NCBI GenBank assembly: GCA_965197585.1
Contig: OZ240215.1
Span: forward strand, 2,688,001-2,752,000
Direction: 5' to 3'
From: Dehalococcoidia bacterium
Lineage (GTDB): Bacteria > Chloroflexota > Dehalococcoidia > Plut-88900
DNA: 64,000 bases
Numbering within the stretch: position 1 is the stretch's first letter; every line of letters starts with the position of its first letter. Of this stretch, positions 1 to 64,000 are shown piece by piece. The notes beneath the pieces were generated by a model. That model was not told the origin of the DNA. It did no database searches and was given only the letters and a program-made list of their open reading frames with translations. The translations under genes and the position numbers were made by a program.

Positions 1-596
1 AAATTCAAATCCAGAGATTGGCCCGCAATCCCGAACTACTGAACACTCCGGAAGGAAAGCGTGAAGTAGCCACGCCATCTCGGGAGCAGATGGAAGAAGA
101 CTTCGCCTGGTTTAAAGAGTGGACCAAAGAAGCAGGCAACGATGTCATATATTGGGACACGGGCTCCCAGTGCCCGGAGTTTCTGATATCAGGTGAAGTC
201 GACATGTGCACCGCCTGGAACGGCAGGATATTCGATGCCCAACAAACGGGAGCACCTCTAAGGATCTGCTGGGAGTGCGGATTCATGACGGGCACAGGCG
301 GATGGACTATTGCGAAGGGCCTAAAGGAGCAGGACCCGGTAAGGTACGAATTGGCAAATCTCGTGGTTGCCTGGGCGACCTTTCCGCAGAACAACGTGAG
401 GATGGCCCAGTTCATCACCTACGGTCCCATTAACAAGAAATCATTCGTCTACATGGATGCTCCGGAGTACGACGCTGTACGGGATGAGCTGCCTACATCG
501 GGGGCAAACATCCCTTACTCCATTCTGTGGGACGAGATCTGGCTTGGAGAAAACCTAGACTGGGCCAACGAGCAGTACATAACAGCAACCCAGTAA
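1..596 (+). CDS. ABC transporter substrate-binding protein, PotD/PotF (polyamine)-like; 5'-truncated by the window edge
   Basis: Motifs 'L.SGEVDM..AWNGR', 'W.I.KG' and 'ITYGPINKK' are typical of the PotD-like family C-terminal half. Confidence 0.75.
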   Translation, partial: IQIQRLARNPELLNTPEGKREVATPSREQMEEDFAWFKEWTKEAGNDVIYWDTGSQCPEFLISGEVDMCTAWNGRIFDAQQTGAPLRICWECGFMTGTGGWTIAKGLKEQDPVRYELANLVVAWATFPQNNVRMAQFITYGPINKKSFVYMDAPEYDAVRDELPTSGANIPYSILWDEIWLGENLDWANEQYITATQ

Positions 597-653
597 CAGA
601 TCTTGGGCCGGAGGTTGAGGCCTGCGGCATCTCGTAGCGGCCTACTCTTGATC

Positions 654-693
654 GAGAGGCCCCGGAACTGAATATTCAGTTCCGGGGCCTCTC
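654..693. terminator. Perfect 40-bp palindrome after the SBP gene; probable terminator hairpin
   Basis: gagaggccccggaactgaat|attcagttccggggcctctc, followed by pyrimidine-rich cttgtcttt. Confidence 0.6.
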
Positions 694-753
694 CTTGTCT
701 TTCAGTCAAAGGGTTGGCCTACTGTGCCGTGACATTGCTATCGTATGACTAAT

Positions 754-783
754 TTGACAAGCCGCGTCTGCGGATAGTAACGT
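754..783 (+). promoter_or_regulatory. Putative sigma70-type promoter of the trp leader
   Basis: TTGACA (754-759), 18 nt spacer, TAACGT (778-783), directly upstream of T-box stem I. Confidence 0.5.
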
Positions 784-810
784 GGCACGCACAAAGAAAT
801 AGACCACAAA

Positions 811-1168
811 GACAGTGAACGGGAGTAGTAAGCCTCAAGCGGGGGCCAGAGAGTCGGGTTAGGTGTGAGCCGACCCCAGCGCAGAGGTTGAATGGGCCCG
901 GGAGTCGCCAACCGAAACCTTGGTGTGAACCAGGAAAGTAGGCTTGGCCGGAGAGGGCACCGTTATCAGGGCCCAGGGTATCTCGTCGGGAGGCATCAGC
1001 GCCTTCCGGTGGACGTACCTGGTTGAGATGTAGTCGGCTGACAGCTTCGATCGCCCCCTTCTTCCGGTAGCATACCGGGACGAAGGGTGAATCGAACGGG
1101 TTGGGGCCGATCAAATTAGGGTGGCACCGCGAGAAACCCCCTCGCCCCTAAGGGCGAAGGGGGTTTTT
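811..1168 (+). promoter_or_regulatory. Trp-specific T-box riboswitch with intrinsic terminator
   Basis: Stem I with AG bulge (cagaga 847-852) and GGTGTGA distal loop; specifier gaaTGG at 893-895 (Trp); AGTA and CCGTTA of stem II/IIAB; T-box AATTAGGGTGGCACCGCG at 1114-1131 (UGGC fits tRNA-Trp G73-CCA); terminator ccctcgccc-ctaa-gggcgaagggggttttt. Confidence 0.95.
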
Positions 1169-1188
1169 ATGTCCGAAAGGAATGTGCC

Positions 1189-2661
1189 ATGACCAGCATA
1201 GCAATTAGCAGATACACGCCGGACCTGGCTACCTTGGAAAAGCTATCCGGCCAAGGAACCCTTGTCCCCGTGTACCGGGAGATAGAGGCCGACCTGGAGA
1301 CTCCGGTCTCCGCCTACCTGAAAGTCGCCAGGGGGGACTATTCATTCCTTCTGGAAAGCGTAGAGGGTGGAGAGAGGCTGGCGCGATACAGCTTCATCGG
1401 GACGGAGCCCTACAAGCGGGTTGTTACCGGGCCGGGCCAGACCGACGGAGACGTGGACCCTTTGACGCTTGTCCAGGAAGAGATCGAGAGATCGTCGGTT
1501 GTAAGCGTACCGGGCCTGCCTCGGTTCCACGGCGGGGCTGTCGGGTACCTGAGCTACGAGGCGATGCATCACTACGAGGATGTACCGTCGCCGGAAGTCG
1601 ACACCCTCGGCCTGCCCGAGGCGCTCTTCATGTTCGCCGACACTCTGCTAGTCTTCGACCATGTAAAGCACAGCATCAAGGTCGTCTCTCACGTCCGGCT
1701 GGACGGTGGGGATATATCGTCTGCCTACCAACAGGCCGTAGACAAAATAGACGAGCTGGTGGAGAGGCTTCGGCAGCCCATAGAGCCAGCCCTGGCCTCT
1801 CTGCGGGGTGGGCCCTCAAGCTCCTACTCTACCGAATCCAACCTGACCCAGGAGCAGCACGAAGCGAATGTAAGCGCCGCCAAGGACTACATCCGGGCCG
1901 GGGACATCATCCAGGCCGTACTGTCGCAGAGGTTCTCCCGAAAGACTGACGTCCACCCTTTCAACATCTACCGAACCTTGAGGACGGTGAACCCGTCTCC
2001 CTACATGTTCTACCTGAACATGGGCAGCTTCCAGCTTGTCGGGGCCTCGCCGGAGGTGCTGGTGAGGGAGGAGGAAGGGCAACTGGACTACCGACCACTA
2101 GCGGGAACCAGGCCCCGAGGAAAGGACGACGAGGAGGACATGGCCCTGGAGCGGGAAATGGCGAACGACGAAAAGGACCGGGCGGAGCACATAATGCTGC
2201 TGGACCTGGGTCGGAACGACATTGGGCGGGTGAGCATACCGGGCACCGTGCAGGTGACCCAGCTCATGGACGTAGAACGATACTCCCACGTCATGCACCT
2301 TGTATCCCACGTCCAGGGACGGCTGAGGCCCGACATATCCCCCTACGATGCTGTCTGGTCATGCTTCCCCGCGGGCACCGTTTCCGGTGCGCCCAAGCTC
2401 CGGGCTATGGAGGTCATCGCCGAGCTGGAACCTGACAAGAGGGGGCCCTATGCCGGGTCTGTCGGGTACTTCAGCTTCTCGGGCAACATGGACACCTGTA
2501 TAACCCTCAGGACGATAGTGTTCAGCAACGGGGTGGCCCACTTCCAGTCCGGGAGCGGCATTGTGGCCGACAGCGTGCCCTATTCGGAGTACATGGAGAC
2601 GGTCCATAAGTCCATGGCCATCAGGAGGGCAATCGATGAGGCGGAGGCCAGGTCGTGGTAG
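1189..2661 (+). CDS. trpE: Anthranilate synthase component I
   Basis: FLLES Trp-binding motif, NPSPYM, PLAGTRPRG, AEHIMLLDLGRND, FPAGTVSGAPK. Confidence 0.97.
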   Translation: MTSIAISRYTPDLATLEKLSGQGTLVPVYREIEADLETPVSAYLKVARGDYSFLLESVEGGERLARYSFIGTEPYKRVVTGPGQTDGDVDPLTLVQEEIERSSVVSVPGLPRFHGGAVGYLSYEAMHHYEDVPSPEVDTLGLPEALFMFADTLLVFDHVKHSIKVVSHVRLDGGDISSAYQQAVDKIDELVERLRQPIEPALASLRGGPSSSYSTESNLTQEQHEANVSAAKDYIRAGDIIQAVLSQRFSRKTDVHPFNIYRTLRTVNPSPYMFYLNMGSFQLVGASPEVLVREEEGQLDYRPLAGTRPRGKDDEEDMALEREMANDEKDRAEHIMLLDLGRNDIGRVSIPGTVQVTQLMDVERYSHVMHLVSHVQGRLRPDISPYDAVWSCFPAGTVSGAPKLRAMEVIAELEPDKRGPYAGSVGYFSFSGNMDTCITLRTIVFSNGVAHFQSGSGIVADSVPYSEYMETVHKSMAIRRAIDEAEARSW

Positions 2662-2692
2662 TATTTGACCGGTCATCAGGAGTACGCCGCAT

Positions 2693-3454
2693 ATGAAACT
2701 CGAGGGTAGAGCAGCGATAGTCACCGGGGGCAACCGGGGCATAGGCAGAGCCATTGCACTGGAGTTTGCGCGGCAGGGCGCCGACGTGGCGTTTAACTAC
2801 CGGGGCGATGAGGCATCGGCGAAGGAAACCGCCTCGGAGATAGAGGGCTTGGGACGCAAGAGCTTGGCTCGGCAGACCAACGTCACCGACAACGCTGCCG
2901 TCGAAAGCATGGTGGCAGAGGCCATCGACCTGTTCGGTGCTGTGGACATCCTGGTGTGCAGTGCAGGGGTGGCTTCCAGAGGCAACCACTTAGGAGAGAC
3001 CGAGGCCCGCGAGATGCGTCGGTTGCTGGACGTGCACCTGTTCGGCGCTCTTCACTTCGCAAGGGCTCTACTGCCGTGCATGAGAACACGGGAGCGGAGC
3101 GACGTCCATTTCATCTCGTCCACGTCGCCCTTCAGGAGTGAGGCGGGGCACGGGCCCTACGCCACGGCCAAGGCGTGCGTGGAATCCCTGGCGATGACCA
3201 TGGCTAAGGATGAGCGTCAGCACGGGGTGCGAGTCAACGTGATTGCACCGGGGCTGGTGGAGACGGAGATGGGCAAGCGGCTTGTAAAGGCCACCCAGGG
3301 AGTCGATGACATAAAAGAGATTTACCCGGAATACCCGTTCGGGAGGGTGTGCCAGCCGGAGGACATAGCCAAACTGTCGGCGTTCTTGGCGTCGGAGGAC
3401 GGGGGCTATGTCTCGGGGCACGTGATCCACCTGGACGGGGGAATGTCCCGCTAA
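2693..3454 (+). CDS. SDR family NAD(P)-dependent oxidoreductase (paralog 1)
   Basis: TGGNRGIG; YATAK; VRVNVIAPG. Confidence 0.93.
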   Translation: MKLEGRAAIVTGGNRGIGRAIALEFARQGADVAFNYRGDEASAKETASEIEGLGRKSLARQTNVTDNAAVESMVAEAIDLFGAVDILVCSAGVASRGNHLGETEAREMRRLLDVHLFGALHFARALLPCMRTRERSDVHFISSTSPFRSEAGHGPYATAKACVESLAMTMAKDERQHGVRVNVIAPGLVETEMGKRLVKATQGVDDIKEIYPEYPFGRVCQPEDIAKLSAFLASEDGGYVSGHVIHLDGGMSR

Positions 3455-3478
3455 AAGAAGACTAAGAGGAGACAGACT

Positions 3479-4285
3479 ATGGAACTAGAGGGAAGGGTTG
3501 CGCTGATAACGGGGGCGTCTCGGGGCATAGGGCAGGGGATAGCCAAGTCCATGGCCGAGGCCGGGGCAAACATAGTGGTCAACTACCAGCGAAACAAGGC
3601 GGGAGCGGAGCAGACCGCCAGCGACGTCGAAGCCCTGGGCGCCAAGGCGCTCGTTTACCAGGCCAACGTAAAAAACCTCGATGAGGTGCGGGCGATGGTG
3701 GACAAGGCGGTAGCGACCTTCGGCACGGTGGACATCCTGATCAACAACGCGGGCCAGCACTATTCGAAGTCGGTCATTGCGGATGACGCGTTAGACGTGT
3801 TCCACGACGTAGTCGGGACGCACATTAACGGGTCTTTCTACTGCACCCAGGCTGTGCTTCCCCACATGATGAAAAGGAAAAGGGGAGACATCCACTTCAT
3901 CAGCTCTCTGGCCACCAAGCAGCTGTGGGCGGACGAGTGGGCGTACGCCAGCGTCAAGTCCTGGATGAACACTTTTGTGATGACCACGGCCAAGGAGCTC
4001 AGCTGGCACGGGATCCGGGTCAACGCCATTGCGCCTACCATCGTGGAGTCGGATATGGGTCTGAAACTGGTCATGGACTGGGCAAAGTCGGACGACCCGC
4101 GGAACCTGGACGGGATAGTTCCCTTTGACCGGCTGATCCAGCCCCACGACGTGGGGAACATGTGCACCTGGCTATGCAGCGACAAGGCCAGCCATGTCTC
4201 CGGTCAGGTAATTTATCTCGACTGTGGGATCGGGCCGGCATCGCTCAGGGACTTTGTCACGCCCGAGGCTCGGGCGCAGAGGTAG
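3479..4285 (+). CDS. SDR family oxidoreductase (paralog 2)
   Basis: TGASRGIG; NNAG; YASVK. Confidence 0.93.
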   Translation: MELEGRVALITGASRGIGQGIAKSMAEAGANIVVNYQRNKAGAEQTASDVEALGAKALVYQANVKNLDEVRAMVDKAVATFGTVDILINNAGQHYSKSVIADDALDVFHDVVGTHINGSFYCTQAVLPHMMKRKRGDIHFISSLATKQLWADEWAYASVKSWMNTFVMTTAKELSWHGIRVNAIAPTIVESDMGLKLVMDWAKSDDPRNLDGIVPFDRLIQPHDVGNMCTWLCSDKASHVSGQVIYLDCGIGPASLRDFVTPEARAQR

Positions 4286-4331
4286 GAAATGTCAGTAGTA
4301 GAATTGTTGCTCGATCCCGCATCCCCGCTCC

Positions 4332-4359
4332 AGATTCCTCGCGGGGCCTCGGAATGACA
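4332..4359. repeat. REP-like palindromic repeat, family A (agattcctcgcggggcctcggaatgaca)
   Basis: Near-identical copies at 22746-22773 and 29987-30012. Confidence 0.8.
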
Positions 4360-5178
4360 GTTAATGAAAGCTCGCTGGAGGGCCGGGTCGCCCTTGTCAC
4401 CGGCGGGTCCCGGGGAATCGGCAGGGCCATTTCCCTGGCAATGGCAGAAGCCGGCGCCGATGTCATGGTCAACTATGTCAGCGATGAAGAGTCGGCCGGC
4501 AAAACGGCAGACGAGATAAGAGCGCTGGGCAGAAAGGCCATGATATTCCAGGCCGACGTTGCGGATGCTGATGCCGTGAAGTCGATGGTCGAGGCGGCGG
4601 TGGAGGGGTTGGGTAAGGTGGACATACTGGTATGCAACGCGGGCATCATACGTCGGGATAGCCACGTCTACGAAGCCGACCTTAAGGAGTTCCGAGAGGT
4701 TATAGAAAACCACATTATGGGCGCGTTTAACTGCGTCCAGGCCGTATTGCCGAACATGCGGCAGCAGCCTCGTGGGGACATCCAGCTTATTTCTTCGACA
4801 AACGTGCGGATGCTACCCTTGGGCCTGACCTCTTACAACGTTGCCAAGGCAGGGGTGGAGGTGATGGGACGGGTGCTTTCTAAGGAAGAACGTGATCACG
4901 GGATCAGGGTGAACGTGGTCGGCCCGACAACTACCGAAACGGACATGGCGTCGGGCCTGCTGCAAAGATACGGCTTCTCCAGCTTCAGGGAGGTGGACCC
5001 TTACATGCCCTTCGGGCGGATAGCCCAGCCCAGGGACACGGCTAACTTGTGTGCCTTCCTCGCCTCGGAGGCGGGAGGACACATATCGGGGCAGATAATC
5101 TATGTAGACGCATCGCAGGACAGAAAACCGACGCAGGAGTTCTTCTCGTCGGCGGCGGGACAGAGGAGTGGGATATGA
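4354..5178 (+). CDS. SDR family oxidoreductase (paralog 3)
   Basis: TGGSRGIG; CNAG; YNVAK. Start placed at the in-frame ATG 4354, which aligns with the paralog N-termini. Confidence 0.9.
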   Translation: MTVNESSLEGRVALVTGGSRGIGRAISLAMAEAGADVMVNYVSDEESAGKTADEIRALGRKAMIFQADVADADAVKSMVEAAVEGLGKVDILVCNAGIIRRDSHVYEADLKEFREVIENHIMGAFNCVQAVLPNMRQQPRGDIQLISSTNVRMLPLGLTSYNVAKAGVEVMGRVLSKEERDHGIRVNVVGPTTTETDMASGLLQRYGFSSFREVDPYMPFGRIAQPRDTANLCAFLASEAGGHISGQIIYVDASQDRKPTQEFFSSAAGQRSGI

Positions 5179-5981
5179 GAGTTGAAGGGCGGGTTGCACT
5201 CATTACAGGAGCATCCCGAGGAATCGGGGCGGGGATAGCGAGGTGCATGGCACAGGAAGGTGCGGCGGTAGTTGTGAACTACGTGCAGTCGGAGGCGCTG
5301 GCTAATGAGGTGGTGAAGGAAATCCGGGGCGGCGGCGGGCGCGCTATCGCTATTCAAGCCGACGTGGGGAACTATGCACAGGTGAAGTCCATGGTGGAGC
5401 GCTCGATTGCCGAGTTCGGCAAGGTGGACATATTGGTCAACAATGCCGGCATAGCGGGGCCGTCGGTTCCGATGGCAGACGTTACTCCTGAGGAATTCGA
5501 AGAGGTGGTGAGGAATCACCTGATCGGCTCCTTCAACTGCACCCAATGCCTGCTGCATCACATGCGGGGCCTTGGGCGTGGAGACGTGATCTTCATCTCA
5601 TCACGGCAGACATCCTTCTATCCGCCAAACTCGTCGCCGTACAATGCGGCAAAGGGTGGAATGGACGGCTTGGCCCAGGGGCTGGCTAAGGAGGAACGCT
5701 ACAACGGGATCCGGGTGAACGTAGTTGCCCCGGGCCTGGTTCCGACGGACATCCTGATGAAAGACTTAATGGAGACCACGGGCAAGGACAGCGTAGAGGA
5801 AGTTGACAAGGTCATGCCCTTCGGGCGGATGCTTCGGCCGGAGGACATTGGTAATTTGTGCACGTTCCTCGCCTCTGAACAGGGGAGCCACATCTCCGGG
5901 GAGGTGATCTACGTGCGAGGGGCGGTCGGGGGAGAGCCACCGTCTTTCTACGTGAACGGGCCGAAGCCTTATTACGCTTGA
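5175..5981 (+). CDS. SDR family oxidoreductase (paralog 4)
   Basis: TGASRGIG; NNAG; YNAAK; ATGA overlap with the previous gene; GAGGAG SD. Confidence 0.93.
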   Translation: MRVEGRVALITGASRGIGAGIARCMAQEGAAVVVNYVQSEALANEVVKEIRGGGGRAIAIQADVGNYAQVKSMVERSIAEFGKVDILVNNAGIAGPSVPMADVTPEEFEEVVRNHLIGSFNCTQCLLHHMRGLGRGDVIFISSRQTSFYPPNSSPYNAAKGGMDGLAQGLAKEERYNGIRVNVVAPGLVPTDILMKDLMETTGKDSVEEVDKVMPFGRMLRPEDIGNLCTFLASEQGSHISGEVIYVRGAVGGEPPSFYVNGPKPYYA

Positions 5982-6029
5982 TAGGCCACCCAGGCCTTTA
6001 GGTACACGAGTACAGAATAAAGAGGACAT

Positions 6030-6827
6030 ATGAGACTTGCAGGAAGAGTGGCAATAGTCAGTGGCGGTTCCAGGGGCATTGGGACGGGGATAGCGAAGTG
6101 TATGGCCCGGGAGGGTGCATCGGTAGTGGTGAACTATTTTAAGTCCGAGGGGTCGGCGCACGACGTGGTAAGGGACATTGAGGCGGCTGGCGGGACCGCT
6201 GTGGCCATAAAAGCGGACGTGGGGGACTACAGCGAGGTGGAGGCCATGGTGGAGGAGACAGTCTCGAAGTTTGGGAAACTCGACATCATGGTTGCGAACG
6301 CCGGGACCAAGGGGCACGGGAAGGCGCTCATAGAGCTTACCCACGACGAATTCGCCTACACAATCCGGAACCACCTGATTGGTGCCTTCAACTGCTCCCG
6401 AGCAGCCCTTCCCCACCTTAGGAATGGCGTGAGAGGGGATCTGATACTCATCTCCTCCCGAAGCACGGACATGCTTATGGCCAAGGACTCTGACTACAAC
6501 GCAGCCAAGGCGGCTATCGACGCGCTGGCCAAGGGAGTGGCCAAGGAAGAACGTTATCACGGGGTGCGGGTGAATGCGGTCAACCCTGGGCTCGTGCCTA
6601 CGGACATGGCATGGGGCGGCATCTCCCGGACTACAGGAATGGACACGTTCGAGGAAGTGGACAAGGGGATGCCACTGGGCAGAATGGTCAGGGCGGAGGA
6701 TATCGGGAATCTGTGCGTGTTCCTGGCATCGGAGGAGGGGAGTCACATATCGGGCGAGGTTATATACGTGCGGGCGGCGGTCGGGGCGGAACTTCCGCCC
6801 AACTATCTGCCAAGCTCGGAGGCTTAG
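6030..6827 (+). CDS. SDR family oxidoreductase (paralog 5)
   Basis: SGGSRGIG; ANAG; YNAAK; close paralog of SDR4 (shared EDIGNLC.FLASE.GSHISGEVIYVR). Confidence 0.93.
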   Translation: MRLAGRVAIVSGGSRGIGTGIAKCMAREGASVVVNYFKSEGSAHDVVRDIEAAGGTAVAIKADVGDYSEVEAMVEETVSKFGKLDIMVANAGTKGHGKALIELTHDEFAYTIRNHLIGAFNCSRAALPHLRNGVRGDLILISSRSTDMLMAKDSDYNAAKAAIDALAKGVAKEERYHGVRVNAVNPGLVPTDMAWGGISRTTGMDTFEEVDKGMPLGRMVRAEDIGNLCVFLASEEGSHISGEVIYVRAAVGAELPPNYLPSSEA

Positions 6828-6834
6828 CCAGGCG

Positions 6835-7416
6835 ATGTTAGCCCTGATAGATAACTACGACAGCTTCACCTACAACCTCTACCAATACCTGTGCGAGCTG
6901 GGGCAGGAAGTGGAGGTGGTCCGCAACGACAAGACCACTATCGAGGAAATAACGGGCTGGCAGCCTGAGCGGATCATCGTGTCACCGGGGCCATGCACTC
7001 CCAAAGAGGCTGGTATCTCCGTAGACGTGATCCGGCATTTCGGGCCGCTGCTTCCAGTGCTGGGCGTGTGTCTAGGGCACCAGTGCATCGGGGCGGCGTA
7101 TGGAGGGGTGGTTGGGTATGCGGGGGAGATCATGCACGGCAAGTCGTCGACGATCCATCACGACGGCAAGGGTGTGTACCAGGGACTGCCAAACCCCTTC
7201 GAGGCCATTCGCTACCACTCCCTGGCAATCCAGCAAGAGGATTTCCCCGATTGCCTGGACGTTACCGCTTGGACTGACAATGGGATAATCATGGGGGTGC
7301 GTCACAAGGAATACAGCGTAGAGGGTTTCCAGGCCCACCCGGAGTCGATAATGACGCCCGAGGGCAAGAACCTGCTCAGGAATTTCCTGGGACAGGAAAT
7401 TAAGGTCCCCGCATAA
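6835..7416 (+). CDS. trpG: Anthranilate synthase component II (glutamine amidotransferase)
   Basis: IDNYDSFTYNL, SPGP, GVCLGHQ, RYHSL, HPES. Confidence 0.95.
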   Translation: MLALIDNYDSFTYNLYQYLCELGQEVEVVRNDKTTIEEITGWQPERIIVSPGPCTPKEAGISVDVIRHFGPLLPVLGVCLGHQCIGAAYGGVVGYAGEIMHGKSSTIHHDGKGVYQGLPNPFEAIRYHSLAIQQEDFPDCLDVTAWTDNGIIMGVRHKEYSVEGFQAHPESIMTPEGKNLLRNFLGQEIKVPA

Positions 7417-7420
7417 GCTG

Positions 7421-8434
7421 ATGATTAGAGAAGCCATCGAGAAGCTAATAAGGGGCGCGGACCTCACTCAGGAAGAGGCTGCCCAGGTCATGGAAGAAAT
7501 CATGACCGGAGAGGCCACCCCGGCCCAGTTCGGGGCCTTTGTTATTGGGCTTAGGCTGAAGGGCGAAACTGTGGACGAGATGACGGGCCTCGCAGCGGTG
7601 ATGCGGGACAAGTCGCTTAAGGTCGACTTCAGCGGTCCGTCCGTCGACACCTGTGGAACGGGCGGCGACGACTTGGGCACGTTCAACATCTCCACGGTGG
7701 CGGCATTTGTGGTCGCCGGGGCGGGGATCGCCGTAGCCAAGCACGGGAACCGGGCCATGACTTCCAAGAGCGGCAGCGCTGACGTGCTTGAGAGGCAGGG
7801 GGTCAAGATAGACTTGGGGCCGGAGGGGGTGAAGCGGTGCATGGAGGAGGTGGGAATCGGTTTCATGTTCGCGCCCCGCTTTCATCCCGCTATGAAGTTC
7901 GCCGTACAGCCGAGGAGGGAGATCGGGGTCAGGACAGTGTTTAACATCCTGGGACCGTTGACCAATCCCGCAGGGGCGCAAGCGCAGGTGCTGGGCGTGC
8001 CCACAGACTCGGTGGGAGAGATGATGGTGCAGGTGCTGCAAAGACTGGGCTCGGAGCGGGCTATTGTGGTGCACGCCGAGGACGGGTTGGACGAGATTTC
8101 CCTGAACAGCAACACGAGCGTTTGGGAACTCAGGGACAGGTCGATTAAACACTACAAGATCGGGCCGGACGACCTGGGCCTTGCGCCAGCGTCGCTTCAG
8201 TCGTTGGCTGGGGGATCGGTAGAGGAGAACGCTGACACGATGATGGAAGTTCTGAAGGGGTCGTCGGGGCCGCGGAGGGATGTGGTAGTTGCAAACGCCG
8301 CCGGGGGAATTGTTGCTGGGGGAAAGGCGGCCGACCTCCGGGAAGGTGTGCAGGCAGCCCAGGAGTCCATCGACAGCGGTCGGGCTCTGGAGAAGTTGGA
8401 ACTGCTCAGGAAAGTGAGCCAAGGGCTGGAGTAA
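7421..8434 (+). CDS. trpD: Anthranilate phosphoribosyltransferase
   Basis: DTCGTGGD, NIST, KHGNRAMTSKSGSAD, FNILGPLTNP. Confidence 0.97.
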   Translation: MIREAIEKLIRGADLTQEEAAQVMEEIMTGEATPAQFGAFVIGLRLKGETVDEMTGLAAVMRDKSLKVDFSGPSVDTCGTGGDDLGTFNISTVAAFVVAGAGIAVAKHGNRAMTSKSGSADVLERQGVKIDLGPEGVKRCMEEVGIGFMFAPRFHPAMKFAVQPRREIGVRTVFNILGPLTNPAGAQAQVLGVPTDSVGEMMVQVLQRLGSERAIVVHAEDGLDEISLNSNTSVWELRDRSIKHYKIGPDDLGLAPASLQSLAGGSVEENADTMMEVLKGSSGPRRDVVVANAAGGIVAGGKAADLREGVQAAQESIDSGRALEKLELLRKVSQGLE

Positions 8435-8462
8435 GCCGAGGCGGAGAGTAGATAGCAGGGTC

Positions 8463-9284
8463 ATGGGCAAGACAGGAACGATACTCGACAAGATAGTGGC
8501 AGTGAAGCGTCTGGACCTGGAACGGGCCAAGGCTGAGACACCGCGCTCGGCCCTCGAAGCCCAAGTCTCGATGCTGCCCTCTCCTCGGTCCCTGATCGGG
8601 GCATTGCAATCGGAGGGAGTTGCCCTGATTGCCGAGGTTAAGAAGGCCTCTCCGTCCCGCGGGCTTTTGGCCCCGGACTTCGACCCGGTGGCCCTCGCCC
8701 GAACCTACGCGGAAAACGGTACTGCCGCCATATCCGTACTGACAGAGACACCCCACTTTCAGGGTCGGTTGGAATTCTTAAGGGAGATACGGGAGAACTT
8801 GGGCAGTGGCTGTCCTCCCCTTCTTCGAAAAGACTTTATCTTCGATAAGTACCAAGTCTGGGAGGCTCGGGCCTGGGGAGCCGACGCCATACTTCTGATA
8901 GCGTCCATATTGAAAGAAGATGAGATGGGAGACCTGTTGGCAGCGGCACAATGCTTGGGCATGGACGCCCTAGTAGAGGCGCACACGGAAGCCGAGGTGA
9001 AGGATGCGCTTTCGGCGGGAGCGTCCCTTATCGGGATCAACAATCGGGACCTGGCCACATTTGAGGTGGACCTGGATACGACCCGCAAGCTCAGGCCCCT
9101 GGTCCCGGCGGAGAAGGTAGTGGTAGCAGAGAGCGGGATCTTCACGCGGGACGACGTGGCAATGGTTGCAGAGTGGGGTGTGGATGCGGTGCTAGTCGGG
9201 GAGGGGTTGGTGAAGTCGGGGGACGTGGGAGCGAAAGTGAGGGAGTTGGCCGCGGCGCACCTGGAGACAATTCCCCGTGACTAA
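8463..9284 (+). CDS. trpC: Indole-3-glycerol phosphate synthase
   Basis: IAEVKKASPSRG, LRKDFI, GINNRDL, AESGI. Confidence 0.97.
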   Translation: MGKTGTILDKIVAVKRLDLERAKAETPRSALEAQVSMLPSPRSLIGALQSEGVALIAEVKKASPSRGLLAPDFDPVALARTYAENGTAAISVLTETPHFQGRLEFLREIRENLGSGCPPLLRKDFIFDKYQVWEARAWGADAILLIASILKEDEMGDLLAAAQCLGMDALVEAHTEAEVKDALSAGASLIGINNRDLATFEVDLDTTRKLRPLVPAEKVVVAESGIFTRDDVAMVAEWGVDAVLVGEGLVKSGDVGAKVRELAAAHLETIPRD

Positions 9285-9978
9285 GTTCAAAGTATGCGGT
9301 CTCAGACGGGGTGAAGACGGACAGACTGCCATCCGCGAGGGGGCAGGCTTTATAGGGCTGATCTTTGCCCCCAGCAAGAGGCAGCTAACAGCGGAGGATG
9401 CTCGGGAGATCTTGGACATGGCTCGATCCGAACAAACCTCAGCAGACCGGCAACCGGAGGCCGTGGGTGTTTTCGTAAATGCCCCAGCGGACGAGGTCAA
9501 CCGGATAGCCGAATACTGCGGTCTGGACAGGTTGCAACTACACGGGGATGAGAGCCTGGATTACTGCTCGCTCATAGAAAAGCCTATATTGAAAGTAGTG
9601 AGGATCGAGGCCGGGGCGAGGGGGGACGACCTTTTGTCGGCATTGGAGCAGGAGCTTGGGGCAATAGTTGCCGCGGGGCACACGCCGATGCTCGATACCG
9701 TATCCAAGGGGCCGTACTACGGCGGCACGGGCCAGCCATTCGACTGGGTTGTCGCTGCTGAGCTGGCGGAGAAGTTCGACTTTGTGCTGTCCGGAGGGCT
9801 GAACCCCGATAACGTGGCCAAGGCTATCGAGCAGGTGCGACCCTGGGCAGTCGATGTGTCGAGCGGCGTGGAGACGGACGGAGTTAAGGACCCGGAGAAG
9901 ATAAGTGCCTTTGCACGGGCCGTCGTCAATGCCGACAAAGCTCTTACCAGAGGTCGGCCAGTCCCGAAACCAGCATGA
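9277..9978 (+). CDS. trpF: Phosphoribosylanthranilate isomerase
   Basis: [35 protein letters not shown]. Confidence 0.96.
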
Positions 9979-11192
9979 CTACTTCCCGCTCCTCTTCAAC
10001 CTACTCCTATCCTGATGAGTCAGGACGCTATGGCGACTTCGGGGGCAAGTTCATCCCCGAGACGCTGATGCCCGCTCTGGATGAGCTGGAAGAAGAGTAC
10101 CGAGCTGCGCGGGCCGACCCCGCCTTCGGGGCCCGGGTAGCCGATCTTTCGGCCAACTACGCGGGCCGCCCGACGGCTCTCTACCTGGCCGAAACCCTCA
10201 CGGAGCGAGCTGGGGGCACGAAGATATACCTGAAGAGGGAAGACCTGGCCCATACCGGCGCGCACAAGATCAACAACGTCCTTGGGCAGGGGCTCCTGGC
10301 ACAGAGGATGGGCAAGCGGCGTATCATCGCAGAGACGGGGGCTGGGCAGCACGGGGTGGCCTCGGCGACCATCTGTGCCATGCTTGGGCTGGAATGTATC
10401 GTTTATATGGGTGAAAAGGACGTGCAACGGCAAGCGCTGAACGTGTTCAGGATGAAGCTGCTGGGAGCGGAGGTGGTGAGCGTCAAGTCGGGGAGCATGA
10501 CGCTGAAGGATGCGATCAACGAGGCGATCCGGGACTGGGTTACCAACGTGCGCACGACCCACTACCTGCTCGGGAGCGTGGTCGGGCCGCACCCGTACCC
10601 GATGATCGTGCGGGACTTCCAGTCGGTGATTGGCAGAGAGGCGCGGCAGCAGATGCTCGACGCCGAGGGTCGGCTGCCGGACTATGCTGTGGCCTGCGTG
10701 GGCGGCGGCAGCAACGCCATGGGGCTGTTCCACCCTTTCATTGGTGATGAGAAAGTACGGTTGGTGGGCGTGGAGGCGGCGGGTGAAGGAATCGAAAGTG
10801 GACATCACGCCTCGTCCCTGGGACATGGGAGACCGGGGGTGCTACACGGGTCGAATTCATACCTGTTGCAGGACGCCCACGGACAGGTGATGGAAGCGCA
10901 CAGCATCTCGGCGGGGCTGGACTATCCGGGGGTCGGGCCTGAGCACAGCCACCTGAAGTCTACGGGCAGGGCAAGCTATGTGTCGGTGACCGACGATCAG
11001 GCCTTGGAGGGATTCCATTTGCTGAGCCGCTCCGAGGGTATAATCCCGGCCTTGGAATCCTCGCACGCGGTGTACCACGCCGTGGAGCTAGCCAAGATGC
11101 TCAGCAAGGACCAAATAGTCCTAGTGAACCTGTCAGGGCGGGGTGACAAGGACATCGATACGGTGGCACAGGCCACGGGGGTGGGGATTTAG
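9975..11192 (+). CDS. trpB: Tryptophan synthase beta subunit (TrpB1 type)
   Basis: [50 protein letters not shown]. Confidence 0.98.
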
Positions 11193-11216
11193 GGGGACGG
11201 TTTATTGATCTAACAT

Positions 11217-11503
11217 CTAGAGCCGAGTATTTCGTTCAATCTCGGCCTTGGTTGCCCGGTAGCTTGATTCCAAGTTAAGCTAGACTTGGGCTTTCAATCC
11301 GAGGACATTCTCCAAGGCGAGGGTTGATTCTCGGGTTATGGGCGTCTCGCCCGCGATGATGCCGTCGACAATTTCTGCGGCGCATTCGAGACTTGAAGCT
11401 AATTCCGAGGGGGTCATTCTCCGGGCTTCTAGCTCTTCAGCGAGTAATTCTCCGGGGGAATCGCTATATTGGAGCGCAAGCGCACTTTCTTCTCAGTCGC
11501 CAT
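11217..11503 (-). pseudogene. higA: HigA-family HTH antitoxin pseudogene
   Basis: Hand translation MATEKKVRLRSNIAIP/(P)GELLAEELEARRMTPSELA...PITRESTLALENVLGLKAQV*LNLESSY. There is a 1-nt deletion in the C-run near 11454-11458 and a TAG at 11280-11282 where the family has Trp (WLNLQ). Confidence 0.8.
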
Positions 11504-11552
11504 AGTGTCTTGAAACCTCCACTACCCGGACTTCGTTAACCGCCTCTTTTTC
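11493..11552 (-). pseudogene. C-terminal remnant of a HigB/RelE-type toxin
   Basis: Translates EKEAVNEVRVVEVSRHYGD*, overlapping the higA start as in higBA operons; the rest is missing. Confidence 0.55.
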
Positions 11553-11554
11553 GA

Positions 11555-12108
11555 CTATTTGTTGAGCACGTAGACATCGCGGAGGTTGCGGTAAGAGCCG
11601 TTGTAGTCCAGACCACCACCTACGACGAAGACGTTGGGGATTTCATATCCGACATAAGTCGCCCCGACATCATGGGTGCGCTGGGAGGGCTTGTCCAGCA
11701 GGGAGCAAATCTTGACTGATAAGGCACCCAAGTCCATTAGCCTTCGCGAAAACAGTTCACAGGTGGCACCACTATCGAGGATGTCCTCGACGATCAGCAC
11801 GTCACGGCCCTCGATCCGGTCTCGCAGAGGCAAAGAGTCCACGATCAACTGCCCGCCCGTGGTCCCGTAGTAACTGCGTATCCGCGCCGTTGTCACGGTC
11901 ACGGATTGGTCAAATGAGCGCATTAAGTCGGCGAGAATGCTTATTGCGCCATCCATCACACCGACAAGCACGAGGTTGGAAAGATCGTAGTCACGGGTAA
12001 TTTCGGCTGAGAGCCGCGTAATTGCCTCGGCGATTTGGGTTTCGGATATCAGGACTTTCCCTAGCTTCATTTCTTGCTCCAGGGGCTGCAATGGTGCGGG
12101 ATTGGGCA

Positions 12109-12109
<1 letters not shown>
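11555..12109 (-). CDS. hpt: Hypoxanthine phosphoribosyltransferase
   Basis: VLIVEDILDSGAT PRPP-binding loop, LLDKP, FVVG.GLDY...YRNL. Confidence 0.92.
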
Positions 12110-15006
<2,897 letters not shown>

Positions 15007-15114
15007 GGAATGCAGTCACCTAAACTAAGGGGGTCCGGGAGGCCAACGACAATTTTAGCATCGGGGTGGGGGGAGGGGAAAGGGTGGGGGGGTGCTCGGT
15101 TGACTAGAGGCACG

Positions 15115-15860
15115 CTGGGGTTTTATTCAGTTGTGGGGTTTGGGTTTTTGTTCTGTCTGTGTTGGGGGGCGATGGGAGACGCCTGTTGAGCCTGTCGGCC
15201 TCTACGCTCGTGCGGTGTTCCGGCTGTCGGGGGCCTGGAGGTCCGCCGAGGACGGATTGCAGCCAGCCGCGCCCTAGCGCTCGATGGAGGGCTCCGACTG
15301 CCAGGGCAGACAGTCAGGCCTTGACCCCGCCTCTGAATGCCCGCAGGCATGGTGGGGGCCAGTGATCGGGCTGTAGCCCCCTCAGATATCGTATTTGCGT
15401 GGGCCACCCGAGGGTCCAAGCGGCCCAACAGCCCCTTGCTTGATATGGCGTAAGCTCGCAGGCGGGCCAACTTCCGAGAGGGAGTCTCGGCCGGGGATAG
15501 CCGGTCCGCCACCCCTAGCTCGATAAAGCGTAAGCTCGCTGCTAACCGACCTTCGAGACGGGGTCTCGGCGGGGGATGGCCGGTCCACTATGACGCCGTC
15601 CAGGCATCTTCCATCGCCTGACTACCAGGGAAGGGGGCACGGGACCCGATGGGAAAAGGAGATGGCGCCGGTCACTTGTGCCGCGGGCCTGCGCGAAGGC
15701 CGTTGGGATGGGCTTGGACGTTGAGTCCTCGGGGGGTCGGGTGGGCTTCCCTGGGTTTTTGGTTCCTCCTTTAGGTTTAGGGTGAGTTACTAGCTAGTCG
15801 GGGATGAATATAGTACATATGTACAAGTATGGTCAAGGGGTTCGTGTCACTTTTTGGGGG
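15115..15860 (-). ncRNA. Putative large structured non-coding element, copy 1
   Basis: Homologous to 26978-27705 in promoter, SD, ~160 nt core, closing stem and tail; indels between copies break reading frames; no credible ORF. Confidence 0.6.
15807..15836 (-). promoter_or_regulatory. Promoter TTGACC-N18-TATATT with LexA-like box GTAC-ATAT-GTAC (15813-15824)
   Basis: Same spacing and box position as in copy 2; resembles the GAAC-N4-GTTC box bound by Dehalococcoides and Gram-positive LexA. Confidence 0.6.
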
Positions 15861-15888
15861 GCACCCCACCCATTCCGTTCTTGAGACC

Positions 15889-15998
15889 CCCTTCGACTCT
15901 GCTCAGGGCGAACGGAATTCACCACCCGTGGGGAGGGGTCCGGCTCGGTGAGGGTGCGTCTTCAGGAGGGATGGGTTCCTGCCTCCGCAGGAATGACG
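15889..15998. repeat. Cluster of REP-like half-palindromes
   Basis: cccttcgactctgctcagggcgaacgg and atgggttcctgcctccgcaggaatgacg; relatives at 22861-22890 and 27897-27926. Confidence 0.65.
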
Positions 15999-16016
15999 GT
16001 GGGGAGGGGGGTGGGG

Positions 16017-16415
16017 CTACCCTCCCATCTGGGCAATGCGCCGGGCCATCCAGGTGATGTAGGCGGTGCGGGTCATTTTGCGGCGTCGGGCTTCGCTGTC
16101 GATGAAGGCGGCGACGCCATCGTCAAGAGTGAGATTGGCACGGACTTTCCTCCCGGAGATGCGTATAAGGGGCACAGAAACGAGTTGGCAACCCAAGGGC
16201 ACATCAATGGATTCGAAGGGGCTCGGTGGAGCTACTTCCCTACCTCTTTTCTCCATCTCTTCCACCCAGTCCCGCATTGCATCTTCGGCATTTACAATTG
16301 CATCTTCGACCGTGTAGCCCATGGCTGCGCAACCAGGAAGGTCCGGGAAGGCAACTCCGTAGGCGCCTACTTCCCCGTCCATTAGAGCGGGATATCTTAT
16401 GGGATTGGCTTCCAT
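16017..16415 (-). CDS. hicB: HicB family antitoxin
   Basis: YGVAFPDLPGC.A.G.TVEDAI.NA.DA, plus a C-terminal RHH-like RANLTLD. Confidence 0.9.
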   Translation of the reverse strand: MEANPIRYPALMDGEVGAYGVAFPDLPGCAAMGYTVEDAIVNAEDAMRDWVEEMEKRGREVAPPSPFESIDVPLGCQLVSVPLIRISGRKVRANLTLDDGVAAFIDSEARRRKMTRTAYITWMARRIAQMGG

Positions 16416-16429
16416 ATCCAATGTTCCTC

Positions 16430-16618
16430 TCAGTTCCAACCAGCGCTCCTTGCGATAGTACGTGCAACGATTGGCGACACGTTGTTGTGGCGCGGCACCG
16501 AAATCAGGGGCAGATAATCGGGATGCTCATAGATGTCATGATTAGAGCCGTGCCGGACAAAATACCAACCTTCCCGCTGCAGTCTCCGTATAATCCGACG
16601 CCTGTTTAGTTCCATCAA
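16430..16618 (-). CDS. hicA: HicA family toxin
   Basis: II.RL..EGW...R.GSNH.IY.HP....ISVPRH; 62 aa, upstream of hicB. Confidence 0.9.
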   Translation of the reverse strand: MMELNRRRIIRRLQREGWYFVRHGSNHDIYEHPDYLPLISVPRHNNVSPIVARTIARSAGWN

Positions 16619-16928
16619 GTGCCAATTTTAGCACTTTTTATAAGTGCGGGAAAAGCGTGGCATTGGTTCTGGACGGTAGGTAAGGTCAACAGCAGAATAA
16701 AGAAGGAGCACGCTTGGGCGTCATTGATTGTTTCTGATTGTATTCGTGCCTGTATGATTGAACTTCGCAAGAATTTTCGTGGGGGGCGGGGTGGGGAGGT
16801 TGAGGAGGAGCGGGAAAAGAGGTGCATGGGAATGGGATATTATAGGTGAGGGGTTCGGGGGTGGGTCAATGGGCCGGTGTCACACAGGACAGGGCGTTGC
16901 AGGTTAGACGAAAGACAAGGGGAGAAGC

Positions 16929-18080
16929 ATGAAAAACGGCGTGAAGGTATTCGATGCGGACATGCACATCATGGAGGACCTGAAATTCGTGGAGTATATG
17001 GACCCGGAGTACCGGGACCGAGGCCCAAAAGCCGCCCCGCCCGACGAGAGCTTCCCGGACTTCAGGGCGTCTATGCTGGATGGGAAACCGTTGTCGGGGC
17101 CAGCGCGCATCTATCCCACGCCCGAGATGAGACCGGGGGCAGCGTTGTCCAGACGCTCCTTTACCGAAGGAATGGCTAAATATGTCGAGGGCCGGGCCGA
17201 CGGGTTCGGGCCAAAGTCCCAGCTCGCGGCACTGGAGACTGAAGGGATAGACGTGGCTGCAATGTACCCATCGTCCACGATCCTCAGTTTCCCCACGCCA
17301 AAGACCGACGGGCTCGATCCCAAGCTGTCGGCGGCGATATGCCGGGGATACAACGACTGGCTGACGGACTTCTGCTCGATAGACAGCTCTCGGATGAAGG
17401 GTGTCGCGGCTACGCCGATTCATGACGTTGAGGAGTCGGTGATCGAGATCACTCGGGCGGTGAAAGAGAACTCGATGATTGCGGCTTACATCCGGCCCAA
17501 CGTAATAAACGGCCGCAACCTACACGACGCTTACTACGATCCTCTCTATTCGACCTTGGAAGAGCTGAACGTTCCTCTAGTGGTACACGAGGGAACGGCG
17601 GGCGGGCCGCCGGGCGCCGACCAGCGGTTCCTGGGCAACTGGGTGATGATGCACATGGCCGCACACCCGTTGGAGCAGATGCTGGGCAGCGAGAGCATCG
17701 TGGTCGGGGGAGTGCTGGAGAGGCACCCGAAGCTGAGGGTGGCGTTCCTGGAGTGCGGCTGCAGCTGGCTCGTCTACTGGCTGTGGCGCCTAGACGAGGA
17801 GCTTGAAGCATGGGGTTGGCACGAGGTGCCGTGGCTGAAGAAGAAGCCGAGCGAGTATTTCATGGAGCAATGCTACGTGTCGATGGAGGGAGATGAGCCG
17901 GGGGCCAAGTACTACGTGGAGATGCACGGTAACGACCGGCTGCTATGGGCATCGGACTACCCGCACCCGGACGCAGGATTCCCGAATGCTACGGAGGAGT
18001 TTCTGGGGCTGGACTCGATATCGGAGGAGACGAAGAGGAAGGTGCTGTGGGACAACCCGATGGAGTTTTATGGGTTTTAG
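16929..18080 (+). CDS. Amidohydrolase family protein (Amidohydro_2)
   Basis: DADMH, YNDWLTDFC, HPKLRVAFLE.G, WASDYPHPD. Confidence 0.9.
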   Translation: MKNGVKVFDADMHIMEDLKFVEYMDPEYRDRGPKAAPPDESFPDFRASMLDGKPLSGPARIYPTPEMRPGAALSRRSFTEGMAKYVEGRADGFGPKSQLAALETEGIDVAAMYPSSTILSFPTPKTDGLDPKLSAAICRGYNDWLTDFCSIDSSRMKGVAATPIHDVEESVIEITRAVKENSMIAAYIRPNVINGRNLHDAYYDPLYSTLEELNVPLVVHEGTAGGPPGADQRFLGNWVMMHMAAHPLEQMLGSESIVVGGVLERHPKLRVAFLECGCSWLVYWLWRLDEELEAWGWHEVPWLKKKPSEYFMEQCYVSMEGDEPGAKYYVEMHGNDRLLWASDYPHPDAGFPNATEEFLGLDSISEETKRKVLWDNPMEFYGF

Positions 18081-18109
18081 GGGGGGATCTGCAAAGCAGA
18101 TTGGACAGG

Positions 18110-19726
18110 CTACTCAAACAAGACTTTAACGTCTGACCCGTCCCGGTCCATCGTGAAGAGCTGTCCCAGGTTGCCGAAGTCACCTTCGGCGTAAGGGTGT
18201 TCACCTCTCTCTTCTGCTTCTGTTTCTGTGAGGGAGTGGGGGATGTATAGAGCAATCCTGCTGCCGTCTGGCGACCAGGCGACCTCGCCGCTCATGTTGG
18301 AGAGGCGACTGACCCCGCTGCCATCGGCTTTTGCAACCCACACGCCGTGCGAGCTATAGAGTATGTCGGTGCCGTCGGGAGACCAGGCAAGTTTCTTCGC
18401 GGCGCGGAACGTTACATGGTTCGGTAGCCTTTCAAGTCCCGTGCCATCGAATCTCACAGTGTAAATGCCGGAGCCCCTACCTTCCTTGCCCACAAAGGCA
18501 ATCCGGTTCCCGTCGGGAGACCAAGAAGGAGTGGCAAGCGGGACCCAGTCTTGCACCAATATTTCGCCTAAACGGTCCGACCCCGAAATATGGGTCAAGC
18601 CAGATCCGTCAGCCATAACCGTATATAGGGCTGGCACTCCCACCATGCAATCATTCTCTCCACTATCCTCGTTCACGATGAACGCCAACCGGCGACCGTT
18701 AGGCGACCACTGTGGCGCCGACAGTGCGACATTCATATGGATAGGCGTCAGTAACTGGATGTCCGAGCCGTCGGCATTCATTGCGTAGAGATGTCTATCT
18801 CCGCGACATCCCCCTAACTCCTTCTTTTCAGAGATAAACGCAATGCGAGTTCCATCGGGAGACCACGTGGGGAAGTGATCTATCCATTCGTTGTCGGTTA
18901 GGCGTTGCAGATCGCCGCCATCTATTCGCACAGTCGCAATTTCATAATGAGACTTGCGATCGTCGTAGTAGGGGATTTTGATAAGTTCGAATGAATACAT
19001 GGAAAAAGAACGGCGCTCAGCGGCAAACTGGCACGTCGAATATACAATTCGACAACCCTTTGAGGATACATCCCCATGCAGGCCGAAGGGCAGTGCAGGG
19101 TAGCCATATGGCCTATATCCGGGATTGGCATCAGCCACTATTTGCGGTTCGGAGCCTGTGCTGTCCACAGACCAAACAGCTCCGTCATAGCCGAATACAA
19201 TCCTGGAGCCGTCATCGGTCCACTCTACGAAATCCTTTGAGAAACTGGTCAAGTAATGGGTACCATGAGGTATGTCCCCTGCATAGCCTGTATATCCATC
19301 TGGATTAGGCCTGCATGAAGAAAAAGGTGGATTGCCACTAGCGCCCCTGTTTCGTCGCAATGGAGACGGAGTGGGAATTTCAATCACGGTAGAGGATATC
19401 GTCGTGTTGGCCGCAATTGGGGTTGGCAATTGATCCGGATCCACAGTCAATTCGCATGGAGTAGGAGTCATGGGCTCAACTGGAACAGCCGTCGGACTAA
19501 ACGGGGTGGGAGTAGAGACAACAACCGGGGATACTGATGCGGGGGGAGATGAGGCAAGTGCGGGTATGGTTGGGGTTGAAGTCGCCACTATGGCTGATGC
19601 AGAAACGCTTGGAATAGGAGATTCAGACACCGAAGGGGTCGTCGATGCCGCATCCGTACAGGCGATAAGCATTGCGATCATCAACACCGAAAGCAACGAT
19701 AAAGAGCCCTTCCGAATTAAGCGCAT
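18110..19726 (-). CDS. Lipoprotein with Pro/Thr/Ser-rich linker and TolB-like PD40 beta-propeller
   Basis: Lipobox LIAC; repeated P.WSPDG..IAF motifs. Confidence 0.85.
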   Translation of the reverse strand: MRLIRKGSLSLLSVLMIAMLIACTDAASTTPSVSESPIPSVSASAIVATSTPTIPALASSPPASVSPVVVSTPTPFSPTAVPVEPMTPTPCELTVDPDQLPTPIAANTTISSTVIEIPTPSPLRRNRGASGNPPFSSCRPNPDGYTGYAGDIPHGTHYLTSFSKDFVEWTDDGSRIVFGYDGAVWSVDSTGSEPQIVADANPGYRPYGYPALPFGLHGDVSSKGCRIVYSTCQFAAERRSFSMYSFELIKIPYYDDRKSHYEIATVRIDGGDLQRLTDNEWIDHFPTWSPDGTRIAFISEKKELGGCRGDRHLYAMNADGSDIQLLTPIHMNVALSAPQWSPNGRRLAFIVNEDSGENDCMVGVPALYTVMADGSGLTHISGSDRLGEILVQDWVPLATPSWSPDGNRIAFVGKEGRGSGIYTVRFDGTGLERLPNHVTFRAAKKLAWSPDGTDILYSSHGVWVAKADGSGVSRLSNMSGEVAWSPDGSRIALYIPHSLTETEAEERGEHPYAEGDFGNLGQLFTMDRDGSDVKVLFE

Positions 19727-19746
19727 ATGTTTACTGCTGACTCGAA

Positions 19747-20007
19747 TCAAATTTGGGAGTCGGTTTGAGGGACGATTTCGACGCCGGGGTTGTCTTCCAG
19801 GGCCTGCACCATCTGTGCGGCGAATAGCCTACGGAACTCTCCCATGCTTGCCATAGCGTCAAGGGCCTCGGTTAGCACCATTTGAGTTGTCACTACGTCA
19901 GATGCGCCCCGGGAATCGGCAATCGATAGAGCCTGTTTGTGTAATGAATCCCAGGGATTCGACAATGCGATCCAATAACCCGAATCAGCAAAAGAGATGG
20001 CTATCAG
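19747..20007 (-). pseudogene. Truncated PIN-domain (VapC) toxin
   Basis: FADSGYWIAL.NP.DSLH..A and TTQMVLTEAL are present; it ends at VEIVPQTDSQI*, lacking the C-terminal catalytic Asp motifs; no clean start. Confidence 0.7.
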
Positions 20008-20255
20008 TCGTCTTCCTTCGGATGGCCGTAGAGATAGTGTCTCTTGTTCTTTGCCAAGTCGGTGGGAAGGTCGTCCCATGCCTCAGATGGAATGTCTTTC
20101 TGGAGGTCTTTGACTCTTTCGACGATGGCAGTCAAGCCTCTGGCGGGCGGCAGGTCCTCTATTGAGACTACGACCTCCTTGCCCTCCTCCAAGTCGAGCG
20201 GCTCCAATGGCGTGAGGACCCCTTTGGAATACCTGGCCTTCACATTCGCAATCAT
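20004..20255 (-). CDS. AF2212/DUF104-like antitoxin
   Basis: KARYSKGVLTPLEPLDLEEGKEV; C-terminal LPTDLA.N..HYLYG; directly upstream of the PIN gene. Confidence 0.8.
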   Translation of the reverse strand: MIANVKARYSKGVLTPLEPLDLEEGKEVVVSIEDLPPARGLTAIVERVKDLQKDIPSEAWDDLPTDLAKNKRHYLYGHPKEDD

Positions 20256-20431
20256 GGCCGCACCTTTCCAGCTATAGCGCACATTGTTTTGCGCTTCCGC
20301 AATGATAACCCGAATATAACATCAAACTGCACTGAAGATAGCCCGCGCTGCATCTATAGCAGGGTACAGAAAAACGCTTTTTGAGTTTTCCCGCAGCCTC
20401 TCCCTGGCCAGGAAGGGGGGAGAAAGTTATA

Positions 20432-20485
20432 TCTGAGGGACACCCTCAGACTCCCGTCGAGGGGCTCTGCCTATCTGCACACCCC
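20432..20485. repeat. Intergenic palindromic repeat
   Basis: tctgagggacaccctcaga hairpin followed by ctcccgtcgaggggctctgcctatctgcacacccc. Confidence 0.5.
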
Positions 20486-20573
20486 ATATTTCAGCAGCCT
20501 GCTAGTTTCGTCGGGAGCAATTGCCATGCTTCAATGGCCTGAGATAACAGACCAGGCATGAAGGGCATATGGG

Positions 20574-21881
20574 TCAAGACTGGATTTTAAGAAGGGCCTC
20601 CAGCCGTTTTCGGGCGCGGGTGGGGCCTACTACGGTTAGGCTGAGCTTTTCGGTGCGGAGGAGGGTATCAGTGACGCGTCGGACGTCTTCGATGGTGACG
20701 GCGTCGACGCGGCGGACTACTTCGTCGATCATGAGGACCTGGCCGGTGACCATCTCCTGGGCGCCAAACCAGCCTGCCACGCTGCGGGTGTCCTCGGTGC
20801 GGAGGAGCAGGCGGCCTTTGACCAGCTCTTTGGACTTTTCGAGCTCAGACTCGGTGATGCCCTCTTTGAGCTTCTGAAGCTCGTTCATTATGCCTGCGAG
20901 AGTCTCGTTGGTGCGGGAAGGGTCGACGCCCGCGGCCACGCAGAGGGTGCCGCAGTCCAAGTAGTGGTTGTTGTAGCTGTAGACGTTGTAGGCCAACCCC
21001 CGGTTCTCCCTTAACTCCACGAAGAGCCGGCTGCTCATGCCATCTCCGAGGACGACGTTCAGAAGGTCGAGCGCGTAGCGGTCCGGGTGGTTTACGGCCA
21101 GGCCCCTGACGGCGAGGTTAAGGTGGACCTGCTCTATCTTCCGGTACTCGACGTGCATTCTCGGGGAGTCTTGATCGTCGGGGGCGGGGGTGAAGGTGCG
21201 GGGCTCGGAGGGCTGCCAGCCGTTCAGGCGTGAGGCAAGGGCCTCGACGACCTCGTCATGGTCCACGGCCCCTGCGACGGAGACCACAGTGTTGTTCGGC
21301 GAGTAGTGGGCGTTGAAATAGTCCAGGAGCTGTTCACGGGTGATGGAGTTAATCGAGTCTCGGGTGCCGCCGATGTCTCTTCCCAAGGGGTGATCAGGCC
21401 AGACAATCTGGTCGAGCAGGACTTCTCCCCACTGGTTGGGAGCGTCCTTGACCATGTTCAGCTCTTCGAGGATGACGCGCCGTTCTTTCTCGATGTCTTC
21501 GGAGTCGAAGCGGGAGTTGCGGAGCATGTCGACGAGGAGGTCGAGGGCCTCGGGAAAGTGGGGAAGGGCAACCTTGGCCCAGTAGGTGGTTACCTCCTGG
21601 TCGGTGCTGCCGTTGAGAGAGCCGCCTACACCCTCGACGGGCTCGGATATCTGCTGAGGGAGGCGCCGCTTCTCGGTCCCCTTAAAGCAAAGGTGTTCGA
21701 TGAAGTGGGAGATGCCAGCTTCGTTGTCGGCTTCGTATCGGGACCCGGTGCCCACGAGGATGATCATGCTCGCCGAGCGGGTGTGGGGCATGTTGCAGGT
21801 TATGACCCTCAGACCCGAGTCCAGGGTGGTCTTTTGGTAGGTCTGGTCGGCGACGGAGGTCGCGTCAGACGGCACGGCCAC
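20574..21881 (-). CDS. M16 (pitrilysin-family) zinc peptidase
   Basis: GISHFIEHLCFKGT (HxxEH); MSSRLF.ELRE.RGLAY. Confidence 0.93.
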   Translation of the reverse strand: MAVPSDATSVADQTYQKTTLDSGLRVITCNMPHTRSASMIILVGTGSRYEADNEAGISHFIEHLCFKGTEKRRLPQQISEPVEGVGGSLNGSTDQEVTTYWAKVALPHFPEALDLLVDMLRNSRFDSEDIEKERRVILEELNMVKDAPNQWGEVLLDQIVWPDHPLGRDIGGTRDSINSITREQLLDYFNAHYSPNNTVVSVAGAVDHDEVVEALASRLNGWQPSEPRTFTPAPDDQDSPRMHVEYRKIEQVHLNLAVRGLAVNHPDRYALDLLNVVLGDGMSSRLFVELRENRGLAYNVYSYNNHYLDCGTLCVAAGVDPSRTNETLAGIMNELQKLKEGITESELEKSKELVKGRLLLRTEDTRSVAGWFGAQEMVTGQVLMIDEVVRRVDAVTIEDVRRVTDTLLRTEKLSLTVVGPTRARKRLEALLKIQS

Positions 21882-21919
21882 AGACCTGCGATGGGGGGTG
21901 GTGCGGGGTGAGTTCAGGG

Positions 21920-22558
21920 TTAAGAATCCCAGGAGACGTGGCCGTGGATGTCGTCGGGGTGGGAGCGTGACTTAAAGCCGGCGTGGAGACGCTTGGTCTC
22001 GCCGAGGACGCCTTCGTCGCCGTGGCCCGGGTAGATGTTGATGTCGTCGTCCAGGACAATGAGCTTGGTGTCGACGTTGTGGAGGAGTTGCTGAAAGTTC
22101 TCGGGGGTGGTGGTGTAGCCGGGGCCGCCGGGGAAGAGGGTGTCGCCGCTGAAGAGGTGCTTGCCCCAGAGGAGGGAGGTGGCGCCGGGGGTGTGACCGG
22201 GATTGTGGATGGTCCTGAGGGTGATGTTGCCGAAGGAGAAGCTGCCGCCGTCTTCGAAGTGCTGGTCAGCCTTGATGGGAAGCTCGCTTTCGTCGTCGGG
22301 GTGGACGACGAGGGGGATGCCGAGGGCGTCTTTGAGAGCTTTTGTGCCGTCGATATGGTCGAAGTGGGTGTGGGTGAAAAGGACGGCCTGGACATTGGTG
22401 TCCTTGGCCTGATCCAGGACACGCTCGGGCTGAGCGGGGGCGTCGATGATTACGCTCTCGTTGGTCTTGGGGCAGACGACTAGGTAGGCGTTGTTTTCGA
22501 AGTCGCCGGTGACTATCTTCCTGATCTCAATATTTTCGTCTTTGTGCAGTACGGCCAT
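21920..22558 (-). CDS. MBL-fold metallo-hydrolase (glyoxalase II-like)
   Basis: THTHFDHI, PGHTPG, SGDTLF, YPGHG. Confidence 0.92.
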   Translation of the reverse strand: MAVLHKDENIEIRKIVTGDFENNAYLVVCPKTNESVIIDAPAQPERVLDQAKDTNVQAVLFTHTHFDHIDGTKALKDALGIPLVVHPDDESELPIKADQHFEDGGSFSFGNITLRTIHNPGHTPGATSLLWGKHLFSGDTLFPGGPGYTTTPENFQQLLHNVDTKLIVLDDDINIYPGHGDEGVLGETKRLHAGFKSRSHPDDIHGHVSWDS

Positions 22559-22745
22559 GATGTCCTCCAGAGACTGTGTGGGCGGTGGTCAAGGGGTGGT
22601 GTTTGTGGGAGAAAGCTTAGCAAATGGGGGGTGGGGTTGCAATGAGGTGGAGGGGGCGGGCGGCCCCTATTGGGACGGTGATAGGGGATCCAAGAGAAGA
22701 CTAGGGCTACTCGATGAGAAAAGAGGACTTGGGGGCAGACGCCTT

Positions 22746-22890
22746 AGATCCCTCGCGGGGCCTCGGGATGACACAGAACAAGGCGCAAGAAAGGTCAGGA
22801 ACGACGGAGAGGTGGCGTTAAGCGAACTTGACGTATTGGCAGTGCGTGGTCGCCCCCCGCTCGATCCTTCGAGTGCCTCAGGATGAGCGG
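22746..22890. repeat. REP-like repeat cluster (family A copy plus gatccttcgagtgcctcaggatgagcgg)
   Basis: Matches 4332-4359, 29987-30012 and, more weakly, 15889-15915. Confidence 0.7.
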
Positions 22891-22960
22891 CCCCTCACCG
22901 GGGAGGGCGGCCACGAGAGCCGCCCATACGGAAGGGAAGGTCGGGAAGGACGGATGAGTA

Positions 22961-23929
22961 CTAGAGAAGGGGGGCGACTTTGTTGGCCATGAGACCCATC
23001 TGGCGCATGAGGGTGTCGTGGGGTTCCACGCCGTGGCGGACGAAGTCGAATACGAAGTGGTCGAGGCCCGCATCCAGGTAGTTGGATATGCGCTCGGCGC
23101 TCTGTTCCGGGGAGCCAGCGACGGTTACGGCCCCAATGTCTACGGCGTATTCCAGGTCCATCAGGCCGGAGAAATAGTCCTCAATTTCGGCGGTGGACAT
23201 TTCCCTGCCCTCGGTGACTGTGGAGTAAATCCACGCGCTGACCTTGGCCTTCTCTCCCCACTTGCCCGGCGGGGCGTTGTTGAGGCCGGGGAGATACACA
23301 TCGTTAAGCTCGTCGAAGGTGGGCCAGGGGGGATTGATGTACTCGCAGTAGCGTGCGGCGCGTGGAATAGACACGGAGCGGCCACCCCACCAGATGGGTG
23401 GATAGGGCTTCTGGACGGGTTTCGGCTCCATGGAAACGCCGTTCAGCTTGTAGAACTGGCCATCGTAGGTGACTTCGTCCTCGGTCCAGAGGCGGGTAAT
23501 AATTTCAAGCTGCTCGTCGGCGATGGCGCCACGTTTCCGCCGGTCGGCGCCCACGGCGTGGAAGGCTTCATCAACCATGCCAAGGCACATCCCGACTATG
23601 ACCCTGCCATTGGATATGACGTCCAGACTGGCGAAATACTTGGCCCAGTCGAAGGGAGGGAGATAGGGGAGGGGAATGGAGTCGACGGCAATCCGGATTT
23701 TGGATGTGGCGGCGATGATGGCAGGAAGGAGGACACGGGCGTCGAGGATGCTCTTGTTGCCGAAGCGGCCGAAGGGGCCGGCGTCGGGGATGGCGTTCAT
23801 CAGTGGAACGTTGACGGAGTAGAAGCCGAGCTTTTCGGCGTACTGGGCGGCCTCCACAACCTCGGTCATGGTCGGGGGTTTGCGGCCCCACGGGAAGACC
23901 GCGACGCTGAAGTGGTCCATGATGGGCAT
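22961..23929 (-). CDS. LLM-class flavin/F420-dependent oxidoreductase
   Basis: AEKLGF.S, ASLDVISNGR, LWTE..V.YDG.FY, PKPVQKP.PPIW.GG. Confidence 0.9.
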   Translation of the reverse strand: MPIMDHFSVAVFPWGRKPPTMTEVVEAAQYAEKLGFYSVNVPLMNAIPDAGPFGRFGNKSILDARVLLPAIIAATSKIRIAVDSIPLPYLPPFDWAKYFASLDVISNGRVIVGMCLGMVDEAFHAVGADRRKRGAIADEQLEIITRLWTEDEVTYDGQFYKLNGVSMEPKPVQKPYPPIWWGGRSVSIPRAARYCEYINPPWPTFDELNDVYLPGLNNAPPGKWGEKAKVSAWIYSTVTEGREMSTAEIEDYFSGLMDLEYAVDIGAVTVAGSPEQSAERISNYLDAGLDHFVFDFVRHGVEPHDTLMRQMGLMANKVAPLL

Positions 23930-24089
23930 GTGGTCTGGCCTCCAAGCTTGTTTGTTTGGGTGAGTATATCAGGGGGAGGATGAAGTGGGACGCGTGGGTG
24001 GCATGAAGAAGTTCAGGGATGCTGTGATATTAAGTGTTATGATCTGGCGACCGAATTTTGGATCATTCATGTATTTCGAAAGGTGAAAA

Positions 24090-24428
24090 ATGGGAAAATA
24101 CGTAGCGCTCTATTACTCATCGCCTGAGGTTATGGAGTCGATGAAGAATGCTGCACCGGAGGATATGCAAGAAGGCATTAAGTCCTGGATGGCCTGGGGT
24201 CAAAAGTGCGGGGACGGCATCGTGGACTTCGGGGCGCCTCTCGGGGGCGGGATGAAAGTTGGGAAGTCGGGAAGCTCTCCGAGCGGCAGCGATGTGATGA
24301 TGTACTCGATTTTGCAGGCGGAGAGTATGGAAGGGGCGCTGGCCCTGATGCAGGACCATCCGCACTTGAGTTGGCCGGGCGACGGCGAGATCGAAGTTTA
24401 CGAGTGCATGAATCTCCCGCCGATGTAA
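24090..24428 (+). CDS. YCII-related protein
   Basis: W.AW.......VD.GAPL, YSILQAES...A.....HPH, IEVYE. Confidence 0.75.
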   Translation: MGKYVALYYSSPEVMESMKNAAPEDMQEGIKSWMAWGQKCGDGIVDFGAPLGGGMKVGKSGSSPSGSDVMMYSILQAESMEGALALMQDHPHLSWPGDGEIEVYECMNLPPM

Positions 24429-24433
24429 GCACC

Positions 24434-26869
24434 CTAAGCGACTATATTCACCAGCCGACCCGGTACGTAGACGACTTTCCGAGGCCCGTTCTTCATGAAG
24501 GCCCTTATCCGGTCGCTGGATAGGGCTACTTCCTTCGCCTCTTCCTCGGTGATGCCCGCCGAGACTGTTACCCGGTCTCTGACCTTGCCGTTGACCTGCA
24601 CAACGAGGGTGACTTCTTCCTCTGCGGCGAGGGCATCGTCCCATTGGGGGAAGGGTTGATTGTGAATGCTGTATTCGTAGCCTTTAGCGGCCCACAACTC
24701 CTCGGCGAGGTGGGGGGCGGTTGGGGCGAGCATTAGCAGCAACGCCCTTATCGACTCTCTCCAAGTCTCCGCGTCCACCGACCCTTCATCCAGGGCTCGG
24801 GCGAGGTGGTTGGTGAACTCCATCAGCGAAGCTAACGCAGTATTGAAATGGAACCGGTCCAGGTCCTGGTGCACCTTCTTGATGGTCTTGTGCAGCATGT
24901 GAATCGTCTGTTTAGACGACTTGCCGGGCCCCAATTCGGGGTCGTCCCGCTCCGTCAGGTCCCAGACCCGGTTGTACCAGCGCACTATCCCGTTTATCCC
25001 CTGGTCGACCCACTCTCCACCCTGGTCCCACGGCCCGATGAACATCAGGTATCCGCGAACGACGTCGGCGCCTACGGTGTCGACGTACTCGTCGGGGGTG
25101 ATGACGTTGCCACGGGACTTGCTCATCTTCTGCCTGTCGCTGATGATGATGCCCTGGTTGTAGAGCCTGACGAAGGGCTCGTCGAAGTCGAGCAGGCCGA
25201 TGTCTCGCAGGGCTTTGACGAAGAAGCGGGCGTAGAGCAGGTGCATCACCGCGTGCTCGGCGCCGCCGGTGTACTGGTCGACGGGCAGCCAGTGCTTGAT
25301 CTCCTCCGGTTTGAAAGCCGAGTCCCCGGAGTTGGGGGAAGCGTACTTTAAGAAGTACCAGGAGGAGCACATGAAGGTGTCCATGGTGTCGGTCTCCCGG
25401 CGAGCCGGGCCCCCACACTCGGGGCAGGTAGTATTCACAAACTCTTTGTGGAACGTGAGGGGTGATTCGCCGGTGGGTCTGAACTCGGCGTCTTCCGGTA
25501 GCAGCACCGGAAGTTGGTCCTCGGGGATGGGGACTATGCCGCAGGCGTTGCAATAGACCATAGGTATCGGGGCTCCCCAATACCGTTGGCGGGATATGAG
25601 CCAATCACGGATACGGTAAGAGACTGTGCCGCCACCGATGCCCTGCTCCTCCAAGGCTCGTGTAACAGCCTGCTTCCCATCTTCATTCCCAAGGCCCACG
25701 AACTGTCCTGAGTTGACCATCTCCCCGGGCCCCGTGTAAGCCTCCACAAAGTCCTCGCCGCCCCATCCAGGCGGAGCGATTACCGTCCTGATGGGAAGGT
25801 CATATTTCTTGGCGTATGCAAAGTCCCGGGTGTCGTGGGCGGGGACGCCCATGACGGCACCGGTGCCGTAGGTGAGAAGTGCGTAGTCGGCGATGAAGAT
25901 GGGGACCTTCTCGCCGTTCAGGCGGTTGGTGCAGTAGGCACCGATGAATACTCCCGTCTTCTCCTTGTCCGTAGCAAGCCGCTCTATCTCGGAGCGCCGC
26001 CTCGTCTCCTCGACGTAGGCTTGTACCTCTTCCTTCTTGTCAGGAGTAGTGAGCTGGGAAACCAGCGGATGCTCTGGGGCGAGAACCATGAAGGTCACGC
26101 CGAACACGGTGTCGGGACGGGTGGTGAAGACTCTTATCTCGGTTTGCTCAAGGCCGTACTCCTCGATGCTGAATGCAATCTCAGCTCCCTGGCTCTTGCC
26201 GATCCAGTTGGACTGCATCGTGTTTATGCGGTCGGGCCACTGGATGCTGCTGAAGTCGAGGAGTTCATCGGCGTACCTGGTGATCCTGAAGAACCACTGC
26301 TCCAAGTCTCTCCTGGTCACCGAGGAGGTACAACGTTCGCACGTACCGTCGGGGAGGACTTGCTCGTTGGCAAGGGTAGTCTGGCAGGTCGGGCACCAGT
26401 TGGCGGGGGCCTTGTTTCGGTACGCGAGCCCTGCATGGAACAGCTTGAGGAAAAGCCACTGAGTCCATTTATAGTAATCGGGCAGGGAGGTCACGACCTC
26501 ACGGTCCCAGTCGTACACAGCGCCAATGCGCTTGAGCTGCCGGCGCATGTTCTCGACGTTGCGCATGGTCCACAAGTGGGGATGGATGCCGTTCTTGATG
26601 GCGGCGTTCTCGGCGGGGAGTCCGAACGCGTCGAAACCCATGGGGTGGAGGACGTTGTAGCCCTGCATGCGCTTGAAACGGGCGTGGACGTCCGCGGGGG
26701 CCATAGCGTACCAGTGGCCGATGTGCAGGTTCCCGGAGGTGTACGGGAACATGGTGAGCTCATACCACTTGGGCTTGCCGGGGTCTTGATCCACGCGGTA
26801 CAGCCGGTCCTTGTTCCACCTTTGCTGCCACTTGGTCTCTATTGCTGACGGGTCGTATCTCAGGGGCAT
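24434..26869 (-). CDS. leuS: Leucine--tRNA ligase
   Basis: MFPYTSGNLHIGH, FTTRPDT editing domain, GGAEHAVMHLLY, KMSKS. Confidence 0.99.
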   Translation of the reverse strand: MPLRYDPSAIETKWQQRWNKDRLYRVDQDPGKPKWYELTMFPYTSGNLHIGHWYAMAPADVHARFKRMQGYNVLHPMGFDAFGLPAENAAIKNGIHPHLWTMRNVENMRRQLKRIGAVYDWDREVVTSLPDYYKWTQWLFLKLFHAGLAYRNKAPANWCPTCQTTLANEQVLPDGTCERCTSSVTRRDLEQWFFRITRYADELLDFSSIQWPDRINTMQSNWIGKSQGAEIAFSIEEYGLEQTEIRVFTTRPDTVFGVTFMVLAPEHPLVSQLTTPDKKEEVQAYVEETRRRSEIERLATDKEKTGVFIGAYCTNRLNGEKVPIFIADYALLTYGTGAVMGVPAHDTRDFAYAKKYDLPIRTVIAPPGWGGEDFVEAYTGPGEMVNSGQFVGLGNEDGKQAVTRALEEQGIGGGTVSYRIRDWLISRQRYWGAPIPMVYCNACGIVPIPEDQLPVLLPEDAEFRPTGESPLTFHKEFVNTTCPECGGPARRETDTMDTFMCSSWYFLKYASPNSGDSAFKPEEIKHWLPVDQYTGGAEHAVMHLLYARFFVKALRDIGLLDFDEPFVRLYNQGIIISDRQKMSKSRGNVITPDEYVDTVGADVVRGYLMFIGPWDQGGEWVDQGINGIVRWYNRVWDLTERDDPELGPGKSSKQTIHMLHKTIKKVHQDLDRFHFNTALASLMEFTNHLARALDEGSVDAETWRESIRALLLMLAPTAPHLAEELWAAKGYEYSIHNQPFPQWDDALAAEEEVTLVVQVNGKVRDRVTVSAGITEEEAKEVALSSDRIRAFMKNGPRKVVYVPGRLVNIVA

Positions 26870-26977
26870 TTAACTGTCCGTTCTCCTAAGTCCTAACTCT
26901 CCCGACAATCGCAAAAGCTACCACGGGGTGGGTGGGTGTGCAAGGATGGGCACTCGTTCGGGCGGGTTGGTGATGCG

Positions 26978-27705
26978 CCGGGTTTTCTTCAGTCCTCCTG
27001 AGGCGGATCCTTCAGAGGCGGATGTTCCATCTTCGATTGTGGGGTTTCGGTTTGGTTTGTTTGGGAGGGGGCAGGCGATGGAAGGTCCGGGACTAGAAAC
27101 CAGGCCGGAGGTTGTTGCCGAGCCGTCGGCGCCGGGCTGGATTATCCCCACATGTTGTCGGCTGTGGTCAGGGTTGTGTGGGGCCGATCCCACCGGCAGC
27201 GGCACTTGACCGGACCGCTGACGGGGAAGATGCCGCCTGAGGCGGTCTTTCAGAACCGGCGTCCCGGTGCATCCGCCGGGTAGACGGATGGCAGGGACGG
27301 CGGGACAAACAAGGACACGAGGGCCTTGCTAAACCGGGGGTCGGTTGACTTACCCGGGAAACCGGCACGCAATGGGCCGGGGTAAACGCACCCGGTAATG
27401 GGGGCGTTGAATCGGCAGGGGCCCTGGACGGGGCCTGCCGCGTATAGTCTGTGGACATTCCATCGCCTGGAAATTGGGGGAAGGGGCACGGGACCCGGGG
27501 GAAGAGGAGATGGCGACTTTTGCTTGAGCCGCGGGTCCTTGGTAGGGCCGTTGGGATGGGCTGAGGCGTTGAGTCCTCGGGTGGGTCTAGTGGGCTTCCC
27601 TGGGTTGTGGTTCCTCCTTGAGATAGTTGGATTGGTGTTCGAACGGTGGGGAGCATAGCACAAGTGTTCAGGTAGGGTCAAGGGGTTCGTGTCACTTTTG
27701 GGGGG
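26978..27705 (-). ncRNA. Putative large structured non-coding element, copy 2
   Basis: See copy 1. Closing stem 27072-27088/27453-27469 (16 of 17 bp). Confidence 0.6.
27652..27681 (-). promoter_or_regulatory. Promoter TTGACC-N18-TATGCT with LexA-like box GAAC-ACTT-GTGC (27658-27669)
   Basis: Positionally identical to the copy 1 promoter; shares the upstream aaaagtgacacgaaccccttgacc. Confidence 0.6.
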
Positions 27706-27726
27706 ACACCGCCCCAGCCCCACAGG

Positions 27727-27926
27727 GGAACCCTCACCCCCTTGATCCCCCTCTCACGCCACGGGCGCACGCCCAGGCGCATCTACGACATCTTCGACCC
27801 TTAGGGCGGTCAAGGGAGAGGGGGAAATAAGAATAGAGGTCCACGTGCGTGCCCTGCACGCACGTGGACCTCTAATTCAGTACTTGGGGAGGGGGATGGA
27901 TTCCCGATCAGGGTGGGGAATGACGG
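27727..27926. repeat. REP-like palindrome cluster
   Basis: tccccctctc...gagaggggga arms, ggtccacgtgcgtg/cacgcacgtggacc hairpin, atggattcccgatcagggtggggaatgacg. Confidence 0.6.
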
Positions 27927-27976
27927 GGGGTGGGGGAAGGTTGACCGGTGTCGGGGGTGGGGATAGGGTGGGGGGG

Positions 27977-29527
27977 ATGAAGATTGTGAGTGCGGCGGCG
28001 ATAGCCCTGATTGTTGCGCTGGTCGGTTGCTCCGGCACTGAGGAAGTACCATCCCCTACCCCCGACGTGGGCAGAGCCGTGGAGACGGCGGTGGTGGAAG
28101 CACTACCAACCGCCACGCCTACCGCACCGCCTGATGTCAACGCTACGATAGAGGCAGGTATGGCGGCGACGATGGCGTCAATTCCACCCACAACTATCCC
28201 CGCGCCCTCACCTGTTCTTCCGCCCACACCAGTGCCAACGCCCACTCCTGTACCTACTCCAACCCCAATTCCTACGGCAACCCCTACGCCCGTGCCCACC
28301 CCTGCACCTGTGCCCACACCTGTCCCAATCGCCACCCCGACCCCTGCCCCTACTCCAACGCCAACCCCGACCCCGACCCCCACACCCAGCCCGACACCTC
28401 AGCCCTTGGCCACCACGCCACCGCCAGAGTGGGTCTTCACGTCCAAGGTATCTGAGGCCGACAAGGACCGCTTACAGCAGACTATGGAGGACGTGCGGGC
28501 CTTCTTCTCCCATCGGTACGGGGTGGAGGCCTCCGACTTCATCGTCGTTGCCGGCCACTACGATGGAATCGACGCTCACAGCCGGAGGCTGACGGGTCAG
28601 CCCGCCCCTAAAGAGCCTGGAGGGTGGGTGAGCAAAACGTTGGACGATAGTGCATTCATGGGCGTGATCCACATGGAGGACGCCGGAAGGTTCACCTACG
28701 GATGGCAAGTCATAGCCCACGAGTACTTCCACGTCCTGCAGGGCATGCTCAACGGGGGATCGAGCTACATATCTCCCGGTGAACGGGCTCCCACGTGGCT
28801 TGTGGAGGGACACGCTGTCTATGCCAACCACCTATACTCACAGGAGGAAGGAGCGGCAGAAACACGACTCCTGGCTGTCTCCGACTTCAAGAGAGAAAAC
28901 CCTGAAGCCAAACTGGGTGACCTGCGCCAGGTCGATGTGCACTGGAATAACGACAGAAGTTATGTCTACGGCGTAGGGCTAGCCGCCGCACAATACCTGG
29001 GAGACCCCGCATACCTGGAGTTCTGGAAGGCGATGGGGCAGGGAATGGGATGGAGGGATGCTTTGGGCCAAGTGTCCGATGTCGACTTCGATGAGTTCAA
29101 CCGCAGCTTCATGGAATGGTTGCCATCCCACATCCCCCAACCAATGTTGGTGTCTGTGGATGTAGCCTGGCCGGGGTTGGGGTCTCCGGCGCTTACACGG
29201 GAGGAATATCTCACCTTCGGCATCGAGTGGGTGCCAAACTGGCCGTTTCCCACCTCGCGCTCAAGCTGGTCAGGTGATGCCAGGCTAACCCGTACCTTCC
29301 TCGGCAACACTGCAGGCGTAGGGTACGTGTGCCTTAAGTGGGACGGCACAGGACGGGATTTCAGCTATGCACCCGAGGTACTTGGCTGGTATTCGGACGG
29401 GAGGCTGGTCTCACGCGAGGACGCCGAGCTAATCGAGTTCACGGGCGAGGATCTCACCCTGAAAGACTGGAGTCTGCCTAGGCACCCGGATACACTACAG
29501 GCCGTGCCTGGCATACATTGCAACTAA
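27977..29527 (+). CDS. Lipoprotein with long Pro/Thr repeat linker and HExxH zinc-metallopeptidase-like domain
   Basis: Lipobox LVGC; (PT)n tract ~28190-28420; IAHEYFH...P.WLVEG.A gluzincin-like motif. Confidence 0.8.
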   Translation: MKIVSAAAIALIVALVGCSGTEEVPSPTPDVGRAVETAVVEALPTATPTAPPDVNATIEAGMAATMASIPPTTIPAPSPVLPPTPVPTPTPVPTPTPIPTATPTPVPTPAPVPTPVPIATPTPAPTPTPTPTPTPTPSPTPQPLATTPPPEWVFTSKVSEADKDRLQQTMEDVRAFFSHRYGVEASDFIVVAGHYDGIDAHSRRLTGQPAPKEPGGWVSKTLDDSAFMGVIHMEDAGRFTYGWQVIAHEYFHVLQGMLNGGSSYISPGERAPTWLVEGHAVYANHLYSQEEGAAETRLLAVSDFKRENPEAKLGDLRQVDVHWNNDRSYVYGVGLAAAQYLGDPAYLEFWKAMGQGMGWRDALGQVSDVDFDEFNRSFMEWLPSHIPQPMLVSVDVAWPGLGSPALTREEYLTFGIEWVPNWPFPTSRSSWSGDARLTRTFLGNTAGVGYVCLKWDGTGRDFSYAPEVLGWYSDGRLVSREDAELIEFTGEDLTLKDWSLPRHPDTLQAVPGIHCN

Positions 29528-29593
29528 GACAAGCAAAGCCCCCGGCTCGGAGGACTACCAATCAAACGAGCTGTGGGCTGAAAGGAGAGGCTA

Positions 29594-29872
29594 ATGGATG
29601 AGAAATTGCCGTCAATCCCTGGATATGTTGCAGGGATATTCTTTAACGCTGTGGCAGCGGCGGTTGTTGAACTGGATCATCTTCCACGTAGCAAGAGAAC
29701 CAGTGCCCAGTTTCAGAAAGTCATCCACGACTGGGTTGGCATTTTGACTGGGCCGAACCGGCCCTTCGAAGCTCTTGCAACACCCGTTCAAGAGTTACAG
29801 GAAACGCTTGATATAGGGATAGACGAAGCTCGCAAGCTTCGTCCTCGCAACAAACCATCTGCTCACCTGTGA
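29594..29872 (+). CDS. Hypothetical protein
   Basis: 92 aa ORF with AAGGAGAGG SD; no recognised motif. Confidence 0.5.
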
Positions 29873-29986
29873 CCGAGATCATGCCACCAAGTCCTGATAC
29901 CTCAGCCGCTTGTCCTCCAACCCATGACCAGGAGACCCATGCGGTCCAAGGTGTCCCCCGAGCGGCTGTTAGGTCTGTCCCATCCC

Positions 29987-30012
29987 AGATTCCTCGCGGG
30001 CCTCGGGATGAC
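29987..30012. repeat. REP-like repeat, family A
   Basis: agattcctcgcgggcctcgggatgac. Confidence 0.75.
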
Positions 30013-30108
30013 GATTGTGCAAGGGTCGCTGAAGGGGTTACCGATGCTTGCTCTGCTATAATCAGCGCAGCGGCCATCGTGGCTAAATTCCATTGCGAGG
30101 TCCCTGAA

Positions 30109-31512
30109 ATGTCCCCTAAAACGATGTTCGAGAAGATTTGGGATGCACATGTTGTGCACCAGGACCCGGGGCAGGACGCGATTCTGTACGTGGACCTTCA
30201 CCTGGTACACGAAGTTACGTCTCCGCAGGCTTTTGAAGGGCTGCGGTTGTCGGGGAGACCGGTGCGTCGGCCTGAGTTGACCGTTGCGACTGTCGACCAC
30301 TCCATTCCTACCTGGGAGCGTACGCGTCCTACGGAGGACCCTATCGCCGCGCAGCAGATCGCCACTATGCAGCAGAACGCGAAAGACAACCGTCTGCCGT
30401 TCTACGACATTCACAGCGACGGGCAGGGCATCGTCCACGTGATCGGGCCTCAGTTGGGATACACGAGGCCGGGAATGCTCATAGTATGCGGGGACAGTCA
30501 CACGTCAACACACGGGGCATTTGGGTCGATGGGCATGGCAATCGGGACTACGCAGGCCGAGCACGTTCTCGCCACGCAGTGCGTCCAGCAGGCCAACCTG
30601 AAGACGATGGAGGTGCGCCTGACGGGCAGCCTGCCCCCGGGGGTCGCCGCCAAGGACATCATCCTGGGCATCATCGGAGAGATAGGCATAGATGGGGCGA
30701 GTGGCTATGCAGTCGAGTACACGGGTGAGGCCATCCGGGGACTGTCGATGGAAGGTCGGATGACCGTGTGCAACATGTCAATTGAGGCGGGGGCTCGGAT
30801 CGGGATGGTTGCCCCGGACGAGACCACCTTCAACTATGTCAAAGGCCGACGGTTTGCACCCAAGGGCGACGCATGGGATGAGGCGGTCGAAAACTGGAAG
30901 AAGCTCCCGACCGACGCAGGTGCTGAGTACGACAGAGTTCTCGAAATCGACGCCTCTGCGATGGAGCCCTACGTGACCTGGGGTACGAACCCTGGAATGG
31001 TGGCTCGGGTGACGGGCAACGTACCGGACCCGGCATCAATGGACTCGCCTGTAGAAAAGGAAGCTACAGAACGGGCCCTGCACTACATGGGCCTGGAGCC
31101 CGGCGAGGCAATCGAAGAGATCAAGATAGACCGAGCCTTCATCGGCTCATGCACAAACTCCCGGATTGAGGACCTGCGCATTGCCGCCGAGGTTGCCAAG
31201 GGGCGCACAGTCGACCCAAAGGTGTACGCCATGGTGGTGCCGGGGTCGTGGGCGGTTAAGCGTCAGGCCGAAGAGGAAGGGCTCGACAGGATATTCAAGG
31301 ACGCGGGTTTCGACTGGCGGGAGGCGGGGTGCTCCATGTGCCTGGGCATGAACCCCGACATTCTGCAGCCCGGCGAACGCTGTGCCTCGACATCCAATCG
31401 CAACTTCGAAGGTCGGCAGGGCAAGGGGGGCAGGACTCATCTCGTTAGCCCCGCTATGGCTGCGGCTGCGGCGATTACCGGGCACTTCGTCGATATTCGG
31501 GAGTGGAAGTAG
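30109..31512 (+). CDS. leuC: 3-isopropylmalate dehydratase large subunit
   Basis: [50 protein letters not shown]. Confidence 0.97.
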
Positions 31513-31523
31513 GTGGACCCGAA

Positions 31524-31727
31524 ATGAAGGTCACGGTCGTCTTGGAACCCAGTGAGGAGGGTGGATACACCGTTTTCGTTCCAAACCTTCCGGGATGCAT
31601 CAGCCAAGGCGACACTCGTGAGGAGGCGTTGGGGAATATAAGGGAGGCCATTGAGTTGTACTTGGAGCTTACCGAACACGACTACACGATCGAGAAGAAC
31701 TCGGAAATAGTAGAACTGGCACTCTAA
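31524..31727 (+). CDS. Short HicB-family (UPF0150) antitoxin, orphan
   Basis: EEGGYTV.VP.LPGCISQGDT.EEAL.NIREAI.LYL. Confidence 0.88.
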   Translation: MKVTVVLEPSEEGGYTVFVPNLPGCISQGDTREEALGNIREAIELYLELTEHDYTIEKNSEIVELAL

Positions 31728-31782
31728 AGCGTACTTTAGTCAAGAATTGTGAAAGTATTTAGCCCCGAGGTCATTTGCAACC

Positions 31783-32400
31783 ATGCAACCATTCACCACG
31801 CATACCGCCAACGTAGCCGTCCTTGATCGCACGAACGTAGATACGGACCAGGTTATTCCGAAGCAGTTTCTGAAGCGCATTGAGCGCACGGGATATGGAG
31901 AGTTTCTATTCTTCGATTGGGGCCGTCTTGAAGACGGGAGCCCGAACCCCGACTTCGAGCTCAACGCGCCTCAATACCAAAATGCGGGCATCCTTGTTAC
32001 CGGCCCGAACTTCGGGTGCGGTTCCTCCCGTGAGCATGCCGTCTGGGCCATTTACCAGCACGGGTTCAAGGCGATCATCGCTCCGTCCTTCGCCGAGATA
32101 TTTCACAAGAACTGTTTCCAAAACGGCCTGTGCCCTGTGCTCCTGGACGAGGGCCAAGTCACGGACATCATGGCACGGGCTCGGGCGAAGGGGCCCGGGT
32201 CCTACTCGCTCAACATTGACCTGGAGTCCTGTCTCCTCTCCGACGGCGAGGGGCTGAGTCTTCCCTTCGTCATCCACCAGGACAAGGCCACCCACGATTT
32301 CCGTCGGCGTTGCCTTCTGGAGGGCCTCGACGAAATCGACCTTACTCTGCAGCACGAGGATGCGATACTCGCCTACGAGAAAGCTCGCGGAATAGCCTGA
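31783..32400 (+). CDS. leuD: 3-isopropylmalate dehydratase small subunit
   Basis: NVDTDQVIPKQFL, NFGCGSSREHA, LL.GLDEI.LTL. Confidence 0.97.
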   Translation: MQPFTTHTANVAVLDRTNVDTDQVIPKQFLKRIERTGYGEFLFFDWGRLEDGSPNPDFELNAPQYQNAGILVTGPNFGCGSSREHAVWAIYQHGFKAIIAPSFAEIFHKNCFQNGLCPVLLDEGQVTDIMARARAKGPGSYSLNIDLESCLLSDGEGLSLPFVIHQDKATHDFRRRCLLEGLDEIDLTLQHEDAILAYEKARGIA

Positions 32401-32412
32401 GGAAATCCGACT

Positions 32413-33891
32413 ATGGACTGGCGGGAAGACTACAAGCGCAAGCTGTGCTCACCGGAGGAAGCCGCGGCCATGGTCAAGTCGGGAGACCTGGTCCACACGG
32501 GTCTGCTGCCCATGCCCCGGCTGATAGCGGATGCGATAGTGGGGCGTCGGGAGGAATTGGGACACCTGGACGTCACGATGGTGGAGCCGGAATACGATCC
32601 GGGCTTCCTGGAAAGCGCCTATTCCGACAAGTTCTCCGTAACTGTAGAGATTCACATTGGCACCGTGGCCAAATACGCTCACGATGAAAGGCGCGTTGAT
32701 TACTCTCCCGTACTCTTCTCCACGTGGTTCAAGCCCTCCCTGGACCCGCGCCCGAACGCCCGGACCCCGGACGTATTCCTGTGCACCGTCTCGCCTCCAG
32801 ATGACAACGGCTATTGCAGCTTTGGCGCAAACCTCTGGAACAAGCACACATTCACCAAGCTCTCCCGTACCGTCCTGGCAGAGGTGGACGAGCGTTTCAT
32901 ACGCACCTACGGGGACAACTATGTTCATGTCTCGGAGATAGACGCGTTTGTGGAAAACACTCCTCCCCCCATGGATGACGAAGAACTTAAGGGCATCCTC
33001 TCCGGTATCGGAGACGAGGAGCGCCGAAACGAACTAGCGGAGGTTGCATCCCAGCTGGAGTACGATCGGCGCAGGGACTTCATTCCCCAGCTTGCCAACC
33101 TGGAACTCTCCCAAATGCGCCAGTGGGCCGCATTCTATGCAGGCCTTTCAGACCCGGGCCCAGCGGCAAGGCGAATCGCAGAATACGTATCTGAGCTAGT
33201 GCCAGATGGAGCGACCATCCAGATCGGAGCGGGAACACCCTCGACACTGCTCCCGACCCTCGGTACCTTCGACGGCAAGCAGGATCTAGGTATCCACTCG
33301 GAGATGGGCGCTCCGGGAATGATTGACCTCATCGACAAGGGAATAGTGACCGGGCGTTACACAAACACGCACCCGGGAGTGGCCCGACTTTCGGCCCTGA
33401 CCGCCACAAACATCAGCGAGCAGAAGTGGGCCGAGTACAACCCGAAGGTCGAACTGCTGGAGTCGCAGGACGTGGTAAGTATCAGGGAGCTCTCGCTAAT
33501 CGACAACATGTGCACCATCAACAACGCGTTGTCGGTGGACCTGTTCGGCCAAGTCAATTCGGAGACGGTGTTCGGGGGCAGGCTGGTGGCAGGAACGGGC
33601 GGCCAGACGGAGCTGCACATCGGGGCGACGCAGTCAAAGGGCGGCAGAGGGATTATTCTCCTAAGGTCGACAGCGTTGGGCGGGTCGGTGTCCCGGATAG
33701 TGCCCCAGCTTGAAGAGGGTGCAATAGTCACCATACCGCGCACATTTGCGGACATGGTGGTCACGGAATACGGGGTAGCTCAGCTGATGGGGAAGTCGGA
33801 CCGCCAGAGGGCGGAGGAACTGATCAACATCGCGCACCCGGACTTCCGGGCGGAGCTGCGTCGGGAGGCGCAGAGGCTGCTTTATCCGTAG
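32413..33891 (+). CDS. Acetyl-CoA hydrolase/4-hydroxybutyrate CoA-transferase family (paralog 1)
   Basis: VSPPD.NGYCSFG, QIGAG, LGIHSEM (catalytic Glu), GTGGQ, VVTEYG, IAHPDFR. Confidence 0.92.
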   Translation: MDWREDYKRKLCSPEEAAAMVKSGDLVHTGLLPMPRLIADAIVGRREELGHLDVTMVEPEYDPGFLESAYSDKFSVTVEIHIGTVAKYAHDERRVDYSPVLFSTWFKPSLDPRPNARTPDVFLCTVSPPDDNGYCSFGANLWNKHTFTKLSRTVLAEVDERFIRTYGDNYVHVSEIDAFVENTPPPMDDEELKGILSGIGDEERRNELAEVASQLEYDRRRDFIPQLANLELSQMRQWAAFYAGLSDPGPAARRIAEYVSELVPDGATIQIGAGTPSTLLPTLGTFDGKQDLGIHSEMGAPGMIDLIDKGIVTGRYTNTHPGVARLSALTATNISEQKWAEYNPKVELLESQDVVSIRELSLIDNMCTINNALSVDLFGQVNSETVFGGRLVAGTGGQTELHIGATQSKGGRGIILLRSTALGGSVSRIVPQLEEGAIVTIPRTFADMVVTEYGVAQLMGKSDRQRAEELINIAHPDFRAELRREAQRLLYP

Positions 33892-33897
33892 CACCCC

Positions 33898-33924
33898 ATG
33901 GACTGGCAAGAGCACTACAAGTAA
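33898..33924 (+). pseudogene. 8-codon N-terminal remnant of a CoA-transferase paralog (MDWQEHYK*)
   Basis: atggactggcaagagcacta is identical to the start of paralog 3 at 37834. Confidence 0.8.
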
Positions 33925-33954
33925 CTGTAAGGAATCGGAGTACTCACACTTACA

Positions 33955-35079
33955 ATGGTTCTCCTTAAACAAAGACCAAGGGCAGCTGAATTCTTTGCCG
34001 GGGTTGGCCTAGTACGTAAGGCATTGGAACCTTCTGGGTTCGAGGTTGTATTCGCTAACGACATCAGTCGTCACAAATATGACATCTATAGCCTGAATTT
34101 CGACCCTTCCTGCTTCAATCTGGGAGACATAACGGACCTAAAGGGCGCCAATGTCCCCGACATAGAGTTGGCAACCGCTGGCTTTCCGTGCACCGATCTA
34201 TCACTTGCTGGCTTGAGGAGAGGCCTTAGAGGTAAGCAATCGGGCACGGTCGCGGAGTTTATTCGGATACTGTGCGAGATGGGTGTGCGCCGGCCCAATG
34301 CCATAATGATTGAAAATGTTCCCGGTTTTGCTACTTCAAAACGCGGCGAAGACCTCAGAAGCATAATCTCAAACCTAAATCAGCTGGGGTATGTCTGTGA
34401 CATTTTAGAGATTGATGCGAAACGATTTGTTCCACAAAGTCGGAGTCGGTTATTTATTCTAGGAAGCACTAATGCTCGATTCGGGGTACCTGGCTGGGTA
34501 AAAAGCGACTTGCGGCCTCCTTGGATACGTGACTTTGTTTTGCGTTATCCAGAACTCGCATTCGCCTCAACAAGGTTTCCCGATCCGCCAGCTATCGATG
34601 CGGGTGGAACTTTGGACTCCGTAATAGAGCCTTTAAGTTCAGATGATCCTCTCTGGTGGGAAGAATCTCGAAAACGTCGGTTTAAGGCATCATTGTCCAT
34701 GTCTAACTTCCACAGATTGTCCACAATGTGTAATGGCGATGAACTGACGTGGGCTACTGCTTATCGTCGAACCAGACGAGTTGGCCCAGTTTGGGAGATT
34801 CGGGGTGACCGGATTAGCGGGTGCCTAAGGACCGGGAGTGGTGGGTCTTCAAGACAGGCTGTGGTAGAGGCTGGCACTGGACAATTCAGGGTCCGCTGGA
34901 TGACTGGCCGAGAATATGCTCGATTACAAGGTGCAGAGGAATTGGATCTTACGGGTGTGCCTGAGAGCAAGGCTAGATTTGCTTTGGGTGATGCAGTGTG
35001 TGTTCCCGTTGTTAAGTGGCTAGCCGAAAACTGTTTGCCCAAACTCATCAGTGAGCGTGGAGCTCTAGTTAATGCCTAG
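33955..35079 (+). CDS. DNA (cytosine-5)-methyltransferase
   Basis: FFAGVG (motif I), GFPC (IV), ENV (VI), PQSR.R (VIII), REYARLQG (IX), GDAV (X). Confidence 0.95.
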   Translation: MVLLKQRPRAAEFFAGVGLVRKALEPSGFEVVFANDISRHKYDIYSLNFDPSCFNLGDITDLKGANVPDIELATAGFPCTDLSLAGLRRGLRGKQSGTVAEFIRILCEMGVRRPNAIMIENVPGFATSKRGEDLRSIISNLNQLGYVCDILEIDAKRFVPQSRSRLFILGSTNARFGVPGWVKSDLRPPWIRDFVLRYPELAFASTRFPDPPAIDAGGTLDSVIEPLSSDDPLWWEESRKRRFKASLSMSNFHRLSTMCNGDELTWATAYRRTRRVGPVWEIRGDRISGCLRTGSGGSSRQAVVEAGTGQFRVRWMTGREYARLQGAEELDLTGVPESKARFALGDAVCVPVVKWLAENCLPKLISERGALVNA

Positions 35080-35758
35080 GGCAAGCAAAGGCAATCCGCC
35101 AGAAGAGGTCGCGGCCATCAGGGCTGAACTCGAGAAAGCGCTAGATGCCCGCGATGGCCAAAGAAGAGTGATAGGCAATGCCAGTAAAGGTGTGTACGCC
35201 TTCTATGACTATGACGGCGAGCCTATATATGTAGGACAAACTATGGAGAAACTACGGACTCGCATTCGCCGTCACCTTACCAATCACAGGACGGATGCCG
35301 TAGCAATGAGCGTCCTCGATCCCTTTGAAGTAGCAGAGATAGAGATGTGGCCATTTTGGGACTTGCAGGGATTAAGCTCTAAAGATGAGCACACCATCTC
35401 TGCTCTTAACTCAGCCGAATACACCGTCTTCCAAAAGTTGGTTTCATCATCGGTATTCGGCGCTGTTTTAAATGAGATTCCTGTTAGGAAAGCACCAGTT
35501 ATCTCCTTACCCCCTTCATACCGATCCAGAATAGTCCCCGAACCTATCTATTCCCGCAGGATACATCCGGATATTCGCATAGCTCGCCGAGCTAGCACTA
35601 TAGCAAAGCTAGCTCAAGTCATTGCTGAAAGATCAGTTCAGCCTGGATTGAGAACAACTTTGCTTACCCAAGCACGGCGCTTGGAACACCTTGCCAAACG
35701 ACGCCTTGCAGATATTCAAGATCCTACACATGTTAAAGTAGTTAATGTGACTCATTGA
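35072..35758 (+). CDS. GIY-YIG nuclease; probable type II restriction endonuclease
   Basis: GVYAFY...PIYVGQT...LRTRI.RH; lies between the MTase and Vsr genes. Confidence 0.8.
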   Translation: MPRASKGNPPEEVAAIRAELEKALDARDGQRRVIGNASKGVYAFYDYDGEPIYVGQTMEKLRTRIRRHLTNHRTDAVAMSVLDPFEVAEIEMWPFWDLQGLSSKDEHTISALNSAEYTVFQKLVSSSVFGAVLNEIPVRKAPVISLPPSYRSRIVPEPIYSRRIHPDIRIARRASTIAKLAQVIAERSVQPGLRTTLLTQARRLEHLAKRRLADIQDPTHVKVVNVTH

Positions 35759-35765
35759 CTAAATC

Positions 35766-36203
35766 ATGCCTGAACAGTTCTCGCCGGAACAGCGAAGTAT
35801 GATTATGTCTCGGGTACGATCGAAAGATACCGGCCCGGAAGTAGCCGTCCGGAGAGCATTACACCAGCGAGGTTTTCGATTTCGCGTTGATGTCAGTAAA
35901 CTGGCTGGCAGACCAGACATAGTTCTCAGGAAATACTATACGGTTATTTTCGTACATGGCTGCCTTTGGCACGGGCACCAATGTAAGCGGTTTAGATGGC
36001 CAGTCAACAACGCCGCCTATTGGAAAACTAAAATCGAAAAGACTATCGCCCGCGACATTGCCAACCAAAAGGTATTGCAGGAGTTCGGTTGGGACGTTCA
36101 AGTTGTGTGGGATTGCAACTTTAGGTCACAGCTAGAAGACCTGCTGTGCGTGATGGAGGCAAAGCGCCTCAAAAATGCAACGAGGATAGACGAACCAGCT
36201 TAG
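35766..36203 (+). CDS. vsr: Very short patch repair endonuclease
   Basis: RS.IMSRVRSKDTGPE, GRPDIV, FVHGC.WHGH.C, VWDC. Confidence 0.95.
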   Translation: MPEQFSPEQRSMIMSRVRSKDTGPEVAVRRALHQRGFRFRVDVSKLAGRPDIVLRKYYTVIFVHGCLWHGHQCKRFRWPVNNAAYWKTKIEKTIARDIANQKVLQEFGWDVQVVWDCNFRSQLEDLLCVMEAKRLKNATRIDEPA

Positions 36204-36235
36204 TCTTTGGAATCTGAGGAGACAGAATACAAAAG

Positions 36236-36278
36236 GGGCTAGGTCGGGCCTCCATGTTTCGGGAGACCTGCCTAGCCC
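36236..36278. terminator. Hairpin downstream of vsr
   Basis: gggctagg...cctagccc stem; weak U-tract. Confidence 0.4.
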
Positions 36279-36344
36279 ATGTAGAGGCTGTAACTTAATA
36301 CAACCTACACTACAAATTTAGTGAGGACTACAGCGACTGTCAAC

Positions 36345-37826
36345 ATGGACTGGCAAGAAGAGTACAAACGTAAATTAATTTCTGCGGAAGAGGCTGTCAC
36401 ACTTGTAAAGTCGGGGGACCGGGTGGAGATTTCCATCTACCCCACCCCTACCCTTCTTCCCCCTGCTCTGGCCAAGCGCAGGGCGGAGCTGCGGGACGTT
36501 GAGACTGTCATGCCGGAACCCGTCTATCCCATGCCGTGGTTCGAGCCGGGATTCGAGGACTCGTTTTCTACTACCCTGGAGCTTCACGTAGGCATGGGGG
36601 GCGCACGGCCGGTCGTCGACGAGAAGCGCGCCGACTACTACCCCATCCTCTTCTCATTGTGGCACAAGCCCTACATAGACAGACCCGAGTCCGCGCCGCC
36701 TATGGACGTGTTCATGTGCACAGTCTCGCCGCCCGACCGCAATGGGTATTGCAGCTTCGGGGGGCACCTGTGGAACAAGCGGGTGCTGGCCTCACACGCG
36801 AAGATTGTCCTCGCTGAGGTCGACGAGACGTTCATCCGGACCCACGGTACGAACTACATCCACGTCTCGGACATTGACCGCTTCGTCGAAAATCGGCCGG
36901 AGCTGATGCCGGACGACGAACTGGAACGCATCATACAAGACATGCCGGACGAGGAAGGGAGTCGTGAGCTCAGGGCCGTATCCACGCGAGTCGAGGTTGA
37001 GCGGCGCTACGATTTCATTCCCAAGCTCGCCCTGATGGACGGCCCCACTATCCGAGGGTGGGCCCAAGTGTACGGTTATCAGAGCGAAACGGAGCCAATT
37101 GCCCTGACCATCGGCAAATATGTTGCTGAACTAATACCGGACGGGTCGTGCTTGCAGGTCGGTGGAGGAACGCCGTCGACACTTATACCGGGGATGGGAG
37201 TCCTGGATGAGAAGCACGACCTGGGGGTGCATTCGGAGATGTCGGCGCGGGGGTTGGTGGAACTAGTGCGGAAGGGTGTGGTGACTGGCAAGCGAAAGAA
37301 TTTTCACCCGGGGAAATACATCGTCTCGGCGCTTACGGCCTGTACCCAGGACGAGATACGGTTTACCCACAACAACCCTAATTTCGAACTGTACGACTCT
37401 CACTATGTCGTCAATATTGCCAACGTGGCGGCAAACGACAACATGGTCTCCATCAACAGCGCTATTGCCATAGACCTAACTGGTCAGATCACCTCCGAGA
37501 CGGTATTTGGGGGCAGGCTGATTGCAGGAACCGGGGGCCAGCCCGAATTGCACATGGGCGCAGTAAGCTCGCGGGGAGGGCAGGGGATAACGTGTCTGAG
37601 ATCCACGGCCATGGGCGGGGTAGTGTCGCGCATCGTGCCCCAGCACGACGCCGGAACTGCTATCACCGTGACACGGGGTTTTGCCGACTACGTGGTTACG
37701 GAATACGGTGTGGCCAGTCTTTTGGGCAAGACGTTCAGGCAGCGGGCCGAGGAGCTGATAAGCATCGCACACCCGGACTTCAGGGCCGAGCTTCGGCAGG
37801 AAGCGCAGAAGCTATTCTACCCGTAA
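36345..37826 (+). CDS. Acetyl-CoA hydrolase/4-hydroxybutyrate CoA-transferase family (paralog 2)
   Basis: Same motifs as paralog 1; LGVHSEM. Confidence 0.92.
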   Translation: MDWQEEYKRKLISAEEAVTLVKSGDRVEISIYPTPTLLPPALAKRRAELRDVETVMPEPVYPMPWFEPGFEDSFSTTLELHVGMGGARPVVDEKRADYYPILFSLWHKPYIDRPESAPPMDVFMCTVSPPDRNGYCSFGGHLWNKRVLASHAKIVLAEVDETFIRTHGTNYIHVSDIDRFVENRPELMPDDELERIIQDMPDEEGSRELRAVSTRVEVERRYDFIPKLALMDGPTIRGWAQVYGYQSETEPIALTIGKYVAELIPDGSCLQVGGGTPSTLIPGMGVLDEKHDLGVHSEMSARGLVELVRKGVVTGKRKNFHPGKYIVSALTACTQDEIRFTHNNPNFELYDSHYVVNIANVAANDNMVSINSAIAIDLTGQITSETVFGGRLIAGTGGQPELHMGAVSSRGGQGITCLRSTAMGGVVSRIVPQHDAGTAITVTRGFADYVVTEYGVASLLGKTFRQRAEELISIAHPDFRAELRQEAQKLFYP

Positions 37827-37833
37827 TCTCCTG

Positions 37834-39315
37834 ATGGACTGGCAAGAGCACTATAAACGTAAGCTGGTCACCGCCGACGAGGCCGTCAAGCTGGTGAAGT
37901 CGGGGGACAGGGTGGAGATTGCCATGTCGCCGACGCCCTCGGTGTTGCCGCCGGCCCTAGGGAAGCGTTGGCCCGAGCTGCGGAACGTAGAGACGGTGAT
38001 GGCCGAGCCAGGCTACCACGTGCCGTGGTATGAGCCGGGTTTCGAGGAATCATTTTCCACAACGCTGACGGTGCATATTGGGGTGAGCGGGGGTGGGACG
38101 GTGCTCGACGAGAAGCGGGCCGACTACTATCCAAGCCTATTTTCGCTGTGGCACAAGCCCGCCATTGACAGGCCCGATGCAGCTCCCCCAACCGACGTTT
38201 TCATGTGCACCGTCTCGCCGCCGGACAAGAACGGTTACTGCAGCTTTGGGCCATATCTGTGGTACAAGCGGGAGCTGGCCAAGCATGCAAAGGTGGTTTT
38301 GGCTGAGGTCAACGATCAATACATCAGGACGCACGGGACTAACTACATCCATGTTTCGGAGATAGACAGGTTCGTGGACAACTCCCCCATACCGATGCCC
38401 GACGACGAGATGGAGTCCATGATCCAAAGCATGGCGGACGAGGAGGCAAGAGAGGAACTGAGGGCCGTATCAGACCGGATCGAACCCGAGCGGCGATACG
38501 ATCTAATACCCAGGCTGGTGAAGATGGACGCCCGGGTCATGCGGCGATGGGCCGAATCGACGGGGTTCCAAAGCGAACCCGAGCCCGTTGCCCTGGCCAT
38601 ATGCCAATACGCCGCTGATCTCATTCCAGACGGGGCCTGCCTTCAAGTCGGGGGCGGAACGCCATCTACGCTGCTTCCGAGCCTGGGGGTGCTGGACGAA
38701 AAGCGTGACCTTGGGTTCCATTCCGAGATGTCGCCGAGAGGGCTAATCGACCTGGTGCGGAAGGGAGTAATAACAGGCAAGCGAAAGAACTTCCATCCTG
38801 GGAAGTATGTCACCTCATCGCTTTCCAATTGCACTCAGGAAGAGATTCTGTTCGCGCACAACAACCCGATGTTCGAGCTGCGCGATACCTCATATGTGGT
38901 AAACATCGCCAACGTGGCGGCGAACGACAATATGGTGTCCATCAACAGCGCAATCGCCGTAGACCTGACCGGCCAGATCACCGCCGAGACGGTTTTCGGG
39001 GGGAGGTTGATAGCCGGTACCGGGGGACAGCCGGAGCTTCACATGGGGGCCATAAGTTCCAGGGGTGGGCGAGCTATCACGTGCCTGCGTTCTACTGCGA
39101 TGGGGGGAGTCGTGTCACGTATAGTCCCACAGCACGACGCTGGAACTGCCATCACCGTGACCCGGGGCTTTGCGGACTACGTGGTGACCGAATATGGAGT
39201 TGCCAGCCTGTTCGGCAAGACCTTCAGGCAGAGGGCCGAGGAGCTAATCAACGTAGCACACCCGGATTTTCGGGCTGATCTCCGACGAGAGGCCCGAAAG
39301 CTCTTCTACCCGTGA
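37834..39315 (+). CDS. Acetyl-CoA hydrolase/4-hydroxybutyrate CoA-transferase family (paralog 3)
   Basis: LGFHSEM; C-terminal third nearly identical to paralog 2. Confidence 0.92.
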   Translation: MDWQEHYKRKLVTADEAVKLVKSGDRVEIAMSPTPSVLPPALGKRWPELRNVETVMAEPGYHVPWYEPGFEESFSTTLTVHIGVSGGGTVLDEKRADYYPSLFSLWHKPAIDRPDAAPPTDVFMCTVSPPDKNGYCSFGPYLWYKRELAKHAKVVLAEVNDQYIRTHGTNYIHVSEIDRFVDNSPIPMPDDEMESMIQSMADEEAREELRAVSDRIEPERRYDLIPRLVKMDARVMRRWAESTGFQSEPEPVALAICQYAADLIPDGACLQVGGGTPSTLLPSLGVLDEKRDLGFHSEMSPRGLIDLVRKGVITGKRKNFHPGKYVTSSLSNCTQEEILFAHNNPMFELRDTSYVVNIANVAANDNMVSINSAIAVDLTGQITAETVFGGRLIAGTGGQPELHMGAISSRGGRAITCLRSTAMGGVVSRIVPQHDAGTAITVTRGFADYVVTEYGVASLFGKTFRQRAEELINVAHPDFRADLRREARKLFYP

Positions 39316-40580
39316 GCCCCCGCCTGCCCTCCTTCCTGTCATTCCTGTTCCGTCAGTCCCTACCCAACGACTACCTGACCATCCAACTTGAGAGAGCATG
39401 TCGAGAAGATATCTGTCCCATCTGCATCTTCGAGGGGGAGTCACGGTACACCTGGCTCTGGTCATTCCTCTGGGAGCACGTCAACGATCCCGAGGCGCGG
39501 GACCAATTCATAGGCGCGGGTGGCCTCTGCCCCGCCGACCTCTGGCGCGCCGTCGAGCTTGCGCGACATATCATCAAAAGCTCCCTTGGGGTGGCGATGG
39601 TGTTTCAGCACCTGGTCAAGATCATCACTAAGGCTTTGGAGACCGGACACTCCAGTGAACCCTGGATAAACACTTCGCCGTGGAGGTTTGACCTGGGCAG
39701 CGGGTGCCAAGCCTGCGCCACTGCCGAAAGCGCGGCCGAGCATTCGGCAAATCGGCTACTTCTCGCCGCGTCGGTGCCCACCCCACCGCGCTGGCTTGAG
39801 TCGGCTTTCCTCCTGTGCGGCCGCCACTTTCAGGCCTTGGATGCCAAGGCCTCCAACTCGGAGTCCCGCACTCTGCTATACAACTTCCAAAACGCAGCGG
39901 CGAAAACCCAGGGTACGCCTAGCCCCGCCCGTCGTTTGGAAGCTGCGGTCAAGCCTCTTCCAGCCTTCTTCTCGGTGCCCGTCAAATCCGAGAGCCTGTA
40001 CGAGAAGGCATCGGAAAGATGTCCAGTGTGCGAGCGTGTTACCCGGCTTGAAAAGGACTCGTCTTCTCCCCCAACCACTACACTTCATTCCTGCCTGGCC
40101 CATTACCGGGCCTTCGCTGGGGCAGGGACTGCTCTATACGCTCGGTTTGCACCTGAAGAAGCGTCGCAAGCAGTAAATCAGCGTTCAGACTGCCCTTCTT
40201 GCAGCCAACGCCAAGAACTCGAGGGCCAAGCCATCGATTACACCGTTTCCCAAATTCAAGAGCGCGGGGCTCAGGACCTGCTCTGTATTTCTCACCTTAC
40301 CCGGGTCTTGGCCATGCTTCCTCGGGATAGGGGTGATGGGTTCCTGAAAGACCAATTGGACCGACTGAACACCCTGATAAAGGACCTTGACGACTTCATC
40401 GCGCTGCACGATTACCGGTACGGAAAGCAGCCGGCGGAGAACCCTGACTCTCCCTATCGGTGGGCACTCCGTTTTCTTTCTTCAGAACCTTCCATTTATG
40501 CACATCTACTGCCTCCCGGCGGGTCCGAAAAGTTTCTTCGTTCGAAGCGTCAGAGGAGGGCCTCGCTGCCCAATCCTTGA
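39312..40580 (+). CDS. Cys/His-rich protein, DUF6062-like
   Basis: CPIC...E.VNDP..R..F...GGLC; further CxxC pairs (CQAC, CPVC, CPSC) and CxxH; C-terminal DFI..HDYR. Confidence 0.6.
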   Translation: MSPRLPSFLSFLFRQSLPNDYLTIQLERACREDICPICIFEGESRYTWLWSFLWEHVNDPEARDQFIGAGGLCPADLWRAVELARHIIKSSLGVAMVFQHLVKIITKALETGHSSEPWINTSPWRFDLGSGCQACATAESAAEHSANRLLLAASVPTPPRWLESAFLLCGRHFQALDAKASNSESRTLLYNFQNAAAKTQGTPSPARRLEAAVKPLPAFFSVPVKSESLYEKASERCPVCERVTRLEKDSSSPPTTTLHSCLAHYRAFAGAGTALYARFAPEEASQAVNQRSDCPSCSQRQELEGQAIDYTVSQIQERGAQDLLCISHLTRVLAMLPRDRGDGFLKDQLDRLNTLIKDLDDFIALHDYRYGKQPAENPDSPYRWALRFLSSEPSIYAHLLPPGGSEKFLRSKRQRRASLPNP

Positions 40581-40606
40581 CATAGCACCCCTCCCCTTCC
40601 TAAAAT
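40577..40606 (+). promoter_or_regulatory. Promoter for iscA-ygfZ
   Basis: TTGACA-N18-TAAAAT. Confidence 0.6.
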
Positions 40607-40637
40607 CTCAATAGGCCAATACGTCACAACGACAGGA

Positions 40638-40997
40638 ATGACACCAGCCATGACTACAGCAACCCCACTCCCCACCATCCATGTTACCGAGCAGGCGGCC
40701 AAGCAAATGATGAAGATAGCCACCAAGGAGGGCTACGACGAATTCGGCCTGCGCATGGCCGTCAAGGGCGGCGGCTGCTCGGGGCTCACGTACAAGCTCG
40801 GTTTCACAGAAACCCCGAAGAAGGACGACAAAGTCATTGAGGAGCACGGCGTCAAGCTTTTCGTAGACTTCAAGAGCATGTTCTACCTAGGCGGCACCGT
40901 TCTAGACTTCTCGGGCGGGCTGAACGGCAAGGGTTTCGAGTTCACGAATCCGAACGCCAAGACGACCTGCGGGTGTGGGAACTCGTTCTCGGTCTAA
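40638..40997 (+). CDS. iscA: A-type Fe-S cluster carrier (IscA/HesB)
   Basis: GGGCSGL.Y; NPNAK.TCGCG.SF. Confidence 0.93.
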   Translation: MTPAMTTATPLPTIHVTEQAAKQMMKIATKEGYDEFGLRMAVKGGGCSGLTYKLGFTETPKKDDKVIEEHGVKLFVDFKSMFYLGGTVLDFSGGLNGKGFEFTNPNAKTTCGCGNSFSV

Positions 40998-41098
40998 TCG
41001 CAGTTCCAGCCCTACTTTAGCCTTTGGGGCCTTCCAATCAACTGGAAGGCCCCTATCTTCTACCATTGACTCCTGAAGCACTAGAAGGACTTGCCGTT

Positions 41099-42121
41099 GT
41101 GACCCAGACAGCAAAACTAACCACTCCCGAGACTGCCCTCCGTGCGGCCCGAGAATCCGCCGTTCTCGCACATCGCCCGGCTCCCGGCGTCCTCCGCATG
41201 ACCGGTGAGGACGCCCTGGACCTTATAAATCGCCTTTCCACGAACGAAGTCGAGGAGATGGCCGCCGGTTCGGGACTGTCCACCGTGCTCACCACCAACA
41301 AGGGCAGAGTCGTCGATTTGCTCACCATGTTCTATCTCCCCGACCACTGGCTGGTTCTTACTTCTCCCGGCAATCTGCAGAAGGTCATCGACTGGATAGA
41401 GGATTTCACCTTCGGTGAGGAGATAGAGGTAGAAGACGTTACTGCGGAAACCGCAGTGCTCACCATAGTCGGGCCTCGTGCCCCGGCAATCATGCACACC
41501 CTAACGCAGGCTGACCTCTCGGCTCTGCCTATTCACCATTCAATCCAGACCATGATTTCGGGGGCCGAGATGCTGGTGTCGAAGGCCGACCCCGCCCTGG
41601 GCGAGGCGTTCACCATTCTGGCGCCCATAGCATCGGCTGCGGCCCTCCGCGCTGAAATCCTTGGCGCCGGCGAAGCCTTCGGCATGCAAGAGATGGAAGC
41701 GGACTCTTACGAGGCGTTCCGCATAGCTGCGGGAGTTCCGATCCACGGCCCGGAGTTCGGCGAGGAAGTGAACCCGCTGGAGGCTGGGCTTTGGGATGCG
41801 GTCAGCTTTACCAAGGGCTGCTACGTCGGGCAGGAGGTAGTGGCCCGGCTCAACACCTATGAGAAGGTGAAGCGGTACATGGCAATGCTGAGCCTTGAAG
41901 ACGGGACTATCCCTGACGCCGGGACCCCATTAACCGTAGACGGCAAAGATGCGGGTAAGCTCACTTCCGTGTCTCCCATCGCGATTTCGGGCCGCAGGCC
42001 CGCGCTCGGCTATGTTAGAAAAGCCTATGCGAACGCCGAGGCTGCGTTGACTGTAGAATCGGGTGACGGGCCGGTGGCTTGCGAGTTTATCGGGCGGGTC
42101 GGGAAGCGAGACGAGGACTAG
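41099..42121 (+). CDS. ygfZ: YgfZ/GcvT-family folate-binding protein
   Basis: KGCYVGQEVVAR signature; start uncertain (GTG 41099 assumed). Confidence 0.88.
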   Translation: MTQTAKLTTPETALRAARESAVLAHRPAPGVLRMTGEDALDLINRLSTNEVEEMAAGSGLSTVLTTNKGRVVDLLTMFYLPDHWLVLTSPGNLQKVIDWIEDFTFGEEIEVEDVTAETAVLTIVGPRAPAIMHTLTQADLSALPIHHSIQTMISGAEMLVSKADPALGEAFTILAPIASAAALRAEILGAGEAFGMQEMEADSYEAFRIAAGVPIHGPEFGEEVNPLEAGLWDAVSFTKGCYVGQEVVARLNTYEKVKRYMAMLSLEDGTIPDAGTPLTVDGKDAGKLTSVSPIAISGRRPALGYVRKAYANAEAALTVESGDGPVACEFIGRVGKRDED

Positions 42122-44229
42122 CGGGTCGGCAGGCCGAAGGTCTTCAGGGTAGATTCAAGAACGGCGGGGTCGTTGGTCGGGAGGGCGCAGGTGTTTCCGG
42201 CGCACACGTAGGCCCGAGGCCCCCCTTCTCTGGACATCATCCCCTGCACCGCAGGCGGCAACATGCCAGGATTGCTCTTCGCCAGGTCGTACAAGGAGAC
42301 TAACTTGTGGGGCCGGTAAGTGGAGAGAGCTTTACTCCATAGTTCCTGGGTCAGCGCATCATCCGCGGGGCCAACTATGACCGCGTGGGCCGGTGGATTG
42401 AGGTGCTGTTCCAGGGCCAGGAAATAGGTGCTGGCGAACAGGCCGTACTGGGCGCCTGTCGGCCCAAAGAGTTTCAGGGTCTGCTCAGCTTTGTCCCGGT
42501 ACTCCTCCCGGTGGGTCAGGTAGTAGAGTCTATCCAGCGTCAGTGCAGCGACCGAGTTAGTGCCGGGTGTTGGGGAGTCCTGGATGGGTTTCTCGGCACC
42601 CTCCAACCCTACAGAGCCTAGCTTCCAGTCCGCCAGATCGAAGAAACCGCCTTCGATATCGTCCCAGAAGTGCTCGATGGTGAAGTCCATCAGCTCCTGG
42701 GCGAGATCCAGATAGCGGGTCTCGCCAGTAGCTTCGTGGGCGTCGATCAAGGCTCGGGCCATGTGGATCTGGTCGTCGAGAAGGCCATCGACCTTCGCTT
42801 CACCGTCGGCGAGGCTGTGGTAGAATCCGCGCCCCGGCTTGTACGCTTCCCCGATGAGCCGGTCAATGGCCTTTAGCGCCGACTCCCTGCACCTCTCCAA
42901 CCCCAATCCCTTGTACGCCTCCAGGTGTGCAGAGGCCATCATGCCGTTCCATCCAGAATAGACCGTCGTGTCCACGTAAGGCACGGGCCTATTTGCGCGC
43001 GCTACCAGCAACGCCAGGCTCGACTCCCGGATGCGCTCGTTGACGAAGTCCTCGTCCAACTGCAGCCGGCGGGCTATTGCGTCGGGCTGCACGTCGACGA
43101 ATAGGACGTTCTTGGCCGGGTTGTGGTGCATCTCACCTCTGGCCTCGACGTTGTACAGGAGCGAAATGATCCGCGCGTCGTCGGGGGGGAGGACCTCTTC
43201 CAGCTCATCAAGCGTCCAGGTGAAATAGTCTCCGTCGTCTTCCATACCAACATCGGCGTCCTGGCTGGCGTAGAAGCCACCGCGCTCGGGGTCGGAGGCC
43301 ACCTCCGACACCCACTTAACAATCCCCTCGGCGACCTCTCTGAACAGCGTCGATCCCGTGGCCTGATATCCGTGAACGTAGTTTCTGAGGAGCTCCGAGT
43401 TGTCGTAGGACATCTTCTCGAAGTGGGGAACTATCCAACGGTCGTCCACGGAGTAGCGATGAAAGCCTCCGCCAAGCTGGTCGTAGACGCCACCGAGGGC
43501 CATCTTATCGAGGGTCTTGTTGATCATGACGCTAAGCCAGTCTTCCCGCGTCTCGTAGTATCGGCTCAGGGCCAGCTCGATGGCCGAGGTGTGGGGGAAT
43601 TTCGGGGCGCGACCGAAGCCACCGTGCACGAGGTCGAACCCTTGCCCGATGGACTCCAGTGCAACGTCCAAGGCGGAGACTCGGAGCTCGTGGCCCTCCT
43701 CGGCCTGCACGGTCAACTTGTCCAGGTGCTCCTTTATTTTCCGGGCGTTTTCCAGCGCGGACTCCTTGTTGTCCCGGTAGAGCTCGCTGACACGGGTCAG
43801 CAGGGACTTGTAGCCGGGCCTGCCGTGCATGTCATTCTTGGGGAAGTAGGTGCCACCGTAGAAGACCTGCCCCCGCTCGGTGAGGAACGCAGTGAGAGGC
43901 CAGCCGCCCTGACCCGTGATCGCGCCGACGGCGCTCTGGTATCGACGGTCGACCTCGGGTCTTTCGTCCCGGTCGACCTTCACGGCGATAAACCGATCGT
44001 TGATGATGGCCGCCACTTCCTGGTCTTCGTAGCTCTCCCGGTCCATTACGTGGCACCAATGGCACCACACGGCCCCGATGTCCAGAAGCACGGGCTTTCC
44101 TTGCTCGGTGGCCAGGCGGAAGGGCTCGTCGCCCCACGGATGCCACTGGATCGGCTGGTCGGCTGCGCTTTTTAGATAGGCGCTGGTCTCGTGGGCGAGG
44201 CGGTTTGTGGTGGCCTCATCTTGGGTCAT
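42118..44229 (-). CDS. YyaL/SSP411-like thioredoxin-domain protein (DUF255)
   Basis: NRLA.E.S.YL, WCHWCHVM..ES, GGWPLT, PHFEKM.YDN. Confidence 0.92.
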   Translation of the reverse strand: MTQDEATTNRLAHETSAYLKSAADQPIQWHPWGDEPFRLATEQGKPVLLDIGAVWCHWCHVMDRESYEDQEVAAIINDRFIAVKVDRDERPEVDRRYQSAVGAITGQGGWPLTAFLTERGQVFYGGTYFPKNDMHGRPGYKSLLTRVSELYRDNKESALENARKIKEHLDKLTVQAEEGHELRVSALDVALESIGQGFDLVHGGFGRAPKFPHTSAIELALSRYYETREDWLSVMINKTLDKMALGGVYDQLGGGFHRYSVDDRWIVPHFEKMSYDNSELLRNYVHGYQATGSTLFREVAEGIVKWVSEVASDPERGGFYASQDADVGMEDDGDYFTWTLDELEEVLPPDDARIISLLYNVEARGEMHHNPAKNVLFVDVQPDAIARRLQLDEDFVNERIRESSLALLVARANRPVPYVDTTVYSGWNGMMASAHLEAYKGLGLERCRESALKAIDRLIGEAYKPGRGFYHSLADGEAKVDGLLDDQIHMARALIDAHEATGETRYLDLAQELMDFTIEHFWDDIEGGFFDLADWKLGSVGLEGAEKPIQDSPTPGTNSVAALTLDRLYYLTHREEYRDKAEQTLKLFGPTGAQYGLFASTYFLALEQHLNPPAHAVIVGPADDALTQELWSKALSTYRPHKLVSLYDLAKSNPGMLPPAVQGMMSREGGPRAYVCAGNTCALPTNDPAVLESTLKTFGLPTR

Positions 44230-44397
44230 GGGAATACCTTTCTCGTCAGAATGGTGTAGCCCAAATTATACCCCCAAAGCTCCTGGCTACCTTCTCCCTA
44301 GTTGTTAGAGCTGAGGTGGGGTGTGTTCCCAGACTCTGCGCGTATTGGGCATCCCGAACAACAATGGTATATTACTTCTGCAAGAGGAGAATTCCCC

Positions 44398-45186
44398 ATG
44401 AACAACCATAACAAATCAGCCGCCGATGTCAGGGCAGAAATCCGTACCGGCGCCTTCGCTGGGGTCACCGCGGGCCTCGCACCCGGCTCTACACAGGCTA
44501 ACCTGGCCATACTTCCCAAGGAGTACGCCTTTGACTTCCTCCTCTTCTGCCAACGTAACCGCAAACCCTGCCCACTCATCGAGGTGCTGGAACCGGGTCA
44601 GCCCGAGCCTCTAGCCTCGGCTCCCGGCGCGGACATCCGCACCGACCTGCCCGCCTACCGCATCTACCGCGACGGCGTCCTGGAAGCTGAGGTCCCAGAG
44701 ATAAGCGAATACTGGCGAGACGACCTGGTGTCGTTCCTGATGGGGTGCAGCTTCACTTTCGAAGAGGCCCTGATCCGGGCCCAAATACCGATGCGTCACA
44801 TAGAGGAGGGGACGAACGTCTCCATGTACGTCACCAATATGGAGACACGCAGTGCGGGCGTATTCTCGGGGCCTATGGTGGTCAGCATGCGCCCCATTCC
44901 GCACTCCCAGGTAGTGAAGGCCGTCCAAGTCACGTCCCGCTACCCGGACGTGCACGGGGCTCCCGTTCACATTGGGAACCCTGAGGCTATCGGCATCCGT
45001 GACATTTCCAAGCCCGACTACGGAGACCCCGTAGAAATCCGGGAGAACGAGACCCCCGTATTCTGGGCCTGTGGCGTGACACCCCAGGCCGTCGCCGAGA
45101 AGTCTCGGCCCTCCTTGATGATCACCCACGCCCCGGGCTACATGTTCGTAACAGACATACCCAACGAGACTACGGCGGCACTATGA
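44398..45186 (+). CDS. DUF1445/YcsI putative hydro-lyase (D-glutamate cyclase family)
   Basis: [51 protein letters not shown]. Confidence 0.9.
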
Positions 45187-46034
45187 CCATAGAAGACATT
45201 ATCCTAAGCGGCGACACGCGAGGCGTATCGCGTCTCAGGAGGAGGCTGCCTGCCGATTTCTGCCAAAGCGCTGCCCAGTACGTGCTCGACTCAGAGGGGT
45301 GTGTGCTCATTCTTACGGGCTTCTACGTCAAGGGTTCATGGGAGACCGACGGGCCGCCCGGCGCCCTTGCCATAGGCCGCGCTCTGGAGGCGCTGGGGCG
45401 CAAGGTCATTTATGTCACGGACGGGGCTGCCCCCATGCTTCGTAGCCTGGTCGGCGGCCCGAAGGACAAGGTACGCGAGTTTCCCATAACCGGACATGAG
45501 GCCAGCAAGATCGCAGCCAGGTCGATTACGACGGAACTGAAGCCGGGGCTCGCCATATCCATCGAGCGATGCGGGATGACGAGGGATCCAAAGCTTTACC
45601 TGAACATGCGCGGCGTCGACATCTCTGAGCACACTGCGAAGCTGGACTACCTGTTCCGGGCCGCCCGCAAAACCGTCGCCATAGGAGACGGCGGCAACGA
45701 GATAGGAATGGGGTCCGTGTATGATTACATCCCCGCAGTATCGACACTAGTCCCAGATCCTGCCGTCACTCCCACCGACCACCTGATCATCGCAAGCGTG
45801 TCCAACTGGGGGGGCTACGGCCTGGTCAGTAGCCTGTCAATTCTCACCGGCAAGGACCTTCTCCCATCCGCGGAAGAGGAGTTCGAGATGGTCAAACAGT
45901 GGATCGACCTGGGAGGGGTGGATGGGATCTCGGGGGAGAAGGTCTATACAGTCGATAACATGGATGCCGGACAAACTGCCAACATTCTTTCACGGCTCCA
46001 GCAGGAAGTCGCAGCGTCGAGGGAGGCGGCATGA
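45183..46034 (+). CDS. DUF4392 protein (D-glutamate cyclase-like C-terminal domain)
   Basis: TGF....[41 protein letters not shown]. Confidence 0.88.
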
Positions 46035-46969
46035 AGATCTGCTCGCTGCTGCCCAGCAGCACCGAGATAGTGTTCGCCCTGGGGCTCGGTGACTCACTGG
46101 TCGGGGTGACCCATGAATGTGATTTCCCCTCGGAGACCGCCTCCATTCCGTCAGTCACCTCCAGCGTGGTCAACGGAGAGTCGATGACCGGCAGGCAGAT
46201 CCACGATGCGATCACCGGTCTGGTACACGGTGGGAGCAGCATCTACAACCTGAACCGTGAGCTGTTGGACGAGGCCAGCCCCGACCTTATCCTGACGCAG
46301 GAGCTCTGCGACGTCTGCGCCGTATCCTACAGGCAGGTCGCGGCGGCAGCTTCAATGCTTCAGTGCGATACCCGAGTGGTATCCCTGGAGCCTAACACCC
46401 TGGACCAGATCCTAGATACGATACGCATCGTGGGTGAGCTTGCCGGGGTCGAATCACAGGCTAAATCCGTTGTCTCCAGCCTCCGTGCTCGTATAGACAG
46501 GGTTGGGGAAATTGCCGCTCGAGCGCAGCACAAGCCCAGAGTCCTCTGCATGGAGTGGATCGACCCAGTCTTCATCGGCGGGCACTGGGTGCCGGAGATG
46601 GTCGCGATTGCGGGTGGAGAAGACGGCCTGGGCATTGCCGGGAAGCCATCTTTCCAGGTCGATTGGCAGCGTATTGCCGAATACAACCCTGACTTGATAG
46701 TGGTCATGCCCTGCGGGTTCAGTGCAGGACAGGCTTTGAAGGAGTTGGAGCAGACAGTCTTGCCGGATGAGTGGCATGGGCTGGATGCCGTGGCCCGGGG
46801 AGAGGTCTACGTGGTCGACGGGTCGTCGTACTTCAACCGTCCCGGACCTAGAGTCGTGGACGGGCTGGAAATCCTTGCCCAGATTTTCCATCCCGAACTC
46901 TTCTCGGGCCCCGAGGCCAAGTTCGGAGGGCTGGTAAAGACACCGTACCCCATCCGTACCGGGAGCTAG
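46031..46969 (+). CDS. BtuF/cobalamin-binding-like protein (ABC SBP fold, no obvious signal peptide)
   Basis: SLLPSSTEIV.ALG, VTHECDFP, TQELCDVCAV, GHWVPEM, FNRPGPR. Confidence 0.85.
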   Translation: MKICSLLPSSTEIVFALGLGDSLVGVTHECDFPSETASIPSVTSSVVNGESMTGRQIHDAITGLVHGGSSIYNLNRELLDEASPDLILTQELCDVCAVSYRQVAAAASMLQCDTRVVSLEPNTLDQILDTIRIVGELAGVESQAKSVVSSLRARIDRVGEIAARAQHKPRVLCMEWIDPVFIGGHWVPEMVAIAGGEDGLGIAGKPSFQVDWQRIAEYNPDLIVVMPCGFSAGQALKELEQTVLPDEWHGLDAVARGEVYVVDGSSYFNRPGPRVVDGLEILAQIFHPELFSGPEAKFGGLVKTPYPIRTGS

Positions 46970-46976
46970 AGGTCTC

Positions 46977-47378
46977 ATGACCGCCGATCGGGATGCCATA
47001 TCAGAGGTGACCGCGGCCAACGAACGGTTCTACCGCGCTTTCGAAAGCCTGAACGTGGAGCAGATGGCCCGGGTGTGGGCGCAGGACGACACCGCACAGG
47101 TTATTCATCCCGGCTGGAGAATCAAGCTAGGCTGGGATGAGGTGAGGGACAGCTGGGCTGCCATTTTCGCCAACACGAGGTACATGGAGTTCCACCTGAC
47201 GGACGTGCATGTACTGGTGTCGGGGCCGTGGGCACGGGTCACGTGCGTCGAGAACCTGAGAAGCGTCGCCGGTGGGCAGGAGAATATGGGACAGGTCCAG
47301 GCGACCAACCTCTTCACTCTAACGGGCGACGAATGGTTGATGGTCCACCACCACGGCTCGCCTATCTTCACCGCTTGA
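46977..47378 (+). CDS. NTF2/SnoaL-like protein
   Basis: AN.RFY.AFE, HPGW....GW..VR.SW..IF, ATN.F, HHHGS. Confidence 0.85.
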   Translation: MTADRDAISEVTAANERFYRAFESLNVEQMARVWAQDDTAQVIHPGWRIKLGWDEVRDSWAAIFANTRYMEFHLTDVHVLVSGPWARVTCVENLRSVAGGQENMGQVQATNLFTLTGDEWLMVHHHGSPIFTA

Positions 47379-47384
47379 ACGGGT

Positions 47385-48815
47385 CTACTCTTCAATGCGT
47401 GCGAGGCGTCTCACCTTCTCCGCTGCTGCATCGAAGTCGTAGCCGTGGATGGTCATCATCTTCTGGGCCTGGGGCGAGCCTGCACCGTGGTATTGACTTA
47501 TCAAGGAGTGACTGGCGTACTCGTCGGCAGCGAGGTCCCGGACAAAGTTGTATAGCCGCAATCGCTGGTCGGCGGTGGCCTTGTCGCCGCCCGACAGGTA
47601 CTTCCTGAAGGTGGCGTGGAGGTCGGGGTGATTGTAGTCGGTCTCCCAAGGCTGAGTGGCGATAATTGCGCCGCCGATGTCTATCAGGTGTTTGTACATG
47701 TCGCTAAGCTTGTCGGTGAACATGAACTTGGCCACGTTGGTTATGACGCCGTTGGGTATGGCCATACCGTCGGAGACAGTGCTAGTCATAGCGGCAGAAG
47801 TTACGAAGGCATCCATTGCACTGGCCAGCATGGCGAATTCGAAAAGGTGGTCACGGATGTGGGGCGCCTTTTCGACACCGTTGTACTTGGCCAGGAGATA
47901 GGCTGCTCCGGCCAATACCTCCGCACCGTGTTTCATGGAGCACAGCGCCGAGTAGCGGAGCAGCAGACCCAGGCCCCGGGCTATGGGCTGGGACAGCCAG
48001 TCCTCTCCGTTCTGGATGACGCGCTCCCAGGGCACGAACACGTCGTCGAACCAGACGAAGCACTCGGAGCCCGGTATGTCATGGCTGACCGGGTATTCAA
48101 AGCTGGACCCCACCATGCGACGGGGCTTCATCAGCAGCTTCACTCCCTCCGTACCCGGTGACACAATGCACGTCACGGAGTACTCGGACTCGTCGGGCTT
48201 CATCTTCTTGGTGGGCATGACTACAAGCTCGTGCATGTAAGCGGCACCGGAGATGTGGGCCTTCATGCCGCGGATGACGATGCCGTCGTCACGTTCGGCG
48301 ACCTTGCGGACGTACAGGTCGGGGTCTGCCTGCTGGCTGGGATGAAGGGACCGGTCGCCCTTGGTGTCGGACATGGCTACGGCCATGATCAGGTCCTCGT
48401 CCCGGAAGCGGCGGTAGAGGGAGTCGACGTTGGCCTTATACATGGGGTTGGCCTCGGCCAGGTCCCCGGACACCATGTAGAGCGAAAGCATGGCGTCGCT
48501 CAGAGCTGCTGCCGACCCATACCCCAACTGGCCACCCGTCGCCAGCGCTTTGGCCCGCTTCAGCAGGTCTTCGGGGGTCTTGGGTGGGATCAGGAAGAGG
48601 TCCGCCGGTTCTCCGGTCTCGGGGTCGGGGGCGGTGAAGATGTCCTTCAAGGCCGGGTCGTGAAACCGCTGATACTCTCGCGAGAAGAAGAGGGCGCCTT
48701 GTCGGGTGACGGGGTGTTCGGTGACGTCAGTGATCTTTTCGCCGTCGGCATAGATTACCCTCCCGTCCCGGATGCTCTCAAGGTAGTCCTCGGGTGTTTT
48801 GAAGGTCTTGGTCAT
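47385..48815 (-). CDS. HpaB / 4-hydroxybutyryl-CoA dehydratase family flavoprotein
   Basis: YLESIRDGR, DTKGDRS, DGIVIRG.KAHISG, FDDVFVPWERV, HGAGSPQAQK. Confidence 0.88.
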   Translation of the reverse strand: MTKTFKTPEDYLESIRDGRVIYADGEKITDVTEHPVTRQGALFFSREYQRFHDPALKDIFTAPDPETGEPADLFLIPPKTPEDLLKRAKALATGGQLGYGSAAALSDAMLSLYMVSGDLAEANPMYKANVDSLYRRFRDEDLIMAVAMSDTKGDRSLHPSQQADPDLYVRKVAERDDGIVIRGMKAHISGAAYMHELVVMPTKKMKPDESEYSVTCIVSPGTEGVKLLMKPRRMVGSSFEYPVSHDIPGSECFVWFDDVFVPWERVIQNGEDWLSQPIARGLGLLLRYSALCSMKHGAEVLAGAAYLLAKYNGVEKAPHIRDHLFEFAMLASAMDAFVTSAAMTSTVSDGMAIPNGVITNVAKFMFTDKLSDMYKHLIDIGGAIIATQPWETDYNHPDLHATFRKYLSGGDKATADQRLRLYNFVRDLAADEYASHSLISQYHGAGSPQAQKMMTIHGYDFDAAAEKVRRLARIEE

Positions 48816-48858
48816 GGCGTTGTCTCCCCTGTTTGGTCTCGGGCTGGGTTTCTGAACC

Positions 48859-49641
48859 TTGACCCGCGCCCCTTACGATTCCTATACTCGCCCCGTGCGC
48901 CCCCTCAGCTATTCCCAGATATCAGCTTATCAGACCTGTCCCCTATTCTACAGGTTCCAATACATCGATAAGCTGCCGACCAAGCCGAGGTTCTACTTCA
49001 GCTTCGGCAACACGCTGCACCGTTGCGCGCAGTTTTTCTTCAAGAAGAAGGGGCAAGGCCCCCCGTCCCTTGAGGACTTTCTGGAATTTTATAACCAGGC
49101 ATGGAGCTCGGCGGGGTATTTCAGCAGGAGGCAGGAGGCAGCGGACAAGCAGACCGGCAGGGAGATACTGACACAGTTCTGGGAGCTCAACTCAAGGGAC
49201 TACCATCTCCCCCTCGCAACCGAAAAGTGGTTCACCGTAAACGTAGGGGGTGTTCCATTCCGGGGCTACATAGACCGGGTGGACATATCGCCAACCGGGG
49301 GACTGAACATTCTCGACTACAAGAGCGGAAAGAGGGACATATCCAAGGACGAAGTCGAGGAGAGCCTTCAGCTGAGCATGTATCAGATCGGGGCGCAGGG
49401 GACGTGGCTTCTACCAGTCGAGAAGTTGTCTCTGTACCACCTGCGCTCCAATACCAACGTGGAGGTCGAGGCCCGGGACGATAACACCATCAAACGGGCC
49501 GAGGAAACGGTCACCACAGTTTCACAATCAATAGAGAACAAGGAGTTCGAGCCCCGCCTCAACACCTCGTGCCCCTGCGAGTTTTCCGAACTATGCCCGC
49601 TGTTTAATCCCGACGCGGACCCTGAGGCTCCCGGGTCCTGA
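48859..49641 (+). CDS. PD-(D/E)XK nuclease, RecB/AddB/Cas4-like, standalone
   Basis: LSYSQI..Y..CP, FG..LH, G.IDRVD, ILDYKSG, QL..Y, C-terminal Cys cluster. Confidence 0.88.
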   Translation: MTRAPYDSYTRPVRPLSYSQISAYQTCPLFYRFQYIDKLPTKPRFYFSFGNTLHRCAQFFFKKKGQGPPSLEDFLEFYNQAWSSAGYFSRRQEAADKQTGREILTQFWELNSRDYHLPLATEKWFTVNVGGVPFRGYIDRVDISPTGGLNILDYKSGKRDISKDEVEESLQLSMYQIGAQGTWLLPVEKLSLYHLRSNTNVEVEARDDNTIKRAEETVTTVSQSIENKEFEPRLNTSCPCEFSELCPLFNPDADPEAPGS

Positions 49642-50194
49642 CCTTTTCTCCCTTGAGCAATGCCTCGGCGGCCAAGACTATTGCGCCCAGTTCCACGGGC
49701 AGCGCAGTCAGCGCCTCATCCAGCACTTTTCTGGACTGTCTGACGTAGCGCATGGGTTCGTGGAACAAGAGGTTGCCGTCCAGCATAGCCACCTCCTTCG
49801 CCATCCCGACGCCCGGGACGGAATTCCAGAGTCCGGAGAGGGCCTTTTCTCGAAGCGCTTCAGGACTCCCCTTTTGACCGTTGCCAAGAACCGCCGAAAG
49901 CATCTCAGCGACGGACGTCTGCGTCACGCCCGAATCGGCGAGGCGAAAGGCTTCCCTCAACGGGCCTGGAGGAATGAATCGGGCCGCAATCCGGGAGCCG
50001 ACCAGCCACGCCACTCCTTTACCCAACCCCGAAGCTCCGGCGGTCTTGGCAAGGGAGTCGGCCCAGCGTTTTGCCGAGGGGCCTGACAACACACCGGCAT
50101 TTTCCGAGAGTGCCATCTCGGCCGCCTGCCCTATGGCCGCGGCGAGAATACGCATTTCCATCCGTTTGCTAATCAGGACTCGGCGAAGGAGCAT
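49604..50194 (-). CDS. Hypothetical protein
   Basis: 196 aa ORF co-oriented with the upstream minus-strand operon. Confidence 0.55.
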   Translation of the reverse strand: MLLRRVLISKRMEMRILAAAIGQAAEMALSENAGVLSGPSAKRWADSLAKTAGASGLGKGVAWLVGSRIAARFIPPGPLREAFRLADSGVTQTSVAEMLSAVLGNGQKGSPEALREKALSGLWNSVPGVGMAKEVAMLDGNLLFHEPMRYVRQSRKVLDEALTALPVELGAIVLAAEALLKGEKVRTREPQGPRRD

Positions 50195-50213
50195 AGTTAT
50201 TCTGCCTGCCTGT

Positions 50214-51440
50214 TTAAGAGCAAATGGATTCTGCAGTCAGGGCCAGGACTCGGCTGCAGAGCTCCATCTCGTCGATGTCCGAGTAGTCGTTGCCGTAGGA
50301 GCCGCCTGCGGGCCCGTAAATCGGCGCGGGGATGCCTGCCAGCCACAGGTGGGCGTCGTCGTCCCCGTACCTGGCAGAAAGGGCTGAGGACGGGAGACCA
50401 ACCCCCTTGGGGTCGTTGCCAGTTACCTTTCGGTAGCTGTCGGACACCACTTTCACAATCTCCTCGTCTTCGGACATGTCCATGGGCGGGTGGTCCAGAA
50501 TCCACGTCTTGAACTTCCGCTCGATGGGGTTCACCAACTCGTATTCGAAGTCGGGATCTTCTTCGCGAAGCGCGCTGAGAGTAGCTTCCAGGTCGGCACG
50601 TATGGTGTCCGCGGTCATGCCAGGCACCGTGCTTATGGCGATGAACGCCGTGCACAGGTCACAATTCCGGCTGACGGAACGCATGTCGTAGCTTTCGCCC
50701 CTCCCACCGATAATCGAGCCGATTTTCAGCCACGGCAGCCCTTCGACAATCCAGGGGGCGTGGTTCAATTTCGTGGCGTATATGGCCTCGATGGCCTTCA
50801 TCATCTTGGGGATTGCGTCCACGCCGGTAACGTCGGCGCCGTGGGGGTGTCGGCCCTTCACGTGTAGAGAGAACTTGCTCATGCCACCGTGTTTGGTGAC
50901 CACGTAATGTGCGCTGTATGGTTCCGTGACCACGGCCACGTCGGTCCGGTAGCCGTGCTCTATCAGGTACTTTGTCCCTAGCCCGCCCTGGAGCTCGGCG
51001 AGGACGCAGGCAACTACGACGTCGCCTCGGAGCTTCACGCCTGACTTTATAATGGCATCTGCGGCGTGGATCATTGAGGCCACACCGCTCTTCATGTTTC
51101 TTATGCCCGCGCCGTAAAGCCTGTTGCCTTCGACCCAAGGCTCGTACGGGTTCCGGGTCCAGCCTGCGGCAATAGGGTTGCTGTCCAGGTGACCGTTGAA
51201 CATGATGCTGCGTCCCCCACCCGACCCCCGAATTACGCCCACCGCCTGGAACCAGCCGGGCTCCACTTCCTGCAGCTCCACCTCAAGGCCTCGGGCCTTC
51301 ATGTACTCGGCGGTCCATCGCGCTGCTGCCGTCTCCTCCCCGATGGGGCTCGGTATCTTAATCAGTGACTTCCCGAGCTCCACCAGCTCGTTACGGTCGA
51401 TCTTGCTCAGTATGGGGTGGTTTGACGTGTCTTCCGGCAT
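50214..51440 (-). CDS. M20/ArgE-DapE family metallo-hydrolase
   Basis: FNGHLD, LYGAG..NMKSG, AVVTEP; metal-ligand motifs diverged (NMK, LAEL). Confidence 0.85.
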   Translation of the reverse strand: MPEDTSNHPILSKIDRNELVELGKSLIKIPSPIGEETAAARWTAEYMKARGLEVELQEVEPGWFQAVGVIRGSGGGRSIMFNGHLDSNPIAAGWTRNPYEPWVEGNRLYGAGIRNMKSGVASMIHAADAIIKSGVKLRGDVVVACVLAELQGGLGTKYLIEHGYRTDVAVVTEPYSAHYVVTKHGGMSKFSLHVKGRHPHGADVTGVDAIPKMMKAIEAIYATKLNHAPWIVEGLPWLKIGSIIGGRGESYDMRSVSRNCDLCTAFIAISTVPGMTADTIRADLEATLSALREEDPDFEYELVNPIERKFKTWILDHPPMDMSEDEEIVKVVSDSYRKVTGNDPKGVGLPSSALSARYGDDDAHLWLAGIPAPIYGPAGGSYGNDYSDIDEMELCSRVLALTAESICS

Positions 51441-51442
51441 AA

Positions 51443-52666
51443 CTAGATAGCTCCCTCTTTCTCCAGAGCGGCAACCTCATCTTCTGAATAGTCCAAGAGG
51501 CCCATGAGCACCTCTCGGTTATGCTGACCCAGGGTCGGGGCGGGGGCGAAGGTCTCGTCCTCAGTTTCCGACATTTTTATCGGGTTTCCGGCGGACTTGT
51601 ATTTGCCGCTCACCGGGTGCTCCTGCTCAACGACCATCTCGCGGTGCAGTATCTGCGGGTTGGACAGGGCCTCGGCGAAGTTGTTGACCTTGGCCGCGGG
51701 CACCTGTCCGTCGGCGAGCTCTTGCAGCCATTGCTCCACCGTCTTGGCAGAGAACGCTCTCTGGATGATCTCCTCCAGAGCCGCTTTGTTCTCATGCCTA
51801 AGGTTGGGCGAGGCGAAGCGAGGGTCTTCCGGGAGATCCGAGAATCCGTCCATACGGGAGATGATAACGGCCAGGTTTTCGTAGAATTTCTGGGTCGGGC
51901 AGCTTATCTGGACGTAAGCGCCATCGCTGGTCTGGAAGGCGCCGATGGGGACGTTGGTCTCGTGGCTGTTGCCTACGGGATTCGGGAGGTTGCCGGAAAC
52001 CAGGAACAGCTGACCTACGTGGGCCTGGAGGGCGATCTGGACGTCTAAAAGGCTGATGCTAACTTCCTGGCCGACGCCCTTCTGCTCCCGGGAGTAGAGT
52101 GCGGCCAGAATTCCCTGCACAGCGTATAGGCCACCGCCCAAATCGCCCATCGGGTATCCCATGAGGGCGGGGGGGCCTCCCTTGAATCCCGTGACGCTCA
52201 TTGCGCCGCCCATGGCCTGGATCATTCCATCGAAGGCTGGGTTGTTCTTGAGCGGGCCCGATGTACCGAAACCCGATATGGAGCAATATATGATCCGCGG
52301 GTTTATCTGTTTCAGGGCCTCGTAGCCGAAGCCCAGTCTGTCCAGCACCCCGGGCCTGAAGTTTTCGAAGACCACGTCCGAAACCTTCACTAGGCCGCGG
52401 AACACCTCCTGGCCTTTTTCGCTTTTCAGGTTGAGCGTTAGACCCTTCTTGTTGCGGTTCATGCCTAAGAAATAGGCACTCTCTCCCTCCAGATAGTAGG
52501 GCGGGAAGCGTCGGCTGGAGTCGCCGACCCCCGGCTGCTCGATCTTCAGGACCTCGGCGCCGAGGTCTCCCAAGATTCGGGAGCCGAAGGGCCCCGCCAA
52601 TGCCTGACTCATGTCCAGCACCCTCACTCCGGCGAGGGGCAGGCTGCTGCTGCCGTTACTACCCAT
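51443..52666 (-). CDS. CaiB/BaiF family III CoA-transferase
   Basis: PLAGVRVLD, LAGP, LGAEV.KIE, NRNKK, ENFRPG, APTLGQH. Confidence 0.93.
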   Translation of the reverse strand: MGSNGSSSLPLAGVRVLDMSQALAGPFGSRILGDLGAEVLKIEQPGVGDSSRRFPPYYLEGESAYFLGMNRNKKGLTLNLKSEKGQEVFRGLVKVSDVVFENFRPGVLDRLGFGYEALKQINPRIIYCSISGFGTSGPLKNNPAFDGMIQAMGGAMSVTGFKGGPPALMGYPMGDLGGGLYAVQGILAALYSREQKGVGQEVSISLLDVQIALQAHVGQLFLVSGNLPNPVGNSHETNVPIGAFQTSDGAYVQISCPTQKFYENLAVIISRMDGFSDLPEDPRFASPNLRHENKAALEEIIQRAFSAKTVEQWLQELADGQVPAAKVNNFAEALSNPQILHREMVVEQEHPVSGKYKSAGNPIKMSETEDETFAPAPTLGQHNREVLMGLLDYSEDEVAALEKEGAI

Positions 52667-53453
52667 AGGCTTTTCCTTCCAGGGCCAGTATGCCCTTGGT
52701 CTCTTGCCAAAGCTCTTCCAGCTCTGCGAAACCCATCTTCATGAGGTTGATACGGCGCTCCCGGCAAAGCTCCTCCATACGGGAGAAACGCCGGATGAAC
52801 TTCCTGTTTGACTTGCGCAGGGCCGCTTCCATGTCGAGATCCAGCTTACGGCCCACGTTGACGAGGGTCGAGAGGACGTCCCCGAACTCCTCTTCCCTTT
52901 GCTCGGCGGTCGACGCCTCTCTAAGCTCCGCGATCTCTTCGTCGAGCTTGTCCATGGCGCCGTCCAAGTCGTCCCAATCGAAGCCTGCGTTCGCAGCCCT
53001 CCGGTGGATCGATTGGCTGTGGGCGAGTGCGGGCATCGCAGATGGAACACCTTCGAGCACTGACTTCCGACCCTTTTCTTTCAGCTTGTTCGTTTCCCAA
53101 TTGCCCTCTACCTCCTCGGCGGTGGCGGCTTTGTCATCGCCGAAGACGTGGGGATGTCGACGCACGAGCTTGGCGGTCAGACCGGACACTACGTCTTCCA
53201 CACTGAACAGGCCTTTATCCTCGGCTATCCGGGAGTGGAGCATCACCTGGAGCAGGATGTCGCCAAGCTCTTCCTTTATCTTGGCGGGGTCGTCTTCGTC
53301 GAAGGCTTCGAGAGCCTCGTAGCACTCTTCGACGAGGTGCTTGCCGAGGGACTGATGGGTCTGCTTCCGGTCCCACGGACATCCTCCGGGGGCGCGAAGC
53401 TTTGCCACTATCTCAGTCAGGGTATCGAAATTGGACTGGTCTTCGTCGTTCAA
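52659..53453 (-). CDS. mazG: Nucleoside triphosphate pyrophosphohydrolase MazG
   Basis: LRAPGGCPWD..QT, EELGD.LLQ, RRHPHVFG, EEFGD; TTG start at 53453 with GAGGAG SD. Confidence 0.95.
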   Translation of the reverse strand: MNDEDQSNFDTLTEIVAKLRAPGGCPWDRKQTHQSLGKHLVEECYEALEAFDEDDPAKIKEELGDILLQVMLHSRIAEDKGLFSVEDVVSGLTAKLVRRHPHVFGDDKAATAEEVEGNWETNKLKEKGRKSVLEGVPSAMPALAHSQSIHRRAANAGFDWDDLDGAMDKLDEEIAELREASTAEQREEEFGDVLSTLVNVGRKLDLDMEAALRKSNRKFIRRFSRMEELCRERRINLMKMGFAELEELWQETKGILALEGKAYG

Positions 53454-53496
53454 GGGCGTCCGGCTCCTCTCCCGCCCCGTAGAGGCGCCGAGGGCG

Positions 53497-53549
53497 ATTA
53501 TAACGGCCCGCCCCTTTCCTTGACAACAAATTGACCATCTCCCTACCAT
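53497..53549. promoter_or_regulatory. Overlapping divergent promoters for mazG and the CYTH gene
   Basis: Minus strand TTGTCA-N18-TATAAT; plus strand TTGACA-N18-TACCAT; -35 boxes overlap at 53520-53526. Confidence 0.55.
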
Positions 53550-53663
53550 TCCTTAGATGAGGCTACAGGCTCGGCATCCTGGCCTCGTTGCCCAGGCCTG
53601 CAATCGTTACGTTACCCTCACTGGATTGGCCTGACACAATGGCACCGGAGCAGGAACTTTGTT

Positions 53664-54209
53664 ATGGGCCTACGCCTCAATCGGGAAATTAAAGCATACT
53701 GCCCCGACTTCGTACCGGTCCGGGGACTTCTCCGGGATTTGAAGGCGGTCTTCATTGAGGCTAAAGACCAGGTGGATTACTTCTACCATCTGCCGGATAG
53801 CAAAAATTCCAAGGGAAGGCGTCGGCTGAAACTCCGTTTCGAAAACGGAAAGAGACAGCTAATCTATTACTGCGACCGCCAAGAAGGAAACGCCAGGACC
53901 AGCAGGTTTCATCTGTGGAATATAGATGACCCCCAAATGGAGGAAGCATTGGATGCCGTCCTGGGCACCCGTGCTATAGTCCGAAAGCATAGAGAACTAT
54001 GGCATAAAGAAAATGTCATCTTCAACTTGGATACGGTGGAGGGGGTGGGGCAAATTCTCGAGGTGGAGGTGCAGGACAAGGATGGGCACGACATCAACTG
54101 CCAAATTGAGGAGTACGGTCGTCTATTGGGACCTTTCCTAGGTCGCTACATCAACGGATCCAACGAGGACCTCGTAGCTGCGGCGGTACGCTGCCGCACA
54201 TCTATCTAA
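53664..54209 (+). CDS. CYTH domain protein (class IV adenylate cyclase-like)
   Basis: EIKA, Q.D.FY, RLKLR, V.K.RELW, LD.VEG.G..LEVEV. Confidence 0.85.
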   Translation: MGLRLNREIKAYCPDFVPVRGLLRDLKAVFIEAKDQVDYFYHLPDSKNSKGRRRLKLRFENGKRQLIYYCDRQEGNARTSRFHLWNIDDPQMEEALDAVLGTRAIVRKHRELWHKENVIFNLDTVEGVGQILEVEVQDKDGHDINCQIEEYGRLLGPFLGRYINGSNEDLVAAAVRCRTSI

Positions 54210-54248
54210 ACAAATACACAAATTCCTCGCCTCCTCCTGATACCCCCA

Positions 54249-54992
54249 ATGACACCCAACACTCGCGCCATCCATCTTTCCCTCCGATTTGCTGTGGCCC
54301 TCGCGGTCGTAGCCATCCCTTTGCTCCTGGTGACGAGCAGCCTGCGCTTTGCCATCAATGCCGGGGGGCTCTACGAGTACGGTTTCGACCGGTACAACAT
54401 CAGCCTTCGAACCGGCATATCCAAGCCCGAACTGTCCCGCATCGGAGAAAAGATCCGAGACTACTTCAACGACGACACGGAACTCATCGACATCGATGCA
54501 GTGATCTACGGAGACCTCCAGCCCCTGTTCACCGAGCGGGAAATCATCCACATGCAGGACGTGAAGGGCTTGATCCACACCGTCTATATGTGGCAGTGGA
54601 TATCGCTGGGATGCCTGGCAGCGTGCTTGGCCGGTTACGCTTGGTTGAGGCGGCGGGAAGCGATTCCGGGAGTCGTGCGGGTGGGGTTCTGGGGAGGGGT
54701 GGTCACGTTGCTGATTATCGGGGCGTTGGGACTGGGATCTCTGGTTGGATTCGAGGCTCTCTTCCTGAAGTTCCACCAGCTGAGCTTTGCCAACGACTTG
54801 TGGAGGTTGAACCCACGAATCCACAACCTCATCGCCATGTTCCCGGAGCCATTCTTCCGGGACGCTACTCTTTTCGTCGCATTGATGGCTATCGGGCAGG
54901 CGTTGCTCCTGGTGTGCGTGGGGCTCGGGGACAGGCTAAGCCGTCGATTCTCGATGCAAAGAGAAAGGGCCGCTGACAGCGGCCCGGAATAA
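54249..54992 (+). CDS. TIGR01906/DUF1461 membrane protein (Lit-like)
   Basis: E..HM.DVK.L, F..LF..FH...F.ND.W, LI.MFP..FF; four hydrophobic segments. Confidence 0.82.
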   Translation: MTPNTRAIHLSLRFAVALAVVAIPLLLVTSSLRFAINAGGLYEYGFDRYNISLRTGISKPELSRIGEKIRDYFNDDTELIDIDAVIYGDLQPLFTEREIIHMQDVKGLIHTVYMWQWISLGCLAACLAGYAWLRRREAIPGVVRVGFWGGVVTLLIIGALGLGSLVGFEALFLKFHQLSFANDLWRLNPRIHNLIAMFPEPFFRDATLFVALMAIGQALLLVCVGLGDRLSRRFSMQRERAADSGPE

Positions 54993-55007
54993 CCCGATTC
55001 GAACCGG

Positions 55008-55241
55008 CTAGTGGGCGCAGCCACATCCTGTGGGCGAACAGCCACCGCAGCCGACTCCTGCGCCGGCCATGGGAAGCGGGGAAACTCCATCGCCGGTGGA
55101 GAAGGACGCGAATACCGAGAGCACTCTCTGGGCGCCGTTGTTACACGAGCGGCAGACGGCGGGCTCGTTGGCTTCCCGCATGGGTCTAAGCATCTCGAAC
55201 TGATGGCCGCAGTCGGAGCATCGGTATTCGTACAGGGGCAT
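55008..55241 (-). CDS. FmdB family zinc-ribbon protein
   Basis: MPLYEYRC..CG..FE, CxxC, Cys-rich tail. Confidence 0.9.
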   Translation of the reverse strand: MPLYEYRCSDCGHQFEMLRPMREANEPAVCRSCNNGAQRVLSVFASFSTGDGVSPLPMAGAGVGCGGCSPTGCGCAH

Positions 55242-55369
55242 CGTGTTCCTCCGGGATGTCTGTGGCCATACTAGTCAGCCGTTTGAGATTCTGTCAAGAT
55301 TATGTCTCCGTAATAGTTGCTGGGACGCCTCGAGAGTGCTTCCAAACCAGCGCAAACAACAAGCCAAAA

Positions 55370-55804
55370 ATGCACAAATCAACAAAACAACCATGGATGC
55401 CCGCCGACGAGTACGGACGCTCCCTTCCGTCCCTTTCCCTTAACCTGTTGGTACGTAAATTGTCACGGTCCATTCCCTTTTACGAGAACGTCCTAGGCGC
55501 GGAAGTGGTGTATTGGGACGAGGACTTCGCGGCACTGAAAATCGGCGGGGTCGACTTCATGCTCCATGCCGACCACACCTACGAAGACCACCCGTGGGTC
55601 GATCCGCTGGCTTCGGGGATGATGCGGGGTCTCGGGGCAGAGCTGAGGGTGCTGGGCCTGGACCCCGATGAGGTGGAGGCGCGGGCGCGGGGGGCTCGGG
55701 CGACTATCGTAGAGCCTGCAAAGGACAAACCACACGGATGGCGGGAGACCATGATCGCGGACCCGGACGGGTACGTATGGGCAGTGGGGGTCAAGATCCC
55801 CTAA
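55370..55804 (+). CDS. VOC/glyoxalase family protein
   Basis: S..FY..VLG, DKPHGWRE....DPDGYVW. Confidence 0.85.
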   Translation: MHKSTKQPWMPADEYGRSLPSLSLNLLVRKLSRSIPFYENVLGAEVVYWDEDFAALKIGGVDFMLHADHTYEDHPWVDPLASGMMRGLGAELRVLGLDPDEVEARARGARATIVEPAKDKPHGWRETMIADPDGYVWAVGVKIP

Positions 55805-55851
55805 TCCTCTTCGATACGACAGTGAGGAACTCCTAGGAAAGCTATCTCCGT

Positions 55852-56592
55852 ATGCCTGCAACGATTTTCGTCCGATCTCCGATTGTGTCCGCCCGTCCCC
55901 CTGTTTTGCTGATACACGGGGCTGCCAACTCGTCATCGGCCTGGAAGTTCTGGCAAAAGGCTCTCGCCCGGCGAGGCTGGAGCAGCTATGCGATAGACCT
56001 TCGGGGGCACGGTAAGAGTGATGGCTCGGTGGACGGGGCACTGATGTCGGACTACGTGGATGACGTCACGGAGGTGGCGAGTGGGCTCTCAGCAAAGCCG
56101 GTTGTGATGGGATGGAGCATGGGAGGGCTGGTCGCCTTGATGGCGGCGGCTGGGGGTCGGGCGAGGGCGTGCGTGGCTTTATCTCCCACGCCACCGGCTG
56201 CCGAGCGGGACATGAGTGTCGAGATCCGCCGAGGTGTGTACGGCCCAGAGGAGTACGGAATCAGAAGCGACGACCCATCCAAACAGCCTGTAATGCGCGA
56301 TCTTGACGAAGAGGAACGCTCTGTTGCCCTCGGGTCCCTATCCCAGGAATCCCGATCAGCGAGGGATGAGCGAAAGGCGGGAGTCGTAATTTCGTCAATG
56401 CCCTGCCCTTTGCTTCTAGTCACGGGGAGCAAAGATCGGGTCTTTCCGCGGTCGGAGTATGCGGAGATGGGACTTGGCGCCGAGCACCTGGAGGCAGAAG
56501 GTGCGTCACACTGGGGTCTCGTGGTCAACCGGCGGGTGCTGCCGGGGCTGGCAAGAAGTGTGACCGAGTGGTTGGACGTGAAGGTTGGGTAG
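55852..56592 (+). CDS. Alpha/beta hydrolase
   Basis: LIHG, DLRGHG.S, GWSMGG nucleophile elbow. Confidence 0.9.
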   Translation: MPATIFVRSPIVSARPPVLLIHGAANSSSAWKFWQKALARRGWSSYAIDLRGHGKSDGSVDGALMSDYVDDVTEVASGLSAKPVVMGWSMGGLVALMAAAGGRARACVALSPTPPAAERDMSVEIRRGVYGPEEYGIRSDDPSKQPVMRDLDEEERSVALGSLSQESRSARDERKAGVVISSMPCPLLLVTGSKDRVFPRSEYAEMGLGAEHLEAEGASHWGLVVNRRVLPGLARSVTEWLDVKVG

Positions 56593-56609
56593 CTAGGTCG
56601 AACGACCTT

Positions 56610-57779
56610 TCAGACCCTCGTATCCGCCGAAATTCCTTCCAGCAATCCCTTGACCCGGGCCAGGAACCTGATTGCCTGGTCGCCGTCCAGGGCGCGGTGG
56701 TCGAAAGATAGGCAGAGATTCATCATCGAGCGGACGGCGATGGCGTCGTCGCCGATGACGACGGGACGCTTGACTATGGCCTCGGTGGTCATGATGGCGG
56801 CCTGGGGCGGGTTGATTAGAGGCATACTCAACACGGACCCCAAAGCTCCCGTATTGTTCACGGTGAAGGTGCCGCCCTGAACGTCGGCGGGGCCCAGTTT
56901 GTCATCCCGCGCCTTTTCGATGAGGGAGTTCGCGTCTCGGGTAAGTTCGGCGACAGTCCTCCTCTCGGCATTCTTAAGCACCGGTACGATCAGTCCTTTG
57001 TCTCGGGCCACGGCGATACCGAGGTTAATCTCGTTCTTAAGGATGATCCTGTCGTCCTGCCATGAAGAGTTGACCTCGGGTGCAGAGCGCAGGACTGAGG
57101 CCACGGTCTGTAGGATGAACGGCAGGTAGGTGAGGTTCACACCCTCTCGACTGCGAAACTCCTCCTTCAGTCCCTTCACCAACGCCACAAGTCCAGAGAC
57201 GTCCACTTCCATCACAGTCCATGCGTGGGGAATGTCATGTGCGCTCTGGGCCATTCTTTGGGCGATGGCTCGTCTCACGGGGTCCAGAGCCCCACCAGAG
57301 GCTACGTCAGAGACTCCATTCCCTGCCCCACGCTTCTCCGCCGCCTGTAACACGTCGGCCTTGGTGATCCGTCCACCGGCACCCGTGCCTTGCAGCGAGG
57401 AAAGGTCGATGCCGTGTTCCTCGGCGAGCCTCCGCACCAGTGGCGAGTGACGTGCTTGCCGACTGTTGACTGCCGGGTCGGCGGCGTTCTTGGCGGGGTC
57501 TTGGATGTCGGGGGCCGGTCGGGGCGTGGAGTCAGCGACAGGCGCGGCTTGCAGGATGGCAATGGGTGTTCCGACCGTTACGGTTTCACCTTCGGCAACC
57601 AGCAACTCTCCCATGAACCCGGCAGCCGGGGATGGCAGCTCCAGGGTCACCTTGTCGGTGACAATCTCCGCTATGGACTCATAGCGCTCGACGGGGTCTC
57701 CGGGTTGCTTGAGCCACCGGGCTATGGTGCCCTCTACAATGGTCTCGGCGACCTCGGGCATGGTGACTGTTACTGACAA
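56610..57779 (-). CDS. 2-oxoacid dehydrogenase E2 (dihydrolipoamide acyltransferase), branched-chain type
   Basis: Lipoyl domain TDKV, E3-binding SPLVRRLA...GTG.GGRITK.D, catalytic DHRALDG. Confidence 0.93.
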   Translation of the reverse strand: MSVTVTMPEVAETIVEGTIARWLKQPGDPVERYESIAEIVTDKVTLELPSPAAGFMGELLVAEGETVTVGTPIAILQAAPVADSTPRPAPDIQDPAKNAADPAVNSRQARHSPLVRRLAEEHGIDLSSLQGTGAGGRITKADVLQAAEKRGAGNGVSDVASGGALDPVRRAIAQRMAQSAHDIPHAWTVMEVDVSGLVALVKGLKEEFRSREGVNLTYLPFILQTVASVLRSAPEVNSSWQDDRIILKNEINLGIAVARDKGLIVPVLKNAERRTVAELTRDANSLIEKARDDKLGPADVQGGTFTVNNTGALGSVLSMPLINPPQAAIMTTEAIVKRPVVIGDDAIAVRSMMNLCLSFDHRALDGDQAIRFLARVKGLLEGISADTRV

Positions 57780-57825
57780 CGCGGGTTCCTTTCAGCAGGA
57801 AGATCTTGCGGACATGAGAGGACGG

Positions 57826-58809
57826 TCAGTAGGCCGCGAGTTCTCTGAGGGCAGCCGCGATTTTGGCGGGATTGGGCAGGGCATCGAACTCCATGGTCGG
57901 GTGGAAGGGCATCGACGGAATATCCGGGGAGGCGACTCTCATTACCGGCCCGTCGAGATATTCGAAGGCCTCGGAAGCGAGTATGGCGGAGAGCTCGGCA
58001 CCGTAGCCCAGGGTCAGGTTATCCTCGTAGACAATCAGCGCCTTGCTGGTCTTTTTCACGGAGTCGAGCACGGCACCTTTGTCCAGTGGCGAGAGCGTCC
58101 TCAGATCGACGACCTCCACGCTTACACCCTCATCTGCAAGCTCTTCCGCGGCCTCCAGGCAGTAGTGCACCATCAGCCCGTAGGCGAATACGCTTATGTC
58201 CGTGCCCTCACGCTTCACGTCGGCGAGGCCGAGAGGCACGGTGTAGTCCTCGTCCGGCACCTCACCTTTGATGAGCCTGTAGGTGCGCTTGTGTTCCAGA
58301 AACATCACGGGGTCCGGGTCCCGGATGCTTGACTTGAGCAGGCCCTTGGCGTCGTAGGGAGTGGACGGGGCTACAACCTTGAGGCCCGGGATGTGAGCGA
58401 GCTGCACCTCGATGCTCTGGGAGTGGTAAAGGCCCCCGTGTATCCCGGCACCGTAGGGTGTTCGCATGACCATCGGCACGGTGAATGCGCCGTCTGAGCG
58501 GTAGCGGAACTTGGCAGCCTCGTTGACGAGCTGGTCGTAGGCCGGGAACATGAAGTCGGCGAACTGTATCTCGGCGACGGGACGCATGCCGTTGACTGCC
58601 ATGCCTATGGCTATGCCGACAATGGCAGTCTCCGCAAGGGGGGTATCGATGATTTGGCGCTCCCCGAAGCGGGCCAAGAACCCCTCAGTTGCGCGGAAGG
58701 CCCCGCCCATGTTGCCCACATCCTCACCCATGATGACGACACTGTCGTCGCGCTCCAGCTCTTCGGCGAGGGCCTCTTTGATCGCCTCCAGAACCGTCTT
58801 TTCCGCCAC
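57826..58809 (-). CDS. 2-oxoacid dehydrogenase E1 beta subunit
   Basis: GEDVG..GG.FR, DTPLAE, EIQFADF, GGLYHSQS.E. Confidence 0.95.
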   Translation of the reverse strand: MAEKTVLEAIKEALAEELERDDSVVIMGEDVGNMGGAFRATEGFLARFGERQIIDTPLAETAIVGIAIGMAVNGMRPVAEIQFADFMFPAYDQLVNEAAKFRYRSDGAFTVPMVMRTPYGAGIHGGLYHSQSIEVQLAHIPGLKVVAPSTPYDAKGLLKSSIRDPDPVMFLEHKRTYRLIKGEVPDEDYTVPLGLADVKREGTDISVFAYGLMVHYCLEAAEELADEGVSVEVVDLRTLSPLDKGAVLDSVKKTSKALIVYEDNLTLGYGAELSAILASEAFEYLDGPVMRVASPDIPSMPFHPTMEFDALPNPAKIAAALRELAAY

Positions 58810-58810
58810 G

Positions 58811-59839
58811 CTACACCCCGTCCGTGGAGTAGATCCGGGTGTACGCGCTATCAGATGTGGGGTCGGGGCTTGCCTCTGCGGAGTCCACAGCCTCCTCCAA
58901 TATTGTCATTACTTCTTGCTCAAGCTCAGAGGCCCGCGCCTCGTCCAGGACAGAAAGGTCTATGAGGAGGTTTCTGTACCGGGCCACGGGGTCCGACTCC
59001 CGCTCCGCGCTGAGTTCTTCAGGAGTGCGGTAACGGCGGTGGTCGTCGTTGCTGCTGTGGGAGCTGAAGCGGTGGACCTTGGCCTCGATGAGGGTTGGGC
59101 CTTCGCCGCGAGCGGCGCGGTCTCGGGCATCTCTCGTGGCCCGGACAACGTCGAGGACGTTCATCCCGTCAACCGCGACTCCCGGCATCCCGTAGCCCTC
59201 TGCCTTACTCGATATGTCCTGCACCACCATTTGCCTGGACTGCGGGACCGATATGGCCCAGCCATTGTTTTCGCAGAAGAATATGACCGGCAGCTTGTGG
59301 ACAGCTGCGAAGTTCATCGCCTCATGGAAATCGCCCTTGCTTGTGGCGCCGTCTCCGAAGTAGGTGATGGAGACCGCATCTTCCCCTCTGTGCTTGGAGG
59401 CGAATGCCGTCCCGACACCGTGGAGGATCTGCGTGGCGACGCAGCTCGATCCGCTGATAATGTTCCGCTCTTTGCTGCTGTAGTGGCCAGGGAGTTGGCG
59501 TCCGCCGCTGTACGGGTCAGCGGCCTTGCCGAGGGCATGAAGCACCATATCTTTCGGCTCGGAACCCACGGCAAGGGCCACGGCGAGGTCACGGTAGTAG
59601 GGGACAAAGATGTCGGCGCCGGGCCTCATGCCGTAGACACTGCCCACCTGCGCAGCCTCGTGGCCTTCGCAGGAGACCAGGAAGTAGACCTTACCCTGTC
59701 TTCCGAGCAGCCATAACCGCTCCGAAACGGCGCGCGCCGTGAACATGTCACGGTAAATGGCGATTAGGTCTGTGGGATTGAGTCCTAGTTCGTTGGGGGA
59801 GACCTGAACGTCTGCAGTTCCACGGGTCACAGCCATCAC
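58811..59839 (-). CDS. 2-oxoacid dehydrogenase E1 alpha subunit (2-oxoisovalerate DH-like)
   Basis: GHEAAQVG, PYYRD, SGGRQLPGH, GDGATS.GDFHEA.NFA, HSSNDD. Confidence 0.95.
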   Translation of the reverse strand: MMAVTRGTADVQVSPNELGLNPTDLIAIYRDMFTARAVSERLWLLGRQGKVYFLVSCEGHEAAQVGSVYGMRPGADIFVPYYRDLAVALAVGSEPKDMVLHALGKAADPYSGGRQLPGHYSSKERNIISGSSCVATQILHGVGTAFASKHRGEDAVSITYFGDGATSKGDFHEAMNFAAVHKLPVIFFCENNGWAISVPQSRQMVVQDISSKAEGYGMPGVAVDGMNVLDVVRATRDARDRAARGEGPTLIEAKVHRFSSHSSNDDHRRYRTPEELSAERESDPVARYRNLLIDLSVLDEARASELEQEVMTILEEAVDSAEASPDPTSDSAYTRIYSTDGV

Positions 59840-60026
59840 TCCCCTTTAGTCTGAATGGGTGCTTTTACCAGCGTAGCATCCCCGAAAGGGAAGCGTCAAA
59901 CGTCGGAAAATGGGGGTAGTGTCTCAGTTTGAGTTGAGGGATCTCGATGATCGCTCGAGGCTGAGGGTTTGAGTTATTGGGGTGTAGACACTATAATCTG
60001 GGACATCACGATCAGGAAGGTCCTTA

Positions 60027-60167
60027 ATGGCTGAAAGACCCAAACCCACCCCCAAGCCTCCCACTAGGCCGACTCCACCTCCTAGACGTACCTCCCCTCC
60101 AACCACACCTCTAAGGGAGGCCTCACCACCATCTAGACGGAGGCCTCCTCAACCTCCTAATCCGTGA
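60027..60167 (+). CDS. 46-aa Pro/Arg-rich small protein
   Basis: TTGAGT-N17-TATAAT promoter (59969-59997), AGGAAGG SD, ORF MAERPKPTPKPPTRPTPPPRRTSPPTTPLREASPPSRRRPPQPPNP. Confidence 0.55.
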   Translation: MAERPKPTPKPPTRPTPPPRRTSPPTTPLREASPPSRRRPPQPPNP

Positions 60168-60708
60168 TCTGGAAGACTCCCTCTAGAAAGTCTCGTGCTT
60201 GCTTGTCTGCCTGGTCACTAAGTTTCGAGTCGAACGCTCCACACTCGGTCTCTAGTTGTATCAGCCTCCCTTCATCCAGTAGCTGATAACACCTATCGAC
60301 AACCCTATCATCACCTATTCTCGACTCGGCCCACAAAATCCTCCATCGAGCAGCTAGATGTCTCCACCTAATGGAGGCCGTCGCCGCCAGCGAGATGTTT
60401 TTTATAGTCTCCCCTCGGTAGGCCCAGATCGTAGAGGCGATAGATGCAATAGTCGACCCCAGGCCTGCGGCAGTCATCCTTGTTGCCCATAACGCTTGGT
60501 CCGATGGTAGCGAGAGACCGATGATTAGAAGCGCAGAGGCGATCACAGCCAGACCGATCGTAATTCGAATAGTCTTGTCATGACCCCTCCGTAGCTTTGC
60601 CTCATACATTGGATAGTATTGTGCAAGGAACTCTGAGTCGAACACCCCCTCCCACACCACGCTGTGGAATGCCTGAGGCGTCGTTCTAGTATCTTTTCCC
60701 AGCATCAC
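60157..60708 (-). CDS. Two-TM hypothetical protein, possibly SLATT-like
   Basis: AGGAGGTG SD; helix, two hydrophobic segments, helical tail. Confidence 0.6.
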   Translation of the reverse strand: MMLGKDTRTTPQAFHSVVWEGVFDSEFLAQYYPMYEAKLRRGHDKTIRITIGLAVIASALLIIGLSLPSDQALWATRMTAAGLGSTIASIASTIWAYRGETIKNISLAATASIRWRHLAARWRILWAESRIGDDRVVDRCYQLLDEGRLIQLETECGAFDSKLSDQADKQARDFLEGVFQITD

Positions 60709-60738
60709 CTCACCTCCTGTGCCTGCCTAATACACCTA

Positions 60739-61623
60739 TTATATCCGTGAGGCGACCAGTCTGATCTCCCTTTTCGTCCTAGACCCCCACGGAGCCCTCT
60801 CGGGTCTCCGCTTCTCCACCATCTCCAGAATCCACCCCATGCTCCGAGGTGTCTCGGCCAGCCCACTCCTTACAGCAGGCGTGGTGCCAATGGAGGAGTG
60901 ACGCCGGACGAAGTTGTAGTAGGTGAAATAAAGGGCCAGGGCGTGGCGGTGGTTCTCGATCTTCTTCGAGAACGCGTCGGTCTTCCTCGTGTACCTACGC
61001 ACTCCCATCCTCATGCTCCGGTTCATCCGCTCGACCAGGGAGGTGCTGATGAATCGCTCATCGGGAGAGCCTGAGACTATCTCGGCGACCGACATCACTC
61101 TGCTGTCCTCCTCTGGATGGGGTACGAACACCTTAACGATCCGTGCGAAATCGGCGTCTGCTCCAAAGGCCGACTCGATGGCGGGAACGTAGGCCTGATA
61201 GCCATCCGTGGTGATCTGGACCCGTCCCTCGAGACGAGCGCGTAGGTCGAGCATGAACTCATTTGCGGAGGACTGAGTGCGATCTCCCACAAGCCAAGAC
61301 ACCATGAGCTTCGAATCGGGGTCAAGGGCCGTCCACGTCCACACATCCCCCGCCCACTCTGGGTTACCCAGAATTCGAGGGACATTCTTCTGTCGGGCGT
61401 AGGCGTAGCACCAGATCTCGTCGCACTCAATTCGCCGAATCCGAATACCCCTCATATGATCGTGGTGGAAGGCCGCACACGCCTCTCCAGCCTCTCGGAG
61501 GAGCTTGAGCACGGTATTAGTAGACACTCCCGTGAGGCGGGCGGTGGAGCGGATGCTCGATCCCTCAACGAGCATTCCGAGAATGCCTATCCTAGTGTGC
61601 GTCGGTAGCTGGTGCATGCACAC
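60739..61623 (-). CDS. IS1-family DDE transposase (single ORF)
   Basis: N-terminal HTH (EG.SIRSTARLTGVS.NTV), CDEIW, TTDG..AY, VERMN, FSKK.ENH, YYNF.R.H. Confidence 0.92.
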   Translation of the reverse strand: MCMHQLPTHTRIGILGMLVEGSSIRSTARLTGVSTNTVLKLLREAGEACAAFHHDHMRGIRIRRIECDEIWCYAYARQKNVPRILGNPEWAGDVWTWTALDPDSKLMVSWLVGDRTQSSANEFMLDLRARLEGRVQITTDGYQAYVPAIESAFGADADFARIVKVFVPHPEEDSRVMSVAEIVSGSPDERFISTSLVERMNRSMRMGVRRYTRKTDAFSKKIENHRHALALYFTYYNFVRRHSSIGTTPAVRSGLAETPRSMGWILEMVEKRRPERAPWGSRTKREIRLVASRI

Positions 61624-61676
61624 AATGTACAGTTAGGGGGTAATTCAAGAAATACCCCGAATGGGTAAGGCTAGTG

Positions 61677-61838
61677 TTAGTCTGAGGAGTCGGGTTTACG
61701 CTCGCTCGCCGCAGGACGGAGCTCCCTCTCGTCCTGAGCGTACTCCTCCGTGATCTGCCGGGTCGCTATTCGGCCCACCATCACGGCGGCGGATACGGGG
61801 CTGACGGGTCGTTTCTGTCCCTGTGGTCCTGTGGGCAT
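61677..61838 (-). CDS. 53-aa small protein of the type that accompanies these IS1-like transposases
   Basis: Hand translation MPTGPQGQKRPVSPVSAAVMVGRIATRQITEEYAQDERELRPAASERKPDSSD; AGGAG SD. Confidence 0.7.
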   Translation of the reverse strand: MPTGPQGQKRPVSPVSAAVMVGRIATRQITEEYAQDERELRPAASERKPDSSD

Positions 61839-61917
61839 GACGTCACTCCTTGGTTAGCTTAGCGCATTCTAATACTGCGTACAAGGACGCGAAATACCCC
61901 CACTCCTCCTCTGTCCT

Positions 61918-62538
61918 CTACGGATCGATCAGAGTCCACCAGTGGCACCCATTGGACAGGAACCCTCGGTCAGTCTCCTTAATGGTGACGATCATCTCAA
62001 AGTCCCCGAGCCCGTTCACTATCACGTCGTCCAGCGTCCCACCGAACCCACTCAACCTCTCCCAGTAGCACACGTCCAGTCCTGGGGTGCGGTACGTTCC
62101 CGGCTCTATGTCCCGACCCACTCGCCAGACCCCGTCACCGAAGCCCGGTATGGGGATCTGAGTGGGAATCCTAGGAGTGGATGTGGAGGGTGATGATCTC
62201 GCCGTTGAGGTTGGAGCCGGGGTGGTCCTGGTGGGCTCGGAGTCCAGGCTGGCTAACACCGACACAACAATGACCACGGCTATTATGACCGCTATAACTA
62301 TGGGGAGGACACAACACAGCGTCATCCCCACCCTCGTACTCTGTCTGTTGAGACTCTCTCTGTGGCTCTGCTTTATCCTCTCCAACGCGTGGAACCCCCC
62401 TTCGGCAGTACTGGCTGTGACTTGCCGGTCGACAGCACCCGACGCCACCTCAGGGGGGCACGAGGCCAGCCCATTAAGGCGTCGGGTATATGACCGGCAA
62501 GTCGGGGGAACCATACGACGCACGATGATCCGAGTCAA
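61918..62538 (-). CDS. Membrane-anchored protein with P/T linker and small extracellular domain
   Basis: TM helix, then FGDGVWRVGRDIEPGTYRT...CYWERLSGF; true start uncertain. Confidence 0.7.
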   Translation of the reverse strand: MTRIIVRRMVPPTCRSYTRRLNGLASCPPEVASGAVDRQVTASTAEGGFHALERIKQSHRESLNRQSTRVGMTLCCVLPIVIAVIIAVVIVVSVLASLDSEPTRTTPAPTSTARSSPSTSTPRIPTQIPIPGFGDGVWRVGRDIEPGTYRTPGLDVCYWERLSGFGGTLDDVIVNGLGDFEMIVTIKETDRGFLSNGCHWWTLIDP

Positions 62539-62579
62539 TACGCACCTAGGGTGTTAAAATGTTTCTAGGTTTTTAAAGA

Positions 62580-62843
62580 ATGGCCCTCCCGCTAGATGAG
62601 AGCAGGAAGGCCGATGCCAAAAAACGAGCAAACCTACAACGAAAGGAATACCCAATGGCATTAATAGTAAATCTCAAACTCAACGGCCCAGAAATAGCTA
62701 GTTTATATGGAGATAACCCGGAGCGAACGATCCCGGACTTAATAGAGGAGGTGAGGAGTAGGCCAGGGAACCGTAGGGGAGACTGGTACGTGTTCACCCC
62801 TTTAACAAGGAGACAGTTGGGAGCAACCCATGACCAAAGGTAG
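62580..62843 (+). CDS. Hypothetical protein
   Basis: 87 aa; overlaps the start of the next gene. Confidence 0.45.
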   Translation: MALPLDESRKADAKKRANLQRKEYPMALIVNLKLNGPEIASLYGDNPERTIPDLIEEVRSRPGNRRGDWYVFTPLTRRQLGATHDQR

Positions 62844-63246
62844 GGATCAAATCAGAGACGCGTTGGAGCATGACGAGGTAGTCCGAGCTATCGAGGATGT
62901 CTATCATCAGAAGAGGAAACACGTCTGGATAAATCCAGGCTCTGAGAAGAACTGCAAATGGGGTGACTATTACATTGATGTGATCGCTTCTGACAGCCCT
63001 AATCCGGACGTGGCATGGGTGATCGAGGTAGAGACTACCTCTTCGATTTCCTCAAGTGAGGCAAGGCAACAGTGGAACAACTATGATCGGACTTATGAGA
63101 ATTGGCATCTGGCTGTCCCTGTCAGTCACGAAGATAAGACAGAGGAACTGCTAGAGGAACACAATATCGAACGATGTCATATCGTCACTTGGGCTCGGGA
63201 CCCAGATGATGCGAATTACATCAATTTCAGGGGACTTCCGGACTAG
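62830..63246 (+). CDS. Small PD-(D/E)XK restriction-endonuclease-like protein
   Basis: YYIDVIA...WVIEVET...ARQQW..Y...LAVP. Confidence 0.55.
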   Translation: MTKGRDQIRDALEHDEVVRAIEDVYHQKRKHVWINPGSEKNCKWGDYYIDVIASDSPNPDVAWVIEVETTSSISSSEARQQWNNYDRTYENWHLAVPVSHEDKTEELLEEHNIERCHIVTWARDPDDANYINFRGLPD

Positions 63247-63357
63247 AAGGATTACAGACTGAACTGGGTCTGCCTCCTACCCACTTTCAATGGGGTTTAT
63301 ATACCCAATTCCGCCGATGGAACCTCGCGTCTAGCTCAATGTTGACTTCGCTATCGA

Positions 63358-63681
63358 TTAGGTTTTATCAGGTAGCCCCTTGAGAAAATCCTGCGCCTTC
63401 TCCCAGTTTTGGTCGGCCTTGATTTCAGCTTCTACCCGCAGCTTAAGCAAAGAGTCGCAAACCTCTTCAATAGCTTCCTGTACTGAACTGGTGTTACCGC
63501 TCTCACCGGCGTCGCTGGGCCTTCCGCCAGATGTGACGAAATAATGGTATCCATTACCCGTAGCCTGTATGCTGCCCGCATAGTGCCCTGACGCGTAATG
63601 GGTTACATAGAGAGTGCGGCTATTGCTCTTATTTTCTTCACTAAGTTCAAACACCGTGTCCTTATACGAATACTTCTTCAA
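63358..63681 (-). CDS. Hypothetical protein
   Basis: 107 aa; AGGAGG SD before TTG. Confidence 0.6.
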   Translation of the reverse strand: MKKYSYKDTVFELSEENKSNSRTLYVTHYASGHYAGSIQATGNGYHYFVTSGGRPSDAGESGNTSSVQEAIEEVCDSLLKLRVEAEIKADQNWEKAQDFLKGLPDKT

Positions 63682-63704
63682 TCCAGCCTCCTGGCAATTA
63701 TGTT

Positions 63705-63914
63705 TTAGCGCTTGCTCTTATTATGACACTGCTTGCAACGATTGTCGTTATAGCAGATCTCCGGGTAGTACACGGCCCGCCCACAGGTGACGCACTTGTA
63801 GTCGGTGGGTGGTGTTGTTGTGGGAACGGGTCTGGCGGCAGACACCCTTCGGGCTAGCATTGCCCCCACCTCCATTGGGTCTAGCTCGTCTTGTTCCCCA
63901 CGCGGGAGCCCCAA
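63705..63914 (-). CDS. Small Cys-rich (zinc-finger-like) hypothetical protein
   Basis: CVTC...C....CKQC; start uncertain. Confidence 0.4.
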   Translation of the reverse strand: MGLPRGEQDELDPMEVGAMLARRVSAARPVPTTTPPTDYKCVTCGRAVYYPEICYNDNRCKQCHNKSKR

Positions 63915-64000
63915 GTCAATGCGTGGAGGGAGCTTGTTTTTGCCGATGGGGTGGACGAACCGCTTCTTGGTGCGGCTAATCGGTCGACTTAAACTGAGAC

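Follow-up and report, generated by a model that had tools for sequence, protein, structure and literature searches.

Two homologous units precede uvrA and leuS

The window, a 64,000-nt stretch of a Dehalococcoidia bacterium genome (G000), carries two homologous units, one upstream of uvrA (element A) and one upstream of leuS (element B). As an earlier note on this DNA had described, both copies are real and on the minus strand, and pairwise alignment shows their parts in the same order (Table 1). Their interiors do not align, also as described, and belong to different sequence classes; that of element A contains a 79-nt unit, repeated twice at 15432-15586. The hairpin-bearing flank of element B recurs upstream of other copies (G001_L143 matches). 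The native leuS promoter, which had been proposed to lie downstream of the unit, is present at an unchanged position in G001, a species of the same genus whose leuS site has no unit.

Table 1. Features of the two units and their surroundings, in window positions
Feature	Position	Strand	Remarks
Element A, whole inserted unit, upstream of uvrA	15091..15855	-	bounds by analogy with the empty site of element B
A, promoter block	15807..15855	-	AAAAAGTGACACGAACCCC; block conserved in 57 strong copies
A, -35 TTGACC	15836-15831	-	18-nt spacer to -10
A, -10 TATATT	15812-15807	-	consensus scan; promoter 10/12 matches
A, SD-like AAGGAGG	15765..15771	-	without start codon
A, rod-like core	15628..15751	-	GGGAAG/CTTCCC, CAC/GTG, GACCC/GGGTC, GAGGA/TCCTY and apical hairpin; end-to-end R1 match at G000:C1:2703611-2703771, minus strand
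A, long-range stem, 5' strand	15601..15618	-	GGCGATGGAAGATGCCTG
A, interior	15186..15600	-	class of 6 copies
A, long-range stem, 3' strand	15168..15185	-	..CAGGCGTCTCCCATCGCC
A, tail	15091..15167	-	A/C-rich stretch, CACAACTGAATAAAA, then degenerate 3' block (ccccagcgtgcctctagtcaaccgagcacc)
uvrA start codon	15006		downstream of element A
Hairpin (19 bp), then T-run	27834..27874	-	just upstream of element B; separate repeat often preceding units
Element B, whole inserted unit, upstream of leuS	26949..27699	-	bounds from element-free orthologous site in G001
B, promoter block	27652..27699	-	18-nt spacer
B, -35 TTGACC	27681-27676	-	consensus scan
B, TG-extended -10 TATGCT	27657-27652	-	consensus scan; promoter 9/12 matches
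B, SD-like AAGGAGG	27613..27619	-	without start codon
B, rod-like core	27478..27600	-	R1 match G000:C1:2715460-2715619, minus strand
B, long-range stem, 5' strand	27453..27469	-	GGCGATGGAATGTCC
B, stretch aligned to terminase operon	27397..27484	-	operon locus nt 1515-1605; large-terminase codons about 225-255
B, long-range stem, 3' strand	27072..27088	-	GGACCTTCCATCGCC
B, tail	26949..27071	-	A/C-rich, small GGAGGA hairpins, CTGAAGAAAA, 3' block ending ..CGAACGAGTGCC
Native leuS promoter TTGCAC-17-TAGCTT	26915..26943	-	outside element B, 5 nt downstream of its end
leuS start codon	26869		downstream of element B

The units belong to a genus-specific family

The earlier count of two copies was a gross undercount. 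An nhmmer search of the 3.43-Mb genome with the 5' block (promoter, AAGGAGG and the core of ~160 nt) gave 80 matches, namely 57 strong copies (S type), 14 diverged copies (W type), one partial copy and eight matches to the promoter only. The S units are ~0.65-0.8 kb long. The two window copies and most other S units retain the promoter block, the SD-like motif, a rod-forming core of about 125-160 nt, the long-range stem around a class-variable interior and an A/C-rich tail. The paralogues are old, with a best identity of 90% at the median and 96% at most, and their interiors sort into several sequence classes. The covariance model R1 matched 58 sites in G000 and 23-68 sites per genome in eight other species of the genus, while three genomes from three other genera of the same family gave none; on a sample of the class (141 genomes, 105 genera), matches were confined to the six genomes of this genus. 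An exact-pattern scan of 185,579 species returned at least 89 stretches, and among the 80 matches listed every record was titled 'MAG: Dehalococcoidia bacterium'. Neither window copy matched an Rfam family, at the gathering score or at E up to 10, in line with the earlier failure to place them in a known one. Both window stretches are members of a family specific to one genus of uncultured Dehalococcoidia.

Promoter, orphan Shine-Dalgarno motif and expression

The promoter region conforms to the earlier description. The two copies share the identical block AAAAGTGACACGAACCCCTTGACC, and the -10 box follows the -35 box after 18 nt in each (TTGACC-18-TATATT, 15836-15807; TTGACC-18-TATGCT, 27681-27652). 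The consensus scan found three promoter-like sites in element A, compared to 0.4 expected from shuffles, and one in element B, compared to 0.3. No ATG, GTG or TTG occurs in the 20 nt after AAGGAGG in either copy. This motif is complementary to the 3' end of the host 16S rRNA (GGAUCACCUCCUU), and alignment A3, whose 107 cores were selected by a regular expression on the motif itself, shows no variation at the motif columns A1-G7. The STAB-SD stabiliser is a published precedent for an RNA 5' end shielded by the 30S subunit at an orphan SD (PMC4113751). No intrinsic terminator on the sense strand was found in or after either window copy, and genes for RNase J and Rho are present in the genome. 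Sponge metatranscriptome contigs (two runs, one study) lie on both interiors at a depth of 2-6, a weak hint of transcription, as the depth on the elements is not above that of the flanking genes and DNA can occur in such libraries.

Pairing potential is conserved across copies

The cores of A and B align with three 1-nt indels, and the predicted long-range stem was found in both copies, where GGCGATGG (15618-15611; 27467-27460) pairs with CCATCGCC (15175-15168; 27081-27074). Minimum-energy folds of both predicted transcripts recovered the rod and the long-range stem unaided; the fold of element A has a z of -2.33 (1 of 20 shuffles as good) and that of element B a z of -5.29 (0 of 20). In the rod model 92.5% of cells pair, compared to 38-54% when the partners are slid. 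Nine rod pairs (28 cells) changed on both sides, compared to a shuffle mean of 5.4, and 4 of 500 shuffles reached nine, a test in which kinship alone, without structure, can outdo the shuffles. Further pair types in the rod were not significant (matched by 53 of 500 shuffles), and covariation is modest, with most stem columns hardly varying. An alternative outer helix that sequesters the SD motif is an equally good fit, with pairing in 95.6% of all cells and in 99.4% of those in the SD helix. In 56 of the 57 copies the rod-like core is retained together with a closing long-range stem of at least 12 bp (12-18 bp), which has 19 distinct inner strands; the compensatory changes are specific to the class. 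The G-U pairs in the stems favour an RNA of the promoter-sense strand. These results show that pairing potential is conserved across copies.

Descent from a phage-type packaging operon

The exchangeable part had been taken for a swappable hairpin payload. Instead, the interiors of the class of element B and of most other classes derive from a large-terminase gene. The clearest case is element 2178910, whose interior matches the terminase-like gene without gaps over 221 and 250 nt at 72-76% identity (E 7e-31 and 2e-49). Element B aligns to the terminase operon at 66% identity over 92 nt (E 1.9e-5). Matches to terL or W-type interiors were found for 4 of the 7 copies in its class and for 24 of the 57 interiors overall (reversed controls, 0). 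With the terminase protein as query, tblastn matched 11 of the 14 W copies. The identity of the terminase rests on its similarity to a terminase-like protein of a Bacillus phage (33.8% identical across 90% of its length, E 5e-55), on a phrog_5909 match and on an SPP1-type portal gene two genes downstream. In addition, the promoter block is common to the units, both terminase operons and the capsid operon. The interior of element A has no detectable similarity to the terminase gene, and no trace of terminase ancestry was found in its class and one other. The shared tail reported earlier is present in both copies, and its end, by eye, is the stop-codon region of the terminase gene. Judged by their sequence, the units arose from a phage-type packaging operon (small ORFs and a large terminase) by decay and internal deletion, and most classes still carry a recognisable fragment of the nuclease domain of the large terminase. 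We consider the family identity and this descent, taken jointly, to be well supported and very probably correct.

The units look non-coding, since they have no start codon, frame-breaking indels and a codon usage unlike that of genes; indels between the two copies had been cited to this effect before. It is scarcely credible that truncated terminase-nuclease-like proteins are encoded by the W copies and possibly, from an unusual start, by the S copies too, even though all 14 W copies have AAAGGAG-N4-ATG and the N-terminus MSRTSL.RPRR.RAVW.RPA..TRLL without frameshifts, open frames of 220-455 aa follow in 13 of them (a stop after 46 aa in the other), and 11 of 14 can be aligned to the terminase at residues about 186-376. 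Stop codons are scarce on the C-rich strand, so long open frames like these are to be expected by chance. Per-codon scores of the 13 W ORFs that reach 200 aa range from -0.07 to +0.008, all under the 5th percentile of called genes (0.076), while the real terminase genes score 0.18 and 0.25. Moreover, the W products are of low complexity and rich in R, P and S, contain tandem duplications and have unrelated C-termini, and by eye they end before the region with the terminase C-terminal GHDD motif, whereas the S copies lack a start codon and have 1-2-nt indels within the would-be frame.

Position and turnover of the units

The downstream gene is co-oriented in 44 of 57 copies and the upstream gene divergent in 36 of 57, while 13 of 57 face a gene on the opposite strand according to a crude gene caller. 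N-terminal parts of 20 downstream genes were scanned and 19 matched families, which had no common theme (transporters, oxidoreductases, amidohydrolases, an aminoacyl-tRNA synthetase). The leuS-locus unit is carried by eight of the nine species of the genus, and in G001 the clean empty site reads ...CATCCC followed directly by CATCCTTGCAC. Where a clean junction is readable, 5 nt separate the unit from the downstream -35 box of the host gene; among the 25 copies bearing the 3' block, 16 have TTGnnn exactly 5 nt past it. The comparison of orthologous loci suggested in the earlier note revealed one species without a unit at uvrA and one at leuS. Downstream genes keep their native promoters, and the unit is thus dispensable at the two loci tested.

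Interior classes vary from species to species at both loci, and thus a fixed scaffold with an exchangeable interior, as first proposed, holds over evolutionary time. At uvrA, an entire cassette differs between G000 and G005, set in flanks that appear near-identical in the alignment, where identity marks run almost unbroken from the element A tail into uvrA; by BLAST, the upstream flank is 98.5% identical and the 248 nt beside uvrA are 92.3% identical. A paralogue 97% identical to the G005 cassette lies at another site in that genome. These results show that loci exchange cassettes within short spans of evolutionary time. No mechanism of first insertion was found.

Possible functions of the units

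The earlier note had favoured a large non-coding RNA with a fixed scaffold and variable payload. Its non-coding, modular and structured character stands, but a free-form, two-copy RNA gene with arbitrary hairpin payloads does not. Our best reading, with a probability of roughly 55%, is a transcribed, recombining promoter-and-leader repeat. Each unit would fire from its own sigma-70-type promoter, and the 5' end of the RNA may be shielded by the 30S subunit at the orphan SD, as in STAB-SD, and by the rod. Without an intrinsic terminator, the transcript would run through the host promoter into the gene or be halted there by Rho acting on the C-rich tail; with read-through, the unit would be an extra upstream promoter and structured leader for the host gene. 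The copies could spread and homogenise by recombination between the conserved 5' module and the 3' tail. The promoter-and-leader function as such is a tentative proposal that we hold to be possible but doubtful.

It is very improbable that each unit makes an independent, trans-acting RNA of ~0.6 kb, a sponge or decoy that titrates 30S subunits or an RNA-binding protein by its repeated GGAGGA and A/C-rich motifs. The unit has its own promoter and an upstream terminator-like hairpin, conserved pairing potential, SD-like GGAGGA hairpins that recur in both core and tail, and a C-rich, G-poor tail that could serve as an entry site for the Rho present in this genome. However, no finding identifies a partner, no Rfam family matched, the interiors are decaying pseudogene sequence of many classes, and ~70 mostly co-oriented copies linked to -35 boxes are better explained by a role in cis or an insertion bias. 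Dispersed pac-like packaging sites for a domesticated GTA-like head module are also improbable, if less so; here the conserved 5' module, made up of the promoter, the ribosome-binding site and the beginning of the terminase operon's first gene, would be a recognition site of the small terminase, and the ~70 copies would seed directional headful packaging of host DNA. In phage SPP1, pac overlaps promoters, a ribosome-binding site and the 5' part of the small-terminase gene, and the conserved parts of the unit are of the same three kinds (PMC6316719). The genome also has an SPP1-type portal, large terminase, adaptor and major head protein (phrog_212 match, E 9e-75), the last being present as one intact copy in 11 of 12 genomes from the family (identity 73-100%), as would be expected in a domesticated module; the units share the promoter block that heads the terminase and capsid operons and are mostly co-oriented with downstream genes. 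In contrast, the S-type core is without similarity to the 5' region of the present terminase operons beyond the promoter (nhmmer profile positions 2-61 and 2-65 only), orf132 matches no small-terminase family, a protein site on duplex DNA does not account for the RNA-type compensatory changes or the G-U pairs, and the retained terminase fragment and tail are left without explanation. Because the head module is family-wide and the units are genus-specific, packaging does not depend on the units.

Among the options of the earlier note, a non-autonomous mobile unit fits best. In its selfish form, which we judge unlikely though deserving of attention, a miniature derived from the packaging operon, or from an autonomous element since lost, would be inserted 5 nt upstream of -35 boxes by a recombinase acting in trans; transcription and folding would only help the unit itself to spread (for instance as folded single-stranded DNA) or be leftovers. 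This agrees with the high copy number with subfamilies, the fixed distance to the -35 box, the clean G001 site while eight of nine species hold a unit there, the 97% identical pair in G005, the cassette swap between near-identical flanks, the dispensability at two loci and a short motif that occurs inverted, as AGTGACAC at the 5' end and as GTGTCAC within the 3' block. Nevertheless, that motif is only 7-8 bp with a subterminal right copy, the one clean junction shows no target-site duplication, no transposase with shared ends and no Y1 transposase were found, and the nine IS110-type genes are part of a different element, an insertion sequence of 1,159 bp whose targets are REP-like hairpins. 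The G-U pairs, too, speak for an RNA of the promoter-sense strand rather than for a selfish element. Lastly, the promoter hexamers, the SD motif and the core motifs are near-invariant among old paralogues while the interiors have decayed beyond recognition, which suggests selection on each copy or strong conversion.

Anatomy of the repeat unit

The earlier note had described two homologous, co-oriented minus-strand stretches with a fixed scaffold and a variable interior, one upstream of uvrA (element A) and one upstream of leuS (element B), and closer analysis found both as described. Each begins with the identical block AAAAGTGACACGAACCCCTTGACC, an 18-nt spacer and a -10 box, and the promoter scan placed a complete promoter in each (see the table). 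AAGGAGG without a start codon and the ~160-nt core are present in A and in B, GGCGATGG pairs with the far-off CCATCGCC in both copies, the interiors cannot be aligned with each other, and the tails are common to both. The note had been unable to match the elements to a T-box, tmRNA, RNase P, 6S, group I/II intron or CRISPR; Rfam likewise returned nothing on either unit, at the gathering score or at E up to 10, and the five weak matches at E up to 10 over 14800-28100 all lie outside the unit cores, far below gathering. A known Rfam family (T-box, OLE, GOLLD, ROOL, HEARO, group II intron domains, 6S, tmRNA and the rest) was thus rejected, with no qualifying match. The sole Rfam match in the window at gathering score is a separate T-box leader (99.4 bits; gathering 93).

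Iterated nhmmer with the 5' block gave 80 matches in the genome holding the window (G000; a single contig of 3.43 Mb, 59% G+C): 57 strong full-length copies (S; >150 bits), 14 diverged full-length copies (W; 62-107 bits), 1 partial copy and 8 copies of the promoter only. The S leaders are of three subtypes, each with a short palindrome (GTTCGAAC, GACTAGCT or GTCTAGAC), and the 57 S interiors fall into eight multi-member classes (12, 10, 7, 6, 6, 6, 3 and 2 copies) and five singletons; copy A belongs to one of the classes of 6, copy B to the class of 7. The S tail is A/C-rich, at 15131-15167 in copy A and at ~27031-27073 in copy B, with optional small GGAGGA hairpins and CTGAA(T/G)AAAA. A 3' block, GGTGTGTCACTAAYCTAYCGAACGAGTACA, occurs in 25 of the 57 S copies and is followed exactly 5 nt later by TTGnnn in 16 of those 25. 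The build of the 57 S and 14 W copies is a mosaic that variously combines three leader subtypes, 13 classes of interior and optional modules of the tail. A short leader peptide at GGCGATGG was rejected because the ATG-frame products vary in length and frame among copies of common nucleotide sequence. Within the interior of element A, a 79-nt unit stands twice in tandem (78% matches), and each repeat is predicted to fold into hairpins of its own. A small hairpin module, TCCGCCTNNGGAGGA, is found in 0-3 copies in tails and as an optional core insert, and brings extra SD-like GGAGGA motifs.

Coordinates of the features discussed (G000, genome holding the window)
Feature	Location	Strand	Remark
Element A	window 15091-15855	-	upstream of uvrA
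Element B	window 26949-27699	-	upstream of leuS
Promoter of A	window 15836-15807	-	TTGACC-18-TATATT
Promoter of B	window 27681-27652	-	TTGACC-18-TATGCT
79-nt tandem repeat	window 15432-15586		in element A interior
Hairpin module TCCGCCTNNGGAGGA, example	window 26990-27040	-	
T-box leader	window 806-1152	+	
~180-nt upstream repeat	window 27705-27900	-	hairpin with T-run at 27874-27834, 19 bp
REP-like hairpins	window 4334-4358, 27900-27924; variant ~15985-16010	-	
Terminase-like genes	G000 1117829-1119220 (L148) and 2872274-2873566		third in operon orf132, orf73, gene
IS110 copies	G000:C1 1396045-1397203; near 3412979, 2811211, 2899408		
Head/packaging module, part 1	G000:C1 ~2862500-2875000 (L159, L169)		orf134-orf72-large terminase, HTH protein, SPP1-type portal
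Head/packaging module, part 2	G000:C1 ~2862500-2875000		161-aa ORF, major head protein, SU10-type adaptor
Promoter block alone	G000:C1 near 1327404, 2522237, 1869321, 1341689, 2562253		before ordinary genes

Copy number and taxonomic range

A covariance model of the core (R1), built from 107 cores, gave 58 matches in G000 and 23-68 in each of the eight other species of the genus, ~418 in all, and no match in three genomes from the family's three other genera. In a class-wide sample (141 genomes, 105 genera), R1 matches were confined to the six genomes of this genus. The blastn results agree with this range, with S copies in 9 of 41 genomes and W copies in 9 of 41. An exact-pattern scan with one genome per species gave at least 89 stretches, and the 80 listed are all titled 'MAG: Dehalococcoidia bacterium'; element A had no match among 50,697 phage records. 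In literature searches, largely of open journals, neither work on noncoding RNA repeats of Chloroflexi or sponges and on terminase or GTA of Dehalococcoidia, nor work on terminase-derived, non-autonomous, promoter-bearing intergenic repeats of bacteria, describes such a family.

Descent from a terminase operon

When the interiors were searched against G000, two paralogous genes outside the family were matched, which encode a protein of ~430-463 aa and whose operons are both headed by the units' promoter block. The protein shares 33.8% identity, across 90% of its length, with a Bacillus phage 'terminase-like family protein' (E 5e-55), matches phrog_5909 and has >3,600 homologues of ~460 aa, some with Terminase_6C. 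At the second locus an SPP1-type portal gene lies two genes downstream, and solved structures gave no sequence match to the protein. On these similarities, the two genes encode a large terminase (terL).

The interior of the element at 2178910 is 72-76% identical to the terminase gene over 221 and 250 nt, ungapped, and the terminase protein aligns to 6 of the 57 S copies and to 11 of the 14 W copies, in the latter over residues ~186-376. By lenient blastn, 24 of the 57 S interiors match terL or W interiors, and the reversed controls gave 0. These matches are complete in three classes (6/6, 3/3 and 2/2) and include 3/5 singletons, 4/10 members of the class of 10, 4/7 of copy B's class and 2/12 of the class of 12, where the best match shown is 27 nt and probably the REP-like motif; they number 0/6 in copy A's class and 0/6 in one further class of 6. 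Copy B at 27397-27484 aligns to terminase operon nt 1515-1605 (66%, E 1.9e-5), and nothing was found for the copy A interior against the terminase operon locus. In addition, GGCGATGGAAGG matches terminase codons for SNDGRF and CCATCG(T/C)C codons for GSSIV, and by eye the tail end CCGCCTCAGGAGGACTGAATAA resembles the gene's final codons and stop, CGCCTCAGAAAAGGCTATGAATAA.

A rival explanation is that the W copies are protein-coding. They retain AAAGGAG-N4-ATG, which is followed by open frames of 220-455 aa in 13 of 14 and by a stop after 46 aa in 1. Against this reading, the codon usage of the 13 ORFs scored is -0.07 to +0.008 per codon, compared to 0.076 for the 5th percentile of called genes and 0.18 and 0.25 for the real terminase genes, and the W products are low-complexity, with tandem duplications and unrelated ends. 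We read the S and W types as both being non-coding derivatives of the terminase operon, in which the AAGGAGG of S units is a relic of the operon's real ribosome-binding site and the ATG still stands in the W copies. Derivation of the core from the 5' coding end of orf132 has no support from nhmmer, the likeness being seen by eye only. The intact terminase gene at L148 also carries both closing-stem segments, with ACGATGGAAGG ~390 nt upstream of CTTCCATCGT; the closing stem may be older than the repeat family, or may have been copied back into the terminase gene by conversion.

RNA structure

MFE folds of both predicted transcripts recover the rod and the long-range stem unaided, with MFE z of -2.33 for A (1 of 20 shuffles as good) and -5.29 for B (0 of 20). 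The closing stem reaches at least 12 bp in 56 of the 57 S copies (median 15), with the 3' strand 310-510 nt downstream. Its inner half is class-specific yet complementary (GGAAGGTCC/GGACCTTCC, GGGAGGTTCCCGG/CCGGGAACCTCC, AAAGACACTCTGG/CCAG..AGTGTCTT), and there are 19 distinct inner strands among the S copies.

The structure of the core was tested on 107 distinct cores from 9 genomes. The rod model leaves 92.5% of cells paired, compared to 38-54% with slid partners. Two-sided changes in the rod were seen at 9 pairs (28 cells), where the shuffle mean was 5.4 and 9 was reached in 4 of 500 shuffles; 'further pair types' in the rod were not significant (53 of 500 shuffles). With a rival outer helix, AAGGAGG/CCUUC, 95.6% of cells are paired overall and 99.4% within the SD helix. 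Since both models fit, two mutually exclusive outer helices are possible. A compensatory swap between the main core types was seen by eye, with CAC..GACCC/GGGTC..GTG in one and AGCC..GGCC/GGCC..GGCT in the other, and there is a third form, CGAGACCC/GGGTCTCG. Taken together, the pairing potential of the core is clearly conserved, and formal covariation in it is modest.

Genomic position and turnover of the units

By a crude codon-usage gene caller, on which the gene-position counts rest, a co-oriented gene begins ~740-1290 nt from the unit start in 44 of the 57 S copies, ~4 standard deviations above 50%, and a divergent upstream gene is found at 36 of the 57. The genes downstream have varied functions (of 20 N-terminal parts, 19 matched Pfam families, which share no theme), and because of this diversity a riboswitch or regulon leader was ruled out.

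At orthologous loci, 8 of 9 species have the unit upstream of uvrA and 8 of 9 have it upstream of leuS, the uvrA copies of species G004 and G006 and the leuS copies of G004 and G007 being partial matches only. The leuS site of species G001, which is without the unit, reads ...GGGGCATCCC/CATCCTTGCAC (the slash marks the junction) and has its native promoter intact; therefore, the unit's slot lies 5 nt upstream of the -35 box. Homologous integration at a common promoter was rejected for the leuS locus because the empty site of G001 lacks such a promoter block, and the analysis revealed no mechanism by which a unit is first inserted.

Different species carry different interior classes at one and the same locus. 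At uvrA, the whole promoter-core-interior cassette differs between G000 and species G005, and near-unbroken identity runs from the closing stem and tail through uvrA; by BLAST, the upstream flank is 98.5% identical and the 248 nt adjoining uvrA 92.3%. Elsewhere in G005 lies a paralogue 97% identical to its cassette; for the copies in G000, identity to the best paralogue is 90% at the median and 96% at most. The swapped cassettes, class differences and paralogue identities thus point to frequent conversion or replacement of cassettes, with breakpoints in the conserved ends.

Other repeats were seen around the units. A separate ~180-nt repeat, often upstream of units, ends in GGGNGGTGTCCCCCC, contains a long hairpin and T-run, and is present at the G001 leuS site, where the unit is absent. 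A REP-like hairpin family, GTCATTCC-N(6-16)-GGAAT, has 2 exact matches in the window against 0.04 expected and recurs in unit flanks, class-1 interiors and IS110 ends. A ~50-nt motif, CAATCAAACAGGCACGnnTTTTGATnGAnnCAATCA, is recurrent in intergenic DNA, including the region upstream of uvrA in species G003 (L133) and the tails of units 2983125 and 1784941.

Comparison with known mobile elements and repeats

Pneumococcal BOX elements are modular, CREE and BOX measure ~100-300 bp, and CREE are bounded by clear inverted repeats with a TA duplication. Like CREE and BOX, the units are high-copy, non-coding and intergenic, and adjoin genes; their many copies of shuffled modules are those of mosaic repeats of the CREE/BOX/BIME kind. 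CREE and BOX contain or generate promoters, form folded RNA and can change the expression of adjacent genes, and by analogy the units may do likewise; for CREE of Neisseria, PMC2649163 gives promoter generation, IHF binding and RNase III binding. Unlike CREE and BOX, the S units are 0.65-0.8 kb long, show neither convincing terminal repeats nor a convincing target duplication, derive from a phage packaging operon rather than an insertion sequence, and carry a complete inward-facing promoter predicted to transcribe the whole unit.

The units resemble MITEs as non-autonomous, internally deleted derivatives of a longer coding unit, with many copies in subfamilies and presence/absence differences between relatives. 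Unlike in MITEs, the parent encodes a terminase and not a transposase, and the units seem to have spread mainly through replacement or conversion at fixed sites close to promoters. No terminal inverted repeats of at least ~10 bp were found in the units by eye and regex; the sole shared inverted motif is AGTGACAC at the 5' end and GTGTCAC in the 3' block (7-8 bp, subterminal on the right). The filled and empty leuS sites of G000 and G001, the sole clean pair, show no readable duplication beyond 2-3 C residues. Among the IS110-type and Y1 transposases, the families searched, no autonomous element sharing the unit ends was found, the longer relatives being the orf132-orf73-terminase operons.

A link to IS200/IS605 was rejected, with no Y1 transposase in a genome scored 92% complete. 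G000 has nine DEDD transposase genes of the IS110 type, two of them just upstream of units. The IS110-family insertion sequence is 1,159 bp long, with 96-99% identity among the four copies compared, and its left end begins with the GTCATTCC..GGAATC hairpin; its flanks suggest that it inserts into such REP-like hairpins, and two copies are inserted in REP-like hairpins 137 nt upstream of two units. A link to IS110 was rejected, since in the four copies compared the insertion sequence is separate from the units and its ends exclude them; the adjacency is coincidental. The IS110 bridge RNA, ~170 nt long, structured and with internal loops, is driven by a promoter and lies at the end of an element that encodes a DEDD recombinase and inserts at specific sites. 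The units resemble it as predicted promoter-driven structured RNA of a repeat with specific insertion sites, but the DEDD recombinase is not part of the unit.

In the STAB-SD of cry3A in Bacillus thuringiensis, as described in PMC4113751, the untranslated leader carries, close to its 5' end, an SD-like sequence that starts no translation and is thought to hold the 30S subunit, blocking the 5'-3' exonuclease RNase J1. The units likewise have an SD-like leader sequence without a start codon, AAGGAGG, ~30 nt from the start predicted near 15800 in A and near 27645 in B, and complementary to the 16S rRNA 3' end (GGAUCACCUCCUU), and the host encodes RNase J (565 bits, over cut-off). Unlike STAB-SD, the SD of the unit can also pair with a CCUUCC stretch in the core. 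AAGGAGG is invariant in the 107 cores behind R1, which were themselves selected on AAGGAGG.

A phage head module and possible packaging sites

The phage genes of G000 include one portal and a single major head protein of the HK97 type (phrog_212, E 9e-75), whose gene is followed by an adaptor gene; ahead of the capsid operon stands one of the promoter-only copies. In 11 of 12 genomes from the family the head protein is intact and present once (73-100% identity), which suggests that the head module is domesticated, GTA-like and predates the repeat family. Conservation of a phage head gene in single copy across a bacterial family makes the head/packaging module a candidate gene transfer agent for Dehalococcoidia. 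Some host-like genes (cupin, DNA methylase) lie scattered within it.

The units could be dispersed pac-like sites. According to PMC6316719, pac of SPP1 lies across the promoters, the RBS and the 5' portion of the small-terminase coding sequence. The unit module is built of the same kinds of parts, from a terminase operon near an SPP1-type portal: it holds the operon's promoter and RBS relic, and the likeness of the core to the orf132 5' end is suggestive by eye, although orf132 itself matched no small-terminase family. Unlike the SPP1 pac, the unit core is dissimilar to the 5' region of the present operon by nhmmer. Moreover, a phage has one pac per genome, whereas there are ~70 units per chromosome. 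By this analogy, the GTA-like head module would have seeded the chromosome with ~40-70 copies of the promoter, RBS and 5' part of the terminase operon as packaging-initiation or co-regulated sites, which we regard as unlikely; the estimate covers a vertically inherited module of the family, seeding in one genus and oriented sites before host genes. If this were true, the chromosome would by design serve as a substrate that is packaged directionally by the headful and transferred between cells, and a domesticated head module would be linked to targeted gene transfer in uncultured Dehalococcoidia.

Expression and proposed role of the units

Two sponge metatranscriptome runs from one study (X19, X20) yielded contigs on the interior of A (15344-15617, 15554-15632, 15603-15727) and of B (27116-27296, 27179-27345). 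Their depth is 2-6, uvrA and leuS are also covered, and such contigs are no proof of transcription; the X19 and X20 contigs cover 14 of 30 and 10 of 30 bins of the 17-kb stretch, with the unit-gene junctions outside the covered parts. On the sense strand, neither window unit was seen to contain an intrinsic terminator or to be followed by one, and Rho is encoded. Joints from 15.7-15.9 kb to 22.8 or 27.6-27.9 kb in DNA runs X1 and X4 were dismissed as repeat-induced contig joins.

Taken together, these results support well a genus-specific, non-coding, promoter-bearing repeat that comes from a terminase operon, sits beside host promoters and is exchanged between loci. As to its role, we favour transcribed promoter-and-leader elements, in which the orphan SD would act like the STAB-SD (PMC4113751) and the RNA structure would be under some constraint. 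A purely selfish element is a rival, which the MITE-like copy number and replacement-dominated spread would suit; the near-consensus promoter, the orphan ribosome-binding site and the folded core are under apparent constraint. A trans-acting RNA is another rival, which the structured predicted transcripts would allow; antisense action or target mimicry was rejected, as outside the family the interiors match nothing but the terminase genes and REP-like motifs of 30-70 nt.

Insertion sequences are the usual origin assigned to dispersed intergenic repeats; this family, ~1.5% of the genome, is traced instead to a phage- or GTA-type packaging operon. Its units stand at a fixed distance from host promoters, with cassettes swapped between loci, and ~400 natural variants offer a test of which structure is conserved. 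If the units, as promoter-and-leader elements, drive or modulate downstream genes, they would form a genus-wide layer of expression control made of phage parts. The promoter block also stands alone before ordinary genes, among them those for an HD-domain hydrolase and an ABC-transporter ATPase and a third orf132-like gene, and may represent a strong promoter type in common use, marked by a conserved GTGACAC ahead of the -35 box.
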